Source of the DNA: an uncultured Adlercreutzia sp.
Lineage (GTDB): Bacteria; Actinomycetota; Coriobacteriia; Coriobacteriales; Eggerthellaceae
NCBI RefSeq assembly: GCF_951801035.1
Contig: NZ_CATOKT010000002.1
DNA: 64,000 bases
Reading direction: 5' to 3' (one strand)
In this document: piece after piece, positions 1 to 64,000 of the stretch
Numbering within the stretch: the first letter of the stretch is position 1
Layout: each line of letters opens with the position of its first letter
The notes under the pieces: model-generated
Database searches by the model: none
Seen by the model: only the letters and a program-made list of their open reading frames with translations
What the model was told of the DNA's origin: nothing
Program-made: the position numbers and the translations under genes

Positions 1-1
1 A

Positions 2-715
2 TTGGTGCTGGGCCTTATCGCGTTCATTAGCTCGGTCGTGCCTTTGCTCAATCTGCTGTCGTTTCCGTTTGTGCTGCTGGCCATTATCTTTGGAGCCATC
101 GGGGTATTTCAGACCGTCAAGGGCACCAAGGGCGGAAAAGGCATCGCCATCTCTGGATTGGTGCTGGGTGTCCTGGCGCTGCTGGTAACCGTGGCTATGT
201 ACGGCGGGGCCGCTGCCAGTGCGGATAACGCCTCCTCGTCCGCGTCGAGCTCTTCGACGACGACCGAGCAGACGGCGGCTTCCAGCGATGCGGCGAGCAC
301 TGGGGCGTCCTCGGACGAGGCCTCTCAAAGCGCTGCGGCCGAGGCCGCTGCCGAGCAGCAGGCCGATGCCCCCTACGTGGTGACGATCGACGGCGCCGAA
401 ATGGGCACCGACTATCAGGGCGAAAAGGCTGCCATCATCACCTACACCTTCACCAACAACTCTGACGATGCGTGTAATTTCATGACGACCATCGGCGCCA
501 AGGCCTTCCAGGACGGCGTGCAGCTGGAGGGTGCCATCGGTGTGGACGGCGTGGACAGCCAGGATCTGATGAAGGATATCAAGCCTGGCAAGTCCATCAC
601 GGTCAAGGAAGCCTATGTCCTGGCTGACACGAAGAACGACGTCGAGGTTGAAGTGACCGAGCTGTGGGACTTCAGCAACGAGCTGATCGCCCAGCAGACG
701 TTCCAGATGAACTAG
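2..715 (+). CDS. membrane-anchored protein: DUF4190-like double-TM N-terminus, Ser/Ala-rich linker, DUF5067-like extracytoplasmic domain (N-terminus may extend past window edge)
   Basis: ORF open from window edge. Two hydrophobic segments (LGLIAFISSVVPLLNLLSFPFVLLAIIFGAIGVF; GIAISGLVLGVLALLVTVAMYGG), a low-complexity SSSASSSSTTTEQTAASSDAAS linker, then a globular YVVTIDGAEMGTDYQGEKAAIITYTFTNNSDD domain. Family names recalled, not searched. Confidence 0.55.
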   Translation: MVLGLIAFISSVVPLLNLLSFPFVLLAIIFGAIGVFQTVKGTKGGKGIAISGLVLGVLALLVTVAMYGGAAASADNASSSASSSSTTTEQTAASSDAASTGASSDEASQSAAAEAAAEQQADAPYVVTIDGAEMGTDYQGEKAAIITYTFTNNSDDACNFMTTIGAKAFQDGVQLEGAIGVDGVDSQDLMKDIKPGKSITVKEAYVLADTKNDVEVEVTELWDFSNELIAQQTFQMN

Positions 716-797
716 GCGCTTCGCCTTTACAACAAGCGAGTTTTGCGTATGCCGCGTGCTTCGGTGCGCGGCATACCGTTAGAATAAGAAGGTATCA

Positions 798-1247
798 ATG
801 GCACGAAGGAGGAGGAAGAAGCGCGTGGAGGAGCCGCTGACAGAGGACATGCTGGCCGAGCTGCTCGATGCGCCGGACTTGCGCAGCTTCATCGACCGTC
901 CCGAGGTGGGCAAGCGCACGGTGGCCGAGTACCTGACGTTTCTGCTGGATGCCAAGGGGCTCAAGCGGTCGGAAGTAGTGCGCGACGCGGGCATCAATTC
1001 CACCTACGGCTATCAGATATTCAAAGGTCAGCGTCCCAATGTGAGCCGCGACAATTTGCTGAAGCTCGCCTTTGCCATGGGCCTTTCGCGCGTCGAGGCC
1101 AATCGGCTGCTGAGGGCCGGCGGCGCAAGCGAGCTCTACGCCAAGAACCGCCGCGATGCCATTATCACGTTCGCTCTGAACAACGGCTACTCGCTGCAGC
1201 GGGCCGATGAGGAGCTTTACCGCTTCCATGAGGACACGATTGGCTAA
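798..1247 (+). CDS. helix-turn-helix (XRE-like) DNA-binding protein
   Basis: 149-aa ORF. HTH-like core TVAEYLTFLLDAKGLKRSEVVRDAGINSTYGYQIFKG. 3' end overlaps the long version of the downstream kinase ORF. Confidence 0.65.
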   Translation: MARRRRKKRVEEPLTEDMLAELLDAPDLRSFIDRPEVGKRTVAEYLTFLLDAKGLKRSEVVRDAGINSTYGYQIFKGQRPNVSRDNLLKLAFAMGLSRVEANRLLRAGGASELYAKNRRDAIITFALNNGYSLQRADEELYRFHEDTIG

Positions 1248-1344
1248 ACCGTCCAGGGGTGCCTCGGCGAGGGAGGCTGACAGCGAGAGTTCCTACCGCG
1301 CCGCCGACCTAGCCTGGTGTTCCGTGGAGCGCGCATTTGGTACC

Positions 1345-2781
1345 ATGCGTTCCATGGAAAACGACGAACTTGCCTCATATCTCAACGTGCTGGCCCGCGA
1401 CGAGTGCTGCCGGGTCGATTGCGTGCTGAAGACCTCGGATTACGAGGTCACCGAGCTGGTGAGCTTCCCTCTGGAAAACGGCGCTACCCTCGGCCCCTTT
1501 GTGCGCAAGCGTATTCGCATGGGGGCGCATATGGGCGCGGCCTACCGAGAGCTTTTCGCGGCGCAGCGCAGCGGGCGGCGCTTTCGCCATTTGCCCGTCA
1601 TCAACGATGTGCACGAGCGCGATGACGAGCTCATTGTCATTATGGAGCACGTGCGCGGGCGCACGTTGCACGACGAGGTATACGAGCGCGACCCCTCGCT
1701 TGCCTTGGCGTGCGAGTTGTTTCCTCCTTTATGCGACGGTGTCATCGAGCTGCACGAAGATTTCGGCGCGCCGCTCATTCATCGCGATTTAAAGCCGACG
1801 AACGTGATTGTCAACGGCTCCAGTCTCACCATTATCGATTTCGGCATCACGCGGCCCTTCCGTGCCGAGGCCGTGGCCGATACGGCGCCGTTTGCCACGC
1901 GCGCCTATGCGCCGCCCGAGCAGTTCGGCTACGGCCAGACCGACGTGCGCAGTGACGTGTACGCCTTGGGCATGGTGCTGTACTTCCTGCTTACCGAGCG
2001 CAATCCCACGGCGGAAGTGGCCCGACGGGGGTTCGACGATCCCGAAGTGCCGCCGGCCCTGCGGCCTGTTCTGGCGCGGGCCACCGCCTTCGACCCTCAG
2101 GGCCGCTACCAGTCGGTGCGGGCGCTGAAGGGCGCCTTTACCGAGGCCGTAGCGGCTTCGGTAGCTCAGGGAGCGCCTGTGCCTCAGGGGGCGCCCGCGC
2201 CGGCGGGAATGCCCGTGGCCGCGCCGTTTTCGCCAGAGGCTGCCGCTGCGGGTATGGCATCCGCGCCGGCAACCGGTGTGGCGCCCGGGGCGCCGACGAT
2301 GCCGGCGATGGCGCCGGGGGTGGGAGCGCCGCGCCCCGCAACTTCTTCTTTCGGAACCGGGGTCCCTCCCGTCGCACCTGTAGCGGCGACCGCCGCTGGA
2401 GCGGTGACGGCGCCCCCGCTTGTGCCGGCGTCGGCAAAGCCACCGCTGAAGGTCAGCGAAGTGCTCGGGGCCGTGTGGGATGGCGTGCTGCTGCTCGTGT
2501 GGCTCATGGTGGTGGGCGTGTGCCTGATGCTTCCCTTCAATCCCACGCCAGACTTGCAGAAGTACCCGTTCATCGTCTGTCTGCTCATGTATGTGGGCAT
2601 GGCGATAACCATGACCGGCATGGTCTACGGCGTCATGGACAAGCGTATTTTGCGCCGCTTCATCCCCTTTATGCGCACGCAGACGTTTGGGAAGGGGCTT
2701 ATCGTGGGCACGGCGCTGTTTCTCGGGGGTTTTGTCATCATGGTAGCCGTGATCGGCGGCTATACCATCGGCACGCTTTAG
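1345..2781 (+). CDS. Ser/Thr protein kinase with Pro/Ala-rich linker and C-terminal multi-TM region
   Basis: Hanks motifs HRDLKPTNVIV, DFGITRP, APPEQF. C-terminal hydrophobic segments LLLVWLMVVGVCLMLPF, FIVCLLMYVGMAITMTGMVYGV, GLIVGTALFLGGFVIMVAVIGG. Start taken at Met47 of track ORF 1207..2781; 1207 is also possible. Confidence 0.85.
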   Translation: MRSMENDELASYLNVLARDECCRVDCVLKTSDYEVTELVSFPLENGATLGPFVRKRIRMGAHMGAAYRELFAAQRSGRRFRHLPVINDVHERDDELIVIMEHVRGRTLHDEVYERDPSLALACELFPPLCDGVIELHEDFGAPLIHRDLKPTNVIVNGSSLTIIDFGITRPFRAEAVADTAPFATRAYAPPEQFGYGQTDVRSDVYALGMVLYFLLTERNPTAEVARRGFDDPEVPPALRPVLARATAFDPQGRYQSVRALKGAFTEAVAASVAQGAPVPQGAPAPAGMPVAAPFSPEAAAAGMASAPATGVAPGAPTMPAMAPGVGAPRPATSSFGTGVPPVAPVAATAAGAVTAPPLVPASAKPPLKVSEVLGAVWDGVLLLVWLMVVGVCLMLPFNPTPDLQKYPFIVCLLMYVGMAITMTGMVYGVMDKRILRRFIPFMRTQTFGKGLIVGTALFLGGFVIMVAVIGGYTIGTL

Positions 2782-3689
2782 TGCGCGGGATCCCACCTCA
2801 GCTCCCAGAAGGCCACGGCGCTGGCGGCGGCCACATTGAGCGAGTCGACTCCGTGCGCCATGGGAATGCGCACCGTGTAGTCGCAGGCGGCGATGGTGGC
2901 CGGGGCCAGTCCGTCGCCCTCGGTGCCCAGTACCAAGGCCAGGCGCTCGATGGGCTTGAGCCGCGGATCTTGCAGGGGCAGCGACTCATCGCACAGGGCC
3001 ATGGCTGCGGTGGTGAAGCCGGCGGCGCGCAATTGGGCCAGCCCTTCTTCCGCCCAGGTTCGCGTGGTGCTAATGCGCGCCCAGGGCACTTGGAACACGG
3101 TGCCCATGGACACCCGTGCAGCCCGCCGGTAGAGCGGGTCGTGGCAGGAAGGGGTCAGGAGCACCGCGTCAATGCCCAAGGCGGCGGCGCTGCGAAAAAT
3201 GGCGCCGAGATTCGTGTAGTTCGTGATGTCCTCAAGAACCGCCACGCGATGGGCATTGGCGAGAAGGTCGGCCAGAGGCGGCTCGGGCTTGCGGTGAAAG
3301 GCGGCCAAGGGCCCTCGCGTCGTTTCGTAACCGGTGATCGAGCGTACCTCGTCGGTAGAGACGACGGCCACAGGCAGTGACGGATTCGCTGCGCGCAGGG
3401 CATCGATGAGGGCCGCGGAGTTGGCGAGCCAGCGCTCGTCGGTTAGCACGGCGAAAGGCTCGTAGCCCGCATCCAGGGCGCGCTGGATAACGTTGATGGA
3501 CTCGGCGACGAAAAGGCCGCGGGCCAACGACTCGGCCGGGGCGTCAAGGGCGCGCGCCAAGCCGAGCAGCTGCTTGGGATCGCGCAGCTCGCCGTCGGTC
3601 ATGGTGGAGAAGGGGGCGAGCCAGGGGGCTGCGGCTCGGGCCGCTGAATGGTTTCGAGCGACTTGAGGGGAGGGCGTCGTGGGAGTCAT
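2778..3689 (-). CDS. TrmH/SpoU-family RNA 2'-O-methyltransferase
   Basis: C-terminal SPOUT motifs LVLGTEGDGL and IPMAHGVDSLNVAAASAVAFWE. Confidence 0.85.
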   Translation of the reverse strand: MTPTTPSPQVARNHSAARAAAPWLAPFSTMTDGELRDPKQLLGLARALDAPAESLARGLFVAESINVIQRALDAGYEPFAVLTDERWLANSAALIDALRAANPSLPVAVVSTDEVRSITGYETTRGPLAAFHRKPEPPLADLLANAHRVAVLEDITNYTNLGAIFRSAAALGIDAVLLTPSCHDPLYRRAARVSMGTVFQVPWARISTTRTWAEEGLAQLRAAGFTTAAMALCDESLPLQDPRLKPIERLALVLGTEGDGLAPATIAACDYTVRIPMAHGVDSLNVAAASAVAFWELRWDPAH

Positions 3690-3693
3690 GGAC

Positions 3694-4239
3694 TTATCCT
3701 AGGGTGGCCGAGGCGAGTGTTTCGCCGGTGTCCAGCGATTTCAGGGCAAAGGTGCCGTTCTCGTAGGTGGCGAACGAGCGTTGGCCGTCTTTGGGGAGGG
3801 ACACGGAGCCGGGATTGACGTACCACACGCCGTCCCGCTCCTCGAGGGTCTTGCAATGCGTGTGGCCGGTCAGCAGGGCGGCCGGTGCCGTGAGGGGCGG
3901 ATGGCTGTCGGGTGCGACCACGTGGCCGTGGGAGCAGAGCAAGGTAACCGGACCGTCGATGAGGCGGGCCGTTGTGTCCATGCAGGGGAAGTCGAGCAGC
4001 ATCTGGTCCACCTCGGCCTCGCAGTTGCCCCGTACGGCAATGATGGGAACTGGGGCACCGTTGAGCAAGGTTGCCACGGCTGCGGGATCGTAGCCCTCGG
4101 GCAGCGCATTGCGCGGGCCATGATAGAGAAGATCGCCCAAAAGCACCAGGTAATCGGGGTCTTCCTGGGCGACGTGCTCCATAAGGCGGTGGGCGAACTG
4201 AAGAGAGCCGTGGATATCGGAGGCGATGACGAGCTTCAT
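3694..4239 (-). CDS. YfcE/MJ0936-family metallophosphoesterase (phosphodiesterase)
   Basis: MKLVIASDIHGS, LVLLGDLLYHGPRN, IAVRGNCE, CSHGH, LTGHTH metal-binding motifs. Start at Met58 of track ORF 3694..4410. Confidence 0.85.
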   Translation of the reverse strand: MKLVIASDIHGSLQFAHRLMEHVAQEDPDYLVLLGDLLYHGPRNALPEGYDPAAVATLLNGAPVPIIAVRGNCEAEVDQMLLDFPCMDTTARLIDGPVTLLCSHGHVVAPDSHPPLTAPAALLTGHTHCKTLEERDGVWYVNPGSVSLPKDGQRSFATYENGTFALKSLDTGETLASATLG

Positions 4240-4294
4240 GGGCTTCCTTCCCCAGGGCGCGCCATGAGCGGTGCGCCGATTGATGACGGAAAGC

Positions 4295-5533
4295 CTAGTA
4301 TAGAGTAAGCCGCGAGGGGCGCCGGCGGCGGGTTGCCGTGGGGCTTCGTAAGATGTCGGCCAGGGGCGGCAAGTAGCGGGCCGGATAGATGACAGCATCT
4401 GCGCGCTCAAGACGCGAGAGGAGGGCTTGGACGGCTAGGGGCGCCCCGAAGGCCGCGACCGCGTAGACGAGCGCGAACAGCAGAGGGGCACCCGCGCCCG
4501 TGAATCCGAGCGCTTCCGAAGCGGCCTGGGCCAAGATGAGGAACAGGCCTCCCATCAAAAAGAGCGCCATGGTGAAGCGGGTGAGGGTGTCGAAGAACCG
4601 ATCTTGGTGGCCGCGGCGGAAGATGGTGGCGAAGAGCGATGCGAACCACAGGATGCCGATGGCGTCGAGCACGGCGTAGGACGCCTCGCCAATCCATCCG
4701 GCCATGAAGGTGATGACGCTGGCGGCGATCCATAGGGCCCCGAGAGCCCAGGCTTTCTCGCGGCTGCGCATGAGAGGCAGGCCGCGCAGCAGCGCCAGGG
4801 CCATACCGCCGGCAAGCCATACCCAGTTCTCCGCCACCGATACGACCGCATAGGGCAGGGCTGCCGTGGCTTGAACGGTGGCCGGTATCGACAGGGCGCC
4901 AACGATGGCGACCTTGACGAGCGCGGTGGCCAGCAGCAGCCCGTAGGCGTTGCGCCGGCTTTTCACAGTAGGCGTGATGGCGATAAGAAGAAAGGCCGTG
5001 TACAGGTAGCCGAGCGGCTCGACAGGGCTGAGCAACAGGGCCGATACCAGGTGTTGTAGGTTAAGTGCAGGTTCGTTGTGGGCGATGCTGTTGGCTGCGA
5101 GAATCAAGAAGGTGAACAGGGCAAAGGGGGCCAGCAGAACCAGGGCCTCGCGCTTGAGGTTCAGGGCCCACGCCCGTCGGCTGCGCACATTGCGGAAGCG
5201 TTGATACAGGTAGCCCAAGCAGAAGAAGAGCAGGGGAACTTGCAGGGGGATAAGGCAGTCGTGGAGCCACAGGGCCACCTCGGTGAGGGGCAGGGCGCCC
5301 GACCGATAGAGCGCTTCGAGGGTTTGCCCTAACACGATAAGGAGCACCGCGACGGCCTGAAGATTGAAAACCCAGGCGGTGTCGGTCTCGTCGGGAGCGC
5401 TGGCGTGCATCTCGTGAAGCGAGGGTCGCGGGGCGCCGCTCGGAAGGCTTTCGGCGACAGCGGCATCGCTCCCTGTGGGGGAGGGGCCGGCTGGTCGCTC
5501 AGCTGAAGATGATATGTTGAGAGTGCTCATCAT
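4295..5533 (-). CDS. polytopic membrane protein, acyltransferase-3-like
   Basis: About 10 hydrophobic segments. LLFFCLGYLY resembles the acyltransferase_3 FFxxSG motif. Weak assignment. Confidence 0.5.
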   Translation of the reverse strand: MMSTLNISSSAERPAGPSPTGSDAAVAESLPSGAPRPSLHEMHASAPDETDTAWVFNLQAVAVLLIVLGQTLEALYRSGALPLTEVALWLHDCLIPLQVPLLFFCLGYLYQRFRNVRSRRAWALNLKREALVLLAPFALFTFLILAANSIAHNEPALNLQHLVSALLLSPVEPLGYLYTAFLLIAITPTVKSRRNAYGLLLATALVKVAIVGALSIPATVQATAALPYAVVSVAENWVWLAGGMALALLRGLPLMRSREKAWALGALWIAASVITFMAGWIGEASYAVLDAIGILWFASLFATIFRRGHQDRFFDTLTRFTMALFLMGGLFLILAQAASEALGFTGAGAPLLFALVYAVAAFGAPLAVQALLSRLERADAVIYPARYLPPLADILRSPTATRRRRPSRLTLY

Positions 5534-5615
5534 TATTTCCTCGTCCTCACGCTATCACGGGCTCCGAGGCAATCGATGACCGAATTGCATTGTTTTCCCA
5601 ACCATTACCTTCTGG

Positions 5616-6218
5616 TCAGCGCGAGGTGGGTTTTTGGCGCCGGTCCGAGGGGCGGCGGCCGGCGGAAGGCGAGGCGTTTTCGGCGGCGTCGGTCGTGCCA
5701 TCCAAAATGAGATGCTCGAAATCGCGTCGGCGGGCAGCGTGGGCTTTGTGAAAGATATTCGAGGCATGGAATTGCACGGTACGCGGGGTGATGTCGCAAA
5801 GGCGCGCGATGTCGCCGTAGCTTCGATGCTGCAAGATCAGACGGGCGACGGTGAGCTCCTTCGCCGTCAGGTGAAGCGCGCGCAGACGACGCTCAACCGG
5901 GTCTTCGCGCTCGGCGGCCTCAGCGTTTGCAGCGGGAGCCTCCTTGCGAATAAGGCACAGGATGCCGAAGCCCATAAAGGCCAGAGCGCCCGCGAGGGTG
6001 CTGACCGACAGGGCGGCGGCGGACATTTCGAGGGGCGCCGGCCAGTCCATGGCCATGAAGCAGGCGCCCACGATCATGAAAAGGGCGAATGCGAAGCACG
6101 CCACGGCGGCGCCGCGGGCTACCGAGGAAGGCGACGGTCGCCGCCGGGGCTTGCTGGGCGCGGGGCGCGGATCGGCGCGATGGGGGTGCGATTCTGCAGT
6201 GGCGGGCGGCTTTCTCAT
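5616..6218 (-). CDS. small membrane-anchored LuxR-family transcriptional regulator
   Basis: C-terminal LuxR HTH LTAKELTVARLILQHRSYGDIARLCDITPRTVQFHASNIFHK. Two TM segments (AAVACFAFALFMIVGACFMAM; LSVSTLAGALAFMGFGILCLI). Start at Met50 of the track ORF. Confidence 0.75.
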   Translation of the reverse strand: MRKPPATAESHPHRADPRPAPSKPRRRPSPSSVARGAAVACFAFALFMIVGACFMAMDWPAPLEMSAAALSVSTLAGALAFMGFGILCLIRKEAPAANAEAAEREDPVERRLRALHLTAKELTVARLILQHRSYGDIARLCDITPRTVQFHASNIFHKAHAARRRDFEHLILDGTTDAAENASPSAGRRPSDRRQKPTSR

Positions 6219-6508
6219 GAGATGCTCCCTTGCGACGGGAAGGACGGGGCCTTCGTCCAGCGATGGGCGCCTGCTGAGGTGCGGCATCGATGTCGTCACC
6301 GCCGTCTTTCCGGGTGCGATCGAGCGGTGATGCTTTGATTGTAGGGGCAGTGCGCAGGAACCCATGTCGCTATAACCGAACTACCCGCTGAAAATATTGC
6401 GAGCCATGGACTTTCGCGGAAGATAGGGGACGGGAGAACGGGTCGTGATACGATGCTCAGGCTGCATGGTTGAGGCGTGCGGCTCCAATGGTCCCTGGTA
6501 AGTGAGGT

Positions 6509-7480
6509 GTGTGCACAGGCATGGATATGCTCATCGAGGCGCTCAAGGCGTTTTTCATCGGCGTAGTGGAGGGCATTACCGAATGGCTGCCCATTTCGTC
6601 CACGGGCCACATGATTCTGGTCGACGAGTTCGTGAAGCTGAGCGTGTCGGCGGAGTTTCTCGAGCTGTTCCTTGTCGTCATTCAGCTAGGCGCCATCATG
6701 GCCGTGCTCATTTTGTACTTCCATAAGCTCAACCCCTTTTCACCGCGCAAGACGAGCGGTCAGAAGCGCGAGACCTGGCGCTTGTGGGGCATGGTGGTCA
6801 TCGGCTGCATTCCGGCGGCGGCTATTGGCCTGACGTTGGACGACTTCTTCAACGAGTATTTCTACAACGCCTGGACGGTGGCTATTGCGCTGATTGTCTA
6901 CGGCGTGGTGTTCATCGTGCTCGAACAGCGCAATCGCCGTCGCGAGGCGGTGTATTTGGAGAGCCATCGGGCCGGCGCGCGCTCGGTGCGCGGGCGCCAC
7001 GCACGCCCCGTGTACGAGGTGGGCCCGGGCGATGATGGCGACGATGCCGAGCAGGTCCTCTTCAAGGTGCACACGGTGGATGAGATCGACTGGAAGACCG
7101 CTCTCAAGATCGGCTGCTTCCAAATGCTGGCCATCATTCCCGGCACGAGCCGCTCGGGCTCTACCATTATCGGCGGCATGCTGTGCGGCTGCTCGCGCAC
7201 AGCGGCGGCTGAGTTCACGTTCTTCCTGGCCATTCCCGTTATGTTCGGCTGGGGCGTGCTGAAACTCATCAAGTACGTACTGGCGGTGGGCATGGCCATG
7301 ACGGCTACCGAGATTGTGGTGCTGGTCGTGGGCATTGTGACGGCTTTCGTGGTGTCGGTCATTGCCATCAAGTTCCTTATGGGCTACATCAAGAAGAACG
7401 ACTTCACCGCTTTCGGCGTGTACCGCATTATCGTGGGCCTGGTGGTTCTGGCCTACTTTGGCGTCAAGCTGTTCTTCTAA
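6509..7480 (+). CDS. uppP: undecaprenyl-diphosphate phosphatase
   Basis: BacA/UppP signatures [17 protein letters not shown] and [13 protein letters not shown]. Polytopic. Confidence 0.9.
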
Positions 7481-7769
7481 AGGCGGAGGTCCGAGGTACT
7501 GGAGCGCTCATGGGTTTTGAGCGTCGTGCATAGAACGAAGGAAGGTACTGGATTCGGTTCGCTTTTTGCGTTTAGTTAACACTCGGAGCGCCTTTGGGGC
7601 TACCTTCAAGCACTCTGCCTTTGCTTGATAAGCGTTTTCCCAGGTTGCGGATAACCGTTAGTGTTTCCTTGACCGCTCTTCCCGTGGCACACGCTAACAG
7701 AACGCAAGAAACTGTGCGCAAAACCCCGGCGGGCTCTTACGGGAAGTTTCGCCGTTGGGTTTGTTGACT

Positions 7770-7787
7770 AATTGTCTTATGATAATC
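7770..7787 (+). promoter_or_regulatory. 18-nt motif AATTGTCTTATGATAATC upstream of the NrfD-like gene (shared with 10445..10462)
   Basis: 17/18 identical to the site upstream of the Mo-oxidoreductase gene. Lies 91 nt before the 7878 ATG and contains a TATGATAAT -10-like core. Confidence 0.5.
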
Positions 7788-7877
7788 TGCTCTTATTGAG
7801 GAAATTGCTGCGTAAAGCGTGGAGCATGAAGCGTGCGCACGAAATGCGGAATGCGAGCTAGGGCGCGAGGGGAGCAG

Positions 7878-8888
7878 ATGTTCAGCGAGCTGATCATAGC
7901 CTACCTGTTTTTGGGCGGCTGCGGGGGAGGTGCCTGCATCGTAATAGGCGCGCTCGGCCTGCTTGCCGACGGCCTCGATGTGCGAAGGGGCATAGCGGCC
8001 CGTTTCTGCGACGAGCGCGGAAGGAAGTACCGTCAGTTTTTCTCGGTGCTGCTGGTGGCGGCCGCTGTGGCGCTGGTGCTGGCGATTGCCTGCCTGCTGG
8101 CTGATCTTGGGCGCCTTGATCGACTGGCGCTTCTCGTCCTGGCCCCCTTGGAGAACTATCTTGTCGTGGGTGCCTGGGCGCTGGTGGCCGACCTCGGGCT
8201 GTGTGCGGCACACCTGGCGTTTTGGCAGGGGCGATGGCGTCTTTCGCTGTTGGCCTTTCGCCTAGTGTCCGGGGCGCTGGCGTTGGCCGGCGTGGTGACG
8301 ACGCTGTACACGGGCCTGCTGCTGTCCTCGATGCAGGCTGTGCCTCTGTGGCATAGCGGTTGGCTTCCTGCGCTGTTTGTGCTGTCGAGCGTGTCGAGTG
8401 GACTGGCCTTGGTGCTGCTGGTGGGGGCATTCTCCCGCAGCGGGGCGGCTTTCGGCTCGGTGTTGGGAGTGCTCACGCGCCTCGATGCTCTCGTGATAAT
8501 TGCGGAGGGAGCCTGCGTGGGGCTCTGGCTGTTCTCGGTGTGGACGGCGGCGGGAGCCGGCGAGCTGCTGGAAGCGCCTCTCACCTCGACGGCAGCGGCT
8601 GCTCTCCGTTCGGTTACCGCCCTGGTGAGCGGGGAGGCGGCGCCGTGGTTTTGGGGCGGCCTGGTGCTCGTGGGCCTGCTCGTGCCCTTCGGGATCGAGG
8701 GGATCGCCCTCGGCTTGCGCGTGACGCCCGATCGGGTGGGCTCGTTGCTGCGGAGTGGCTCCCTGGCGCTGAAGGCCTCAATGACGTTTTCCGTCGCTTG
8801 CGTTTTGGCGGGAGCGGTTCTTCTGCGTTTTCTGGTGGTATCGTGCGGGTTGCCGCCCTCGGCAACCTATGCGGCGCTGATCTTGTAG
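7878..8888 (+). CDS. NrfD/PsrC-like polytopic membrane anchor subunit of a molybdopterin oxidoreductase
   Basis: N-terminal IIAYLFLGGCGGGACIV (NrfD-family YLFLGGxxxG motif) and about 8 TM segments. Start at Met16 of track ORF 7833. Confidence 0.7.
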   Translation: MFSELIIAYLFLGGCGGGACIVIGALGLLADGLDVRRGIAARFCDERGRKYRQFFSVLLVAAAVALVLAIACLLADLGRLDRLALLVLAPLENYLVVGAWALVADLGLCAAHLAFWQGRWRLSLLAFRLVSGALALAGVVTTLYTGLLLSSMQAVPLWHSGWLPALFVLSSVSSGLALVLLVGAFSRSGAAFGSVLGVLTRLDALVIIAEGACVGLWLFSVWTAAGAGELLEAPLTSTAAAALRSVTALVSGEAAPWFWGGLVLVGLLVPFGIEGIALGLRVTPDRVGSLLRSGSLALKASMTFSVACVLAGAVLLRFLVVSCGLPPSATYAALIL

Positions 8889-8909
8889 GACTCAACGGAA
8901 AGGCCGACT

Positions 8910-9374
8910 ATGTTTCCCTTCGAAATCGATGAATCGAGTGATCTGCCCCTGTGGGTTCAGCTGCGTCAGCGCATTGCCTACCTTATCAACGACGGCTACT
9001 TCAAGCCCGGGGATAAGCTGCCCACCGTGCGCGGCCTGGCATCGGAGATTTCCATCAATTACAACACGGTGAACAAGGCCTATCTCAGTCTGGTGTCCGA
9101 TGGCTATTTGGAGTCGACGCGCGGACGCGGGGTGTTCGTGACCGACACAGCAGCTTCAGTGGCCGAGGAGAAGGAGGACGAAGTGGATGCCGTGCTCAAC
9201 GAGTGCATTGCCTCCTGTCGCGAACTGGGCTTGGGCTACGACGACATTCAGCGGGCGCTCTCGCGCAAAATCAAGCGGCTGAAGTACGAAGAGGCGCGGG
9301 GGCGCGGCGAAGTGAACGGGCGCATCATCGACTTCGAGCCGGTTGACGCTTCGGCTGGGGAAAAGGGGGCCTAG
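8910..9374 (+). CDS. GntR-family (YhcF-like) transcriptional regulator
   Basis: wHTH GDKLPTVRGLASEISINYNTVNKAYLSLVSDGYLESTRGRGVFV. Confidence 0.85.
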   Translation: MFPFEIDESSDLPLWVQLRQRIAYLINDGYFKPGDKLPTVRGLASEISINYNTVNKAYLSLVSDGYLESTRGRGVFVTDTAASVAEEKEDEVDAVLNECIASCRELGLGYDDIQRALSRKIKRLKYEEARGRGEVNGRIIDFEPVDASAGEKGA

Positions 9375-9375
9375 G

Positions 9376-10359
9376 ATGGCAACGCTGGGGTTTCGAGGCG
9401 CTGCGGAGGACGAAGAGCAGTCTGCGGCGAAAAGCCGCCCGCGGGGGCGCGTTGCTCCCGATGTGACGACGGAGATTATTGGCGAGCGCGCCTCCAATAA
9501 TGGCGTGCTGGTGTTTTCGGCGGTGCTGTTCGCGGGGACGGCGCTGATTGCGCTGGCGGTAAGTTGGCTGCTGGTGGACGATGTAACGCTGCCGGGGCTT
9601 ATAGTTGCCCTGGTGGTGGGATTGCTGGCGGTTTCGTCGTGTCACGTTGCCCAGCAGTGGGAGCGCGTTGTCGTGTTGCGTCTGGGCCGGTTCAACCGCG
9701 TCTCGGGCCCCGGGCTCTTTTGGACGTGGCCGGTGGTGGAATCCAATACCCTGCGCATCGACACTCGTACGCGGGTCACTACCTTCTATGCGGAAGAGAC
9801 GTTGACGGCGGACCTGGTGCCTATGAACGTGGATGCGGTGCTGTTTTGGCACGTGTGGGATGCGAAGGACGCTTGCGTGGAGGTAGGTGATTTCACGCGC
9901 GCTGTGGAAATGTCCGCTCAAACCGCTTTGCGCGATGCCCTGGGACGGGCCGGCGCGGCCGAGGTGGCCATTCGTCGCGAGCAGCTTGACCGCGAGCTCA
10001 AGCGCGTGCTTGAGGAAAAGGTAGCTCCGTGGGGTGTGACCATTCTCTCGGTGGAAATCCGCAACATCCTTCTGCCCAAGGACTTACAGGAAACGATGAG
10101 CCTTGAGGCGCAAGCGGAACAGCGCAAGAAGGCGCGCATCATTCTTATGGAGGCCGAGCAGGATATCTACGAGATCCTCGAAGAAATGAAGGATCTGGTA
10201 GGTGGCGAAGAGGCGGTTTCTCGCCTGCGCGCCATGCATTTGCTGAACGAGTCTCTGCGCGAAGGGGAGGGGACTGTGCTGGTGCCGAGTGCCTTTGCCG
10301 AAGGCTTCAACGGGGCTGACGGAGCGGCTGACGCACTGAAGAGCGTACTCGGCAAGTAG
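9376..10359 (+). CDS. SPFH/band-7 (stomatin-like) membrane protein
   Basis: N-terminal TM segments followed by VAQQWERVVVLRLGRFNRVSGPGLFWTWPVVE...DAVLFW...ALRDALG and a QAEQRKKARI coiled coil. Start at Met12 of the track ORF, 1 nt after the GntR stop. Confidence 0.85.
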   Translation: MATLGFRGAAEDEEQSAAKSRPRGRVAPDVTTEIIGERASNNGVLVFSAVLFAGTALIALAVSWLLVDDVTLPGLIVALVVGLLAVSSCHVAQQWERVVVLRLGRFNRVSGPGLFWTWPVVESNTLRIDTRTRVTTFYAEETLTADLVPMNVDAVLFWHVWDAKDACVEVGDFTRAVEMSAQTALRDALGRAGAAEVAIRREQLDRELKRVLEEKVAPWGVTILSVEIRNILLPKDLQETMSLEAQAEQRKKARIILMEAEQDIYEILEEMKDLVGGEEAVSRLRAMHLLNESLREGEGTVLVPSAFAEGFNGADGAADALKSVLGK

Positions 10360-10391
10360 AAGCGACGGCAGCTGCCGCCCTCATCAGGTGT

Positions 10392-10414
10392 TTTAATGAC
10401 AGCGTGTCATTAAA
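10392..10414. promoter_or_regulatory. perfect palindrome TTTAATGACA-GCG-TGTCATTAAA
   Basis: 10-bp arms with a 3-nt centre, in the AT-rich intergenic region between the SPFH gene and the Mo-oxidoreductase gene. Confidence 0.4.
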
Positions 10415-10444
10415 TTATCCTAAAAATAGGAATATGATTTGGGG

Positions 10445-10483
10445 AATTGTCCTATGATAATCATTGATTGTCATAGGACAATT
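10445..10483. promoter_or_regulatory. 13-bp perfect inverted repeat AATTGTCCTATGA-N13-TCATAGGACAATT containing the shared 18-nt motif
   Basis: Left arm 10445..10457, right arm 10471..10483. 10445..10462 = AATTGTCCTATGATAATC, about 97 nt upstream of the 10559 ATG. Confidence 0.5.
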
Positions 10484-10558
10484 TGTTATGGTGGAGCCAC
10501 GCGATTCGGCCGAATCCATGATGTAATTTCTTTTCAAGAAAGAGGATAGGGGGAGATC

Positions 10559-13303
10559 ATGGAACGACAAATCGGCGAAGGCATGAGCCGGCGATCGTTT
10601 ATTGCTGGAGCTAGTGCCGCTGCCGCTGTTCTAGGCCTCGGAGGGACATCGCTGGTGGGTTGCGCAAGCCAGCAGGGAGGCGACGCAGGGGGAGAAGCCC
10701 TGTCGGAGACGGGCCATCAGCAAGACGAATGGATTCCCACCAGCTGCAACATGTGCTTCAATCAGTGCAGCATCAAGGCCCATGTGGTGGACGGGGTTGT
10801 TGTCGAGTTGGCGGGCGACGAGAACGCCCCCAACGGCGGTCGTATGTGCGGCAAGGGCGCATCGGGCATTATGCAGCTGTACGATCCCTATCGCGTTACC
10901 AAGCCTATGAAGCGTACGAATCCCGAAAAGGGCATCGACATCGATCCCGGCTGGGAAGAGATTACGTGGGAAGAGGCCTACACCCTGGCCGCCGATAAGA
11001 TTCGCGAGGCCGTGGCAGAGAACCCGAACAACTTTATGTGGGGCTCCGTGGTAGCTTCCTCTGTGGCCGAAGAGTACCTCTGGTTTGGTGCTATGGGCGG
11101 ATGGGGAACCCAGGAATACATGATGTCGGACCTCTGCGGTGCGGGTATTCACCAGTTTTCTGACCTGTACACCACCACGGGTAATTCCGGTCCCGATTGG
11201 CGCTACTGCAAATACCTTATTCAGTTTGGTACGCAGGGTGGCATCGCAACGCGCCACGGCTACAACGTCAGTTGCGCTCGATGGGCGGACGCGCGAGATG
11301 AGGGCGCGAAGATGACCGTCTTTGACCCTCATATGTCGGCGAGTGCCCAGAAGGCCGAGCGATGGGTTCCGATTCGCCCCGGCACTGATACCGCTGCTGC
11401 TCTTGCCATCGCCAACGTCCTTGTGCACGAGCTGGATCTGCTCGATTATCCCTACTTGATCAACCGCACCAATGGCCCAAGTCTGATTGACAAGGAAACC
11501 ATGCGTGTTGTCTATCTTGAGGACGGCGGTAAGTCCATCTACATGGATGAATCCGATGGGAAGATTAAGCCCTACGATGAATGTGCCGAGCCCGCGCTGG
11601 AGGGTGAATTCGACTTCGACGGCAAAAAGGTAGTGACCGCTTTCACGGTTTACAAGAATCACCTCAAGCAGTATACGCCTGAATGGCAGGAGGAGATTAC
11701 TACCGTACCGGCGCAAACGATTCGCGATGTGGCTAAGGAGTTTGGCGAGGCGGCTTGCATCGGCCAAACGATCGAGATGGACGGCGTCACGCTGAACTAC
11801 CGCCCGGCATGTGCCGATTTGTTCTCGGGAGCGGTCCATCATAAGCACTGCGGCCAGGCTTGTATGGCAATTATGGGGCTAAACGTTCTGGTGGGCTCGT
11901 GCAACGAGTGCGGCGGCTTCATTACGTTTGCTGCTGAGTGCCAGGGCTTTGCCGATGGCAACGATACGGTTAGCTGGACGTCTCGTGTTTACGAACCCGA
12001 CGGATTGCTCCATTCTCACGGCATGGGTTCGGCGGCCAGTAACTCCATTTACGAGAAAACCTATGGCCAAGACTTCGTGGTTACCTCGGGCGGGTACAAG
12101 GAGTTGAGCCCGCTCGTCATGGATCCGCACTGGAAGTTCGTCTCCCAGGTGCAACCTGAGCTGTTCAACAACAACTTCCCTCCGTCGAAAGTTATGTTTG
12201 CCTTGGCCTGCAATCCGATTCGCTGGTGGCAAAACCATGACGAGCAGATCGAGATGTACAAAAAACTCGACTACGTCATCGGGTGCGATATCTACATGAC
12301 AGATGCGTCGTACTTCTTCGATCTGATGGTGCCTGAGGCGTGCTACCTCGAGCGCTTTGAGCCCTATCCGCTCACCTACTACGCTTACAAGGGATGCGGT
12401 GGCGTTGATGTGCCTTGGATGCTCGGCATTCGCCAGCCTGTGGTTCCTGCTCGCGATGATTGTCCGTCGGCCATCGAGATCGTTAACGAGCTCATTGACC
12501 GAAGCGGTAACAACGAGGGGTACTGGATGTTCCTCATGGCCACCAAGTTCCTCAAAGAAGAGTACCTCGAGGGATATTTCGATACTACCAAGCGGTTTGA
12601 TCTGGAGGCGTTTGCCGACGCGGTGTATAAGTCTGCCGTGGACGACGAGCATGGCTTGGAGTGGTTCAAGAAGAACGGCGTGTGGACCCATCCGCGCAAG
12701 GTCGAGGAAATGTATATCTACGCCAACGATCGTCCGGGGCGCGTTCCGATTTACCACGACGTGATTCTTGAGGCGAAAGAGAATTGCAAGCGGGCCATCG
12801 ACGGAATGGGCGGCTTCAACTTCGAATTCGAGTACGACGAGTTCACCGCGCTTCCCACCTGGATGGAGTGCTGTGATCATCACATTGAGGACCCCGACTA
12901 CGATCTCTTCCCCATCTATTGGACAGACGCGATGAACATCGATACCCATTCGGTGTACAACGCTTGGATCAACGAAGTCAACGAGCAGTCTCCCTGGCTC
13001 TACGCCATCGAAATGAACTCCAAGACGGCCGCTGCGAAGGGGCTTCAGAATGGCGACGACATCGTGCTCAAGAGTCGCGAGGGCGCGACCGTTGAGGGCA
13101 AGGTCTTCGTCAGTGAAACCGTGCACCCCGAGGTTGTGTCGGTTGTTGTCGGTAGCTTGGGATCGAAGTCCGAGTTTATTCCTGTTGGCAAGGGCAAGGG
13201 CCTGGGCATCAATCATCTGATTCCTGGCCAGGATCCGAAGCGCTTCGATCACCTGACGCAAGCGTACGACCAGTGCATTCGTGTCAACGTATCGAAGAAG
13301 TAG
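10559..13303 (+). CDS. TAT-exported molybdopterin (bis-MGD) oxidoreductase catalytic subunit, DMSO-reductase superfamily, substrate unknown
   Basis: Twin-arginine signal MSRRSFIAGASAAAAVLGLGG. N-terminal [4Fe-4S] motif CNMCFNQCSIK...MCGKG. 914 aa with a typical MopB/molydopterin-binding layout. Confidence 0.9.
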   Translation: MERQIGEGMSRRSFIAGASAAAAVLGLGGTSLVGCASQQGGDAGGEALSETGHQQDEWIPTSCNMCFNQCSIKAHVVDGVVVELAGDENAPNGGRMCGKGASGIMQLYDPYRVTKPMKRTNPEKGIDIDPGWEEITWEEAYTLAADKIREAVAENPNNFMWGSVVASSVAEEYLWFGAMGGWGTQEYMMSDLCGAGIHQFSDLYTTTGNSGPDWRYCKYLIQFGTQGGIATRHGYNVSCARWADARDEGAKMTVFDPHMSASAQKAERWVPIRPGTDTAAALAIANVLVHELDLLDYPYLINRTNGPSLIDKETMRVVYLEDGGKSIYMDESDGKIKPYDECAEPALEGEFDFDGKKVVTAFTVYKNHLKQYTPEWQEEITTVPAQTIRDVAKEFGEAACIGQTIEMDGVTLNYRPACADLFSGAVHHKHCGQACMAIMGLNVLVGSCNECGGFITFAAECQGFADGNDTVSWTSRVYEPDGLLHSHGMGSAASNSIYEKTYGQDFVVTSGGYKELSPLVMDPHWKFVSQVQPELFNNNFPPSKVMFALACNPIRWWQNHDEQIEMYKKLDYVIGCDIYMTDASYFFDLMVPEACYLERFEPYPLTYYAYKGCGGVDVPWMLGIRQPVVPARDDCPSAIEIVNELIDRSGNNEGYWMFLMATKFLKEEYLEGYFDTTKRFDLEAFADAVYKSAVDDEHGLEWFKKNGVWTHPRKVEEMYIYANDRPGRVPIYHDVILEAKENCKRAIDGMGGFNFEFEYDEFTALPTWMECCDHHIEDPDYDLFPIYWTDAMNIDTHSVYNAWINEVNEQSPWLYAIEMNSKTAAAKGLQNGDDIVLKSREGATVEGKVFVSETVHPEVVSVVVGSLGSKSEFIPVGKGKGLGINHLIPGQDPKRFDHLTQAYDQCIRVNVSKK

Positions 13304-13317
13304 AGGGGGAGAGATCA

Positions 13318-13914
13318 ATGACCTACGGAATGGTTATCAACCTGCGTAAGTGCGTGGGATGCCGTGCATGCGTAACGGCTTGCAAGGGCGCCAATGGTAC
13401 ACCCCCGACGATCTTCCGATCCCGTGTCGAGCAGGTGTTTGAAGGCGCCTATCCCGATGTGACGTGCCAAATTACGCCGATGCTCTGCATGCATTGCGAG
13501 AACGCGCCCTGCGTGGACGTGTGTCCCAGCGGAGCAAGCCAGAAGGGCGAAGACGGCATTGTCACGATCGATAAAGAGGTGTGCATTGGGTGCCAGAGCT
13601 GCATTGCAGCGTGCCCGTACCAGGCGCGTTCCTATATCGAGTCCGAGGATGGCTATTTCGGCAAAGAGCTGACGCCTTACGAGGAGATGCGCTATCAGGC
13701 AATGCCGGTGGGCACCGTGGACAAGTGCGACTTCTGCAAGGGCAATGGGCGCTTGGATAGCGGCGAGGTTCCTGCTTGTGCCCAGGCCTGCTTGGCCAAG
13801 GCGCGCATCTTCGGGGATTTGGACGAGCTGAAGTCCATGATCGACGAGCGCGACGCGGCTCAGTTAATGCCGGAGCAGGGAACAAACCCGTCGGTGTACT
13901 ACATTCCCGCATAG
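13318..13914 (+). CDS. 4Fe-4S dicluster electron-transfer subunit (DmsB/PsrB-like)
   Basis: CVGCRACVTAC, CMHCENAPCVDVCP, CIGCQSCIAACP, CDFC...CAQAC cysteine clusters. Start at Met16 of track ORF 13273. Confidence 0.9.
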   Translation: MTYGMVINLRKCVGCRACVTACKGANGTPPTIFRSRVEQVFEGAYPDVTCQITPMLCMHCENAPCVDVCPSGASQKGEDGIVTIDKEVCIGCQSCIAACPYQARSYIESEDGYFGKELTPYEEMRYQAMPVGTVDKCDFCKGNGRLDSGEVPACAQACLAKARIFGDLDELKSMIDERDAAQLMPEQGTNPSVYYIPA

Positions 13915-13927
13915 TTCGGGCATGCGT

Positions 13928-13953
13928 GGGGGCCGGGCTTAAGCCCGGCCCCC
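13928..13953. repeat. 26-nt perfect GC-rich palindrome GGGGGCCGGGCTTAAGCCCGGCCCCC inside the operon
   Basis: Sits between the 4Fe-4S gene stop (13914) and the TorD-like start (13985). No following T-run. Confidence 0.6.
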
Positions 13954-13984
13954 CTGAGGGGGCTACATCCAGGAGGAGGATATT

Positions 13985-14668
13985 ATGACTATCGATCAGA
14001 TGGGGCGCCTTTTCGCGTCCGCGGATATGTACCAGGTACTAGGATACTTTGTCATCACGCCCACGGCGGCCGTGACCGACGGCCTCTATGGCGGAGAGCT
14101 GCTCGGTGACATAGAGGCCATTGCCGGCGAGCTTGACTTGCGGACGGTTCAGGCGCCCTTGCAGGAGTTTCGCGCCTGGATCGGCAAGCAGGTGGGCGCC
14201 GAAGATGCTGACACGTATTTCCATCGCGTGCGCAAAGACTATACGCATCTGTACACAAACCCGCAGTTCAGCGCTAGCACGCTTTTCGAGAGCCGCTTCT
14301 TGGGCAATGAGGAAGGCGCCAAGGGTCTTGAGATTGTGCTTGCCCAGACAGTGCAGGACCAGAAAGAGCTGTACGCCCGCATGGGCTTCGCGCCCGACTT
14401 CAAGCCGGCGCTGCGGCCCGACCATATGGCGATGCAGCTGGCCTTTATGCAGGTGCTGCGTACGAACCAGGGCATTGCCCTGCGTGACGGCAACGACGAC
14501 GCTGCCGCTGAAATCGCTGCAACGGCGGCTGCGTTCCTAACGGAGCATCTTGGTACGTGGGCCATCCCGTTCTTCGAGGAAATGGAACGCGAGGCCGAAG
14601 AGGAAACCTATCGATTCATTGGCCAGCTTGGAGCGGCCTTCATGGCCCAGGAGCTGGGTCGCCTCTAG
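13985..14668 (+). CDS. TorD/DmsD-family redox-enzyme maturation chaperone
   Basis: Position after the catalytic and FeS genes. About 225 aa, helical, with a DHMAMQLAFM-type motif typical of the family. Strong RBS AGGAGGAGGA. Confidence 0.7.
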   Translation: MTIDQMGRLFASADMYQVLGYFVITPTAAVTDGLYGGELLGDIEAIAGELDLRTVQAPLQEFRAWIGKQVGAEDADTYFHRVRKDYTHLYTNPQFSASTLFESRFLGNEEGAKGLEIVLAQTVQDQKELYARMGFAPDFKPALRPDHMAMQLAFMQVLRTNQGIALRDGNDDAAAEIAATAAAFLTEHLGTWAIPFFEEMEREAEEETYRFIGQLGAAFMAQELGRL

Positions 14669-14710
14669 GGCGCTTCGGCTTCTTTCTACGCTGACCCCTC
14701 CTCCGAAAAC

Positions 14711-14750
14711 GGCGTCGACCAACTCCCTCCCAGGTCGACGCCGTTTTTTT
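14711..14750 (+). terminator. rho-independent terminator of the Mo-enzyme operon
   Basis: GGCGTCGACC-N12-GGTCGACGCC followed by G-TTTTTTT. Confidence 0.8.
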
Positions 14751-14777
14751 GCGCCATGGACAAGGCGAACCCACGAC

Positions 14778-14853
14778 TTTGCAAAAGCTGCAAAAGTTTG
14801 CAAAGCCAGAAAAAGTTTGCAAAAGCTGCAAAAGTTTGCAAAACTTGCAAAAA
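14778..14853 (+). repeat. four tandem 19-bp units, each starting with the palindrome TTTGCAAA (iteron/operator-like)
   Basis: Units at 14778, 14797, 14816 and 14835: TTTGCAAAAGCTGCAAAAG / TTTGCAAAGCCAGAAAAAG / TTTGCAAAAGCTGCAAAAG / TTTGCAAAACTTGCAAAAA. Confidence 0.85.
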
Positions 14854-14887
14854 CACTGCAGTCCAGGTATGGCAAAGGAGGTTCGCG

Positions 14888-16003
14888 GTGGCCCAGTCGA
14901 ATCCTTTTACCCCTACGTTTGGCATTGTGCCTCCCATCATGGCGGGTCGCGAGGAACTGGTCGAAGAGCTTTCCTGTGCGTTCGCCAACGGGTTGGGCGA
15001 TCCGAATCTCTGCACCATTTTGGCGGGCGCGCGCGGCACGGGGAAGACGGCTTTCTTGTCTTTTATCGCCGACGAGGCATCGTCTCAGGGCTGGATTGCG
15101 GCAAAGACGACCGCTGCAGAAGGCATGCTCGAGGACATTCTTCAGCAGGCAACCTGGAATGCCCAGAGCTTTCTCGATAACATGGGCGGCCGAAAGCTCA
15201 AGGGCCTGACGGTTGGACAGCTTGTCGGTTTCGAGTGGGAGAACGAGCGGCCGGTGGCTGGCAACTGGCGCACGCAGATGAATCGCCTGCTCGAGCAGTT
15301 AGATGAATACGATATCGGTTTGCTGATCACCGTCGACGAGGTGAAGGTTTCGGTTGACGAGATGAAGCAGCTCGCGCGCATCTATCAGCATTTTGTAACT
15401 GAGGGCCGCAAGGTGGCTCTTCTCATGGCGGGGCTTCCCCACAACGTCTCCCAGTTGCTGAGGGATGACGATATCTCGTTTCTTCGCCGCTCTCGCAAGC
15501 ACCACTTGGGGCGCATTCCCGATTTTGAGATCAGAGAAGCTCTCCGTCTTACCCTGCAGGAGGGGGAGAAATCCATGGGGCCAGAATCTCTTGATGAGGC
15601 AGTGGCCGCTATCGACGGATTTCCCTACATGATGCAGCTGGTTGGTTACTGTGCGTGGAGCGAGGGAGGGGCTGAAGAGGAGCTTGCTCCCGACGCGGTA
15701 AGGCGCGGTATTGCGCGGGCGCGCAAAGAGATGATCGACGGCGTGCTTGAATATACCTATCTTGAGCTTTCTCAAGGTGACAAGCGTTTCCTTGGGGCCA
15801 TGCTCCAAGATGAGGGGGAAAGTTCGCTGGCTGTCATTGCCGAGCGAATGGGCGTACGCAGCAATTACGCCTCGCAGTACAAGAAGCGCCTCCTTGAGCA
15901 GGGGATCATCGGAGAACGCGTGCGGGGCTATCTGCGTTTCGATATGCCGGTGTTTCGAGAGTATCTGGCAGAACGCCTGCAAGAAGAAGATGAGCTGGCG
16001 TGA
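14888..16003 (+). CDS. ORC/Cdc6-like AAA+ ATPase with C-terminal winged-helix domain
   Basis: Walker A GARGTGKT, Walker B LLITVDEV, C-terminal wHTH-like LAVIAERMGVRSNYASQYKKRLLEQGII. GTG start at 14888 is preceded by AAGGAGG. The ATG at 14756 would translate the tandem repeat. Confidence 0.75.
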   Translation: MAQSNPFTPTFGIVPPIMAGREELVEELSCAFANGLGDPNLCTILAGARGTGKTAFLSFIADEASSQGWIAAKTTAAEGMLEDILQQATWNAQSFLDNMGGRKLKGLTVGQLVGFEWENERPVAGNWRTQMNRLLEQLDEYDIGLLITVDEVKVSVDEMKQLARIYQHFVTEGRKVALLMAGLPHNVSQLLRDDDISFLRRSRKHHLGRIPDFEIREALRLTLQEGEKSMGPESLDEAVAAIDGFPYMMQLVGYCAWSEGGAEEELAPDAVRRGIARARKEMIDGVLEYTYLELSQGDKRFLGAMLQDEGESSLAVIAERMGVRSNYASQYKKRLLEQGIIGERVRGYLRFDMPVFREYLAERLQEEDELA

Positions 16004-16164
16004 GTGCTCGAAGAGGGTGCTGTGTAAAAAGAAGCGGCTCAGTCCTGTGCCCCTCTTGTGCGCCTGCTCGAGCGAGCTCCAGTATTTTGCGCCGCGTCAA
16101 TAAGGTTACCGATTCGTATCAGTTCGATGGGGGAGTGGTGACAGCGCCGTTACCGCTTTGTGCC

Positions 16165-16182
16165 ATTTGACGACCGTCAAAT
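16165..16182. promoter_or_regulatory. palindrome ATTTGACG-AC-CGTCAAAT upstream of the DUF308 gene
   Basis: 8-bp perfect arms, about 140 nt upstream of the 16324 ATG. Confidence 0.3.
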
Positions 16183-16323
16183 AAGAAAGCCCCGATCATT
16201 CGTACCATGGCTAAACAAAAGAGAGTGCAAGACTCGCAGGGGGTCTTGCTGGTGGGCGGACGTGCCTTTCGAGCCAACGAGGGTCAAGCAGGAACCCGGT
16301 CCGCCATAGATGGGAGTAACGCC

Positions 16324-16902
16324 ATGGAGAAGTTTCTGAACATTGTGCGGTCGAACAATATGGTTCAAGCGGTGCTGTGCATCGGGTTTGGCCTGTTTCT
16401 TATGGTGTACCCGTCCATTACCATCAACGGCGTTATTATGCTGTTCGCGGTGGCCATGCTGCTCATGGGCATAGGCTCGCTGGCTTCGTACTTCCGTGGC
16501 AAAGGCGCTCGCTATCACGACACGGGCATGCTCATGACTGGCGTGTTCTATCTCATCGTGGCTGCCATCGCCTTCATCTTCCCCAAGGCACTGGCTAGTT
16601 TCTTCTCGGTGGTGTTGGGTCTCGTGCTTATCCTGTGCGCCATCGTCAACCTGGTGCGCGCCTTCGACATGCGCCGGTTTGGCGGCAACGTGTGGATCGC
16701 CGTGCTGGCCGTCAGCATCCTGGTGGGCATCGGCGGCGTGCTCGTAGTAGTGAATCCCTTCGGCGCTACCATGACCTTCGTGCTGGTGTTGGGCAGCGTG
16801 TTCGTGGTGAACGGCGCCATGGATTTGTTCATCGAATGGTACGTGCGCGACTCTGAGAGCAAAGCCGGGGGCGGTCCCATGGCGAAGAGCCATCACGCCT
16901 AG
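16324..16902 (+). CDS. HdeD/DUF308-family membrane protein
   Basis: Six hydrophobic segments with the typical DUF308 pattern (AVLCIGFGLFLMVYP...). Start at Met40 of track ORF 16207, with GGGAG 7 nt upstream. Confidence 0.65.
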   Translation: MEKFLNIVRSNNMVQAVLCIGFGLFLMVYPSITINGVIMLFAVAMLLMGIGSLASYFRGKGARYHDTGMLMTGVFYLIVAAIAFIFPKALASFFSVVLGLVLILCAIVNLVRAFDMRRFGGNVWIAVLAVSILVGIGGVLVVVNPFGATMTFVLVLGSVFVVNGAMDLFIEWYVRDSESKAGGGPMAKSHHA

Positions 16903-16981
16903 GGCGCGTAGCACCCGTTCCCGCAATCGCCATCACCGATGGCGGAGTATCGAGACACCCTATGTTAACTTTCGCGAAAGA

Positions 16982-17004
16982 CCCCTGCATACGCAGGGGT
17001 TTTT
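16982..17004 (+). terminator. rho-independent terminator
   Basis: CCCCTGC-ATAC-GCAGGGG followed by TTTTT. Confidence 0.75.
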
Positions 17005-17107
17005 GCTATTATAGGCAGCACGCGTGCGGCAAGGTGGTTCCGCGTTCGCGCTTTCGGGCGCCCGGGCCCCTTTCACGCTAAAGCTTTTAATCCGGAAAGG
17101 AAATGCG

Positions 17108-17389
17108 ATGGCAGACGAAACCAGCGCCTTGGCCGAGATCGAGAAGCATCGCGAGAAGATCGACGAGATCGATCGTCAGCTCGTGGCCCTTCTCAATAAG
17201 CGCGCCAGCCACTCTCTCGTCATTCGCGGGCTGAAGCCCGATGCCCATATGGGCCTCTACGACGCCCGCCGAGAGGAGGAGATCTTTGCGAAGATCGCCT
17301 CCTACAACGAGGGCCCGCTCTATAACGAGTACCTTCGTGCTATCTACGAGACCATCCTTCGAGTAAGTAAGGAGACGCCGTCCGTATGA
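17108..17389 (+). CDS. chorismate mutase (AroQ class)
   Basis: IEKHREKIDEIDRQLVALLNKRASHSLVIRGLK...YDARREEEIF. Start at Met29 of the track ORF. Stop overlaps the next gene's start (ATGA). Confidence 0.85.
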   Translation: MADETSALAEIEKHREKIDEIDRQLVALLNKRASHSLVIRGLKPDAHMGLYDARREEEIFAKIASYNEGPLYNEYLRAIYETILRVSKETPSV

Positions 17390-18189
17390 GCGAAGAAGTG
17401 AAACTTGCCCCCATTCCCGATCTTGGTCAGCGTACTGACGAGATCACCATTTACGCTGGTCCTTGCTCGGTGGAGTCGGCCGAGCAGTTCGACGAGGTGG
17501 CGGAGTGCATTGCCGATCTGGGTCTTACTTGGATCCGCGGTGGCGCTTTCAAGCCGCGCACGAACCCCCATTCGTTCCAGGGCCTCGGCGAAGAGGCGCT
17601 CAAGATCATGAAGAACGCCGGCGATAAGTACGGCCTGAAGACCCTCACCGAGGTCATGGATTCGGCCCACTGCCAGCTGGTGGCCGACTACGTGGACGGC
17701 CTGCAGGTAGGCGCTCGTAACTTCCAGAACTTCAGCCTGCTGAAGAAGATTGGCGAGGTGACGGCCGACAGCCATCAGATGGTGCTGTACAAGCGCGGCT
17801 TCGCGGGCACCATTGCCGAGTGGCTGGCCGCCACCGATTACATCACCGATCACGGCAACACCAACGTGGTGCTGTGCGAGCGCGGCATCCGCACCTTCGA
17901 GACGGCTACGCGCTTCACGCTGGACATTGCGGCGGTGCCGGTCATTCACAAGCAGTCGCTGTATCCGGTGTGCATCGACGTGTCGCACCCCGCCGGCCAG
18001 CGCGACTTGGTGCCTTCCCTGGCCATGGCCGCCGTGGCTGCCGGTGCCGACTCGCTGATGATCGAGGTGCACCCCAACCCGCCGGTGGCTCTGTCCGACG
18101 GCCCCCAGCAGCTGACCCCGGCCCAGTTCCGCGTACTCATCGAGCAACTGCGCGAACTGGCCGCTGTGCTCGGCAAGAAGATCGTGTAA
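17386..18189 (+). CDS. 3-deoxy-7-phosphoheptulonate (DAHP) synthase, type I-beta
   Basis: YAGPCSVES...IRGGAFKPRTNPHSFQGLGEEALKIM...LQVGARNFQN...CIDVSH. Confidence 0.9.
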   Translation: MSEEVKLAPIPDLGQRTDEITIYAGPCSVESAEQFDEVAECIADLGLTWIRGGAFKPRTNPHSFQGLGEEALKIMKNAGDKYGLKTLTEVMDSAHCQLVADYVDGLQVGARNFQNFSLLKKIGEVTADSHQMVLYKRGFAGTIAEWLAATDYITDHGNTNVVLCERGIRTFETATRFTLDIAAVPVIHKQSLYPVCIDVSHPAGQRDLVPSLAMAAVAAGADSLMIEVHPNPPVALSDGPQQLTPAQFRVLIEQLRELAAVLGKKIV

Positions 18190-18217
18190 CGCGATTCTGC
18201 TCAATTCGGTTTGAACA

Positions 18218-18259
18218 ATGAAGGCTCTCAGCGTTGGTGCGCTGGGAGCCTTCATTTGT
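18218..18259. terminator. 16-bp stem-loop between convergent DAHP-synthase and higA-like genes
   Basis: ATGAAGGCTCTCAGCG-N6-CGCTGGGAGCCTTCAT (one G-U pair) followed by TTGT. Confidence 0.6.
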
Positions 18260-18373
18260 CGAGAGTGCCCCCTCGGGTTTTCGAGCCGGGAAGAGCACTC
18301 GCTATGCCGTGTTCGCGTGGTTGGGGAGACGCTGCGCGAGCGTCGACCGTGCCTGTGGCTGAGGATAACGGGC

Positions 18374-18673
18374 TTAGGCCGTCGCTGTTGCCTTAGGCGC
18401 TACTTGGAATTCGAGCCCCATGGTGTCGAGAACTTTCGCCACAGTTGAGAAGCGCGGGTTGCCCGAGCGGCTGAGAGACTTGTAGAGGCTCTCGCGACCG
18501 ACGCCGACTTCCCGGGCGAGGCTGGTCATGCCCTTGGAGCGGGCGACTATGCCCAGCGCTTCGGAGAAGAGCGACGGATCGTCGAGCTCAAGTACGGCGT
18601 TCATGAACTCGATAACGTCTTCTTGTGTATTGATGTCGGCGGCTGGATCCCATTGCTCCCATTTCTCAGTCAT
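18374..18673 (-). CDS. higA: addiction-module antidote protein (HigA-family HTH antitoxin)
   Basis: W.PAADINTQEDVIEFMNAVLE...GIVARSKGMTSLAREVGVGRESLYKSLSRSGNPRFSTVAKVLDTMG matches my memory of the TIGR02684-type antidote family. Confidence 0.85.
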   Translation of the reverse strand: MTEKWEQWDPAADINTQEDVIEFMNAVLELDDPSLFSEALGIVARSKGMTSLAREVGVGRESLYKSLSRSGNPRFSTVAKVLDTMGLEFQVAPKATATA

Positions 18674-18690
18674 GACTCTTCCTCCATTCG

Positions 18691-18735
18691 TTAAGGATTC
18701 CAGCGGCGATAGGTGGAGCTGGTTTCAATTCTCAT
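18691..18735 (-). pseudogene. 14-codon remnant of the cognate killer (RelE/HigB-like) toxin gene
   Basis: ATG AGA ATT GAA ACC AGC TCC ACC TAT CGC CGC TGG AAT CCT TAA = MRIETSSTYRRWNP*. The M-x-I-x-x-[ST]-x-x-[FY]-x-x-W pattern matches N-termini of partner toxins. Own RBS GGAGGGAACC. Stop lies 17 nt before the antitoxin ATG. Confidence 0.5.
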
Positions 18736-18748
18736 GGTTCCCTCCTGT

Positions 18749-18770
18749 ATTGTATCCTAAAAGATACAAT
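18749..18770. promoter_or_regulatory. palindromic operator candidate ATTGTATC-N6-GATACAAT upstream of the TA remnant
   Basis: Perfect 8-bp arms just upstream (minus-strand sense) of the toxin-remnant RBS. Confidence 0.45.
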
Positions 18771-18973
18771 AGTCAACTTCCCATGCTGTTCGCCAGTTTG
18801 ACACGAGGAGGCTTCGAGCCGTTATCTCATAAACGAACAGGGGTTTATTTAGCGCAGGAGTTGCGTGAACAACGAAACACGGTGGATACCGTTCGCAACA
18901 AAATTGAAACTGAAGGCTTGCGTCCGTGCTTTGTTGTGCTAAAGTACGGCCCAGCAATTGAATAGACCTGAAA

Positions 18974-19254
18974 CCGATGAGGCGAAAGTCAAGCCATCCG
19001 GGCACTCCCAGAGAGCGGGCGTAGCTGAGATTCCCGCAGAACGCCAGATGGTAAATGGATCGCCGAGGGAAAGGGGAAAGGTTGGCGCGGTTTGTATCCG
19101 CGAGGCCGAGTATCTGGACCGTGAGCCTGCGTTAAAGGCAGAATGGGTGATAGCCCGTTCATGAGAGGGTTCGCAGCCGCGAGCCAATTAAAGGTGGCAC
19201 CGCAGATCTTTAAGGGATCTGTCCTTTAAGCAAAGGACAGATCCCTTTTTTGTT
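18974..19254 (+). promoter_or_regulatory. T-box riboswitch leader, predicted Trp (UGG) specificity, with intrinsic terminator
   Basis: Stem I: K-turn CC-GAU-GA-GGCGA (18974-18985) paired with UCGCC-GA-GG (19060-19068). Specifier loop AAAUGGA with UGG at 19056-19058 followed by a purine. AG-bulge AGAGAG (19010-19015). Distal loop GCUGAGA. Further elements: S-turn-like GAGUA, F-box-like CCGUUC, stem III 19168-19185. T-box AAUUAAAGGUGGCACCGCAG at 19186-19205, with UGGC bulge at 19195-19198. Terminator at 19212-19254. Confidence 0.8.
19212..19254 (+). terminator. T-box terminator hairpin
   Basis: AAGGGATCTGTCCTTT-AAGC-AAAGGACAGATCCCTT, a 16-bp perfect stem followed by a T-run (TTTTTTGTT). The 5' arm can alternatively pair with the T-box region (CAGATC/GATCTG). 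Confidence 0.85.
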
Positions 19255-19337
19255 GGGTCGCCTCTCTCGATCAGCGTCGGCGCAGGGCAATTGCGAAGAC
19301 AAGGAAAGCTTGCGGAAAGCAAGCGCAACCGGGCCCT

Positions 19338-19970
19338 GTGCCCAAGAAAGGACTGATCGAAATGGCAGAACTCCGTATGACCGCTGATGGCGAGACCGCA
19401 ACCCCCGCTACGGGCACCAAGCGTGCCGTAGCCACCCAGGACAAGAAGGGCCTGGGCATCCAGGATCTCATCCTCGTGGCCGTGCTGCTGGCCGCCGGCG
19501 CCGTGCTGAAGCTGACCGTGGGCAGTCTGCTGGCCTCCTTCGGCATGAAGCCGAACTTCATCATCGCCGCCTACTGCCTGGCTATCATCATCATTCGCCC
19601 GAACGTGGCCCAGTCGCTGGTGATCGGCCTGATCGCCGGTCTGGTGTGCCAGATCCCCATGCTGAACGCCACGCCGCTGCTGAACATCCCCTCTGAACTT
19701 CTTGGCGCCCTGGCCTGCGGCCTGCTCATTCACGTGCCCATGAAGATTGGCAAGCTGGACATCAACCCGTTGGTAAACACCTTCATCTCCACCTGCGTGT
19801 CCGGCTTCACCTTCGCAGCGCTGTCCGTCTACATCAACGTGGTATCCGTCGGCGGCGACTTCGCCGTGGCCATGGCCGCCTATGTGGCCATCGTCCTGGG
19901 CACCGCCACCTTCAACTGCATCTTCGTCCAGATCCTGGCCACCCCCCTGAAGAAGGTGCTGAAGCGCTAA
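19338..19970 (+). CDS. trpP: TrpP-family tryptophan transporter (ECF S-component)
   Basis: Resembles B. subtilis TrpP/YhaG (GMKPN vs GMKPD; SLVIGLIAGLV vs VLVIGIVTGII), with 5-6 TM segments. Start may be Met9 (19362). Confidence 0.8.
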   Translation: MPKKGLIEMAELRMTADGETATPATGTKRAVATQDKKGLGIQDLILVAVLLAAGAVLKLTVGSLLASFGMKPNFIIAAYCLAIIIIRPNVAQSLVIGLIAGLVCQIPMLNATPLLNIPSELLGALACGLLIHVPMKIGKLDINPLVNTFISTCVSGFTFAALSVYINVVSVGGDFAVAMAAYVAIVLGTATFNCIFVQILATPLKKVLKR

Positions 19971-20088
19971 ACAGGTTAGTGCAGGTTTCGGCAAAGGCCG
20001 AGCTAAGAGGAGACACGGGGTGCCCTGACCGAGCGCAGTTTCCCCCAAGGGGACTTGCGCGCTTCGCTTGCAGCGCCGACACGCGACT

Positions 20089-20111
20089 GAAAGTGTCCAG
20101 TGGACACTTTC
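20089..20111 (+). other. 10-bp perfect stem-loop GAAAGTGTCC-AGT-GGACACTTTC in the trpP-ecfA spacer
   Basis: Seen directly. No T-run. Lies in the 220-nt gap between the S-component and ATPase genes. Confidence 0.5.
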
Positions 20112-20190
20112 ACAAAGCGAGGACTGTTTGAGCGAATCAGGGTACTCCGTGGCTCCGACTTCGGAAGAGCCTCGACAAGAAAGACCAGCA

Positions 20191-21030
20191 ATGATCGAGT
20201 TCAAAGAATTCAGTTTCCGGTACCGCGAGGGTGCCGAGCCGGTGGTGAAGGACATCTCCCTGACCATCCCCGACGGCACCTTCGTCGGCATCACCGGAGC
20301 GGCGGGATCGGGTAAGTCCACCCTCACCTACGCCATCAACGGCATCATCCCGCACTGCTACCCCGGCGATTTCTACGGCGCCGTCAGCGTAGAGGGCTGC
20401 GACACCGTGGAGACCTCGCTGACTGATCTGTCGCGACTGGTGGGCAGCGTGTGCCAGGACATCGATTCGCAGATGGTGTCCACGGTGGTGGAGGACGAGA
20501 TTCTCTACGGCCTGGAGAATTTCGCCGTGTCGCGGGAGGAGATCCCCGCGCGGGTTGACGAGGCCCTGGCCTCCATGGGCATTGAGGACTTGCGCTACCG
20601 TACCATCGACAGTCTGTCCGGAGGTCAGAAGCAGAAGGTTGCGGTGGCTTCCGTGATTGCGCTGCATCCGAAGGTACTCGTGCTGGACGAGCCCACCGCT
20701 GAGTTGGATCCGGCTTCCTCGGTGGCAGTGTTCGACCTGCTGGCCCGCTACGCGCGCGAGCATGGCACGACGGTCGTGGTGGTGGAGCAGAAGATCGCGC
20801 TTTTGTCCGATTACGCCGACCTGCTGGTCATCGTGGACGATGGTTGCATTCGCTTCGCCGACACGCCTGATGCGGTGCTGGCCCATTCCGACGAGCTGCT
20901 AGCTCTGGGGGTGAACTGCCCGCGTGCCACGACGCTTATGAATGCTCTGGGCAAGCAGGGGCTCTATGACGGCCCCACGGTGCGCAACGTGGCCCAGGCG
21001 GCGGCAGCGCTTCAGGAGGTGCTCGCATGA
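20191..21030 (+). CDS. ecfA1: ECF transporter ATPase EcfA1
   Basis: Walker A GAAGSGKST, signature LSGGQKQKVA, Walker B VLVLDEP. Start at Met42 of track ORF 20068. Confidence 0.9.
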   Translation: MIEFKEFSFRYREGAEPVVKDISLTIPDGTFVGITGAAGSGKSTLTYAINGIIPHCYPGDFYGAVSVEGCDTVETSLTDLSRLVGSVCQDIDSQMVSTVVEDEILYGLENFAVSREEIPARVDEALASMGIEDLRYRTIDSLSGGQKQKVAVASVIALHPKVLVLDEPTAELDPASSVAVFDLLARYAREHGTTVVVVEQKIALLSDYADLLVIVDDGCIRFADTPDAVLAHSDELLALGVNCPRATTLMNALGKQGLYDGPTVRNVAQAAAALQEVLA

Positions 21031-22004
21031 TCGAGTTCAAGAACGTCTCGGCGTCCTACGACGGCGAGCTGGCGGTGCTGCGCGATGTCAGCTTCACGGT
21101 GAACGACGGCGACTTCGTGGCCTTTGTGGGTACCAACGGCGCTGGCAAGTCCACCACCATGCGCTTGGCCAACGGGCTCCTCAAGCCAACGTCGGGCGAA
21201 GTGCTGGTGGACGGCGTGCCCACCACGGCTTTAAAGACCAGCGAACTGGCCCGCAAGATCGGCTTCCTGTTCCAAAACCCAGATCGGCAAATTTGCTGCA
21301 ACACCGTGCGCGAGGAGTTGCTGTTTGGCTTTAAGGCGTTGGGCGAGGAGGGACCGGAGGCCGAGGCCCGCGTAGACGCCATGATCGAGCGTTTCGGCTT
21401 CGATGGCGACGCGGAGCCCTACCTGTTGAATCGCGGCACTCGTCAGCTTTTGGCCTTGGCTTCCATCATTGTGCTGGCGCCGCCCACCATCATTTTGGAC
21501 GAGCCCACTACGGGTCTTGACTTCCGCGAGTGCGTGAAGGTCATGGACATCGTGCGCGAGCTGAACGAGAGTGGCACCACGGTCATCATGGTGTGCCACG
21601 ACATGGAAGTGGTGGGCGACTTCGCCCATCGCGTCATTGCCATGACGGCGGGCCAGGTAGTGGCGGACGGGGCCACGTTCGATGTGCTGCGCGACGGCGA
21701 GGTGCTGAAGGCCGCTCACATTCTGCCGCCCCAGGTAAGCGAGGTGTCCATGATTCTTGGCCGCCAGCCCGGCTGTGCCCCCGCCGTGGCGGCGGCGAAC
21801 ACGGTGCCCCAGATGGTGGAGGCCGTGGCTCAGGCGAAGCAGGCCGAGCTGCAGGATATGGCCGAAGCAGCGGCGCTGGCCAACGATGTGCTGGCAGTGC
21901 TGGCTGCCGAGCAAGGTGCCGCGGCGGCGGGCATCGTGGAGGCACCGGCTGATTACGAGGCGCCGACGGCGGCGACGGTCGCGAGCGAAGAGGAGGGCTG
22001 CTAA
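21027..22004 (+). CDS. ecfA2: ECF transporter ATPase EcfA2 with Ala-rich C-terminal extension
   Basis: Walker A GTNGAGKST, Walker B TIILDEPTTGLD. ATGA overlap with ecfA1. Confidence 0.9.
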   Translation: MIEFKNVSASYDGELAVLRDVSFTVNDGDFVAFVGTNGAGKSTTMRLANGLLKPTSGEVLVDGVPTTALKTSELARKIGFLFQNPDRQICCNTVREELLFGFKALGEEGPEAEARVDAMIERFGFDGDAEPYLLNRGTRQLLALASIIVLAPPTIILDEPTTGLDFRECVKVMDIVRELNESGTTVIMVCHDMEVVGDFAHRVIAMTAGQVVADGATFDVLRDGEVLKAAHILPPQVSEVSMILGRQPGCAPAVAAANTVPQMVEAVAQAKQAELQDMAEAAALANDVLAVLAAEQGAAAAGIVEAPADYEAPTAATVASEEEGC

Positions 22005-22005
22005 G

Positions 22006-22773
22006 ATGGCGAAGTTTCTGGAATATGTGCCGGGGGACAGCATCCTGCACCGCATGAACCCCAGCGTGAAACTCATCTGCGCCGTGCTGTTCGCCATCGC
22101 CTGCTTCGTCACCAGCAATCTTGTGTTTCTGGTTGTGCTTTTGGCGGCGGCCTTGGCGCTGGCCGTTTCCTGCGGCCTGGGCCGCGAGACAGCGGGCCTG
22201 TGCAAGGCGGTGTTCGCGTTCTCGCTCATCCTGGCCGTGGTGATCCTGCTGACCACGCCCTACGGTATGCCGCTCGTGCCGCTGCCCTGGGGCTTCATCG
22301 GCACCGGAAGCCTGTTGGCGGCGCTCACGGTAATGGTGCGCCTCATGGCCGCTGCCATTCCGCTGTTCTTGGTGTTCTACGTCACCAAGATGAACGACAT
22401 CACGAACTCGGCCGTAAAGCAGTTGCACGTGCCCTATAAGTACGCGTTCACGTTCACCAGCACGGTGCACTTCATCCCCGTGTTCATGAACGACATGGCT
22501 GGCATCATGGAAGCGCAGACGGCCCGCGGCGTGGCCTTCGACGGCTCCATCGTGCAAAAGGTGCGCCTCATGATCCCCCTGTGCGTGCCGCTGCTTATCA
22601 GCTCGGTGCGCAAGACGAACTCCGCCGCCATCGCCGCCGAAGTGCGCGGCTTCAACCTGCGCACCCGTGCGAGCGGCTACAAGGAGTACCCCCTCGGCGC
22701 GTCCGACTACGCCGCTCTTGCCGTCTGCGTGCTGGTGCTCGCGGCTGCCATTACCGTGGCCGTGGTGGGGTAG
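22006..22773 (+). CDS. ecfT: ECF transporter transmembrane component EcfT
   Basis: MAKFLEYVPGDSILHRMNPSVKL N-terminus typical of EcfT/CbiQ, with ARG..FD motifs (AQTARGVAFD). Start at Met84 of track ORF 21757, 1 nt after the ecfA2 stop. Confidence 0.9.
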   Translation: MAKFLEYVPGDSILHRMNPSVKLICAVLFAIACFVTSNLVFLVVLLAAALALAVSCGLGRETAGLCKAVFAFSLILAVVILLTTPYGMPLVPLPWGFIGTGSLLAALTVMVRLMAAAIPLFLVFYVTKMNDITNSAVKQLHVPYKYAFTFTSTVHFIPVFMNDMAGIMEAQTARGVAFDGSIVQKVRLMIPLCVPLLISSVRKTNSAAIAAEVRGFNLRTRASGYKEYPLGASDYAALAVCVLVLAAAITVAVVG

Positions 22774-22814
22774 GAGGCTCCGCCAGCGGATTGCGACATT
22801 TTTTGCCACTTTCT

Positions 22815-22864
22815 ATAACGGCACTATTTTACCTTTTACAATTTCGGTAAAATAGTGCCGTTAT
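22815..22864. repeat. 19-bp perfect inverted repeat ATAACGGCACTATTTTACC-N12-GGTAAAATAGTGCCGTTAT
   Basis: Arms 22815-22833 and 22846-22864. AT-rich island between the ecfT stop and the hipB-like start. Confidence 0.85.
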
Positions 22865-22892
22865 TGGTATATCAGCGAGAAGGGGTCGCTCT

Positions 22893-23219
22893 ATGAACGC
22901 AACGGTGTTGGCGCGTTCTATCGGAATCAGGGTACGAAGTTGCAGGCTTGCCCGCGGGCTCACACAGCGGCAACTGGCTGAACTGGCTGGTGTGTCCGAA
23001 CGCTTGATCCGGCTTCTTGAGGCAGGGGAAGCCCCTGGTATCGGTCTGGAAAAACTTGCGCTTATCCTGACTCCGCTCAGTCTCGATCTTCGTTTGGTCG
23101 ATCTCGAGTGCGACGGCGGCGAGTTGCGGCAAGAGCCCGTAGCGCAGTCGAACGAATATGCTGTACTTCTTCTGCGTACGGTTGATAGCTGGACGGACGG
23201 GGGCCACGATGGCGAATAA
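22893..23219 (+). CDS. hipB: HipB-like XRE-family HTH antitoxin
   Basis: IRVRSCRLARGLTQRQLAELAGVSERLIRLLE HTH. 11-nt overlap with the hipA start. Confidence 0.75.
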   Translation: MNATVLARSIGIRVRSCRLARGLTQRQLAELAGVSERLIRLLEAGEAPGIGLEKLALILTPLSLDLRLVDLECDGGELRQEPVAQSNEYAVLLLRTVDSWTDGGHDGE

Positions 23220-24483
23220 TGCACTTCAGGTAAGCATCGCTGGAGAGCGCACTGGCGTAGTGAAGCAGGACGCAAACGGTTCTCTCTCCTTCTCTTACTT
23301 CGAGAACTATGCTGGCGTTCCTCTTTCTCTGGCGATGCCCGTATCCAATAAAGTATTCGGCGATAAGCTCGTAAGGCCGTTCCTGTTCGGGCTTTTGCCC
23401 GACAGCCTTGAAGTGCGAAGAAGCCTCGGGCGGGAATGGGGGGTGTCGGCCGATAACCCTTTTGCGCTTCTGGCGCATATCGGCCTGGACTGTCCGGGGG
23501 CCGTGCAGTTGTGCTTGCAGAATGAAGAAGAACGGCTATCGCAGCGCGAAAGCGCGCTCGTGCCGATAACGGACGCGGAAATCGCCGCTCGTCTGGCGCG
23601 AGGGCGCGGTAATCGGAGGGCTCGATGGGAAACCAGTCAGGAGCGTTGGTCGCTCGGCGGCCAGCAGGCGAAGTTCGCGCTGCGGCGCGAGGGCGATGCT
23701 TGGTTCAGCTGCGAAGGGGCGGCGGCTACCACTCATATCTTCAAGCCCGGTATTGCCGACGTGCGCCTGAGTGCGCTGAACGAGTTCGTTTGCCTGAAGC
23801 TGGCGCGTGCCTGCGGTCTTCCCGCCTGCGAAGTGGCCTATGAAATGTTTGCTGGCGAGCCTGCCATTATCGCCACGCGCTACGATCGGGCCCGCAACGG
23901 CCAGGGCGACGTGGTGCGCTTGCATCAGGAAGATTTCTGTCAGGTGTTGGGCATACTGCCTGAAAGGAAGTATCCCGAAGAGGGCGGCCCTGGCGCGCGC
24001 GACATCGTTGCGGTATGTAAGCGCGCGGGTGAGCCGGCGGCGCGCAACCTCGCGCAGTTTATGGATATGCTGTTCTTCAACTACCTTATCGGTGCGCCCG
24101 ATGCTCACGGCAAAAACTACTCGCTTCTATTGGGCCTGAGCGATGCCTATTTGGCCCCGCTCTATGACGTAGCCTCGCTTTTGCCCTACGCTGAGCGACC
24201 CTTCGACATCAAGTTGGCCATGGGCGTGGCCGGGGAAAACCGTGTCGGGCGCCTGAGTACCCGGCGTTTGGGGAAGTTCGCTGCCGACAATGGTCTTGAG
24301 GAGTTCGGACTTACGGGAGACGTGCTGGCGGGAAAGATGGCGGTCTTGGCCAAGCGCATACCCGGCACGCTGGACGAGGTGCTTACCGACCATTCGACTC
24401 TGCCGGGTATTGACGAGCTTGGTAGCCGCCTGCACCCGCTCATAGCGGAGCTCTGCGAGCGCTCGCTGGCGCGGCTGGGGTAG
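23209..24483 (+). CDS. hipA: HipA-family Ser/Thr kinase toxin
   Basis: HipA N-terminal couple domain (LPDSLEVRRSLG, LLAHIGLDCPGAVQL) and catalytic DAHGKNYSLLL. Start at Met18 of track ORF 23158. Confidence 0.9.
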   Translation: MANNALQVSIAGERTGVVKQDANGSLSFSYFENYAGVPLSLAMPVSNKVFGDKLVRPFLFGLLPDSLEVRRSLGREWGVSADNPFALLAHIGLDCPGAVQLCLQNEEERLSQRESALVPITDAEIAARLARGRGNRRARWETSQERWSLGGQQAKFALRREGDAWFSCEGAAATTHIFKPGIADVRLSALNEFVCLKLARACGLPACEVAYEMFAGEPAIIATRYDRARNGQGDVVRLHQEDFCQVLGILPERKYPEEGGPGARDIVAVCKRAGEPAARNLAQFMDMLFFNYLIGAPDAHGKNYSLLLGLSDAYLAPLYDVASLLPYAERPFDIKLAMGVAGENRVGRLSTRRLGKFAADNGLEEFGLTGDVLAGKMAVLAKRIPGTLDEVLTDHSTLPGIDELGSRLHPLIAELCERSLARLG

Positions 24484-24488
24484 GGTGT

Positions 24489-25148
24489 CTACTTCACCGA
24501 GAACAGCTTCCTCACCTCACGGCCGAAGCGGCCCTTGGTGAACAGCAGCAGCCCGGCCAGGAACAACACGGCGGCAGCCACGGACGCCCAGGCCAGATAG
24601 GGCCAGGTTACTTGACCCAGGGCCAGCGAAAGGGCCGGCACCGCTCCCAGCACTACGTCGTAGATAAGGTATTTCGCGTAATCGGTGACGAACGTGCCGC
24701 GGAACACTACCACGAGCACGGCGTCGAAGAGTATGGCGAGCAGACTGATGCCAGGAATGACGAAGGTGGTGACGACCAGGTTGCCCGTGGCGATGAACCA
24801 CAGGGCGGCCACGGCCAGAAGCACCAGGAAGTAGCGCTCGATGAGCCGCAGAAAGTCCGGCGCATGCACAATCATATTGCGCACGAACAGGTAGTTCAGG
24901 GCCAGGGCAATTACGGCGGCTGCCACGGAAAGCGGCGCGGAACCCAGAGCAATGCCGAGGGCCACCGTGCCTGCAGCGATAACTAGGCTGGCGATGAGCA
25001 GCACGCGGCGCGCCAAGGTACCCGTGCGCACAAAGGTGTTGGCGGGGAAGGGCGACGGGGTTTCAGGACCCGTCAGGGCTGTGCCGCAGAGGGGGCAGCA
25101 GTCGAGGTTGCCCGTATAGTCAAGATGGCAAGCGTCGCAACGTTTCAT
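24489..25148 (-). CDS. zinc-ribbon-fronted polytopic membrane protein (DUF6320-like)
   Basis: MKRCDACHLDYTGNLDCCPLCG followed by about 6 TM segments. Start at Met21 of the track ORF. ATGA overlap with the upstream gene. Confidence 0.6.
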   Translation of the reverse strand: MKRCDACHLDYTGNLDCCPLCGTALTGPETPSPFPANTFVRTGTLARRVLLIASLVIAAGTVALGIALGSAPLSVAAAVIALALNYLFVRNMIVHAPDFLRLIERYFLVLLAVAALWFIATGNLVVTTFVIPGISLLAILFDAVLVVVFRGTFVTDYAKYLIYDVVLGAVPALSLALGQVTWPYLAWASVAAAVLFLAGLLLFTKGRFGREVRKLFSVK

Positions 25149-26506
25149 GAGCGTCTCCCCACCCGCCCCTGGTCGCGTCGCGGCGCGGCGGTCTTCTGCT
25201 GCTGCCATGCGGCTCCGGCGGCCAGAAGTCGGTCTTCCAACTGGGCTTCTTTCAGATCGTGGTCCACCTCTGCGGCTTCCTTGTTCACGTTGGCGAAGCC
25301 CGTGATGCCCTCCTCGGCCAAAAGGCGTACCAGATGGCGCGCGGCACGCAGACTGATGAGGCGGCTGGAGATGCCAATGCTCAAATCGTCGCCGTAGGTG
25401 CTGATGATGAAGTTCAGGCCAGCAGGCGACGTTAAGGCGCTGATGCCTTCGACGTAGGGCGCTGCGGCCTCATCTACGGTGATGCGCCCCAGACTGGAAA
25501 CGGTACAGGTAACTTCCCGGGCCGTTTTCCAAGCGGCAAGATCCAAGGCAAGGTCCTTCACGAACAAGGGGGCCATGCGCAGAAACGGGTTCTTCTCTAG
25601 CTTGACCATGGTCATCATGCGACGCTTCAGGGCCGTGGGCTCCGTGCCGTCGGTCATCTGCTGCTGCACCTGGGCGGCAATCTGCGCCAGCGTCTCGTCG
25701 GTGTCGCCGGGGATGTAGCTGACGAAGGCCAGACCGAAGAAGTTGCGCAGGGTGGTGGAGCCGAAGAGCGAGCGCAAATCGACGGGCACGTCCATATGGA
25801 TAGCGCGGTTGCGCTCCGAGGCAGGCATCTCGGCACGTAGGGCGGCAATAACCGCGGCAATGAGCCAGCTGGTCACCGTGGCGCCGGCCGCCTTAGCGCG
25901 ACGGTGGACGGCGGCCGCGGAATAGTGAAGCTCCAGATAGGTGAAGTGCTCGTCGGTCTTCCAGCCGGGCAGCCGGAAGATCTTGGGTTGGCCGGTGGCT
26001 CCGGCCGCGTCTCGGTCGTAGTGGGCCGAGAAGCTATCCTCGGTTTTCGCCGCCTCAGTGCCCGGGTAGGGCTGCTGGCTGACGGGGGCGTCGTAGCGCT
26101 CATGGGCGTAGGCGGCCAGCAGGGCCTTCAGGAACTCGAGGCTTCCGCGGCCGTCGGAAATCATATGGGACACTTCCACGTTGATGCGCCGCTGGTAATA
26201 CGTGACGCGGAAGAGCACGCTTTTGGGCCCCGTGTGCAGCCCGTAGCAAACCGGCAGCGTTTCCGGCTGGACTGTGGGCGTGGTTTTCGCTGGCTCCAGG
26301 TAATGCCAGAACAGGCCGCTGCGCAGGCACACGTTGAAGCCGGGGAAGCGCTCGATGGTGGCATCGAGGGCGCGCTGGAGCGCCGCGGCATCCACGGGTT
26401 CGGTCATGGTGGCCGCCAGGCGGAATACCGTCTGGTTCGAGCTGCCCGCCTGGGAGGCGTAGAACTTGCCGACGTTGTCTAGTCGGTACCAAGCAGGGGC
26501 AGCCAT
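25145..26506 (-). CDS. condensation-domain-like acyltransferase (alcohol acetyltransferase / PapA5-WS/DGAT-like)
   Basis: N-terminal WYRLDNVGKFYA and catalytic HMISDGRG (HxxxDG). Start at Met193 of track ORF 25145..27082; the upstream 192 codons overlap the esterase gene out of frame. Confidence 0.7.
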   Translation of the reverse strand: MAAPAWYRLDNVGKFYASQAGSSNQTVFRLAATMTEPVDAAALQRALDATIERFPGFNVCLRSGLFWHYLEPAKTTPTVQPETLPVCYGLHTGPKSVLFRVTYYQRRINVEVSHMISDGRGSLEFLKALLAAYAHERYDAPVSQQPYPGTEAAKTEDSFSAHYDRDAAGATGQPKIFRLPGWKTDEHFTYLELHYSAAAVHRRAKAAGATVTSWLIAAVIAALRAEMPASERNRAIHMDVPVDLRSLFGSTTLRNFFGLAFVSYIPGDTDETLAQIAAQVQQQMTDGTEPTALKRRMMTMVKLEKNPFLRMAPLFVKDLALDLAAWKTAREVTCTVSSLGRITVDEAAAPYVEGISALTSPAGLNFIISTYGDDLSIGISSRLISLRAARHLVRLLAEEGITGFANVNKEAAEVDHDLKEAQLEDRLLAAGAAWQQQKTAAPRRDQGRVGRRS

Positions 26507-27495
26507 GGCAGAGCGCCTTCGTCGGGAATATCCTCGTCGTCGAGGAAGTTTGCAATGAGCCGATAAGTGTCGCGCACCAGCGAGAGCACCGACGGGTAGA
26601 GGAAGTACCCGTGGATGGCATCGTACATGCGGCAGCACACCACCTCGTTGCCCTCGGCTTCCAGTCGCGCTGCGTAGGCCTCGCCCTCGTCGCGCAAGGG
26701 GTCGTATTCGGCGGTCACAATAAGGGTGCGAGGCTGGTCGGCTACGCTGGAGGCAAGCAGCGGCGCGAAGCGGGAGTCGTTGAAATCTTCCGGCTTGGCC
26801 AGATACAGGTTGATGTAGGTGACAATGTCCTCGCGGGTAAGCAGGTAGTCCTCGCCGTTTTCCCGCACCGAATCGAACAGGGTGGTCAGGCTGTGGTCGT
26901 TGTAGGTGAGGGGGTACAGCAGTACCTGGGTGCGCACGGCGAAGTCGCCGCGATCGCGGGCGAGAAGCGACACTCCGGCCGCCAAGTTGCCGCCGGCTGA
27001 ATCGCCCATGAGCACGATGTGCTTGGTCTTCACATCGGACAGAAGCGTGCCGGCGTATAGCTGGCGGGCCACCTCGTAGCAATCGTCCAGGGCCGTGGGG
27101 AACTTGTGCTCGGGGGAGCGGCGGTATTCCACGGACAGGACGCGGCGCTCCAGCTTCAGCGCCATGCGCTGGCAGGCGTCGGTGTAGAAGCCGATGTCGC
27201 CGTTGGCAAAACCGCCGCCGTGGAAGAACAGGATGGTGCCGCGGTAGTCCTCGTTCACGTGGAGTCCCGTTTTCAGGGACAGATCAATGTCGAGGGGCGT
27301 GAACAGGCGCAGCGGGATATCGTAGCCGTCGGCCGCGGTGGCCGTCAGGTCGTCGATGCGGCAGCGTGGGTCCACGATGGTGAGCTTCGCCGCCGCCTCT
27401 TCGGCCTTGCGCTGATCGGCCCAGGAGGCCGAGGTGTCGGGCATGATGCGCGTGAGCGTTTTTATGGCGGCCTGCAGGGCCGGGTTCATAGGCAT
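26479..27495 (-). CDS. alpha/beta hydrolase, family IV (HSL-like) esterase/lipase
   Basis: Oxyanion HGGGF, nucleophile elbow GDSAGGNLA, C-terminal DPLRDEG...H. Confidence 0.85.
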   Translation of the reverse strand: MPMNPALQAAIKTLTRIMPDTSASWADQRKAEEAAAKLTIVDPRCRIDDLTATAADGYDIPLRLFTPLDIDLSLKTGLHVNEDYRGTILFFHGGGFANGDIGFYTDACQRMALKLERRVLSVEYRRSPEHKFPTALDDCYEVARQLYAGTLLSDVKTKHIVLMGDSAGGNLAAGVSLLARDRGDFAVRTQVLLYPLTYNDHSLTTLFDSVRENGEDYLLTREDIVTYINLYLAKPEDFNDSRFAPLLASSVADQPRTLIVTAEYDPLRDEGEAYAARLEAEGNEVVCCRMYDAIHGYFLYPSVLSLVRDTYRLIANFLDDEDIPDEGALPWLPLLGTD

Positions 27496-27629
27496 AGGGG
27501 CATCCTTTCGGGCGGGGAGCGCGCTTGGTTGGACGAGTGGCAGGCGAGGCCTCGAGGACGCCTTTCGCTTGCCAGGGGAATGGGGTCGCGCTCCGACGGC
27601 TTGACGATGCGTAAATGATGAGTCTTATG

Positions 27630-27671
27630 CTAACGAAAGCGGGCCTGCTCTCAAAGAGAAGCAGGCCCGCT
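27630..27671 (-). terminator. rho-independent terminator downstream of the dipeptidase gene
   Basis: Minus strand: AGCGGGCCTGCT-N10-AGCAGGCCCGCT followed by TTCGTTAGC. Confidence 0.65.
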
Positions 27672-27797
27672 GGCAACAAACGGTAACCGCGGGGTGCAGC
27701 AAGCTTAGGGCAGCAAAATAGCAGCAAAAACAAGCGATAAAGAGCGATGTTCGATTATTAATAGGCCTTTGACCAGGTAATCTATTCTGTCTGCTTC

Positions 27798-29366
27798 CTA
27801 GTGGTCGTTCATATTAAACGCATTTTTCATTTCGACGGTGCGCTGATCGAGGACGGCGCCCAGCACGGCCTGGGTTTGGACCTGCACCTTGTCGATGAGC
27901 GCCTGGTTGGCGTCGGCCAAGGTGGTCAGCACCTGCGGATCGTCCATGTTGTCTAGGTCAACCTTGCCTTCCTTCGCCAGCTTGGCGAGGGCGGCGTCGG
28001 TTTCATGCAGCGACTGATAGCCCTGGGCCATGGTGTTCAGGCGATAGGCCTGAATGGCCTCGTAGCTTTCGAAGAACTGCGGATCGCCCAAGCCGCCGAT
28101 AAGGCGGTTGTTCCAGTACAGGCTGTCAGTGGTTACCTTCGTGGGCGTGTCCAGATAGGCGGGCATGGCCTTCACGTTCGCGTACATGGCCACGGCGGTG
28201 TTGAAGGGACCGGAAGCCGGGGCGAACCAGTGCACGCCGCGCAGCGCCTTGGGGGCGTTCGGACGGATGCACAGGATGGAGCACTCGGAGGTGCGGTCGA
28301 TACCGATGAAGCGGTACTGGTGACGGGTAGCAGGCGTGCCTTTGGTGCCGTAGCAGTCGTACTCGGTGCCGTCATAGGTAGTGGCCAGCCAATCCTTCAC
28401 GTCCGAGGCCGACAGCTTCTTGTCGGGGCGCAGGGCCCAGGGGATGTCCAGGCTCTCGGGACCGAACTCGGGCGCCGGGCCCTGGAAACGCGGGTCAGAG
28501 GGCGTCAGGCGGCTGCACAGATACCACTTGCGCGGGGCATTGTAGAGCTGGTCGAGCCAGGTGTAGGTGGAAAAGGCGATGCGGGCGTTGAAGTAGCGGG
28601 GCAGGCCCTCCACCATTTCCTGGGGCTCGTCGCTGGCGGGCATGTCCATGAGCAGGTCGTGGTCGCGAATCCACTCGGCCAAGTCGGCGCTGCACATGTA
28701 GTCGCACTGGTCGCCCAAAGCGTCGGCAAGGTCGAAGTGATCGATGCCCTGGCGGTTGGGTTGCACCACGTAGCAGTCGTCCGGTACGCGGCGGGCAATC
28801 CAATGGTGGCCGCCGATGTTCTCCCAGTACCACACCTCGTGGGCGTCGCCGAAGGCCACGCCGTTGGTCTCGTAGGTACCGTACTGCTCCACCAGGGCGC
28901 CCAGGCGCTTCACACCTTCGCGAGCCGTGGTGATGTAGGGCAGCGTGATGGTGGGCAGGTTCTCCTCGCCGATACCGCCGGGCACTTCCGGCTTGTAGTC
29001 GGCGTCGCCCGGCTTGCCCTGGGCGGGTTGGTACACCACCAGCGGGTCGGCGCCCAGCACGCGGGCGTTGGCCGAGATGGTCTCGGTGGCCGACATGGAC
29101 ACGTTGGCGGCGTTGATGCCGGTTTCAGCCCAGACGCCGTTGGAGGGATCGGCGTTCGGGGTGCAGGTGTAGCGCAGAGGGTTGTCGGGCAGTTCGATGG
29201 TCAGGTGGCTGGCCACGCCGGTGTAGGTGCGCGGCTGGTCTTCCGGGTTCACCACGATGAGCTTCTTCGGATCGAAGGAGAAATCCTCACCGTCCTCGTT
29301 GCGGGCGACAATGGTAGACCCGTCGTTGGTGGCCAAGCGGCCGACGAGCAGGGTTGTGCAAGCCAT
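27798..29366 (-). CDS. C69-family dipeptidase
   Basis: N-terminal nucleophile motif MACTTLLVGRLATNDGSTIVARNED. 522 aa. Confidence 0.9.
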   Translation of the reverse strand: MACTTLLVGRLATNDGSTIVARNEDGEDFSFDPKKLIVVNPEDQPRTYTGVASHLTIELPDNPLRYTCTPNADPSNGVWAETGINAANVSMSATETISANARVLGADPLVVYQPAQGKPGDADYKPEVPGGIGEENLPTITLPYITTAREGVKRLGALVEQYGTYETNGVAFGDAHEVWYWENIGGHHWIARRVPDDCYVVQPNRQGIDHFDLADALGDQCDYMCSADLAEWIRDHDLLMDMPASDEPQEMVEGLPRYFNARIAFSTYTWLDQLYNAPRKWYLCSRLTPSDPRFQGPAPEFGPESLDIPWALRPDKKLSASDVKDWLATTYDGTEYDCYGTKGTPATRHQYRFIGIDRTSECSILCIRPNAPKALRGVHWFAPASGPFNTAVAMYANVKAMPAYLDTPTKVTTDSLYWNNRLIGGLGDPQFFESYEAIQAYRLNTMAQGYQSLHETDAALAKLAKEGKVDLDNMDDPQVLTTLADANQALIDKVQVQTQAVLGAVLDQRTVEMKNAFNMNDH

Positions 29367-29737
29367 AAAAGGCCTCCTTTTCGAATGGCCGTGCGGCGCG
29401 CATGGGGTCGCAAGTTCGCTGATCCCTCAAGAACCTTTGGGCTGCAGGAGCTTGGGGCTCGCAGGTGTTCATGGGCTTCAAGCCCGCCGGGCGGCTGGTT
29501 TCGTACTCTTTCGGTATACGCTGACCGCGGCGTTGGCGGGAGCGGTGCCCTCGGTTTGTCAACAAGCCGAGGGCGAATGGGAAAGCGGGAGATGATCGGG
29601 ACGCCCCCAGGGTCGTCCCGCTGGTGAGATGGCCCTTGTCGCAGCGGGGGATTCCGGCCATGACGCGGGGTGGGGCTCTGGGCGTAGTGGAGGGAGGCTG
29701 GGGTGCGGTCTCGGCCGTTGTTCGCGAGAGGCAATCC

Positions 29738-29995
29738 TTGGCTGCAAGTTGACGGGTTTGGAACCGCATCGCGCGAAATAACGGTTTCAGTGCCTGTTTT
29801 GGCTGCAAATGAACGGTTTTGGACCAGCGACATGTTAAATGGCGGCTTCAATGCCCGGTTTGGCTTGGAAAACACGGTTTTGGAACCCCTGGAGCTTCGT
29901 TTCGTTCCAAAACCGTTCGTTCGCAGCCAAACGAGCGCACGAAAGCCTGTTTTAGCGTGGCCGGTGTTCCAAAACCGTGATTTCCAAGCCAAACC
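29738..29995. repeat. array of five related ~30-nt units (3 forward, 2 inverted) with 58-64 nt spacing
   Basis: Forward units at 29738-29765, 29796-29825 and 29857-29886; inverted units at 29904-29933 and 29966-29995. Unit 3 and unit 5 are reverse complements at 29/30 positions. Core CGGTTTTGGAAC. Confidence 0.85.
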
Positions 29996-30007
29996 ATGCC
30001 CGCGGGG

Positions 30008-31012
30008 CTACTTTTTGTCGCGCTCGCTGTTCTGGCTTGGCAGCTGGTCGGGTAGTTGGAAGTAGTCGTCGAGCTTCCACGACGCAGCAAAGAGCATTCG
30101 CTGCTGCTCGCTGAAACGGGCGGACTGGGGGCGCAGGCGTGTGCCCAGTTGCTTGCTGGCCTGTCGGGCCACTTCGCGCATTTTCACAGGGTTGCCCAGC
30201 TGTCGGGCGGTTACGGTGATCACGCGATAGCCGTCGCGCTCAAGGGCCATACGCCTCAGCGAGTCGCGCGTCACTTGCTGCGGCGCAAGGTGCTCGCTGT
30301 CGGAATCGTACTCGATGGCCAGGCGCTCTTCGGGGAAAAGCAGGTCGGGCTTGAGGGTAGCGCTGCCCACAATGGCCTTTGCCTGCTGCGAGAGGCGTAT
30401 CCGCTGGTTGAGCAGGGGCTGTGGAAGTCCGAACCCGCCGTAGCGCGACGGCGCACTCAAGATGGTGCCCAGAAATGCCTCGGGAGGAGACGCCGCCTTG
30501 GCGACCATCAGGCTGAGCGCCAGCCGCGCTTTCTTGACGCCGTGCAACCCAGGGTTCTTGCCGATGAAGCGCTGAATCTTCTCCGGAGTGGTAAGCGCTG
30601 ACCGGGCACCGAGCTGTCGGTTGCCGGTGGGTGTGAGGTAAAACGTGCCACAGAGGGCGTTGCCCGCCTTGACCAGTTCGTAGAGCGAGAGGCTTCGGGC
30701 CAGCTGCACGAAGCAAAGTTCGGGGCTGGCGGTGTATACGCCGCTTCCGACGCGGTGGAAAATCTTTCCCTGCGCCGTAAGGCGGAGTACGTGGGGGGCG
30801 GTGCGGGGAAGGGGTCGACGCGACCGCGAGGGCATCATCACGTGATAGGGCTGCTTGATAAAGGGGAAGACGTCCGAGAGGTAGTCGACGGCCTCGTTGG
30901 TAGGTTCGCACTCGCGGAAGGCTCGTACGCCGACGGCGTCCGCGGCGCGCGGGGGCGCCGGCGTAAAGAGCCAGTGAGAGAACGACGATATGCCGTACAG
31001 GAAAACTCGCAT
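30008..31012 (-). CDS. DUF559-like (Vsr-fold endonuclease-like C-terminus) protein, paralog 1
   Basis: C-terminal LAIEYDSDSEHLAPQQVTRDSLRRMALERDGYRVITVT. Roughly 45% identical by eye to the 50509..51492 product. Start at Met26 (MRVFLYG, aligns with MRAFLYG of the paralog). Confidence 0.65.
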   Translation of the reverse strand: MRVFLYGISSFSHWLFTPAPPRAADAVGVRAFRECEPTNEAVDYLSDVFPFIKQPYHVMMPSRSRRPLPRTAPHVLRLTAQGKIFHRVGSGVYTASPELCFVQLARSLSLYELVKAGNALCGTFYLTPTGNRQLGARSALTTPEKIQRFIGKNPGLHGVKKARLALSLMVAKAASPPEAFLGTILSAPSRYGGFGLPQPLLNQRIRLSQQAKAIVGSATLKPDLLFPEERLAIEYDSDSEHLAPQQVTRDSLRRMALERDGYRVITVTARQLGNPVKMREVARQASKQLGTRLRPQSARFSEQQRMLFAASWKLDDYFQLPDQLPSQNSERDKK

Positions 31013-31788
31013 GGGAGTATTGTAGGTCGCGGAGGAGTCCAGGAGAGCGCGGTGCGGATATTCACAGATTACGCGTTGCAGGGACACCTGCTGGGATGGG
31101 AAGGGTGAGGCAATTTGGAGAGTATCTCCTGGTCAAAACGGGCCTGCTACCTGGAAGAGGGAGACTTGGCTTGCCGAGGTGCGTGCGGGGAAAACCCCAA
31201 TGTTCTGTTGAATGCGAACAGGATGGCATGTTGTCGGTGCAGGAGGGGCGAAGCGGCAGTGTCGGGTCGGACGGCATGCGAGTCGGATGACGTATTGTCG
31301 GTTCAGGGGACGAAGCGGATCCTTGGTTTGGGAGGTGCTCGAGCCTGACGGTGTTTGCTCGGCTAGAGCGGCGAACAAGCGATAGCGGTAAGCGAAGCAG
31401 GATGCGAGCTAGAGGGCGTTGGTGCGGGGAGCTTATGGGCGTTTCGTGGAGGTCGGTGTGGCGGCGCTGAAGGAGGCAAGGTAGCGTGGATACCATACTC
31501 GTCCACCTTGATGTCGATGTTCTCGCGCTATTCGCGCCTTCGACCGCTCGGGTGCGTGAACGAGCTGATCGGCTCGTCTGCCGCAGATTGGCGGTGTCGA
31601 TGCCGAACTCCCTTTCCTTTTTCAGCTCGCGACATTTTTCCCGGCCTTCCCACTTGCGGCTTTCGCAAGCTTTGGGTTTTGCCGGCACCGCTCGCCGCTG
31701 AGTGCCCTTTTTCTGGCTGCCACATGGTCTCGAGGAACTTTGCCATGTTGGCGGAGCTTCGCGTTTCGTGCTCCCCTGGATGTGGGCG

Positions 31789-31996
31789 TGGCTGCAAAAG
31801 CGCGGTTTTGGAACGGAAGGCCGCCAATTTGAGTTCGAGGCCGCTGAAATGGCTGAGAATTGTCGATTTTGGAACGCCGTGGCTGGGGTTGGCACGTTGC
31901 TGAACATGTCGGCCTGGGAAAACGCGTCTCCGCGATGGTCCGGGGAGGTGCAATTCGCTGGCAAATGTTCCAAAACCGTGGTTTTGAAGCCAATCC
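31789..31996. repeat. three more units of the same repeat family on the other side of paralog 1
   Basis: Forward units at 31789-31815 (TGGCTGCAAAAGCGCGGTTTTGGAACG) and 31850-31876; inverted unit at 31967-31996. Confidence 0.8.
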
Positions 31997-32013
31997 ATCG
32001 ACTTCAACGTGAA

Positions 32014-32163
32014 ATTCGCGTACAGCCCGGCGCTTCGCGAGGGGTTCTCCACTTCGCGTACAGTCCGGCGCTTCGCGAGGGATCCGGCGCTTCGCGAGGG
32101 ACCCGATGCCTCGCGTGGGGCGCCGATGACTCGCGGTGGGCATTGACGCTTCGTGGCGAGCGT
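32014..32163 (+). repeat. degenerate tandem repeats (CCGGCGCTTCGCGAGGG x3 plus decayed copies) abutting the helD start
   Basis: Exact 17-mers at 32027, 32065 and 32084. Related CCGATGCCTCGCGTGGGG and CCGATGACTCGCGGTGGG follow. Confidence 0.75.
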
Positions 32164-32178
32164 TGAATCCGAAAGAGC

Positions 32179-34374
32179 ATGAGCGACGGGAAAGTAAGTG
32201 AAAAGGATACCTGGAGAGGAGATGCTATGAATCCGCGGAAGGACGAGGTGGGGTCGAATGAAGGGCGGCAACAGGTCGGGAGCGTGATGCCCCAAGAGAC
32301 GTCCAGCGTCGAGGAAGAGGAGCGTGCTCGGTTGGCCGAGGTGGAGGCCCAGATCAGCGAGGCGGTCGCGCGGACTCGGAGGTTGGCGGCGCGTCTGGAG
32401 GCAGGTCATCGGGAAACCGGGGCCCATCTTGCCGCCGCTCGAGGCGAGTTGTCGCCCGAGGAGGCGCATCTGTCGGCCTTCGAACTGAACCGCATGGACG
32501 CTCAGGCTGCCTCGGCGCACCTTTCCCGTCAGCGGCTGGAAAAGCTGGCTGCCTCCCCCTACTTTGCGCGTGTCGATTTTGTCGACGCGGAAGGCGAGCA
32601 AGTAACCTACCTGGGACGCTTCGCCTTCAGCTGGCGTAATCAGGCGGTGGTATCGGACTGGCGCAGCCCGGTGGCCAGCCTGTTCTACGACTTCGAGCCT
32701 GGGCCAGCGGCGTTTGAGGCGCCGGCGGGGCGCCGCGAGGGCGCATTGACCCGCAAGCGACAAATCGGCATTGAGGACGGGCAACTGCGCTATGCCGCCG
32801 ACTCCTCCTCGAGCGTGCGCGACGAAGTGCTTGTTCAGGCGCTCTCGCGTACAGCCGACGCGAAAATGCATGACATTGTTTCTTCTATCCAGCAAGAGCA
32901 AAACGCTATTATCCGCGATGAGGCGCCGGGCACGCTGATCATTCAAGGGGTGGCGGGCTCAGGCAAGACCTCCATTGCACTGCACCGTGTTGCCTACTTG
33001 CTGTATCGGCAGAAAGAGCGCTTGAGCGCTCGCTCAATAGCTATTCTTTCGCCCAACCAAGTTTTTTCCGACTATATTTCCGGCGTTTTGCCCGAGTTGG
33101 GCGAAGAGCCCGTGATGCAATGGAGCCTTTACAGTTTCGCCCAGCGGCTTTTAACGGGGGTGGCAAAGGTGCAGCTGCCGCGCTCTTGGGCGGATGAGAC
33201 CGATCCTGCTCGCATGGTAAGGGTGCGGGCGAAGGGGACCGAGGAGTTTGCCGATGAACTGGCATCGTGGCTTGACGGCCTCATGGCGGCCGAAGGGGCT
33301 CATCTCGTCTTTGGTCCCCATGATCTTCCCGTGGGAGGCGCCACCGCCGAGGCTTCGTGGCTGGCCGAGCGATTTGCCGCCTATGCGCCGGTGCCCTTCA
33401 GCGAGCGCCTCGACCTCGTGGCCGGCGATGCGCGCGAGCGAGCTCATGGTCAGACATTCGGCCGTTACGCCCAGACGCTGCCCACGCGACGCGAGTTAGC
33501 GGGTCGCTTGCGGCGCATGATGACGGCGAAGAACGCGCCCGCGCTGTATCGGCGGTTCCTGGCTGAAACGGGGCGCAGTGCGTTGCGCAAGGCTCCTGCG
33601 TCGGGGGTAGTGGAATGGGAGGATGCCTTTCCGCTGGCGCTGTGCCACTGGGCCTTCGAGGGTGCCGACGGTTTTGACGGGTGCGGTGACGTACGCCATT
33701 TGGTAATCGACGAGATGCAGGATCTGTCGCCGGTGGCCCACGAGGTTATCGCCCGGACCTTCCCTTGCGACAAGACCATTTTGGGCGACGTGAACCAATT
33801 GGTGGACGACCGTGAGGCGACGGCGCCTTCGGCGGTGGCGGCCCGTTATTCTGGGGCGCGGATGATGTCGCTGATGCGCAGCTATCGCTCGACCTGGGAG
33901 ATAACGGCCCTGGCCGCGCAGGTGAAGCCTATCGCCGGCCTTGAGGCTGTGCAGCGCCACGGCGAGGAGCCGCGTTTGGTGCGCTGCGGAGACACGCGCG
34001 GGGTGCTGGAGGCGGTAGACAACGCTGTGGCTCAATGGCAGCGTGGCACCCGACGCACCTTGGGCATTATTGCGAAGTCGGACTTTCTCGCTGCCCGCTA
34101 CGCCGAGCTTTTGGCCCGCGACCACGAGCTCACCCTGTTGACTGACGAGACCGATGAATATCCCGGCGGTCTGGTGGTGAGCTCAGTGCGCTTAGCAAAG
34201 GGCTTGGAGTTCGACGAAGTGGTGCTTTTGGATGTGGACGCGCGGCAGTATGCGACAGAGGCCGATCGCAATTTGCTGTACGTGGCCCTTACGCGTGCCA
34301 TGCATCGCTTGACCGTTCTTTTCCGCGATGAACCGTCGCCGCTTTTGGGAGGGGCAACGGCCGAGCGCCCCTAG
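32179..34374 (+). CDS. helD: HelD-like (UvrD/Rep superfamily 1) RNA-polymerase-associated helicase
   Basis: YFARVDF...YLGRFAFS...SDWRSPVASLFYDFE N-terminal HelD motifs, Walker A GVAGSGKTS, C-terminal VSSVRLAKGLEFDEVVLLD...LYVALTRAMHRL. Exact start uncertain. Confidence 0.85.
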   Translation: MSDGKVSEKDTWRGDAMNPRKDEVGSNEGRQQVGSVMPQETSSVEEEERARLAEVEAQISEAVARTRRLAARLEAGHRETGAHLAAARGELSPEEAHLSAFELNRMDAQAASAHLSRQRLEKLAASPYFARVDFVDAEGEQVTYLGRFAFSWRNQAVVSDWRSPVASLFYDFEPGPAAFEAPAGRREGALTRKRQIGIEDGQLRYAADSSSSVRDEVLVQALSRTADAKMHDIVSSIQQEQNAIIRDEAPGTLIIQGVAGSGKTSIALHRVAYLLYRQKERLSARSIAILSPNQVFSDYISGVLPELGEEPVMQWSLYSFAQRLLTGVAKVQLPRSWADETDPARMVRVRAKGTEEFADELASWLDGLMAAEGAHLVFGPHDLPVGGATAEASWLAERFAAYAPVPFSERLDLVAGDARERAHGQTFGRYAQTLPTRRELAGRLRRMMTAKNAPALYRRFLAETGRSALRKAPASGVVEWEDAFPLALCHWAFEGADGFDGCGDVRHLVIDEMQDLSPVAHEVIARTFPCDKTILGDVNQLVDDREATAPSAVAARYSGARMMSLMRSYRSTWEITALAAQVKPIAGLEAVQRHGEEPRLVRCGDTRGVLEAVDNAVAQWQRGTRRTLGIIAKSDFLAARYAELLARDHELTLLTDETDEYPGGLVVSSVRLAKGLEFDEVVLLDVDARQYATEADRNLLYVALTRAMHRLTVLFRDEPSPLLGGATAERP

Positions 34375-35774
34375 TCGCAGCAGCGATCGGGCATGGGGAT
34401 GGCGGAGGGTGCCGGCACAGGAGTGGCAGGCGCTCCGGGGACAGCAGGCGCTCCGGGGACGGTGGGCGCGGCGGGAGTTGCGCGGCGCTCGAGGTCGCCC
34501 ATATGGTGCAGGTTCGGGGTAGTCAGGGCCCAGGCGGTCACGGCACCCCAGCAGACGATGAGCCCCACGCCGGCTACGGCGAGTCCCGCCGTCTCCACCA
34601 CCACCGAGGTGGCGAACACGGCTACGGGTGCGGCTACCAACATGAGCGAATTCTGGGTGCCCAGGGCTGCGCCGCGGTTCTCGGCAGGGATGCGGTCGAA
34701 GACGAAGAATCCAAGGAGCGCCGAGGCCGGACCGGCCGAGAGGCCCAGCAGAGCGGCGCCGCCAACCATAACGGGGAAGGTCGGCAGCAGGCCCATAGTC
34801 AGCAGCCCCAAAGCCATACCGAACAGCGACAGGGCGAACCACGTGCGACGACGCAGCTTGTGGGCCAGGGCCGAATAAGCCAACGAGCTAACCAGCATGC
34901 CGGCGGACATGGCCGACAGGACATAGCCCAAAAGCTCGGGAGTGCCGGCGTCCGTGAAGTGCACGGGCAGCACCAGGCCCTGGAACGAGCCCATGACCAT
35001 GACGATGCCGAAGGTGAGCAGCATACTGGCACGCAACAGGGCATCGCGCTTGAACAGCACCACCACGCCCGATTTGAGAGAACTCAGAGCATCGCGGACA
35101 ACGCCGCGCGAAGTGGTGGCAGGGGCGGTTTCAGCGTCCTGCGCACCGGTGCGGCCGATGGCGCGGGGCAGCGTGAGGGTAACCAGCGCCGCAGCCAAGG
35201 ACATAGCGGCGGTGAACCACAGGGCGCTGGCATCGCCGATGGTGGTCATAAGGAAGGCAGCCAAGGCCGGGCCCACAATGACCGTGAGCGAGTCGAGGGA
35301 CTGGGCAAGACCCATGAACTTCTGCAGGCTCTTGCCATCGCGTTCGCAGACGGCGGGCAGCAGCGCATCGCGGGCGGTCATGCCCGGAATATCACCGATG
35401 GCGCCCACCAGCCCCAACACCACGAACCAGCCGAAGCTGAGACCCCAGATCATGTCAACCACGGGCAGCAGGGCCACCGAGGCGGCGGACATTAGGTCGG
35501 AGATGATGGATACGTTGCGGCGGTTGAAGCGGTCGATGAGCGCGCCGCCCACCAGGCCGATGATCATCTGGGGTGCGGCGCAGATAAGCGCCAGGGCGCC
35601 GGCGGCCAAGGGGTCGCCCGTGGTGGCCAACAGGATCAGGGGCAGGATGACGCCGGCGACCGAGTTGCCCAGAAGCGACAAGGCGCAGGACAGCAGGTAG
35701 CGCGGGGAGACAGGGGCGCCGAGGGAGAACGGCCGCGGTGCGAGAGCGGTTGGTTCGGCGTGATGCGGGGCCAT
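34371..35774 (-). CDS. MFS transporter
   Basis: 12-14 TM segments and the motif GALIDRFNRR (MFS motif A). Confidence 0.85.
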   Translation of the reverse strand: MAPHHAEPTALAPRPFSLGAPVSPRYLLSCALSLLGNSVAGVILPLILLATTGDPLAAGALALICAAPQMIIGLVGGALIDRFNRRNVSIISDLMSAASVALLPVVDMIWGLSFGWFVVLGLVGAIGDIPGMTARDALLPAVCERDGKSLQKFMGLAQSLDSLTVIVGPALAAFLMTTIGDASALWFTAAMSLAAALVTLTLPRAIGRTGAQDAETAPATTSRGVVRDALSSLKSGVVVLFKRDALLRASMLLTFGIVMVMGSFQGLVLPVHFTDAGTPELLGYVLSAMSAGMLVSSLAYSALAHKLRRRTWFALSLFGMALGLLTMGLLPTFPVMVGGAALLGLSAGPASALLGFFVFDRIPAENRGAALGTQNSLMLVAAPVAVFATSVVVETAGLAVAGVGLIVCWGAVTAWALTTPNLHHMGDLERRATPAAPTVPGAPAVPGAPATPVPAPSAIPMPDRCCD

Positions 35775-35920
35775 AGCGGTTCCTTTCTCGAGTGGTTTGT
35801 TCGAGAAGGCAGTAAAAACTATGACGTTGCGTCGGGGTCAAACGTCCTGTGAAGGAGTTGTGGGGTGGGTGGCGAAGGTTGGGGGAGTGCGGTCGAGGGC
35901 GGCGCAGTGGCATCGCGCAG

Positions 35921-36736
35921 CTAGGTGCGCGGGAGCTCGCTGGCGGCGCGCGCTTCCAGAATGTCGCCGATGGCGCGCTCAATGCGCTCGTTCACATCGC
36001 GTTGAGCCTCGTTGAGCGACTCGTTGGCCAGTTCTTCGAGGAGTCGCTCTTCCTTGGTGGCTTCGCGCGTCCAGTTGGCAGCGTCGAACTGCTCGATGAG
36101 GGGCGCCAGCAGGTCGAGGGACTCGCTCACAATGGCGGCACGCTCGGCTTCGGGAGCATCGGGGGCGAGCTGCGAGCAGCGCTGGTCGAGGGATTCCATG
36201 GCCGCGGCGAAGGAGGTGTCCTGCATGTGGGCCGCTACTCGCTCCAGTTCGGCCATCTCGCGATCGCCGTAGAGATGACTTGCCACCACCAGGGCGGCGT
36301 GGCTTGTGGCGTCGGTGCTGTTGCCGACAATGCCGCGGATGGCGCGGCCAAAGCGCACGGGCATGTCGGGGGAGAGCTGCTCGGCCTTGAGGGCGGCAAT
36401 GGTGCGCCGCTGCTCTTGAAGAGCCTCGATTTGCAGGGCCAACTCGCTATCGAGCTCGTCGAGGGCCGAGAGCGGCGAAGGACCGGCTGCTTCGCCGTCG
36501 GCAGCGTCGGTTATGGCCTGTTCGTCCATCTCTTCGAGTAGTGCGCCGATGCGGGCAAGGGGAAAGCCCAACGAGGCCAAGCGTTTGATGCGCAGGACGC
36601 GGGCCAAGTCGGCGGCGGTGTATTCGCGATATCCATTGGCGGAGCGCGGCGGTTCGGGCAGGAGTCCCAGCTGATGGTAATGGCGCAAGGTGCGCACGGT
36701 CACGCCGGCCGTTTTCGCCACCTCGTTGCTGCGCAT
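35921..36736 (-). CDS. MerR-family transcriptional regulator with long C-terminal (TipAS-like?) domain
   Basis: MRSNEVAKTAGVTVRTLRHYHQLGLLPEPPRSANGYREYTAADLARVLRIKRLASLGFPL. Confidence 0.85.
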   Translation of the reverse strand: MRSNEVAKTAGVTVRTLRHYHQLGLLPEPPRSANGYREYTAADLARVLRIKRLASLGFPLARIGALLEEMDEQAITDAADGEAAGPSPLSALDELDSELALQIEALQEQRRTIAALKAEQLSPDMPVRFGRAIRGIVGNSTDATSHAALVVASHLYGDREMAELERVAAHMQDTSFAAAMESLDQRCSQLAPDAPEAERAAIVSESLDLLAPLIEQFDAANWTREATKEERLLEELANESLNEAQRDVNERIERAIGDILEARAASELPRT

Positions 36737-36846
36737 GGGGCTCCCTCCCGTTGGTCTGCCTGGTAGTGATTGATTGGCGAAAGTGGGGGCGGTTCCGTTA
36801 TCTTGAGCGCACCGTCCCCAGGAGTTTTCTATTCTACCGCTTTTCG

Positions 36847-37479
36847 CTACAGCGTCTTCAGGGCCTTATCGATGGGCTCGTCGCCGCTTACCACCATGAT
36901 GAGCTTGCCGTAGGTGTTGTGCAGTCCGCGCACCTCGGCCAGCACCGCGGCCACGTCGGCCAGAGGGATGCTGCCCTCATGGGCCGGGTTCACCTGGATG
37001 TGGCCAGTCGGTGCGTCCTCAGTGAGGAAGCCGGCCTGCACGATGGTGTAATCGAGCCCGCTGTTCTCCAGCCATTTATCGGCGAAAAACTTCGCGATGT
37101 TGTAGTCGGTAAGGTCGGCAAGGCCCTTCTCGGTCTCCCAGCGCTCGGGCTCGGTGGCGAACATGGAGCTGAGCATAACGAAGCGACGCACGCCGGCGCG
37201 CTTGCAGGCCTCGATGAGTTTGACGGCGCCGAAGGCGTCGGTTTGCAGCAGGTCGGCACCGCGGGAGCCGGCCACGAAGTACACGGTCTCGCAGCCCTTT
37301 ACCGCTCCGGTCATGGTGTCGACATCGCTGTGGAAATCAAAGGTTACCGGGTGGACGTGATCGCTGTAAGGAGTCAGGGGGTGACGGCTGGCAGCCACCA
37401 CCTCGTGCCCTTCGTCGGCCAACAGGGATACCAGAACCTGTCCCACGCGCCCAGAGGCGCCACCTACAAATACCTTCAT
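36847..37479 (-). CDS. NAD(P)-binding (atypical SDR / NmrA-like) oxidoreductase
   Basis: MKVFVGGASGRVGQ Rossmann motif. Start at Met54 of the track ORF. Confidence 0.8.
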   Translation of the reverse strand: MKVFVGGASGRVGQVLVSLLADEGHEVVAASRHPLTPYSDHVHPVTFDFHSDVDTMTGAVKGCETVYFVAGSRGADLLQTDAFGAVKLIEACKRAGVRRFVMLSSMFATEPERWETEKGLADLTDYNIAKFFADKWLENSGLDYTIVQAGFLTEDAPTGHIQVNPAHEGSIPLADVAAVLAEVRGLHNTYGKLIMVVSGDEPIDKALKTL

Positions 37480-37636
37480 AACATGCCTCGATTCAACAGA
37501 TTGACAGATGCGCGTCCTTGGAAGCGCATCTCTTGATTGTGGTACGCTAGATGCAAGAAAAGCCGAACGACCCTGGGTCGTTCCAGAATTGAAAGGCTTC
37601 CGTTGCCCTGTGGCTTCGGGACAGGAAAGGGCGCGC

Positions 37637-37834
37637 ATGAACGACCAAGAGCGCTTGGCGCGGTTCGAGGGGGTGCTGGCTGATTTGGTTGCGGAGAACG
37701 CGCTGGTGCTTCAGCAGCTTGAGACTTTGCGAGCTCAGGGGAAGGTGAAGACGGCCACTTATCAGCAGCTGACGGCACGGAAATTGGCGCTGAAGTCGAC
37801 GCTTGCGCTCTTCGAGGAGCGGGGTCTGCTGTGA
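37637..37834 (+). CDS. small (65 aa) predicted coiled-coil protein translationally coupled to lhr
   Basis: MNDQERLARFEGVLADLVAENALVLQQLETLRAQGKVK... Its stop TGA overlaps the lhr GTG (GTGA at 37831-37834). Confidence 0.4.
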   Translation: MNDQERLARFEGVLADLVAENALVLQQLETLRAQGKVKTATYQQLTARKLALKSTLALFEERGLL

Positions 37835-40800
37835 GTGCGGCTGGCAACAACGGTATGAGCGGCTTCTCCGCGGCTGCGCGGCGATGGTTCGCCGAGGCGT
37901 TCGGCGCACCTACGGCAGTGCAGGAGCGGGCGTGGAAGACCATTGCGGCGGGTGATAACGCGCTCGTTATCGCGCCTACGGGTTCGGGCAAGACCCTGGC
38001 AGCGTTTCTGTGGGCCATCGATCGGCTCATGGCCGAGAAGGCGGCAGCCATGACGGCGGGCGAGAAGTGGGCTCCTGGCGCGCGGGTGCTCTACGTGTCG
38101 CCCCTGAAGGCTCTGGGGGCCGACGTCGACCGCAACCTGCAGGGACCGCTTTCGGCTTTGTCTGCGCTGGCAGCTGAAGAGGCGGCCGTGATGGGCGGCA
38201 AGGCGCCCGAGGTGCGCACCGCTATGCGCACGGGGGACACCACGCCCGACGAGCGTCGGAAGATAGTGCGCAATCCACCGGACATCCTCATCACCACGCC
38301 GGAATCGCTCTACCTCATGCTGACTTCCCAGGCGCGGGAAGTGCTTCGCTCGGTGGAGACGGTCATTGTGGACGAGGTCCACGCCTTGGCGGGCGACAAG
38401 CGCGGGGCGCATCTTTCGCTTTCGCTGGAGCGCCTGGATGATCTGCTGGAGCAGCCCGCCCAGCGCGTGGGCCTTTCGGCGACGGTGCGCCCTCGCGAAG
38501 TAGTGGCGCAGTTTTTGGGCGGCTGTCATCCGGTGACGGTGGTGGCCGAGGAGGCTCCTCCCTCCCTCGATCTTTCGGTGCGTGTGCCCGTACGGGATAT
38601 GACGGCGGCGCCAGCTTTCGAGGGTTTTGCGGGGGCGGGCGACGGGACGCGGGTGCGCGGCGCGGGGCCACGGCGCGCTGCCGTCGAGAACGCCTGGAAG
38701 TCCGATCGGGCCTTGCGCGCGGTCATGGCGGCAGAAGAGGGGAAGGGCCCCGCGCCCCATCCCGACAGCCGCCTGGGGTCATCTTCCATTTGGCCGCACA
38801 TCGAGGCGGCTATTCTCGACGAAGTGCTGGCCCATCGCTCCACCATCGTGTTCGTGAACTCCCGTGGGCTGTGTGAGAAGCTGACGGCCCGTTTGAACGA
38901 GCTGTACGCTAAGCGCTTGGGGCTCAATGCGCCCCATGCCGAGAGCGCTGGTTATTGGGCGGCTGCGGGAAGTTCAGGGGCGCCGGGCGAGGGTGATGCC
39001 GGCGGCGCGGCTGTCGATCAAGGTGCGCGGTCGGCGGAAGTGCGCGGCGTGCGCACGGGGGCTGACCCGATGGCGGCTGCTCCTGGGGCGGCCTTCCGCT
39101 CCGATATCGGATCCACCACCAAGCTGGTCACGGAGCCTTCGGTGCTTATTGCGAAAGCGCACCACGGATCGGTGTCCAAAGAGAAGCGCTTGCAGGTGGA
39201 GCGCGAGCTGAAAAGCGGCGATCTTCCCTGCGTGGTGGCCACCTCCAGTTTGGAGTTGGGCATCGATATGGGCGCCATCGACCTGGTCATTCAAGTGGCG
39301 GCGCCCTATTCGGTGGCCAGTGGCCTGCAACGGGTCGGTCGCGCGAACCACCAAGTGGGCGGCCGCTCGGTGGGCATTATGTACCCCCGCACCCGCGTAG
39401 AGGTCATCGATGCGGCTGTTATGGCCGAAGGCATGGAGGCCGGTGCCATTGAGGCCACGCGCCTGGTGGAAAACGCGCTGGACGTGCTGGCGCAGCAGAC
39501 GGTGGCCGCGGTCTCTATGGTTCCCGATGGCCTTGCGGCCGATGTGTGGCTGGCCACGGTGCGTCGCTCGGCCTGCTACGCCGACTTGCCTCGGCGCTCC
39601 TTCGAAGGCGTCCTCGCTATGCTGGCGGGGCGCTACGGTTCCGGCGAGATCGCCGAGTTCGCGCCGCGCCTTCTGCGGGATCGCGAGACGGGGCTTTTGA
39701 AGCCGCGCCCCGGCTCCCAGCGCTTAGCCGTCACGGCGGCGGGCACTATTCCCGACCGTGGCATGTTCTCGGTGGTGCTGCCCGAAGGCGACGCCCGACA
39801 GGGGCGTCGGCGCGTGGGGGAGCTGGACGAGGAGATGGTGATGGAGTCCCGGGTGGGCGACATCATCGCCCTGGGCACTAGTACCTGGCGCATCAAGGAA
39901 ATCGGCGCCGATCGCGTCATAGTGGAAGCGGCTCCGGGTCGGGCGGCGCGGTTGCCGTTCTGGCATGGCGAGGCGGTAGGGCGTCCCTACGAGACGGGGC
40001 GGGCCCGCGGCGCCTTCGTGCGGGCTCTCGACGCCGGGGTGCCTTCTCGCGGCGAAGAGGCTGAGGAGTCGTTGACCCCGACTTTGAGCGAGCGGTTGCA
40101 GGCGGACGGTCTCGATGCCAGCGCACGAAACAACCTGGCGGCCCTGGTAGACGCCCAGCGTTCGTGTACGGGGGTGGTGCCTACCGATCACACGCTTGTT
40201 ATCGAACAGTGCGCCGACGAGACGGGGGATTGGCGGGTCGTTCTCCATTCCCCGTTTGGGCGTCGCGTGCACGAGCCGTGGGCCTTGGCCGTGGCCCATC
40301 GCATCAACAGCACGTTGGGCTATGACCCGCAGGCCGTAGCGGCCGATGACGGCATCGTGCTGCGTGTGCCCATGGGGGAAGAGGCCCTACCCGGTGCTGA
40401 GCTGTTCTTGTTCGACCCCGATGAGCTGGAAGCTGTGGTGCGGGATCGGGTGGGGTACACTGCCCTGTTCGCGGCCCGTTTTCGCGAGTGCGCGGCTCGC
40501 GCGCTGCTTATGTCGCCGACGGCGCCCGGCAAGCGGGCCCCGTTGTGGCAGCAGCGTTTGAAGGGCGGCCAGCTTTTGGAGGCCGCGCGCCAGGAGGAGG
40601 ATTTCCCCATCATTTTAGAGGCGCTGCGCGAGTGCCTGCAGGATGTATTTGATCTGCCAGCCCTGCGTGAGGTGATGACGGGATTAGCCGCAGGCGCCAT
40701 TAAAACAGTGGAGGCCCAAACGGCGGTGCCGTCGCCGTTCGCCGCGCCCTTGGTCTTCGGCTATTTGGGCGAGCATCTCTACGAAGGCGATTTGCCCCAC

Positions 40801-43119
40801 GCCGAGCGTCAGGCCTCCCTGTTGGCGGTAGATCCAGCGCTGCTTGCCGAGCTGCTGGGATCCGGATCGGTGGAGGAAGTGCTTGACCCCTCGGTGGTAG
40901 CCCAGGTTCAGGCCGAGCTTCAGCGCACAGCCCTTAGCTGGCAGGTGAGGGGTGCTGAGGGAGTGGCTGACCTATTGCGTGAACTGGGGCCTCTTTCAGT
41001 GGAGGAGGTGGCCGCGCGGCTTCAGCGCGCCGATGGGTCCGACCCTGCGGTGTTGGGCGGGACGGCGGATTTGGCGTCGACTGACGATGGCGCCGGTGCC
41101 TCCGTGTCCCTTGTGGAGGCGGAAGGCCTTCTTCGGGACCTCGAAGCTGAACATCGGGCCTTTCCAGCGGCTGTGGCCGGGTGCACCCGATGGGTAGCGG
41201 CCGATGATGGGCCGCGCTTAAGCGCTGCCTTGGGCGTCAAGGTTCCTTCCTGGGCCGAGGGGCCGATGAAGCGGCGCTTTCCGTTTGACGGCTTGCTGGC
41301 ACGATTCGCGCGCACGCGCACTCCCTTTGCAACCAGCGAGGCAGCGGAGAGCTTTGGGATCGGCGCAGCGCTTGTGCAGGAAGCACTCGAGCGTTTGACG
41401 GCCGAGGGACAGCTTCTTCGGCTGGGGTCCGACCGCTGGGTCGATGCCGGCGTGCTTCGTCGCTTGCGGGCCCGTTCGCTGGCTAAGGCGCAGGAGGCTG
41501 TCAAGCCTGTGGCACCCGCGGTCTTCGAGCGCTTTTTGCTGCGTCGGCAAGAGGTTGCCAGCGTGGAGGAGGGCGCTCTGCGGGGCGTCGAGGGCGTGGC
41601 GGTGGTGATCGCCCAGTTCGAGGGCGTGTACCTGCCGCCGGCATTTTGGGAGGCCGTCGTGTTTCCCGCTCGCGTGATTGATTATCGGCCTGCTTACTTA
41701 GACGAGCTTCTGTCGTCCGAGGAGGTGCTGTGGGCGGCGCGCGGCGCGGATGGTCAGGGGCGGGCATCGTTCGATGTGGCTTTCTTTCCCACGGATTCGC
41801 CCTTGGCGCCGTTGCCGTGGGATGCGGCTTTAGGCTTGGCCGAAGAGGGCTCGGCAGAGCCGGGGATCGATATGACGGAAGAAACGGGGGCCGCGCCTGT
41901 CGGTGCGCCAGGCGCGGATGGAGAGACAGGCGCTCGTTCAGATACCACTGACGATTCGACGCCGCTGCGGTTCGTGATTCGCTGCGTGCTGGCCATGCAG
42001 GGCCCGCTTTCTTTCCGAGCGCTCGTCGAGGCGGCGCAGCGACGCCTGGGCGGCTCCGCGCTTCTCGAGCGCGAGGTGGCCGACGCTCTTGGAGCGTTGG
42101 TGCGCGAGGGTATCGTTGCCAGCGACAGCTTCGCCTTCCCGCGGGCTGGCGGGACGGCCCAGCCGCCCGTGGCGCGTTCCGGCGGTCAGACGCCCCCGCC
42201 TTCGCGCCGCGCGACCAGTCGCCGCGGGCGTTCGCTGCGCTCGGAAATGCGTCGCCAGGCCCGGGCGACGGTTGTGGCGCGTCAGGGGGCCGCTGCCGCC
42301 TTCGATGGAGCCCTGGCGGGTCGCTGGATGCTCTTGGCGCCCGCGGAGGCATCGAGCACGGTACAGGCTGTGGCGCTCGTTGAGTCGCTGCTTGATCGCT
42401 ACGGCATCATCACGCGCGATATTGCGTTGCAGGGCGGCGTTCCCGGCGGTTTGTCGACGCTCTATCCCGTGCTGCGCGCCATGGAGGACGCCGGCGAGCT
42501 GACCCGCGGCCACTTCGTGGAAGGTCTGGGGCCGGCGCAGTTTGCCGCGCGGGAGACGGTAGAAGTGCTGAGACGCATGGCTGACGAAGTCGAAAGCACG
42601 GCCGAGCGCGGAGCCGTCCCTGTGGTTGTGGTGGCGGCCGACGACCCTGCCTGCCTTTACGGTGCGGGCCTTCCGTGGCCCCCAGTAGTCGAACTCGGCA
42701 GTGAGAGCCTCGAGGCAAGCGGGACGTCGGAGGTGGTTGTCGAGGAAGCCGCGGGGGACCAGAAGCCAGGAGTTCGGGCGGCGTCGGATTCGCTTGCGCT
42801 TACCGTGCGGCCGAGCCGCCGCGAAGGCTCCCTGGTGGTGCTCGCTGCAGGAGCGCCCGTGCTTTGGGCGGCGCCGCGCCTCAAGGGGCTGGTGACCTTC
42901 ACCGAGGACGAGGCGATGCTGGCAGATGCGGTGGCAGCCCTTAAAGATCAGGTGCTGGCCGCCCTCAAACGCGAGGGTGCCGAGGCGTCGCGCAAGAAGA
43001 TTGTCGTGGAAACCTGCAACGGCGTCGACGTGCTGGCCACACCCGTGGCCGCCCTGCTCCAGCAGGCGGGGTTCGCTCGTCTGCCGAATGGGATGCGCCT
43101 GTACGCCAGTCCGTTCTAG
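37831..43119 (+). CDS. lhr: Lhr-family large ATP-dependent DEAD/DEAH-box helicase
   Basis: APTGSGKTLA, DEVH, SAT, HHGSVSKEKR...VATSSLELGIDMG...GRANH, then about 1000 aa of Lhr-type C-terminal extension. 1762 aa. Confidence 0.9.
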   Translation: MSAAGNNGMSGFSAAARRWFAEAFGAPTAVQERAWKTIAAGDNALVIAPTGSGKTLAAFLWAIDRLMAEKAAAMTAGEKWAPGARVLYVSPLKALGADVDRNLQGPLSALSALAAEEAAVMGGKAPEVRTAMRTGDTTPDERRKIVRNPPDILITTPESLYLMLTSQAREVLRSVETVIVDEVHALAGDKRGAHLSLSLERLDDLLEQPAQRVGLSATVRPREVVAQFLGGCHPVTVVAEEAPPSLDLSVRVPVRDMTAAPAFEGFAGAGDGTRVRGAGPRRAAVENAWKSDRALRAVMAAEEGKGPAPHPDSRLGSSSIWPHIEAAILDEVLAHRSTIVFVNSRGLCEKLTARLNELYAKRLGLNAPHAESAGYWAAAGSSGAPGEGDAGGAAVDQGARSAEVRGVRTGADPMAAAPGAAFRSDIGSTTKLVTEPSVLIAKAHHGSVSKEKRLQVERELKSGDLPCVVATSSLELGIDMGAIDLVIQVAAPYSVASGLQRVGRANHQVGGRSVGIMYPRTRVEVIDAAVMAEGMEAGAIEATRLVENALDVLAQQTVAAVSMVPDGLAADVWLATVRRSACYADLPRRSFEGVLAMLAGRYGSGEIAEFAPRLLRDRETGLLKPRPGSQRLAVTAAGTIPDRGMFSVVLPEGDARQGRRRVGELDEEMVMESRVGDIIALGTSTWRIKEIGADRVIVEAAPGRAARLPFWHGEAVGRPYETGRARGAFVRALDAGVPSRGEEAEESLTPTLSERLQADGLDASARNNLAALVDAQRSCTGVVPTDHTLVIEQCADETGDWRVVLHSPFGRRVHEPWALAVAHRINSTLGYDPQAVAADDGIVLRVPMGEEALPGAELFLFDPDELEAVVRDRVGYTALFAARFRECAARALLMSPTAPGKRAPLWQQRLKGGQLLEAARQEEDFPIILEALRECLQDVFDLPALREVMTGLAAGAIKTVEAQTAVPSPFAAPLVFGYLGEHLYEGDLPHAERQASLLAVDPALLAELLGSGSVEEVLDPSVVAQVQAELQRTALSWQVRGAEGVADLLRELGPLSVEEVAARLQRADGSDPAVLGGTADLASTDDGAGASVSLVEAEGLLRDLEAEHRAFPAAVAGCTRWVAADDGPRLSAALGVKVPSWAEGPMKRRFPFDGLLARFARTRTPFATSEAAESFGIGAALVQEALERLTAEGQLLRLGSDRWVDAGVLRRLRARSLAKAQEAVKPVAPAVFERFLLRRQEVASVEEGALRGVEGVAVVIAQFEGVYLPPAFWEAVVFPARVIDYRPAYLDELLSSEEVLWAARGADGQGRASFDVAFFPTDSPLAPLPWDAALGLAEEGSAEPGIDMTEETGAAPVGAPGADGETGARSDTTDDSTPLRFVIRCVLAMQGPLSFRALVEAAQRRLGGSALLEREVADALGALVREGIVASDSFAFPRAGGTAQPPVARSGGQTPPPSRRATSRRGRSLRSEMRRQARATVVARQGAAAAFDGALAGRWMLLAPAEASSTVQAVALVESLLDRYGIITRDIALQGGVPGGLSTLYPVLRAMEDAGELTRGHFVEGLGPAQFAARETVEVLRRMADEVESTAERGAVPVVVVAADDPACLYGAGLPWPPVVELGSESLEASGTSEVVVEEAAGDQKPGVRAASDSLALTVRPSRREGSLVVLAAGAPVLWAAPRLKGLVTFTEDEAMLADAVAALKDQVLAALKREGAEASRKKIVVETCNGVDVLATPVAALLQQAGFARLPNGMRLYASPF

Positions 43120-43218
43120 AGCGGTTTGCAGGCAGTTTCGAGGACGCTGGAACTTCAGCGAGCCGTCGTAGGGAGGCGATTTCGCAAGTAAGCCCACGTA
43201 CGTGACGGTAAATGCGAA

Positions 43219-43254
43219 ACGGGCGCCGCGCTTCTCTCGGAGCGCGGCGCCCGT
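43219..43254 (+). terminator. 14-bp GC-rich stem-loop downstream of lhr
   Basis: ACGGGCGCCGCGCT-N8-AGCGCGGCGCCCGT. Weak T-tract (ATTCGAATAT). Confidence 0.45.
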
Positions 43255-43674
43255 ATTCGAATATGCCATGAGCTGCGACCCCCTCAAAATCGCAGGAGGC
43301 AACGGAGTTGGTAAAGAAGGAGGGCGATGGCCAGAAAGGAGAGCCATCGCCCGGAACGCCGTTGAGCCGAGCGGACGACGTTCGGTGAAGTCCTGGGCGG
43401 GGGCGGAGCCGGCCTAATCTCAATGGCCCCAAAAAGATCATCCGGTGGGAGACCGCCCCCTGAGGAACGGCGTTTACTATAGGGTGCACACGTCCTGGGG
43501 AAAATCGCCTATCTTCGGTAAAGGCATCACCCTTTTTAGGTAGGAGCAAAAATATCATCTTGACCACGGGCTTTGCTTGCCATCGGTGAGCTGTTTTTAC
43601 CCGTGCTAGAATCAGGAAGAAGATCCAAGGGGCGTCGCGAACGGCGTCGGTGCGGTATACGAGGGGGCGGAACT

Positions 43675-45162
43675 ATGGCGGGTAGGGCAATACCCAGCTG
43701 GGCTGCGGGCGATCAATCGCCGGCGCCATTTGCGCTGCGCCCGGTTCATGGCGCCCTGGCGGCGTTCGTCTTGACGCTGCCAGCCTATACCCCGACGCTT
43801 TCCTACTTCTCCGAGGCTCCTCAGGCATCGGCCCTCAGCGATGCCTTTCTCTTCGCCCTGCTGCTTGGGGCGCTTCTTGTCGCCGTTCTTATGACCGTCC
43901 GGGGGCTGCAAACGTCTCCCCAGGTTCGCGGGGACGGAATTCTGTCACGCGTGGCGGTGGCAGCCTATGTGGTCGGAATCGCGCTGTTTCTGGTGCTGCT
44001 GTTCCAGGGGCAGCCGGTCCCTCTGCTTGCCATCCTGGCAGGTTTTGTTGCGGGTGCCGCTTTGCCGATGTTGGTGACAACTTGGGCTCGCATGGTGGCT
44101 GTGCCGATGGATCGGGCGCTTTTGCTTTGCGGCTTTGTCGGTGTGGTTGTTTCGTTTCTGGGGTGGGTACTTTCGCTGCTGCCGGTGCATCTGCTGGCGC
44201 CGGTGTACGGCGTGCTCGTGCTGGCGGGCGTGGTACCGCTCTGGGTTGGTGCTCGGGCGCCAGGGATAGACGCCGGGTCTCCTGAGGCCGCTCCCCGGGG
44301 AGCCTTGCGCAACCTGCTTTCAGTGACGTGGTTGCCTTTGCTGGGGCTGGCAGTTTTCGCGTTCATGACGACGGTGATGGCACACAGTGCGTTCGGCGTG
44401 GTACGGGCCACGTTTTTGAGCGGCGTACTTGCCGCCGTGGTCGTGTTCGGCGTCTGCTTCCTGTGGGGGCGCAAGCCGCTGCTGCCCTGGTGCTACCGCG
44501 TGCTTGTTCCTTTGCTGGGGGCAGTGTTCGTGGTGCTGGGCGCCTTCCCCGCTGGCACGTTCCCGCGCGAGGTGTCCGTGGTGGCGCTGTATCTGTTCTA
44601 CCTGGTGCTGGCTATGCTGGGATGCGCTTTGTTTCTGGCGGTGGTACACGCCCGCGAGTTGTCGGCGCGCGTTGCCTTGGGCTTCGGCGTCGGCGTGGTA
44701 GCGCTGGCGGCGTTGGTGGGGTGCATCCTTTCCCAGGTGCTTCAGGTTACGGCCGATTTCTCGCCGTGGCTCACCGTCCTTACCGGCGCGTTCATTGCCG
44801 TGCTGCTGGTGTTTTTGGGACGCACGGCGTGGGACGAGCTGGGTGAATTGCAAGAGGCGCGGGCTGCCGCGGCGGTGGCAGAGGTTGTTCCGGAAAGGAC
44901 GCCCCTTGCCGACAGCATTCTGGTCGATTTACCCGTGCGGGTGCCTCTCGAGGCGCGCTGTGCCGCCCTGGCCGAGCGGTTCGGTCTGTCCCCGCGCGAG
45001 GCGGAAATCCTTGGGTACCTGGCGCGCGGTTTCTCTCCTACCTACATTGCCAAGGACCTGGTGCTTTCCGTGAGCACCGTGCGCACTCACGTGCGGAACA
45101 TTTATCGCAAGCTGGGCATCGGCAAGCGCGAAGAGCTCATCCACCTGGTGGACGAGGAGTAG
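43675..45162 (+). CDS. polytopic membrane-bound LuxR-family transcriptional regulator
   Basis: About 10 TM segments followed by LSPREAEILGYLARGFSPTYIAKDLVLSVSTVRTHVRNIYRKLG. Start at Met35 of the track ORF. Confidence 0.8.
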   Translation: MAGRAIPSWAAGDQSPAPFALRPVHGALAAFVLTLPAYTPTLSYFSEAPQASALSDAFLFALLLGALLVAVLMTVRGLQTSPQVRGDGILSRVAVAAYVVGIALFLVLLFQGQPVPLLAILAGFVAGAALPMLVTTWARMVAVPMDRALLLCGFVGVVVSFLGWVLSLLPVHLLAPVYGVLVLAGVVPLWVGARAPGIDAGSPEAAPRGALRNLLSVTWLPLLGLAVFAFMTTVMAHSAFGVVRATFLSGVLAAVVVFGVCFLWGRKPLLPWCYRVLVPLLGAVFVVLGAFPAGTFPREVSVVALYLFYLVLAMLGCALFLAVVHARELSARVALGFGVGVVALAALVGCILSQVLQVTADFSPWLTVLTGAFIAVLLVFLGRTAWDELGELQEARAAAAVAEVVPERTPLADSILVDLPVRVPLEARCAALAERFGLSPREAEILGYLARGFSPTYIAKDLVLSVSTVRTHVRNIYRKLGIGKREELIHLVDEE

Positions 45163-45393
45163 GGAAACGACTCCCTTAAACCACGGTGATGCCAGGGCTG
45201 CTGGCTTTTCCAGCGGCAGTTTTTGCCGCGCTTGCTGGCAAGTAGGAGTAGGCCCACTGATCTTCTCGTGCACAATGGGGCCATGAAAAAGACAGGGATC
45301 AGGCCAGCGGTCATTGACTTCATTCGGGATGCCGCCCGCGTCTACGGGCTGCGGCGAGCTGCGCGAATGACTGCCTGCTAGCTGCGGGGCTCA

Positions 45394-45864
45394 TTAAGCT
45401 TCTTCCACGAGCTTCTCGTACTTCTCGAACAAATCGGGGAACGTGCGCTTAAGGCTGACGGGCTTGAAGGTTTCGCGCTCTACCACACAGACGGTGACCA
45501 GAGCATCCACCAGCGGGGTGGCGCCTTCGCGCAGCAGCGGCTCGCCGGCCTCGTCGGTGCCTGCGGCATCTTCCGCGCGGAACACCTGTTGGCGGTAGAC
45601 CGTGCGCATGGGCAGGTTCTTCGCCACCGAGGTGCGCACGAAGCCCGCTTCGCCGTAGCGCAGCGGCGCTTTGTAGGTGATGTCGATGTGGTAGATGGGG
45701 CTCATGTAGCCCGCCTGCTCGATGCGCTCGTTGTAAGAGAAATCGGCGGCGTTCAGGTAGTCGATGCGCGCGTCCTCGAAGTACAGCAGATAGTTGGCGT
45801 GGTACACCACCCCCATCATATCGGTCTCGCCGTATCGGACGGTAATGGGGGTGTGCACATGCAT
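45394..45864 (-). CDS. YbgC/4HBT-family acyl-CoA thioesterase
   Basis: VRYGETDMMGVVYHANYLLYFEDAR hotdog-fold motif. Start at Met27 of the track ORF. Confidence 0.85.
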   Translation of the reverse strand: MHVHTPITVRYGETDMMGVVYHANYLLYFEDARIDYLNAADFSYNERIEQAGYMSPIYHIDITYKAPLRYGEAGFVRTSVAKNLPMRTVYRQQVFRAEDAAGTDEAGEPLLREGATPLVDALVTVCVVERETFKPVSLKRTFPDLFEKYEKLVEEA

Positions 45865-45934
45865 AGCCACGCTCGCTTTCCTCGCTTGGTATTTGCTTCC
45901 GATTATAGCGAAGCATTCCCCGTACATGAGATTT

Positions 45935-45960
45935 GGTCTCAAATTGACGGTTTAGCAGGA
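45935..45960 (+). repeat. solo copy of the 26-nt repeat GGTCTCAAATTGACGGTTTAGCAGGA
   Basis: Related to the copies at 50090 and 51627. Lies in the thioesterase/LuxR intergenic gap. Confidence 0.75.
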
Positions 45961-45972
45961 AAGCAGGCCCAT

Positions 45973-47400
45973 TCACCTCTGTTCTACTACAAGTAGATCC
46001 AGCAGTTCCTGCCGTGTGTTGATGCCCACCTTCTCGTAAATGTGTCGCGTGTGGGCTTTCGCTGTACCCTCGGCGATGACCAGCTCCTGGGCCACGCCGG
46101 AAAGCGACTTGCCGCGGGCCAACAGCTCAAGCACCTCGGTTTCACGCGCAGTGAGATGGCGTTCTTCGGCGAGCTCAGCGCAGCGGCGGGTGAGGCGCGT
46201 GCGCTCGGTTTCCTCGGGTGGCCGCTTGCCCAGGAAGACAATGCCCCAGCGTTCCCCAATTTCCCGTTCGTTGAGCACGAGCGCAGCAACAACGGCAATG
46301 AGAACGACAAGAATGACGGCTCCGACGGCCGGTCCCGCTTCTCCTAAAATGCCCGTGTTGCTGAGGAGCCGCGCTTCGGTGTTTCCCACCCAGCTCAGCA
46401 TCACTAAAGCCTCTTCGATACCGAAAAGCAGCAGGGCGCTGACGCCGAAGCGCTTGCAAATATCGCAGAAGAACAAGAAGACGAGGGCGCCGAAGAGCGT
46501 GGAGCCGAAGACCACCAGAAAGCTGCCGACGGCCGTGCCGCCCAGGCCAAAGAGCGGAGGCAGCAGCATGCCGAAGCAGATGAGGATGATGGGAGTGCGG
46601 TAGAGCGTCGAGAGAGGGAAGCGGTCCGAGAAGTACCACACCCAGACGAACAAAACGAGCGCGGCGGCCAAGGTGGTAAGGGTGGAATGAGGGCCGATGA
46701 CGCCGCCCAGCGCCGGATCGATCTGCGCGACGCAATAGCCCGAGGCGACATCGAAAAGAGCAAGAACCAGGAAGAACTTCCAGGGCACAAGGCGCCGAGC
46801 AGCATGCTGGGGCCGCTCGGCGTCAGGTATGTAACGTCCGTAGGCACGATGGGCCAGGGCAGCGGAAAGCAGCGGCAGGGCAACAAGCGCTCCATAAAGG
46901 TACCCATCACGGAAGCCCTCCAAAAGATAGGTGAGGGCCACGCCTCCCATGAAGCTGAGGGCGTAGTAGAGTGCAGCGCGTATGGGGTTCAAGCAGCTGT
47001 AGATCTCGCACCAAAGAAGGATGAGCAATGCCGATCCGGCGCCTGCGGCAACGGCGGCAGGAAGTGCCAGAGTCTGCGCCAGCGCCGGGTTGTCGAGCGC
47101 GATCACATTGGCGGCGCTTGAAAGTCCGAGCAAGAGCGCGATGGCGGGATAGGTGGCGCGCCGCCCCGCAAGAGGAGCAATCTGTTTCGAGAGAAGAGCA
47201 ATGGCCAAAGCGAAGATGGCGAGGAACACGTCGTAGAGAAAGTGCCCCACCGCTTCGTTGACGGGAAGGGGCAGAGGGGGATTGGCGTAGGACAGGGACA
47301 CCCATGCGCGCCACAAGGCAAACCCAAGAAAGGCGAGGGGCATATCAAGGAGAATCGAAAGAGACTTTCCCTCGGTGGGGGTGCTCTGCAACACGGGCAC
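45973..47400 (-). CDS. polytopic membrane-bound LuxR-family transcriptional regulator
   Basis: About 10 TM segments followed by LTARETEVLELLARGKSLSGVAQELVIAEGTAKAHTRHIYEKVG. GTG start preceded by AAAGGAG. Confidence 0.8.
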   Translation of the reverse strand: MPVLQSTPTEGKSLSILLDMPLAFLGFALWRAWVSLSYANPPLPLPVNEAVGHFLYDVFLAIFALAIALLSKQIAPLAGRRATYPAIALLLGLSSAANVIALDNPALAQTLALPAAVAAGAGSALLILLWCEIYSCLNPIRAALYYALSFMGGVALTYLLEGFRDGYLYGALVALPLLSAALAHRAYGRYIPDAERPQHAARRLVPWKFFLVLALFDVASGYCVAQIDPALGGVIGPHSTLTTLAAALVLFVWVWYFSDRFPLSTLYRTPIILICFGMLLPPLFGLGGTAVGSFLVVFGSTLFGALVFLFFCDICKRFGVSALLLFGIEEALVMLSWVGNTEARLLSNTGILGEAGPAVGAVILVVLIAVVAALVLNEREIGERWGIVFLGKRPPEETERTRLTRRCAELAEERHLTARETEVLELLARGKSLSGVAQELVIAEGTAKAHTRHIYEKVGINTRQELLDLLVVEQR

Positions 47401-47724
47401 TCCTTTGGATGCGAACGGGCGGTCATGGCGGTGAAGGCTTGGCGGCAGGGGGAGAGCGGTCCAGGGCTTTCTCCGCCAGTTTCGGCGTTGTCAATTATAC
47501 AAGCCTCAGTACGTCTCAAGAAATACCAGATAAAGGGGGTGTTTAGGAAGGGTGTTTATAAAGATAAACAGCGAATTTCTCCGGCGGTCGATGTGCCGAG
47601 AGCAGCCAGCGACCTAAAGTGGGTCCCGCAAAAGCCGCCGAGCTGGATGCAGGAAGGCCGGCAGGCGCTGGGTACGAACACTTGGTGCCGAGGCGGCGTA
47701 GGGAGAGATAAGAGGAGGGTTCCC

Positions 47725-49341
47725 ATGAACACCATCGAAGCCAACCAGGGTATCAGCCGTCGCGGTCTTTTTAAGTTGGGCGGACTTACCGCTGCCACCA
47801 TGGCCGGCGCTTCGCTTCTCAGCGGATGCGGCCAGCCGCGTCAGGCCGGCACCCCCACCGCCGAGACCGGAGCAGCCGTCTCCGATGGCACGCCGAGCTT
47901 CTTGGTCGCGCCCGAGCCTATTGCCAACCCTGATGAAACCCGTGAGTTCGAGGTTGTCGTCGTAGGCGCCGGCGTTTCAGGTATGGCCGCTGCCATGTCC
48001 GCGGCTGAGGCGGGTGCCAAGACGGCTTGCGTTCAGCGTGAGATTGCGCCGTCGTCCCAGGGCAATATGGCGGCCTCGGTGGACTTGGAGCAGACGAGCG
48101 AAGCGGCCAAGCAGGCGCTGATCAGCTACCTCATCACGTTGGGCCAGCATCGCAGCAATCGCGCTCTGCTCGAGGTGTGGGCCGATAACTCCTACGAGGC
48201 CCTTGCCTGGTTCAAGGAGGCAGCGGCCAAGGGCGGCGTAGAGGTGAATCCCGACGAGCCTCAGGCTGATCGCGTGCTCGACATCAACGGGTATAAGGTG
48301 TACCTGCATGCCAACACCTATTTCGGCATCGGCCACGATGAGGTGGTGAAGGCCATCGAGCCCACGGCCACGGCCGCTGGCGTTGAGTTTTTCTTCGAGT
48401 GCCCTGCTGTGCAGCTGGTCACCGATGAGGGCGGTCGCGTGACGGGCGTGGTGTGCGAAGAGGGTGGCAAGAACGTGCTCTTCAACGCTTCCAAGGGCGT
48501 TATTCTGGCTACGGGCGACTACCAGTGCGACGAGGAGATGGTGGCCTACTACTGTCCCGATATCGTCGGCTTCCCGCCGTGCCAGATCAACCGTACCGGC
48601 GACGGCCACAAGATGGGCGTATGGGCTGGCGGCGAAATCGAGCCGACCACGCATACGAAGATGATTCACGATGCCCGCGTCGGCCGCGTCGACACGCCGC
48701 ATCTGCTGGTGAACACCAAGGGTGAGCGCTTCATGTGCGAAGGCCCCATGCAGGGTTACCTGAACAATTACGTGCGCGAAGTTATCCACGAGACGGGGGA
48801 CCCCACGGCGGGCAACCTCTATACCGTGGTGGATGCGAAATGGCAGGAGCAGATTGTCGAGTGGAAGGCCCTCGATCCCGAGATCGACGCATCGAACTGC
48901 AAGTGGTACTACGAGGGCAACACCATCGAGGAGGCTTGCGCCGCCATGGCCGCTGATACTGAATCGGGCGGCTATACGCTGGATCCTGCTGCGGTGCAGG
49001 CGACGGTGGATCGCTATAACGAACTGTGCGCCAAGGGAGCCGATGACGACTTCGGCAAGAACCCCGTGTTCATGCGCGCCCTCGAGAATCCGCCGTTCAT
49101 CATTGTGCCCCACGAGTTCGGTTTTGGCCTATCGGCCATCATCGGCGGCCTGTTGGTCAATGCCGACAACCAGGTGCTGAAGGCGGAGGAGCACACGCCC
49201 ATCGAGGGTCTCTTCGCCGTGGGCAATGTGTCCGGCTGCTTCTACGGCGGCGTTGACTACCCCATGGACGTCCTGGGCCTCTCCATTGGCCGTGCCATCA
49301 CGGGCGGCTATGTAGCTGGCAAGCACGTGGCAAGCTTGTAG
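47725..49341 (+). CDS. TAT-exported, lipobox-bearing FAD-dependent reductase (fumarate-reductase/urocanate-reductase flavoprotein family), substrate unknown
   Basis: ISRRGLFKLGGLTAATMAGASLLSGC signal, dinucleotide motif VVVVGAGVSGMAAA, C-terminal GLFAVGNVSG. RBS AGGAGGG. Start at Met162 of track ORF 47242. Confidence 0.85.
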   Translation: MNTIEANQGISRRGLFKLGGLTAATMAGASLLSGCGQPRQAGTPTAETGAAVSDGTPSFLVAPEPIANPDETREFEVVVVGAGVSGMAAAMSAAEAGAKTACVQREIAPSSQGNMAASVDLEQTSEAAKQALISYLITLGQHRSNRALLEVWADNSYEALAWFKEAAAKGGVEVNPDEPQADRVLDINGYKVYLHANTYFGIGHDEVVKAIEPTATAAGVEFFFECPAVQLVTDEGGRVTGVVCEEGGKNVLFNASKGVILATGDYQCDEEMVAYYCPDIVGFPPCQINRTGDGHKMGVWAGGEIEPTTHTKMIHDARVGRVDTPHLLVNTKGERFMCEGPMQGYLNNYVREVIHETGDPTAGNLYTVVDAKWQEQIVEWKALDPEIDASNCKWYYEGNTIEEACAAMAADTESGGYTLDPAAVQATVDRYNELCAKGADDDFGKNPVFMRALENPPFIIVPHEFGFGLSAIIGGLLVNADNQVLKAEEHTPIEGLFAVGNVSGCFYGGVDYPMDVLGLSIGRAITGGYVAGKHVASL

Positions 49342-49554
49342 GCGCTCATGCGGCAAGCAGGCGCGTGGCGGCGAAGTGCTGCTGTGCCGAGGGCTTGCAA
49401 ATGTTGGCAAAGCCGGGGGTTTGTGCGCGTTGAGCGCTGGAGGAGCCGTAGGGCCTTTCGCCTCAGGAGCCTAAGGGATCAGCTCACGAGGCGGGAAGAG
49501 CTCCGCAGGAAAAGCCTCACAGGAAGAACCCCACGCCTATTTAACCCTCCCTCT

Positions 49555-49582
49555 GCGAAGGCCCGCTTATGCGGGCCTTCGC
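49555..49582. terminator. 12-bp perfect stem-loop between convergent reductase and rhaM genes
   Basis: GCGAAGGCCCGC-TTAT-GCGGGCCTTCGC. Confidence 0.6.
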
Positions 49583-49615
49583 TGGTGCCTGAGGGAAAGC
49601 GACAGACCGCTGACG

Positions 49616-49927
49616 CTAATCCAAATGGAACAGCACGGGCAGGTCGACGCTGACGGGGGAGTTGTCCTCGTTGGTTTCCATGATGTCGGCCATGAAGTCC
49701 CACCACTTGCGATTGATGGCGGTGTCGGCGCCGGCGGCCCACTTCTCGGGGTCGTCAATTTCGATGTAGCCGAACAGCGTGAGGGTGTCCGGATCGAGCG
49801 CGATGGTGTAGTTACGGCCGCCGTGCTCGTGGATCATGTCGATCATCTCGGGCCACAGCTCATTGTGGCGCCGCTCGTACTCTTCCTCCATGCCAGGGTA
49901 GAGCTTCATCTTGAATGTCTTGATCAT
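49616..49927 (-). CDS. rhaM: L-rhamnose mutarotase
   Basis: MIKTFKMKLYPGMEEEYERRHNELWPEM...NYTIALD...LFGYIEI...WWDFMADIM. Start at Met7 of the track ORF. Confidence 0.85.
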   Translation of the reverse strand: MIKTFKMKLYPGMEEEYERRHNELWPEMIDMIHEHGGRNYTIALDPDTLTLFGYIEIDDPEKWAAGADTAINRKWWDFMADIMETNEDNSPVSVDLPVLFHLD

Positions 49928-50089
49928 GGGTCCTCCTCGGGGCATCAGCTCGGGTTCGCTTAGTGGCTGCGCTCATTATAGAGAGCGAGCCCTGCTCGGG
50001 AGCTGTCGCGTCACATTTGGCACGGGCTTGAAATTCTCCCGTGCCTCTCGCAGGGCAACGTTCCTTGCGTAATGAGATTCTCGAAAAAT

Positions 50090-50115
50090 GGTCTGAAAAG
50101 TGCGGTTTAGCAGGA
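50090..50115 (+). repeat. 26-nt repeat GGTCTGAAAAGTGCGGTTTAGCAGGA
   Basis: 23/26 identical to 51627-51652, same orientation, on the opposite flank of paralog 2. Confidence 0.85.
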
Positions 50116-50183
50116 ACAGCGCAACAGCTTCCGTTAGTGACCTGCGGAAACAGCGCTCGCGCTTCAGGAGGTGGGGTAGGTTT

Positions 50184-50229
50184 GGCCTGGAATGCGCGGT
50201 TTAGCATGCTAAACCGCGCATTCCAGGCC
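50184..50229. repeat. perfect 46-nt palindrome GGCCTGGAATGCGCGGTTTAGCA|TGCTAAACCGCGCATTCCAGGCC
   Basis: Seen directly. Both-strand track ORFs give the identical peptide AWNARFSMLNRAFQA. Each half-site is related to the 26-nt repeat. Confidence 0.95.
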
Positions 50230-50508
50230 ATTTTTCGAGAATGGAGTTTGCCTTACTGATTGCTTGGCACTGTGTTTTGTCTGGCTCTAGATACTGCCAA
50301 GTTGTTTGCAGAAGAAGGATCGCACGCTGTGCTCTTGCTAGGTTTTCGTGCGCTGCGTCTCCGCTCGCTTTTCGTGCGCTGTGTCCCAGCGAGACCCTCG
50401 TGTACGGCGCCCTCGCTAGACTCTCGCGAGCTGTGCCATAATGAGGCCCTCATGCGCTACTCTCTGGCTCGGCTCTTGCGTGTTGCGATCCCGCCCGTTG
50501 CTCGCGTG

Positions 50509-51492
50509 TCAATTGGCTCCACGCATCCAGGTGCTGTTGAGATAACCGTCGAGGTTCCAGCCCAAGCTGAAGAGTAACTGCTGGTTGTGAGCGAAGGACG
50601 TGCTCTTTGGATTGAGGCGGCGTCCTCTGCGCTGGGCTGCCTGCTCGGCAATGTGATGCATGGCTTGCGGGCTGGCCAGCTGCTTTGTGGTGACCGTTAT
50701 CACCTTGAACCCTTTAGCCTCAAGGGCCAGACGTTTGGTGGCATCCCGAGAGATCTGCTGAGGGGTAAGGTGCTCGGCGTTTGAGTCGTACTCGATGACC
50801 AATTTGGACTCACGATGGAGCAGATCGGGTACGAGAGATCCCCGATCGGTCATGGTCTGGGTCTTGTGTCCCGAAGCGAGACGCTGGTTCGCCTGAAAGC
50901 CAGCCAGTTGAAAGCCGCCGAGTCGATAGGGGAGTTCGAGCACCATGGAGAGGAAGGATTCTGGTGGAGAGGCGGTTCTTTCGCTCAAGAACGGAAGTGT
51001 TTTCCGGGCTGCTTTTACGCCGGGAAGCCCCGCGTTTTTCTCGATGAAGTTTGCCAGTTTACGAGTTGTGGTGAGAGGCTGACGACTCTCCAGGCTCCCT
51101 CGCTGCAGTGGGTCTATGAAGAAGAGGCTGCACAAGGCATTGCCTGCTCGCACGAGCTCGTGAAGGGACATGCTTCGGGCAAGCTGTACAAAGCAAAGTT
51201 CGGGGCAAGCGATAAAGACCCCGCTTGCAATAAGCAGGAAAGGTTTGCCCGGCAGCGCGAATGTGCATGCGTGCGCGCGGACGCCCTCGATGGGCCAAGC
51301 GGTGCGTGTGGGGACGAGCAGCTCGTAGGGCTGGGGTATCTGTGGCAGTGTTTCGGCAAGATACTCTGCCAGTTGCAGCGTTGGGGCGCAGTCTTTGAGG
51401 GCGGACCGATCGACGCGCGAAAGACTGCCAACGTCCCATGGAAACGTCAGCCAGAATGAAAACGCCGATGTGCCGTAAAGGAAAGCTCTCAT
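50509..51492 (-). CDS. DUF559-like (Vsr-fold endonuclease-like C-terminus) protein, paralog 2
   Basis: LVIEYDSNAEHLTPQQISRDATKRLALEAKGFKVITVT and shared blocks CPELCFVQLARSMSLHELVRAGNALC / ASPPESFL with paralog 1. Confidence 0.65.
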   Translation of the reverse strand: MRAFLYGTSAFSFWLTFPWDVGSLSRVDRSALKDCAPTLQLAEYLAETLPQIPQPYELLVPTRTAWPIEGVRAHACTFALPGKPFLLIASGVFIACPELCFVQLARSMSLHELVRAGNALCSLFFIDPLQRGSLESRQPLTTTRKLANFIEKNAGLPGVKAARKTLPFLSERTASPPESFLSMVLELPYRLGGFQLAGFQANQRLASGHKTQTMTDRGSLVPDLLHRESKLVIEYDSNAEHLTPQQISRDATKRLALEAKGFKVITVTTKQLASPQAMHHIAEQAAQRRGRRLNPKSTSFAHNQQLLFSLGWNLDGYLNSTWMRGAN

Positions 51493-51626
51493 GAAGGGAG
51501 TGTAAGCGAGAATTTAGGAATGCGAGGAGGTTATTTGGGAGTTCACCATATTCCCCGAGAGTTGTGCGTGGCCTAGCTAGTTTCTGCTCTAGCAATTGGT
51601 GGGCTAGCCAGGGCGTTTGCAAAATT

Positions 51627-51652
51627 GTTCTGAAAAGTACGGTTTAGCAGGA
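51627..51652 (+). repeat. 26-nt repeat GTTCTGAAAAGTACGGTTTAGCAGGA
   Basis: Direct-repeat partner of 50090-50115. Confidence 0.85.
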
Positions 51653-51734
51653 GCGCTTGGGTTTTTCGTTTACAGACGAACTTTTGACCAGGGGCTATGC
51701 GGGGTGGCTACTCTCGCGCACGAAGAGGCGTTCT

Positions 51735-51770
51735 GAAATTGACGGTTTATCATGAGAAACCGTCAATTTC
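51735..51770. repeat. 14-bp inverted repeat GAAATTGACGGTTT-N8-AAACCGTCAATTTC
   Basis: Same family core (CGGTTTA..TAAACCG) as the 46-nt palindrome. Same relative position (about 80-95 nt after the 26-nt repeat). Confidence 0.85.
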
Positions 51771-52068
51771 GGGTCAATTTTGCTGCAGGGTGCATGGGGC
51801 ATGACGTTTTGTGCGGGGGCTTGGTCGTGGGGCGGGCGTGGGTGCGGGGCAGCTGTGGGGTGGATGTGAGCGGCGATGGGCCAAGGTTAATAGCAGCTCG
51901 GGGAGATGGCGGCTGAGGAAGCAGCCTCATGCATGATGATGCAAGACGCGCGTCGTGACGTGTGATAAGAGGAGCCGCGACCTTGAACAGACTCCCACTT
52001 CTTGGACAAAAGAAACAGGAGGCAGTCCAAAATGGTCGTGGCTCTTTTGGCGAAAGCTTGTAAGACGC

Positions 52069-53433
52069 TTAGTTCTTCAGCGAGTTCAAAGGTGCGGGCA
52101 TGCGGCCGCCGCGGTGGGCGAAGACGGTGCCGGCGTAGGGGTTTACGGGCATGACCGGGGCGTAGCCGAGCAGGCCGCCGAAGTCGAGCTGGTCGCCTAC
52201 CGACTTGCCGATAGCGGGAATGAGGCGCACGGCGGTGGTCTTGCAGTTGATCATGCCGATGGCGCATTCGTCGGCGATGATGCCGAAGATGGCTTCCTGG
52301 GTGGTGTCGCCCGGCACGGCGATCATGTCGAGGCCCACGGAGCACACGCAGGTCATGGCCTCCAGTTTCTCGATGGACAGCGCACCGTCCTCGGCTGCGC
52401 GAATCATGCCGGCGTCCTCGGAGACGGGAATGAAGGCGCCGGACAGGCCGCCCACGCTGGAGCTTGCCATAACGCCGCCCTTTTTCACGGCGTCGTTCAA
52501 CATGGCCAGGGCCGCTGTGGTGCCGGGGCCGCCGCACTGGCCTACGCCAATGGCCTCGAGGATTTCGGCCACGGAATCACCCTCGGCCGGGGTGGGGGCC
52601 AACGACAGGTCCAGGATGCCCTTCTGCACGCCCAAGCGGCGCGACGCCTCGCGGGCCATGAGCTCGCCGGCGCGGGTGATCTTGAAGGCGGTGGCCTTGA
52701 TGGCCTCGGCCACGGTGGTGAGGTCGGCCTCCTTCGGCAGGTCGGCCAGGACGGCGCGCACCACACCGGGGCCCGATACGCCCACGTTCACCACTTCGTC
52801 GGCCTCGCCCGAACCGTGGAAAGCGCCGGCCATGAAGGGGTTGTCCTCCACGGCGTTGCAGAACACTACCAGCTTGCCGGCGCCGATGCACTGGCGGTCG
52901 GCGGTCAGCTCGGCGGCGCGCTTGATGATGCCGGCCATCTTGAAAGCGGCATCCATGTTGATGCCGGCGCGGGTGGAGCCCACGTTCACCGAAGCGCACA
53001 CGCGCTCGGTGGTAGCCAGGGCCTCGGGGATGGAGTCCATGAGCTTGTGGTCGGCGCGGGTGGCTCCCTTGTGCACGAGCGCCGAGAAGCCGCCCACGAA
53101 GTCGACGCCCACCTCGGCGCCGGCGCGGTCCATGGCGCGGGCGATGGGGGAGAGGTCGTCGGCGGTGACGGCGGCGCAGATTTCCGCGATGGGGGTGACC
53201 GAGATGCGCTTGTTCACAATGGGAATGCCGAATTCGCGCTCCAGCTGCTCGGCCGTGGGTACCAGCTTCTCGGCGGCCGAGGTCATGCGGTCGTAGACCT
53301 TGGTGGCCAGTGCGTCCACGTCGGCGTCGACGCAACCGCGCAAATTGATGCCCAGGGTGATGGTGCGGATGTCCAGGTTCTGTTTGGACACCATGGCCAG
53401 CGTTTCGGCAATTTCAGCAGGGGTGATCTGCAT
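52069..53433 (-). CDS. UPF0210/DUF711 (PFL-like fold) protein
   Basis: [34 protein letters not shown] and the 454-aa length match the conserved UPF0210 family. Start at Met37 of the track ORF, with RBS AAGGAG. Confidence 0.85.
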
Positions 53434-53601
53434 GGGAGCTCCTTCGGTTCCGCGTCTGCTGCGCCCGATGCGCAGGCCGTCAATGAGGTTGCCGAACAGT
53501 CTAGCAAATCTGAAAAGCGGACGGGGGTGCGCCTGTGTCAAGGGCGCTTCGGGGGCCGTGAGCAGTCGTCCTTGCAGGCGCCTTATGTCTCGGACGGATG
53601 A

Positions 53602-54006
53602 CTAGGCACCCGTTTCGTCCGTGGGCTCCTCATCCGTGCCGCTCTCTGCCTTCGCCTCCGCTTCGGCGGCGGCTTGGGCGGTCTCCTCCTTGGCGGCGAA
53701 CTCTTCCAGCGCTGCCAGGAACTCGTCGGCCTCGGGGGCGTAGCTCAGGTCTTCAGGATGCGGAAGGGTACCGGCGGCTAAGGGGCCCAAGGGGCCGCCG
53801 AAACAGTCATCCCAATAGGCACGACCCAGCTGCGAGGCGGGCACCTCCGGGTCAAGCTCGAAGGCCTCGCACACCCAGCGCGGAATGGGCGTCAGGTTCA
53901 TGAGTCCGAACAAGAGCAGCAGACTGAGGAAGGTGCCGATTGCCTGCACGTTCTGGCGGCGCTTCACGGCGCGGTCCACAGCGTTGGTTTCGGGGGCAAT
54001 TCTCAC
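53602..54006 (-). CDS. small single-TM protein with acidic C-terminal tail (last gene of the six-gene operon)
   Basis: GTG start preceded by GGAGG, 3 nt after the kinase stop. TM segment IGTFLSLLLLFGLMNL. Tail EETAQAAAEAEAKAESGTDEEPTDE. Confidence 0.45.
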   Translation of the reverse strand: MRIAPETNAVDRAVKRRQNVQAIGTFLSLLLLFGLMNLTPIPRWVCEAFELDPEVPASQLGRAYWDDCFGGPLGPLAAGTLPHPEDLSYAPEADEFLAALEEFAAKEETAQAAAEAEAKAESGTDEEPTDETGA

Positions 54007-54009
54007 GGC

Positions 54010-56916
54010 CTACCTCCGGAAGATCGAGAAGACGAAGTAGATGACCAGCAGGACAAACGCGATGAAGCCCAGGGCCACGGCCAGATAGGGGATCACGCAG
54101 GCAATGGTCAGCAGGCAGAGTGTGACCATGGTGGGGTGTTCGCGCCGCAAAAAAGCAATGATGCCGAAGGACGCCGCGGCCAGGCCGCAGTAGGCGATGC
54201 CCCAGGACAACTGGTTCTCCAGAAACTCGAAGGAGAACTCGCTGGCAATATCGCTCCAGCTGTCGTAGCCGAGCCCCGCGGTGGTCACCAAGGTGATGCA
54301 GACGGCGGCCAGGGCGGCGCCGCCCCAGAAGAGCAGCTTCGTCAGGCGGGTGGACGTGGCGCGCGGGTGGCGCCGGGCGCGGGTCTTGGCAATGAACACG
54401 CTGGTGTCGCGCACGACGGGCACCGCGCCCTCCTCGGTGCCGGTAATCCAGCCCTCGGCCTCGCCGTCGCCGTCGGCAATGCGGAGTGCCTCCTTTCGCA
54501 GGGCGGTGGCGCGGCGACGGGTGCGTCCCTTGGTCTGCACGCCCTGGATGGCGAAGACGGCCTCGGCCAGTTTGGGCGCCAGCACGGAGGCCGCGGCCGC
54601 CAAAAAGCCCAGCAGTGCCAGGCCGGTGAAGGTGGCTGTGGGAATAGCTGAGATATCCAGCAGCGCATCGGGATAGACCGAGCCGGCGCCCATGCCGGTG
54701 GGCGACACCAGCACGGTGGAAGCCGTGGCCAACGGGTCTCCCGCATGGGTCACGCCGGATTTCCAGGTGCCGAAGGTGAAGCGGGGGACGAAGCAGCACA
54801 CGAACAGGACAAAGGCCAGGGCGGCGGCCAGCCGCGCGAAAAAGGCCGGCTTGGAAACCCCGTCGATGGGCGCTCCCTTGCGCTCGGCATCGGCCAGGGC
54901 GTCCACTTCGGTGGCCGCGTTCTCGAGGGCGGTTTTGGCGTCCTGGGCCAAGTCCCAGCTGCGATGGCCCCAGTTTGCCGCCTTGGCGCGGGCGACGGCT
55001 GCGGAATCGGCGGCCGAAGCCTCCATGAGTGCGCCGATAAAGCCTCGCGGTACGGGGCGGTCGAACAGCTCGCTGGAGAAATAGGCGGCGGCTGTGGCGG
55101 GTACGACGGTCTCATGGTCGCGCACGATGCCGAACCGGTGGAGGTGGGGGCTCGCCTCGCAATGGCTCTCCAGGGCTTCGGCGGCCTCGACCAGGGTGGC
55201 GCGCGCCTCGGCCGCTTCGGCCAAGGGCGCGGCGGGGTCGAGTGTCACGGCGCCCACGGCGCGCACCAGGCGCTCGCCCGCGGGGGTGCGCCCCTGGTAG
55301 AGCCGTAGGTTTTCCTGTACCCACACGGCCCAGCCGGCGCTGTCGTAGCGGAAGGCGAAGGTGCGCACGGCGCCCGCGTCATCGGTGGTGGCTTCCAGTA
55401 CGGCCAGGGTGCGGTCGACGCGATCGGCCAAGGGAGCCTCGTCGTGGGTGCGCAGCCACGCAAGGGCCGTGTTCGCCACTTCCGGGAAGCCGGCCACGGC
55501 CACGACGCCCAGCACGTCGCGCAGGGCATCTTCGTCGCCTACGATGCGATAGAAGCCCAGGGGCGTGGCGGCTATGCGGGTGAACAGCGCGCCCACGGCG
55601 GCCCGTCCCGGCACCAGGGCCTCGCCCTTCCAGAACACCACCTCGCGGGCCGGATCGATCAGGGCCAAGGCGCGGGAGAGCCCCAAATCCTCGTTGCCGT
55701 CCAGAGCGTCGGGCAGGGTGTCCGGTTCCTTATCGGTCAGATCGTTCAAGGCCACGGCCAGGTCGGTTTCGCCCAGTTTGCGGAAGTAGTCCTCCAAGCC
55801 GTGGGTGTACAGGTGCCGTTTGGCTTTCTCCCAGTTCTGGGCCAGAGCCGTCACCAAGGCGGCACGGCTTTCGTAGACCGTGCCTTCGAACTGGTAGCCC
55901 GCGGGCCCGGCCATGGCGGCGGCATCCAGTGGGTCACGGTAGGTGAAGGCGGCAGGATTGGCCAGCCAGCGCTGGATGTCCTCATAGCCCAGGCGTCCCT
56001 TGGCGTGGGCGTAGGTCAGGCCGTAGATGAGCGCGCCAAGGCTCTCGTGCTCGGGGGCGCGGGCGGCGAAGGCCACGGGACGGCCGCCGGCCAACACGGC
56101 GGACAGGTCGTCGCCGTCGATGAGCGTCTGATGAGGGTGGCGGCCGCCGTTGTACAGCGTCCAGATGGTGTAGCCCAGGGCGTACCAGTCGTTCTCGCGC
56201 TGCACCACCGAGGAGTGGGGCGAGTAGCCGGGGGTGCGGCGGTCCACCTTGGTGGCGCCGGTGTCGCGGCCCTCTTCCAGTACCGACGAGATGCCGAAAT
56301 CGCCCAGCACCACGGCGTCTCCCAGGGTGTAGAGGTTCTTCGGCTTCACGTCGCGGTGCACAATGCCGCGCTCGTGTAAAAGGTGCAGGGCGCTGGCCGT
56401 TTGGGGAATGACGCGGTCGCGCAAATCCTCGTAGGTGATGTCCGCGGCGTGGGAGAAGCGGTCGACGCACAGCGGCATGACGGCCACATCGTAGGTGGTC
56501 TCGCCGAGCCCCGGCACCGTGTCGCGCACCTGGCCCGTGGCGTAGAGCGGCATGAGATGTGTTTCCTCGAAATGGCGCTCGCCTAAGGGGTGCTCGGTCA
56601 TGAGCGAGCGCAGGTAGGCCAGCACCGTACGCCGGGCCATGCGGTCGCGCACGGCGTGGGGCTGGAAGGCAATCTTCGCCGCATAGATGCGGCCGTCCTC
56701 GTCGGTGGCCCGCACCACGGTGCCCTGGCCGCCGGCGCCGATGACGTCGGCTGTGTGCAGGGTGAAGGCGCGATCGCCGTCGCCGGTGAAGGGCAGGTCG
56801 TCGCCTGACAGCAGCGGGGCGGTACTGTCCAAGTCCACCACCGTGGGCTCGGCGTCCACGATGGTGGGCGCCACGGCGCGGCGCGGCTCGCGGGATATGC
56901 GATCGCTAGCAGCCAT
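54010..56916 (-). CDS. Ser/Thr protein kinase with ~600-aa uncharacterised central region and polytopic C-terminus
   Basis: AAKIAF (VAIK-like), HRDVKPKNLY, GDFGISS, TPGYSP. At least 5 C-terminal TM segments (LAAALAFVLFVCCFVP; GLALLGFLAAAASVLAP; FWGGAALAAVCITLVTTA; GIAYCGLAAASFGIIAF; VTLCLLTIACVIPYLAVALGFIAFVLLVIYFVF). Start at Met16 (56916); 56961 is also possible. Confidence 0.85.
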   Translation of the reverse strand: MAASDRISREPRRAVAPTIVDAEPTVVDLDSTAPLLSGDDLPFTGDGDRAFTLHTADVIGAGGQGTVVRATDEDGRIYAAKIAFQPHAVRDRMARRTVLAYLRSLMTEHPLGERHFEETHLMPLYATGQVRDTVPGLGETTYDVAVMPLCVDRFSHAADITYEDLRDRVIPQTASALHLLHERGIVHRDVKPKNLYTLGDAVVLGDFGISSVLEEGRDTGATKVDRRTPGYSPHSSVVQRENDWYALGYTIWTLYNGGRHPHQTLIDGDDLSAVLAGGRPVAFAARAPEHESLGALIYGLTYAHAKGRLGYEDIQRWLANPAAFTYRDPLDAAAMAGPAGYQFEGTVYESRAALVTALAQNWEKAKRHLYTHGLEDYFRKLGETDLAVALNDLTDKEPDTLPDALDGNEDLGLSRALALIDPAREVVFWKGEALVPGRAAVGALFTRIAATPLGFYRIVGDEDALRDVLGVVAVAGFPEVANTALAWLRTHDEAPLADRVDRTLAVLEATTDDAGAVRTFAFRYDSAGWAVWVQENLRLYQGRTPAGERLVRAVGAVTLDPAAPLAEAAEARATLVEAAEALESHCEASPHLHRFGIVRDHETVVPATAAAYFSSELFDRPVPRGFIGALMEASAADSAAVARAKAANWGHRSWDLAQDAKTALENAATEVDALADAERKGAPIDGVSKPAFFARLAAALAFVLFVCCFVPRFTFGTWKSGVTHAGDPLATASTVLVSPTGMGAGSVYPDALLDISAIPTATFTGLALLGFLAAAASVLAPKLAEAVFAIQGVQTKGRTRRRATALRKEALRIADGDGEAEGWITGTEEGAVPVVRDTSVFIAKTRARRHPRATSTRLTKLLFWGGAALAAVCITLVTTAGLGYDSWSDIASEFSFEFLENQLSWGIAYCGLAAASFGIIAFLRREHPTMVTLCLLTIACVIPYLAVALGFIAFVLLVIYFVFSIFRR

Positions 56917-59041
56917 GGGGGCCTTCCGACGTCGGCTGGACGGGGGCGACAGGTTCGGCATCGTCGTGCGGGGCCGGCTGTGGCGTCCCCGTTGCGGCCG
57001 CCTGCGGTGTCAAGCGCCCCGTGGCGGCGGCTCCGCCCACGAAAGGCGCGCGCCCGCTGTCGGGGTTGGCGCGGCTGAACGTCAGGCCCGCGCTGTCTAC
57101 CCGCACCTCCACGGCTTCGCCCGCTTGTACGTTGGCGTCGAAGATGAAGGAGGCTAGGGGGTTCAGGTAGGCGTTCTCCACCAGGTTGCCGATGCCGCGG
57201 CCGCCGTTCTCGCGCACGGCCGGCGCCAGGGCCTGCTCGGCCAGCCACTGCACGGCAGCGTCGGAGGGCGCCACGGTGATGCCGCAGCGCGTGCGCACGT
57301 TGCGGTTGATCTTCCCCAGCTGGGCGTCAAGGATCAGGCGCGAGGCCTCGGGGGAGATGTAGTCGAACACCACGATGTTGTCACCGATGCGGTTGAGCAC
57401 TTCGGGCTTGAAGTGCGTGGCCATGGCGGCCTCTACTTTCGCCTGGATGGCGTCGTAGGGCTCGCCCGGCTCCACGATGTTGCGGCGGCCGATGATGCGC
57501 CCATGCTCATCGAGCACCTCTTCGGAAATGCCCACGTTGCTGGTGAAGAAGATGAGGGTTTCGCTGAAGTACACCGTCTGGCCCTGGCCGTCGGTCATGC
57601 GGCCGTCCTCCAGAATTTGCAGGAACTTGTCCATGATGGAGGGATGGGCCTTCTCCACCTCGTCGAACAGCAGCACCGAGAAGGGGTTGGCGCGCACGGC
57701 GTTGGTCAGCTGGCCGCCGGCCTCGTAGCCCACGTAGCCAGGCGGGGCGCCGAAGAGCTTCTGATCGGCGTTCTCGGCGGCGTACTCGGACATGTCGAAA
57801 CGCAGGTAGCTGCGCTCGTCGCCGAACAAAAGTTCGGTAACGGCCTTCACCATCTCGGTTTTGCCCGTGCCCGTGGGGCCGGCTAGGAGCAGGACGCCCT
57901 TGGGCTTGGTGCCCGAGGAGTGCTGCATGCCGGAGAACCCGAGCACCGAGCGCTTCAGCACCGAGACGATCTTCTCGATGGCGGCCTCCTGGCCCTTCAC
58001 GCGGCGGCGCAGGGCGTCGTCGGGGCGGTCGCGCAGCTTGTCGAGCATGGCGGTCCACTGGTTCTCGCGGATGCCGTACTTGTACAGGTCCACCAGCTCG
58101 GGAATGGCCGCGGGCTCGGTGCCTCCGCGGGCGTAGAGGCGGCGCAGCTCGTCGAGCTCGGCCAGCTTCATGGCGTCGGTGGTGTCGATGAACTTGCTGC
58201 GCACCTTGGCCTGGGCCGGGTCGTGCAGGTCGGGGAAGGCCACGTCGATGAAGGCCTCGCGGGCCGGCCGGTCGGGGTTGGGCAGCGAGATAACGCGCAC
58301 GTCGGGGTTGCCGCGCAAAAGCCACGAGGGCAGGTCGGAGGCTTTGTTCACCACTAGCACCAGGGTGTTCACGTGGGAGCCGTCGCCGCGGATGGCGTCT
58401 TGGGCGCCGATGAGGAGGTTCATGAACACGGCGTTCTCCTCGGGGGTGAGGTCCTCGGGGCTCGAGGCCACGCGGCTGGCCAGATCGAAGACGCAGGCGA
58501 TGGAGGAGGGGCTGGGGGCGGCTGGCGCGGGAGAGTTGCCGGCGGCGTTGGCCGTGGCGGCGTCTGTGGTGACCTGGGCGCTTGGTGCCGCAGGTGCCGC
58601 AGGTGCCGCGGGAGCCGTCTCGGTGTCAAGGCGCCGCGACAGGGCGGCGCGCACCAGGAGCGAGTCGTGCACCAGGCGGTTGGCGGCGAAGGGCTGTTGG
58701 CGACTGGCGGGATCGCTGGCCGGATTGAGTGCCTCGGCCTCGCGCGAGATGAGCTCCGCCTGACGCTCGGCCGCCTGAGCCAAGGCGCGGGCCTCGCCGG
58801 TGCCCGTCGGGTCGGTAATGCCGCGCAAGGGGTCGACGAACAGGAAGCGATAGGGCCGGGGGCGGTTGCCGTCAAAGCCGGCGAACAGGAGGGGAAGCAC
58901 CTGGTTGAGCCCAAGGAACTGGGGTTCGGCCTGATCGGCGGCCTGCCAGGGATAGCAATCGGCCACGTTGCCTTCCAGAACGAAGATGGGCTTGATGCCG
59001 ACGAAGTTGTCTAGCTCGCGTTGCCAAGTGGGTGCGGTCAT
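56906..59041 (-). CDS. AAA+ ATPase: degenerate N-terminal AAA-like module plus ClpA/ClpB-D2-type active module
   Basis: C-terminal half: LLLAGPTGTGKTEMVKAV, LLFDEVEKAHPSIMDKFLQILEDGRMTD, IFFTSNVG, NRIGDNIVVFDY. N-terminal half has AAA-like strand/lid patterns (VLVVNKASDLPSWLLRGNPDVRVISLPNPDRPAREAF) but no GxxGxGK[ST]. Confidence 0.85.
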   Translation of the reverse strand: MTAPTWQRELDNFVGIKPIFVLEGNVADCYPWQAADQAEPQFLGLNQVLPLLFAGFDGNRPRPYRFLFVDPLRGITDPTGTGEARALAQAAERQAELISREAEALNPASDPASRQQPFAANRLVHDSLLVRAALSRRLDTETAPAAPAAPAAPSAQVTTDAATANAAGNSPAPAAPSPSSIACVFDLASRVASSPEDLTPEENAVFMNLLIGAQDAIRGDGSHVNTLVLVVNKASDLPSWLLRGNPDVRVISLPNPDRPAREAFIDVAFPDLHDPAQAKVRSKFIDTTDAMKLAELDELRRLYARGGTEPAAIPELVDLYKYGIRENQWTAMLDKLRDRPDDALRRRVKGQEAAIEKIVSVLKRSVLGFSGMQHSSGTKPKGVLLLAGPTGTGKTEMVKAVTELLFGDERSYLRFDMSEYAAENADQKLFGAPPGYVGYEAGGQLTNAVRANPFSVLLFDEVEKAHPSIMDKFLQILEDGRMTDGQGQTVYFSETLIFFTSNVGISEEVLDEHGRIIGRRNIVEPGEPYDAIQAKVEAAMATHFKPEVLNRIGDNIVVFDYISPEASRLILDAQLGKINRNVRTRCGITVAPSDAAVQWLAEQALAPAVRENGGRGIGNLVENAYLNPLASFIFDANVQAGEAVEVRVDSAGLTFSRANPDSGRAPFVGGAAATGRLTPQAAATGTPQPAPHDDAEPVAPVQPTSEGPHGC

Positions 59042-59703
59042 GGCCGTTCCTCCTTCGGGGGCCGCCCGTGGATGCCGATGGAAAGCGCGCGGCCGTCGAA
59101 CACGGCGTTTTGAATGCGCCGTGGCTTCTGCTCCTCTTCATGATAAAGGTTTTCCAGGTGGGGCGAGCGCACGATCACCCGCTGATTGGTGGATCCGCGC
59201 AGGCCGCAACGCCCATCGTTGAGGGCGGCCACGTAAGGACCGTCGATGATGACGTCAATGAGGGGTGCGAGTGCGGTGGGAAGGCGGCGGCGCAGAAGGG
59301 ATCCGGCGGTCGATGGAGAGCAGCCATCGAGGCTGGTCTGCGGGGGAAGGAGGCCGATTGGCGCACCCCTTGAGGAGAGTGCCTCGTCTTCCAGCACGAA
59401 TCCAGTGTACACCAGGATGTCGTCGAAGGCAGGACGTATGGCCGTCAGGACTTCGGCCAGGTCATCAGCTTGCTCCAAGGGGTCGCCGCCGGTGATGGTA
59501 AGGCGGTGGGCGCCGGTGCGGGCCGCCACGCCCAAGAGGAGTTCGGTTACGCGCTCGTTGGGAAGAGCGGCATCAGGGCGTGTCTCCCATAACTCGGGAT
59601 TCGCGCAACCGGGGCAGTGCTTGGTGCAGCCGCAGGTCCACACGACGATGCGCTCGCCAGGGCCGAGGGTGGTCACCGGGTAGTAAAGGCGATCGACGAA
59701 CAT
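59038..59703 (-). CDS. NrdG/PflA-like radical-SAM activase (4Fe-4S single-cluster domain)
   Basis: YYPVTTLGPGERIVVWTCGCTKHCPGCANPELW with CX3CX2C (codons at 59605-59628), and ITGGDPLEQ. Start at Met134 of track ORF 59038..60102. ATGA overlap with the AAA+ gene. Confidence 0.8.
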   Translation of the reverse strand: MFVDRLYYPVTTLGPGERIVVWTCGCTKHCPGCANPELWETRPDAALPNERVTELLLGVAARTGAHRLTITGGDPLEQADDLAEVLTAIRPAFDDILVYTGFVLEDEALSSRGAPIGLLPPQTSLDGCSPSTAGSLLRRRLPTALAPLIDVIIDGPYVAALNDGRCGLRGSTNQRVIVRSPHLENLYHEEEQKPRRIQNAVFDGRALSIGIHGRPPKEERP

Positions 59704-59705
59704 AG

Positions 59706-60506
59706 TTAGGCGTGGGGAAGGGGCCGCGGCGCGATGCGGGCGATATGCCGCGCGTCCAGGGGATCTTGGCAGAAGGAGCACTGGGCGACGCGCTCTTCGG
59801 ATGAGGCCACCGCGTGTTCGGTGCCGCAGACGGGGCAGCGGACAGACCAGGCAAGGGGTGGTTCCGGGGTGATGACGCTTTGGCCGGGCGCGTCTACGTC
59901 CCCGAGGAGCACCGCGACGGGTGCGCCAGTGGCGTTGCGGGCGGCCGCCGCGGTGGTGGCGTCGGAGCCGGTTGTCGTGGCGATGGCGCCAGCTTCTGAG
60001 GTAGCTACGGCGGCTAAAGACACGCGGAACACCATATCGGCCAGCTTCAGCGTTTCGCCCCCGAAGAGGGGCTCGGGCTCGCCGGTGCGCAAGGTGGTCC
60101 ACGATCCGCCCCGCTCTACGGACGAACCGTTACGCCCCAGATGCTCGATGGTCCAGTGGCCCTCCTCGTCGCAGACCACGAGAGCATGGACGCCGGAGAC
60201 GCGGGGTGAGAAGGAGTCGGGCTCGAAATCGCCGGCGCGGCCGAGGAGGCCGCCCGGGGCGGGGATGGAGATTGCGCCGCCGCGCGCATTTTCAAGTACG
60301 AGGGTGCGGGGAGCGCAGGGGGCACTGGAGGCGCGGGAGGCTTCCGCAGCAGGGGGTGCGTCCGGGGGCGTGGGGAATGAGTCCGCGTCCAGGGACGTGT
60401 TGGCACCGCCGTCGCTGCCGCTGCTGACGGCATTCAGGGTGCGGCCGCAGGCAACGCAGGTGGCTGCCGTGTCGGCGTTGGCGAATCCGCAGGGGCAAAG
60501 CTGCAT
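59706..60506 (-). CDS. FHA-domain protein flanked by N- and C-terminal zinc ribbons
   Basis: CPCGFANADTAATCVACG; FHA core LLGRAGD...SPRVSGVHALV...IEHLGRNGSSV...LKLADMVFRV; C-terminal CPVCG...CSFC. Confidence 0.8.
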   Translation of the reverse strand: MQLCPCGFANADTAATCVACGRTLNAVSSGSDGGANTSLDADSFPTPPDAPPAAEASRASSAPCAPRTLVLENARGGAISIPAPGGLLGRAGDFEPDSFSPRVSGVHALVVCDEEGHWTIEHLGRNGSSVERGGSWTTLRTGEPEPLFGGETLKLADMVFRVSLAAVATSEAGAIATTTGSDATTAAAARNATGAPVAVLLGDVDAPGQSVITPEPPLAWSVRCPVCGTEHAVASSEERVAQCSFCQDPLDARHIARIAPRPLPHA

Positions 60507-60507
60507 G

Positions 60508-61929
60508 CTACCTCATCTCCCTGGCGACCCCACCACTGCGCTTGCGACGACGGTGTGATGGGCTGGCGGGGGAAGCGCCGGCTGCGGAGGTGCCTGCCGT
60601 TTCGTGCTGCTGGATGCTCGCCCCCTGTTCGCCGTGCTCCTGCACTAATTCGCGGCAGAAAGCCTCAGAGGGCTCGGCACGATACTGGACGCGGTTGGTA
60701 ATGCCAAAGGCGGCCAGGTCGGCGGCTATCTCGTCATAGACGGCGCAGAAGTCGTGCTGGTTGGCCAGGAGCTCGTCGGTGCGCGTTCCCGGTGCAGCGG
60801 CTTCCAGGCAGACGGCCGCGTTTTCGGAGATGCTGTCGATACCGCTGGGCAGCCCTGTCACTTGTAGCATGAGATCGCCGCTGTCGGACAGGAAGGCGTG
60901 GAGTCCTTCCGTGGCCCCCTCGCGTCCAAAGAGGCGATGGTCGCCCGTCAGGTCGCGCCCCATGGTAACGGAGCGGCTGATGGTGTAGCCGTGACGCGCC
61001 ATGACCGTGTCGATGCAGGCCTGCAAGTAGGTGTTGCGGTCGGCCTCCTCCAGTTGGCGAAGCAGCATGTCGCGATAGGCCGCTGCCTCTTCCAAGGTGG
61101 CGCAGGAGGGCGCAGCGGCAACGGTGCAGCCCCGAGCGTGCAGCTGGCTCGTCGCGTCTTCGATGGCAGCTGTCAGCTCCCCGAAGGCGTGCGCATTCGA
61201 TTCCATGGCCGGCAAAAGCAACGTAAGCTGAGCGATGGTGTCAGGCTGCAGATTGCGCACGGTTTCCCGAAGAAGGGCCCGATCAGACGGTAGCGTATGG
61301 GGGCTCTCCAGAAGCGCCAGGGCTCGCTGGGCGGCCGCCTGGTCGTCGGCCGCGTCGCCACGGCTGGCCGTCACAGGGGAGCTTTTCGCTGTCGCCCCGT
61401 TGCTTGATATGCTCTTTGCGTCGGACGCGACAACCGTCCCGTCATCCGATGCGCTCGCCGTCTCCTTCGCGATGGCCGCTTCGTCTTCTGCAACCACCTC
61501 TTTCCGCTTAGCCGCCTCGGCCAGAAGCGCCAGGAAGTCGGCTTGATCCGCGCGGGAAGCCGCTCGGGCCCGGGCGCGCTCGGCGCGGGTGGCGAAGGGG
61601 GTGGTGTCGTTTTCGAAGGCGTCGGCGATACTGGCGGCCGAGCGGCCACACTGAGCCGCCGAGGCCGCGGAATCTTCCATGGCGGCGCACGGCTCAAAGG
61701 CGCATTCGGCATCCAAACGTGCCAACGCCGTGGCCGCTAGGGCACGTACCGATTCCGCAGCATCCTGTAGGGAAGGATCATCCCCGAAGGCGGCGAGCAG
61801 CGCATCTCGGCGAGCAAGAATGCGGGCTCGCGCTTTCGAGCGGGCGTTGTTCACGTCGGAGCGCAATGCGGCCAGCTGCGCCTGGATGCGCCGCTCGATT
61901 TCCAGCTGACTTGTCTTCGGCCCGCTCAT
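60508..61929 (-). CDS. hypothetical protein (first gene of the six-gene operon), Ala/charged helical N-half plus globular C-half
   Basis: 473 aa from Met19 of the track ORF (RBS AGGGGA). No motif I recognise. Its stop lies 1 nt before the FHA gene start. Confidence 0.5.
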   Translation of the reverse strand: MSGPKTSQLEIERRIQAQLAALRSDVNNARSKARARILARRDALLAAFGDDPSLQDAAESVRALAATALARLDAECAFEPCAAMEDSAASAAQCGRSAASIADAFENDTTPFATRAERARARAASRADQADFLALLAEAAKRKEVVAEDEAAIAKETASASDDGTVVASDAKSISSNGATAKSSPVTASRGDAADDQAAAQRALALLESPHTLPSDRALLRETVRNLQPDTIAQLTLLLPAMESNAHAFGELTAAIEDATSQLHARGCTVAAAPSCATLEEAAAYRDMLLRQLEEADRNTYLQACIDTVMARHGYTISRSVTMGRDLTGDHRLFGREGATEGLHAFLSDSGDLMLQVTGLPSGIDSISENAAVCLEAAAPGTRTDELLANQHDFCAVYDEIAADLAAFGITNRVQYRAEPSEAFCRELVQEHGEQGASIQQHETAGTSAAGASPASPSHRRRKRSGGVAREMR

Positions 61930-61998
61930 GGGAGTTCCCCTTTGCAACAAATAACGGTAACCGCCATTATAAAGGGAAAACAAGCGAGAGGAGTGCCG

Positions 61999-62607
61999 GT
62001 GAGCTTACCCGAGATGACCTATACGGCTGACGACTACGATGTTGACGCCCATGTGCCGGCGGCCGAGGCGCTGCGACGTCTGGAAGAGGGCAATCGCATT
62101 TACGTGGAGGCTCTGGATCACGAGCGCGATCTTTCGCCGGCGCGCATTCAGGAGCTGTTCGAGAAGGGACAGCGACCCTTCGCCTGCGTTATCACGTGTG
62201 CCGATTCCCGGGTGGTGCCCGAGCATATCTTCATGGCGGGGCTCGGGGAGCTCTTCGTCATCCGCGTGGCGGGCAACGTGGTGGGGCCGACGGAGCTGGC
62301 CAGTGCGGTGTACGCCTGCGAGCATTTGCACACGCGGCTTCTGCTGGTGCTGGGTCATACGCACTGTGGCGCCATAAAGGCCGCCCTCGATGGCGAGGGC
62401 GGCCCCGTAGCGGCCATTACCGACCGCATTGTGGCGGCCTTGGGCGATGTTCATGATCCCTACGAGGCCAGCGTGCTGAACGCCCAGGCGTCCGTGGCGG
62501 CGTTGCGTCAGTCGCCGGAAATTGCACGGCTTGAGGCCGAGGAGGGACTCATGGTGGGCAGTGCGGTGTACCACACCCACTGCGGCGTGGTGGATTTCCT
62601 TGCTTAG
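61999..62607 (+). CDS. beta-class carbonic anhydrase
   Basis: CADSRVVPEHIF, FVIRVAGNVV, LGHTHCGAIKAAL. GTG at 61999 preceded by AGAGGAG; ATG at 62014 is an alternative. Confidence 0.85.
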   Translation: MSLPEMTYTADDYDVDAHVPAAEALRRLEEGNRIYVEALDHERDLSPARIQELFEKGQRPFACVITCADSRVVPEHIFMAGLGELFVIRVAGNVVGPTELASAVYACEHLHTRLLLVLGHTHCGAIKAALDGEGGPVAAITDRIVAALGDVHDPYEASVLNAQASVAALRQSPEIARLEAEEGLMVGSAVYHTHCGVVDFLA

Positions 62608-63392
62608 GCGATGGCCTCGAAGCCCGAGGGGATAGCGCGCTGCAGGTCCTGGTCGAAGCCGGAGCAGCCCGGGCATCCGGCGTTGTCGCAGCCCTCGCTC
62701 AGATCGGTGGCGGCACCGTAGCTGCTGCCCCAGCCGTAACCGTAGGCGTTGCCGCCGCGGCCGGAATTGCCGTTGCTGCCGCGATCGGAGCCGTCCTGGC
62801 CCCGGCCGTAGCCGTAGTCATCATCGTCGCGATCGAAGTTGTAGCTGTAGCTATCATCGCGGTCGCTCTGGCCATAGCCCGGCATCACGCGCTCCTGCTT
62901 GGCGGGACGGTCGTGATCGAAGTCGAAGGAACCCGCCTGGGCGCCGGCAAAGGCGGACAGGCCGGCGGTCAGGCCCACAACCACCAGCGCGCCGACGGCC
63001 ACGCCCACGGTGGCACCTACGCTGCGGGTGATCTTCTCGTACCAGGGAGCGGCGGCATGCTTGCCGTTCTTGGCGTTCGCGGTGAACGCGGCGGTGTCCT
63101 TGCTGTCCGTGGCCGTGTCTTCTTGCGGCATTTCAGCGGTCTCGACGGCCTCGACGGTGGCCTCAACGGTCGGCATGGCGGCCGTGGGATCCACGGGGAT
63201 CTCGGCAGTCACCGACTCGGCGGCGGGCATCGTGGCCGTGGCCTCGACGCTCTCGACGACGGGGGCCGTGGCGGCTGCATCCGTCGCGGGGCTCGCGGCC
63301 TCGGCGGTTACCTCGACGGCCTCGATAGCCTTCTCGGCGTCGTTGGCGGGGATGATCTGGTTGTTCTGCTCGTTATGATTCTGCTCGCTCAT
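62604..63392 (-). CDS. single-TM low-complexity protein with Asp/Gly/Tyr-rich region and C-terminal Cys cluster
   Basis: Start at Met96 of the track ORF (MSEQNHNEQNN). Ala/Thr/Glu/Val repeats, TM segment VGATVGVAVGALVVVGLTAGLSAFAGA, then DRDDSYSYNFDRDDDDYGYGRG...GYGWGSSYG...CDNAGCPGCSGF. Confidence 0.5.
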   Translation of the reverse strand: MSEQNHNEQNNQIIPANDAEKAIEAVEVTAEAASPATDAAATAPVVESVEATATMPAAESVTAEIPVDPTAAMPTVEATVEAVETAEMPQEDTATDSKDTAAFTANAKNGKHAAAPWYEKITRSVGATVGVAVGALVVVGLTAGLSAFAGAQAGSFDFDHDRPAKQERVMPGYGQSDRDDSYSYNFDRDDDDYGYGRGQDGSDRGSNGNSGRGGNAYGYGWGSSYGAATDLSEGCDNAGCPGCSGFDQDLQRAIPSGFEAIA

Positions 63393-63584
63393 GGATGTTC
63401 CTTTTCTTCGAGACTTGCAAACTGTTTTCTTACCGACGGCATCCAACGGGGGCCGCGTCGGTCGATGGCCGTAGAATAGGAGTCGAATCTGAAATGAGAC
63501 TGAAATGTCCGCGATTTTAAGACTGGTTTCAGGTTCGCTTTGCAAAATGTCGACAAAGGCGGACGCAGGGACGAAGGAGACAGG

Positions 63585-64000
63585 GTGCGTGCTCTGATAG
63601 TGGAGGATGATCGGGGAGTGGCCCGAGCGGTGGCCCACGTGCTTGAGCGCGAGGGTTACACCACCGATGTGGTGCATGACGGGGCCACGGGCCTCGAGTA
63701 TGCCACGTTGGGCTCCTACGACGTGATCATCTTCGACGTTATGCTGCCTCTGATGGACGGGGTCAGCGCCGTGGCCGCGTTGCGTCGCCGCCAGGTGAGC
63801 ACCCCGGTGCTCATGCTTACGGCCCGCGGCGAAGTGCCCGACAAAATTGCCGGCCTGGACGGCGGGGCCGATCTGTATATGACAAAGCCCTTCGATACGG
63901 GCGAGCTGGTAGCCCGGGTGCGCGCTCTGACGCGGCGGGTGGCCCCGGCTCCGGCGTCGCTGGTGCGCGCGGGCGATTTGGAGCTTGATGAAACCACGCG
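63585..64000 (+). CDS. OmpR/PhoB-family response regulator (3' end outside window)
   Basis: Own translation: VRALIVEDDRGVARAVAHVLEREGYTTDVVHDG...DVIIFDVMLPLMDG...VLMLTARGEVPDKIAGLDGGADLYMTKPF. GTG start preceded by AAGGAGA. Not in the ORF track because it runs off the window. Confidence 0.85.
   Translation, partial: MRALIVEDDRGVARAVAHVLEREGYTTDVVHDGATGLEYATLGSYDVIIFDVMLPLMDGVSAVAALRRRQVSTPVLMLTARGEVPDKIAGLDGGADLYMTKPFDTGELVARVRALTRRVAPAPASLVRAGDLELDETT

What the first reader, a model, noticed from the sequence alone, without database searches (positions are those of the whole stretch)
53602..61929. Six-gene translationally coupled operon combining FHA, Ser/Thr kinase, ClpB-like AAA+ and an orphan radical-SAM activase - candidate undescribed system
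All six genes are on the minus strand with almost no intergenic space.
- 473-aa unknown protein stop at 60508 / FHA start at 60506.
- FHA stop at 59706 / activase start at 59703.
- Activase and AAA+ genes share an ATGA overlap at 59038-59041.
- AAA+ and kinase genes overlap by 11 nt (56906-56916).
- Kinase stop at 54010 / small TM protein GTG at 54006, with its own GGAGG.

The domain set is: Zn-ribbon-FHA-Zn-ribbon, NrdG-like activase, pseudo-D1 plus ClpB-D2 ATPase, a 968-aa polytopic Hanks kinase, and two proteins with no recognisable motif. It matches no operon I know.
- It is not the actinobacterial FhaA/FhaB-PknA/B division cluster: there is no PP2C, FtsW or PBP.
- It only superficially echoes the ClpV/Fha/PpkA trio of T6SS.
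- The activase has no glycyl-radical partner.

The logic suggests a membrane-sensed phospho-signal (kinase to FHA reader) gating an unfoldase and a radical enzyme. This could be a conflict/defence module or an envelope/protein-quality module. The function is pure inference.
Basis: partly seen in the sequence, partly recalled or inferred. Interest (0 to 1): 0.8.

Follow-up and report, generated by a model that had tools for sequence, protein, structure and literature searches.

The report
Conserved kinase-gated unfoldase plus radical-SAM cassette
This gut Adlercreutzia operon is a real gene cassette that recurs across at least six bacterial phyla and has no description I could find; it pairs a protein-unfolding ATPase and a radical enzyme with a kinase switch, and in other bacteria it sits beside known anti-phage genes, so it is probably a new kind of defence system.

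Summary

The cassette is not a local accident.
- The order A (the 473-aa unknown), FHA, radical-SAM, AAA+, usually PP2C, then Ser/Thr kinase recurs in Actinomycetota, Bacillota, Fibrobacterota, Cloacimonadota, Fusobacteriota and Pseudomonadota.
- Among 44 non-identical loci with enough flanking DNA, A is present in 43, rSAM in 43, FHA in 41, kinase in 40 and PP2C in 32.

The invariant core is a triad:
- A, which has a near-universal N-terminus M-S-G-P-K and invariant Gly-Tyr and Phe-Cys pairs;
- an NrdG/PFL-activase-type radical-SAM enzyme;
- an AAA+ protein with a degenerate first module and an intact ClpB-D2-type module.

The window's version has lost PP2C. Its small sixth gene is found only in Eggerthellaceae.

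In relatives the cassette is fused or translationally coupled to Hhe/PDC-S37-type or Mokosh-like helicase-nucleases, on plasmids and integrase-bearing elements. That points to a conflict or defence role.

Pfam, PADLOC, PHROGs, the PDB and the paper library hold no description of it. The mechanism remains inference.

The parts
60508..61929 (-). g1, called 'A' here: a 473-aa protein of a new family. It has the N-terminus M-S-G-P-K, a long helical region (aa 8-312), a small beta-rich C-terminal domain (aa 317-430) with invariant G314-Y315 and F394-C395, and a disordered basic tail (RRRKR..REMR).
   Evidence: No hit in Pfam, NCBIfam, PADLOC or PHROGs. MSGPK is found in 55 of 60 full-length homologues, and G314, Y315, C395 and G409 are 100% conserved in 42 non-redundant sequences. 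The AF2 model has pLDDT 78 and no significant fold match in the PDB or BFVD.
59706..60506 (-). g2: a 266-aa protein with the layout Zn-ribbon, FHA domain, Zn-ribbon. It is the presumed phospho-threonine reader or adaptor.
   Evidence: Pfam FHA scores 21.6 bits against a cut-off of 20.7. The alignment shows invariant C4, C6, C17 and C20, and the FHA signature residues G89, R90, S104 and N126. NCBI names it 'FHA domain-containing protein'.
59038..59703 (-). g3: a 221-aa radical-SAM enzyme of the NrdG/PFL-activase type. It has the CX3CX2C motif (C26, C30, C33), GGDP, and LIDGPY..LRGSxNQR. It carries a ~30-aa insertion (about aa 107-140) absent from orthologues.
   Evidence: Fer4_12 scores 86 bits and Radical_SAM 31.6 bits. 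NrdG TIGR02491 scores 85 bits against a cut-off of 126. The closest solved structure is PFL-activating enzyme 3c8f (E 8.7e-12), followed by YydG and QueE.
58022..59041 (-). g4 N-terminal half (aa 1-340): a family-specific domain, probably a degenerate classical AAA module that cannot bind ATP. The Walker A position reads LEGNVxD. The sensor-1 to 'PxPD..R' region and the lid motif 'T[DE]G' are retained.
   Evidence: No Pfam family. The domain is conserved from Actinomycetota to Proteobacteria. It gives 335 clusters at E<=1e-3 among 1.84 billion representatives. There is a weak hit to VAT D1 (E 0.078). hhalign against D2 was negative and the AF2 model was poor.
56906..58021 (-). g4 C-terminal half: an intact ClpB-D2-type AAA+ module with Walker A GPTGTGKT, pore loop GYVG, Walker B LLFDEVEK, sensor-1 TSN and sensor-2 GGRG, plus the D2-small domain. 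There is no conserved IG[FL] loop for docking ClpP.
   Evidence: AAA_2 scores 169 bits and ClpB_D2-small 30 bits. ClpB TIGR03346 scores 259 bits over aa 341-655 only, against a cut-off of 1232. Motifs were read from the alignments.
54010..56916 (-). g5: a 968-aa Hanks-type Ser/Thr kinase. The catalytic domain spans about aa 55-330 and has GxGxxG, AAK, HRDVKPKN and DFG. The central region matches no family. The C-terminal third is polytopic, with hydrophobic segments between aa 692 and 963.
   Evidence: Pkinase scores 59 bits. Orthologues share the kinase domain but differ in their sensor regions.
53602..54006 (-). g6: a 134-aa single-pass membrane protein with an acidic tail. It is a clade-specific appendage and not part of the conserved cassette.
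   Evidence: No family hit. There is one hydrophobic segment at aa 20-38. Homologues occur only in the Adlercreutzia/Enterorhabdus loci. Slackia has an unrelated 91-aa TM protein at the same position.
61930..61999 (.). A short (~70 bp) divergent intergenic region between g1 and the carbonic-anhydrase gene. It is the presumed promoter region of the operon.
   Evidence: Gene calls in the identical MAG contigs leave 70 bp between the Pro_CA gene and g1. The region 53300-62200 shows no internal terminator signal above chance (4 found against 4.7 expected).

Best explanation
The operon is the Adlercreutzia version of a widespread but undescribed conflict (most likely anti-phage or anti-mobile-element) cassette.

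Its invariant core is three proteins that always travel together:
- A (g1);
- a glycyl-radical-activase-type radical-SAM enzyme (g3);
- a two-tier AAA+ protein (g4), with a dead first ring and an active ClpB-D2-type translocating ring that has no protease-docking loop.

A threonine-phosphorylation switch sits on top of the core:
- a Hanks kinase whose sensor region differs between lineages (here a polytopic membrane domain);
- a Zn-ribbon-FHA adaptor that reads phospho-threonine;
- in most lineages a PP2C phosphatase that resets the switch. This clade has lost it.

Proposed sequence of events, all inferred:
1. A cue activates the kinase.
2. The FHA adaptor docks on the phosphorylated kinase or substrate and recruits or licenses the AAA+/rSAM pair.
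3. The AAA+ ring engages a protein substrate. The best candidate is A itself, through its disordered basic tail or its invariant MSGPK N-terminus.
4. The rSAM enzyme performs hydrogen abstraction on that protein, most plausibly at an invariant glycine.
5. The complex is thereby switched into its effector state.

Shown: the gene set, its conservation, the domain identities, intact catalytic motifs, and the association with defence genes. Inferred: every step of the mechanism and the defence function itself.
For: Synteny:
- The same order A-FHA-rSAM-AAA+-PP2C-kinase occurs in Slackia, Cloacimonadota, Oscillospiraceae, Fibrimonadales, Coriobacteriaceae, Clostridia and Fusobacterium. All five core proteins are reciprocally similar.
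- A second gene order occurs in Succinivibrionaceae and Clostridia.
- Among 44 non-identical loci with enough flank: A 43, rSAM 43, FHA 41, kinase 40, PP2C 32.

The triad is the core: A + AAA+ + rSAM occur without FHA or PP2C in Rhizobium, Caballeronia and Photobacterium plasmids.

Defence context:
- In Rhizobium and Caballeronia the triad brackets one 2086-2102-aa protein that fuses kinase, DUF4011, SF1 helicase and REase_MTES_1575. In Rhizobium that protein scores PDC-S37 462 bits and Hhe 217 bits.
- In Photobacterium the triad follows a MkoA-like helicase (310 bits) and a PIN protein, next to an integrase.
- In an Aristaeella lactis 44-kb element carrying integrases and a WYL regulator, a 2151-aa helicase-nuclease (PDC-S37 1308 bits, Hhe 545 bits) overlaps the cassette's kinase gene by 8 nt.
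- 11 of the 44 loci carry such a helicase.
- Other loci are flanked by TIR-TPR, HerA-like, PDC-M26A/DUF2357 and an MBL-fold protein matching the LmuA and Avs1a models.

Distribution is patchy: only 335 clusters among 1.84 billion representatives.

The enzymes look active:
- rSAM has all three cluster cysteines and NrdG hallmark motifs, and PFL-activase is its nearest structure.
- AAA+ D2 has intact Walker A and B, GYVG pore loop and sensors.
- The kinase has its catalytic motifs (translation).
- The FHA pThr-binding residues are conserved.

A is under very unusual constraint: only about 14 positions are conserved, and they include the N-terminal MSGPK plus the GY and FC pairs.
Against: - There is no experimental evidence of any kind.
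- In Adlercreutzia the locus lies between housekeeping genes (carbonic anhydrase and DUF711). It occupies the same place in a contig whose AAA+ shares 78% identity over the short aligned stretch and whose rSAM gene is the same length as the ~66%-identical L007 form. No integrase or helicase is nearby. It therefore looks vertically kept rather than island-borne.
- Defence association is guilt by proximity. I did not compute a formal enrichment score.
- No component matched a complete PADLOC system.
- A shows no similarity to glycyl-radical domains: Pfam gave nothing, hhalign against GrcA gave probability 0.1, and its GY is preceded by a large residue where GREs have a small one.
- A has no invariant threonine, so the kinase substrate is unknown.
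- rSAM enzymes are oxygen-sensitive, yet the triad also occurs in aerobes such as Rhizobium.
Confidence: 0.5

Rival explanations
1. Accessory or activation module for an Hhe/PDC-S37-type helicase-nuclease. On this view the triad and its phospho-switch exist to regulate or mature the giant nuclease-helicase, which is the real effector. The helicase-less Adlercreutzia operon would then be a remnant, or would act on a helicase encoded elsewhere.
For: The helicase-nuclease is fused to the kinase in Rhizobium and Caballeronia and is translationally coupled to the cassette in Aristaeella. Eleven of 44 loci carry it. Hhe-type proteins are listed in PADLOC as single-gene systems, so they can be effectors on their own.
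Against: Three quarters of well-flanked loci, across five phyla, have no helicase within about 9 kb, yet they keep all the cassette genes intact and translationally coupled. That argues for an autonomous output. The window shows no pseudogenisation and identical copies occur in many samples.
Confidence: 0.15
2. A physiological signalling or protein-remodelling module of anaerobes with no role in conflict. For example, an envelope- or redox-stress pathway in which the membrane kinase senses a cue and the AAA+/rSAM pair repairs, activates or remodels a cellular protein.
For: The Adlercreutzia and Slackia loci have housekeeping neighbours and a stable chromosomal position. The kinase is a polytopic membrane protein. 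NrdG and PFL-activase relatives normally serve metabolism. Most members come from gut, rumen and digester anaerobes.
Against: - The distribution is sporadic rather than lineage-wide (19 hits among one genome for each of 185,579 species; 335 clusters).
- The cassette occurs on plasmids and integrase-bearing elements.
- The triad is repeatedly coupled to nuclease-helicases and to PIN.
- Kinase sensor domains are swapped between lineages.
- No GRE or other obvious client is linked to it.
Confidence: 0.15
3. The radical-SAM enzyme makes a small molecule, such as a modified nucleotide in the manner of viperin or QueE, which acts as toxin or signal. A and the AAA+ would then be scaffold or regulator rather than radical substrate.
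For: The only validated rSAM defence enzymes known to me (prokaryotic viperins) act on nucleotides; this rests on my own knowledge. The Photobacterium orthologue hits the PADLOC pVip models weakly (31 bits). QueE is the third-best PDB and PHROG relative.
Against: Sequence affinity is clearly strongest to the protein-directed activases: NrdG 85 bits, phage NrdG phrog_626 88 bits and PFL-AE E 8.7e-12, against QueE E 3.5e-4 and pVip 14 bits for the window protein. NrdG hallmark motifs are retained. The enzyme is a minimal ~190-aa core, like the activases that use a protein partner as substrate. It is always adjacent to an unfoldase gene.
Confidence: 0.1
4. A regulatory and recycling unit of an unrecognised secretion or contractile apparatus, analogous to the Fha/PpkA/PppA/ClpV module of type VI secretion.
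For: Four component types are shared: FHA, Hanks kinase, PP2C and a Clp-type ATPase. g2 weakly hits the TagH model and g4 hits the ClpV1 model.
Against: The scores are far below the family cut-offs: TagH 27 bits against 120, ClpV1 217 against 885, with ClpB scoring higher. No sheath, tube, baseplate or other structural genes appear in any of the annotated neighbourhoods. Neighbours are not conserved beyond the cassette.
Confidence: 0.04

Closest known systems
Type VI secretion threonine-phosphorylation pathway (Fha1/TagH, PpkA, PppA, ClpV)
   Same: A Hanks kinase, a PP2C phosphatase and an FHA adaptor are encoded alongside a Clp/Hsp100-type AAA+ ATPase. g2 and g4 give weak hits to the TagH and ClpV1 models.
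   Different: No T6SS structural genes are linked. The AAA+ has a dead first module and a family-specific N-half. A radical-SAM enzyme and the A protein are obligatory partners. Model scores are far below the cut-offs. The hosts include Gram-positive phyla.
Glycyl-radical-enzyme activases (NrdG, PFL-activating enzyme) with their GRE partners
   Same: g3 has the CX3CX2C cluster motif, the GGDP/GGEP SAM motif and the NrdG-type 'DGxY..RGSxNQ' C-terminal motif. PFL-AE is the nearest solved structure.
   Different: It scores below the equivalog cut-offs (85 bits against 126). No protein with a Gly_radical domain or RVxGY motif is linked. The constant partners are instead an AAA+ unfoldase and the A protein.
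ClpB/Hsp100 disaggregases, and the ClpB-like ATPases of defence systems (Dodola DolB, PDC-M37B)
   Same: The D2 module and D2-small domain are ClpB-like, with an intact GYVG pore loop. There are partial hits to DolB and PDC-M37B.
   Different: Only D2 aligns (aa 341-655). There is no ClpN domain, no active D1 and no M-domain. The PADLOC hits cover only the P-loop core (aa 342-514). The partner genes of Dodola and PDC-M37 are absent.
Hhe / PDC-S37 and Mokosh (MkoA) helicase-nuclease defence genes
   Same: Relatives of the cassette are fused or translationally coupled to these proteins. The kinase domain resembles those attached to MkoA and mad6.
   Different: The window has no such helicase. 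In PADLOC Hhe and PDC-S37 carry no subunit letter and are matched as single-gene models, with no A/rSAM/AAA+ partners.
TerY-P and other kinase/phosphatase-regulated defence systems (Gao et al. 2020; recalled from my own knowledge, not tested here)
   Same: A Hanks kinase and a PP2C phosphatase are encoded together with a third protein as a defence unit.
   Different: TerY-P uses a vWA (TerY) protein. It has no FHA, AAA+ or rSAM component.

Membership tests
T6SS threonine-phosphorylation module (TagH/Fha-PpkA-PppA-ClpV) | The FHA protein belongs to the TagH family (TIGR03354, cut-off 120 bits). | tested here: not met
   27 bits.
T6SS threonine-phosphorylation module (TagH/Fha-PpkA-PppA-ClpV) | The ATPase is ClpV/TssH (TIGR03345, cut-off 885 bits), with two NBDs and a ClpV N-domain. 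| tested here: not met
   217 bits, over D2 only. ClpB scores higher at 259 bits.
T6SS threonine-phosphorylation module (TagH/Fha-PpkA-PppA-ClpV) | Linked T6SS structural genes (sheath, tube, baseplate, membrane complex). | tested here: not met
   None appear among the Pfam-annotated neighbours of L001-L012 or among the plasmid annotations.
Glycyl-radical enzyme system (GRE + activase) | A radical-SAM activase of the NrdG/PflA type with a CX3CX2C motif. | tested here: inconclusive
   The motifs are present and NrdG and PFL-AE are the best matches, but all scores fall below the equivalog cut-offs.
Glycyl-radical enzyme system (GRE + activase) | A partner protein with a Gly_radical domain or RVxG[YFW] motif. 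| tested here: not met
   No such Pfam hit occurs in the operon. The motif is absent from all six frames of the window. Comparison of A with GrcA by hhalign gives probability 0.1.
ClpB/Hsp100 disaggregase | A full-length two-NBD architecture with N-domain and M-domain (TIGR03346, cut-off 1232 bits). | tested here: not met
   259 bits, with aa 341-655 aligned to model positions 560-852 only.
Actinobacterial FhaA/FhaB-PstP-RodA-PbpA-PknA/B division cluster | Linked PP2C (PstP), FtsW/RodA and PBP genes. | tested here: not met
   The window has no PP2C. The neighbours are carbonic anhydrase, DUF711 and a two-component system.
Hhe / PDC-S37 defence | A DUF4011 + SF1 helicase + REase_MTES_1575 protein. 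| tested here: not met
   It is absent from the window operon and from about 10 kb of flanks. It is present next to the cassette in relatives.
Known PADLOC systems with ClpB-like or kinase components (Dodola, PDC-M37, Mokosh, MADS, PD-T4-6, pVip) | Full-length matches to all component models of one system. | tested here: not met
   Only partial domain-level hits were found: DolB and PDC-M37B to the P-loop core; mad6, MkoA and PD-T4-6 to the kinase domain; pVip at 14 bits. A, FHA and g6 gave no hit.
The cassette defined here (A-FHA-rSAM-AAA+-[PP2C]-STK) | An A protein with an MSGPK N-terminus and GY/FC pairs, an adjacent NrdG-like rSAM, and an AAA+ with the family-specific N-half and the NGGRGIGN sensor-2 motif. 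| tested here: met
   All are present in the window.
The cassette defined here (A-FHA-rSAM-AAA+-[PP2C]-STK) | A PP2C phosphatase gene after the AAA+ gene. | tested here: not met
   It is absent from the window and from all Adlercreutzia/Enterorhabdus loci. It is present in 32 of 44 loci overall.

The most novel reading that the evidence does not exclude
The A protein is a new kind of radical-bearing protein. The NrdG/PFL-activase-like enzyme, helped by the AAA+ unfoldase that exposes the site, would install a glycyl (then thiyl) radical on one of A's invariant glycines: Gly3 in MSGPK, or the Gly314-Tyr315 pair next to the invariant Phe394-Cys395. That protein radical would be the effector of a phosphorylation-gated immune system. 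It would be the first protein-radical-based antiviral mechanism and the first unfoldase-coupled radical-SAM enzyme.
Probability: 0.15. Interest if true: 0.95.

Novelty: categorically new. Interest (0 to 1): 0.8.

Why it matters
If the cassette is a defence system, it adds a new biochemical principle to bacterial immunity: a protein-directed radical-SAM enzyme working with an AAA+ unfoldase under Ser/Thr-phosphorylation control. It would also explain what accompanies many Hhe/PDC-S37-type helicase-nucleases.

For enzymology, it offers a glycyl-radical-activase relative with a new, genetically defined partner. That partner is the A family, which has only about 14 conserved residues, so the site-directed tests are obvious.

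For gut microbiology, the cassette is common in human-gut, rumen and termite-gut anaerobes. These include Adlercreutzia, the equol producers, where phage-host biology is almost unexplored.

Even if it is not defence, a six-phylum conserved module with two proteins of unknown fold is a well-defined target for functional discovery.

Tried and rejected
- **Word-indexed search with the AAA+ N-half.** It found only 9 close relatives, because low-complexity Ala/Pro stretches swamped the candidate list. The full HMMER search and the DNA-pattern scans were needed to reach the family.
- **P0003, the 'Acutalibacter muris' partial protein.** It was not on record for context look-up.
- **Fold of A.** The AF2 model was decent (pLDDT 78), but Foldseek gave nothing significant against the PDB (best E 0.44, JetA) or BFVD (best E 0.06). 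The PDB profile hits to apolipoproteins are helical-composition matches, not homology.
- **Fold of the AAA+ N-half.** The shallow alignment gave pLDDT 48, so I ran no fold search on it. hhalign against its own D2 was negative. Only a weak VAT D1 hit (E 0.078) and motif reading support the pseudo-AAA interpretation.
- **A as a GRE-like domain.** No Pfam hit, hhalign against GrcA negative, and no RVxGY motif. Rejected as a membership claim; kept only as a mechanistic lead.
- **PP2C remnant or second copy in the window.** None was found.
- **Phage origin.** No tblastn hit in 50,697 phage records. Only NrdG and QueE families matched in PHROGs.
- **Scans with the very diverse alignment A8.** A short alignment around the sensor-2 motif worked.
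- **Promoter and terminator scan.** Uninformative for this high-GC actinobacterium.
- **Literature.** Eight full-text searches combining radical SAM, FHA, ClpB/AAA+, kinase, PP2C, Mokosh, DUF4011, Fer4_12 and glycyl radical returned no description. The two Aravind-lab papers that surfaced mention the domains in unrelated systems.
- **RiPP-maturation reading.** YydG is the second-best structural relative of the rSAM, but A is about 450 aa and no protease or exporter is linked, so I rejected this.


Full report
**1.

The window carries six consecutive minus-strand ORFs between 53602 and 61929.

- One base separates the g1 stop from the g2 start.
- Two bases separate the g2 stop from the g3 start.
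- g3 and g4 share an ATGA overlap.
- g4 and g5 overlap by 11 nt, if the kinase starts at the ATG at 56916. Independent gene callers chose that start on identical contigs.
- A GGAGG precedes the g6 GTG, three bases after the kinase stop.

Profile searches confirm the domain set.
- g2 has an FHA domain just above the Pfam threshold. It is flanked by zinc ribbons that are invariant in the family alignment.
- g3 hits Fer4_12/Radical_SAM and is most similar to NrdG.
- g4 has AAA_2 and ClpB_D2-small confined to residues 340-650.
- g5 has a Hanks kinase domain and 5-6 hydrophobic segments in its last third.
- g1 and g6 match nothing in Pfam, NCBIfam, PADLOC or PHROGs.

The exact proteins occur in many samples and MAGs of an uncultured Adlercreutzia sp. 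The sources name them only 'hypothetical protein', 'FHA domain-containing protein' and 'AAA family ATPase'.

**2. The gene set is conserved far beyond this genus**

I started from homologues of the rSAM protein (698 hits) and looked at their contigs.
- Slackia heliotrinireducens has 448 aa, 228 aa, rSAM, AAA+, PP2C, a 999-aa kinase and a 91-aa protein.
- A Cloacimonadota MAG has 477 aa, 216 aa, rSAM, AAA+, PP2C and kinase.
- All-against-all BLAST shows that all five core proteins are orthologous. This includes the 'unknown' g1 and the whole length of the AAA+.

A scan of one genome per species, using the AAA+ N-half, returned 19 loci. They come from Eggerthellaceae, Coriobacteriaceae, Oscillospiraceae, other Clostridia, Fibrimonadales, Cloacimonadota, Fusobacterium and Succinivibrionaceae. 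Almost all have the same order. Two have a permuted order that still contains every component.

A metagenome scan keyed on the family-specific sensor-2 motif NGGRGIGN found more than 525 relatives.

Among 44 non-identical loci with enough flanking DNA:

| Component | Loci with it (of 44) |
|---|---|
| A | 43 |
| rSAM | 43 |
| FHA | 41 |
| Kinase | 40 |
| PP2C | 32 |

PP2C is missing in the Adlercreutzia/Enterorhabdus clade, in one further metagenome locus (L050), and in the FHA-less proteobacterial loci. The window has no trace of it. g6 homologues exist only in Eggerthellaceae.

In this clade it has lost its phosphatase and gained a small membrane protein.

**3. The core is a triad**

tblastn of the AAA+ N-half against plasmids revealed further contexts.
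- In Rhizobium and Caballeronia megaplasmids the order is AAA+, rSAM, a giant protein, then a ~450-aa protein. In Rhizobium that last protein begins MSGPK.
- In a Photobacterium plasmid a helicase, a PIN protein, an A-like protein, AAA+ and rSAM lie next to an integrase.

These loci lack FHA and PP2C. A, AAA+ and rSAM are therefore the constant elements, and the regulatory or partner layer varies.

The A family is strikingly constrained. Fifty-five of 60 full-length members carry MSGPK at the N-terminus; of the other five, two are over-extended ORFs from loci whose A protein does begin MSGPK, and two begin MSGP[IV]. Across 42 non-redundant sequences only about 14 positions are conserved. They include a 100% conserved Gly-Tyr pair, a Phe-Cys pair (Cys invariant, Phe 98%) and one more invariant Gly.

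The AF2 model of g1 has pLDDT 78. It is a long helical assembly followed by a small beta-rich domain and a disordered basic tail. It matches no solved or viral structure.

**4. What the enzymes are**

The rSAM protein has the three cluster cysteines, the GGDP SAM motif and the NrdG-type 'LIDGPY...LRGSxNQR' C-terminal motif.
- Its best families are NrdG and phage NrdG.
- Its nearest solved structure is pyruvate formate-lyase activating enzyme (E 8.7e-12). The peptide epimerase YydG and QueE follow well behind.
- It therefore belongs to the protein- or peptide-directed hydrogen-abstracting branch.
- It scores below every equivalog cut-off, and no glycyl-radical enzyme is linked to it.

The AAA+ C-half is a complete ClpB-D2-type motor. 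It has Walker A and B, the GYVG pore loop, sensor-1 and sensor-2. It has no conserved IG[FL] loop, so nothing suggests it feeds a ClpP-type protease; this is my inference from reading the motifs.

The N-half is specific to this family, with 335 clusters among 1.84 billion representatives.
- Its conserved motifs read as a classical AAA module that has lost its P-loop. The Walker A position reads LEGNVxD; also present are 'NTLVLVVNK..DLP.W...NP.VR.I..P.PD...R' and a lid 'T[DE]G' motif.
- A weak profile hit to VAT D1 covers exactly that stretch.
- Stronger tests failed, so 'pseudo-D1' is likely but not proven.

The kinase has all its catalytic motifs (translation). Its non-catalytic part is replaced between lineages:
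- polytopic membrane region in Actinomycetota and Fusobacterium;
- a soluble region making a ~700-aa protein in Clostridia and Fibrobacterota;
- a separate WD40/RCC1-like protein in Cloacimonadota.

Swapping of this kind is typical of a sensor.

**5. Context points to conflict**
- The giant Rhizobium protein fuses a kinase domain, DUF4011, an SF1 helicase and REase_MTES_1575. It matches the PADLOC models PDC-S37 and Hhe.
- The Photobacterium helicase matches Mokosh MkoA and is followed by a PIN protein.
- On a 44-kb Aristaeella lactis element carrying integrases and a WYL regulator, a 2151-aa DUF4011 helicase-nuclease (PDC-S37 1308 bits, Hhe 545 bits) overlaps the cassette's first kinase gene by 8 nt.
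- In the metagenome census a second common layout appears: helicase, kinase, A, FHA, rSAM, AAA+, PP2C. Eleven of the 44 well-flanked loci carry the helicase.
- Other neighbours include a TIR-TPR protein, HerA-like ATPases, PDC-M26A/DUF2357 and an MBL-fold protein matching the LmuA and Avs1a models.
- The phyletic distribution is patchy.

Against this, the Adlercreutzia and Slackia copies sit among housekeeping genes in a stable position. I did not compute a formal enrichment.

**6. Most likely mechanism**

I commit to a phospho-threonine-gated conflict module. Every step below is inferred.
1. The kinase senses a cue.
2. The Zn-ribbon-FHA adaptor reads the resulting phospho-threonine and licenses the AAA+/rSAM pair.
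3. The AAA+ engages a protein, most plausibly A itself, through its disordered basic tail or its invariant N-terminus.
4. The activase-type rSAM abstracts a hydrogen from that protein, converting the complex to its active state.
5. PP2C resets the switch where it is present.

The absence of PP2C in this window suggests a system that is either constitutively primed or reset by a phosphatase encoded elsewhere.

Confidence is about 0.5 for 'conflict cassette with this logic' and much lower for the individual steps. The rivals are listed with their tests: an accessory module for Hhe-type nucleases, a physiological stress module, a small-molecule-producing rSAM, and a T6SS-like recycling unit.

**7. 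Comparison with known systems and novelty**

The cassette resembles the T6SS Fha/PpkA/PppA/ClpV module in its component types, and GRE/activase pairs in its rSAM. It fails the defining tests of both.
- Model scores are far below the cut-offs.
- No structural T6SS genes are linked.
- There is no GRE partner.

It is not ClpB, not the actinobacterial division cluster, and not any complete PADLOC system.

Eight full-text searches found no description. Subscription-only papers and newer defence catalogues could not be checked.

I therefore rate it as categorically new in composition. It is built from known domain families plus two proteins without recognisable relatives. Interest is 0.8.

Noticed in passing
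L002:4297-5087 (MAG GCA_949103035.1): In one otherwise identical MAG the FHA gene is called as two ORFs (126 + 128 aa) instead of one of 266 aa. This could be a frameshift, an assembly error or a natural knockout.
   Followed up: no
window 59285-59385 (g3 residues ~107-140): The window's rSAM protein carries a ~30-residue Pro/Ser/Gly-rich insertion between the LVYTG strand and the LIDGPY motif. It is absent from the eight other family members aligned with it, from Slackia, five other phyla and the plasmids.
   Followed up: partly
L021:13809-19900 and L093:9545-14753: Two unrelated type-I loci share a further block just after the kinase. It consists of a ~300-aa protein, then a trio of 238/243 aa, an 832/836-aa HerA/FtsK-like ATPase, and a third gene of roughly 290-345 aa, at 46-57% identity. 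This may be a second co-travelling system or an extension of the cassette.
   Followed up: partly
L047:1395-2855 and L048:1076-2530: Two A-family members start MSGP[IV] instead of MSGPK and continue with a long hydrophobic stretch. They may be a membrane-anchored variant of A.
   Followed up: no
L117:15062-23243 (Aristaeella lactis NZ_CP069422.1): The 2151-aa Hhe/PDC-S37-type helicase-nuclease gene overlaps the following kinase gene by 8 nt. The cassette there also has a DUF6273 protein and a second 952-aa kinase after PP2C.
   Followed up: partly
window 50509-51492 (-): A 327-aa ORF two genes downstream of the operon, beyond the DUF711 gene, has no Pfam family. By eye its C-terminus (…VIEYDSNAEHL…KRLALEAKGFKVITV) resembles DUF559/Vsr-like endonuclease domains; this is unverified. 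The same gene is present in the identical MAG contigs.
   Followed up: partly
window 1717-2070 (+): A second, weak kinase-like similarity to g5 residues 169-281 (26% identity, E 5e-4) lies at the far end of the window.
   Followed up: no
window 50001-52000 compared with 54001-60000: The operon is the most GC-rich stretch of the window (0.68-0.69). The block just downstream is the least GC-rich (0.566). This may reflect the Ala/Pro-rich proteins or a compositional boundary.
   Followed up: no
L008 (ENA contig_4111, 1.3 Mb): A related Adlercreutzia-like genome has the cassette at the same chromosomal position (carbonic anhydrase … DUF711), but with the AAA+ and kinase genes broken into several ORFs. 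This is probably long-read indel error. It also has an extra 222-aa gene and an Xre-type HTH after the small membrane protein, as in L007.
   Followed up: no
L029:9980-11872: One Clostridia MAG has a full-length AAA+ of this family with none of the other cassette genes detected within about 9 kb. It is the only such exception among the 44 loci.
   Followed up: no
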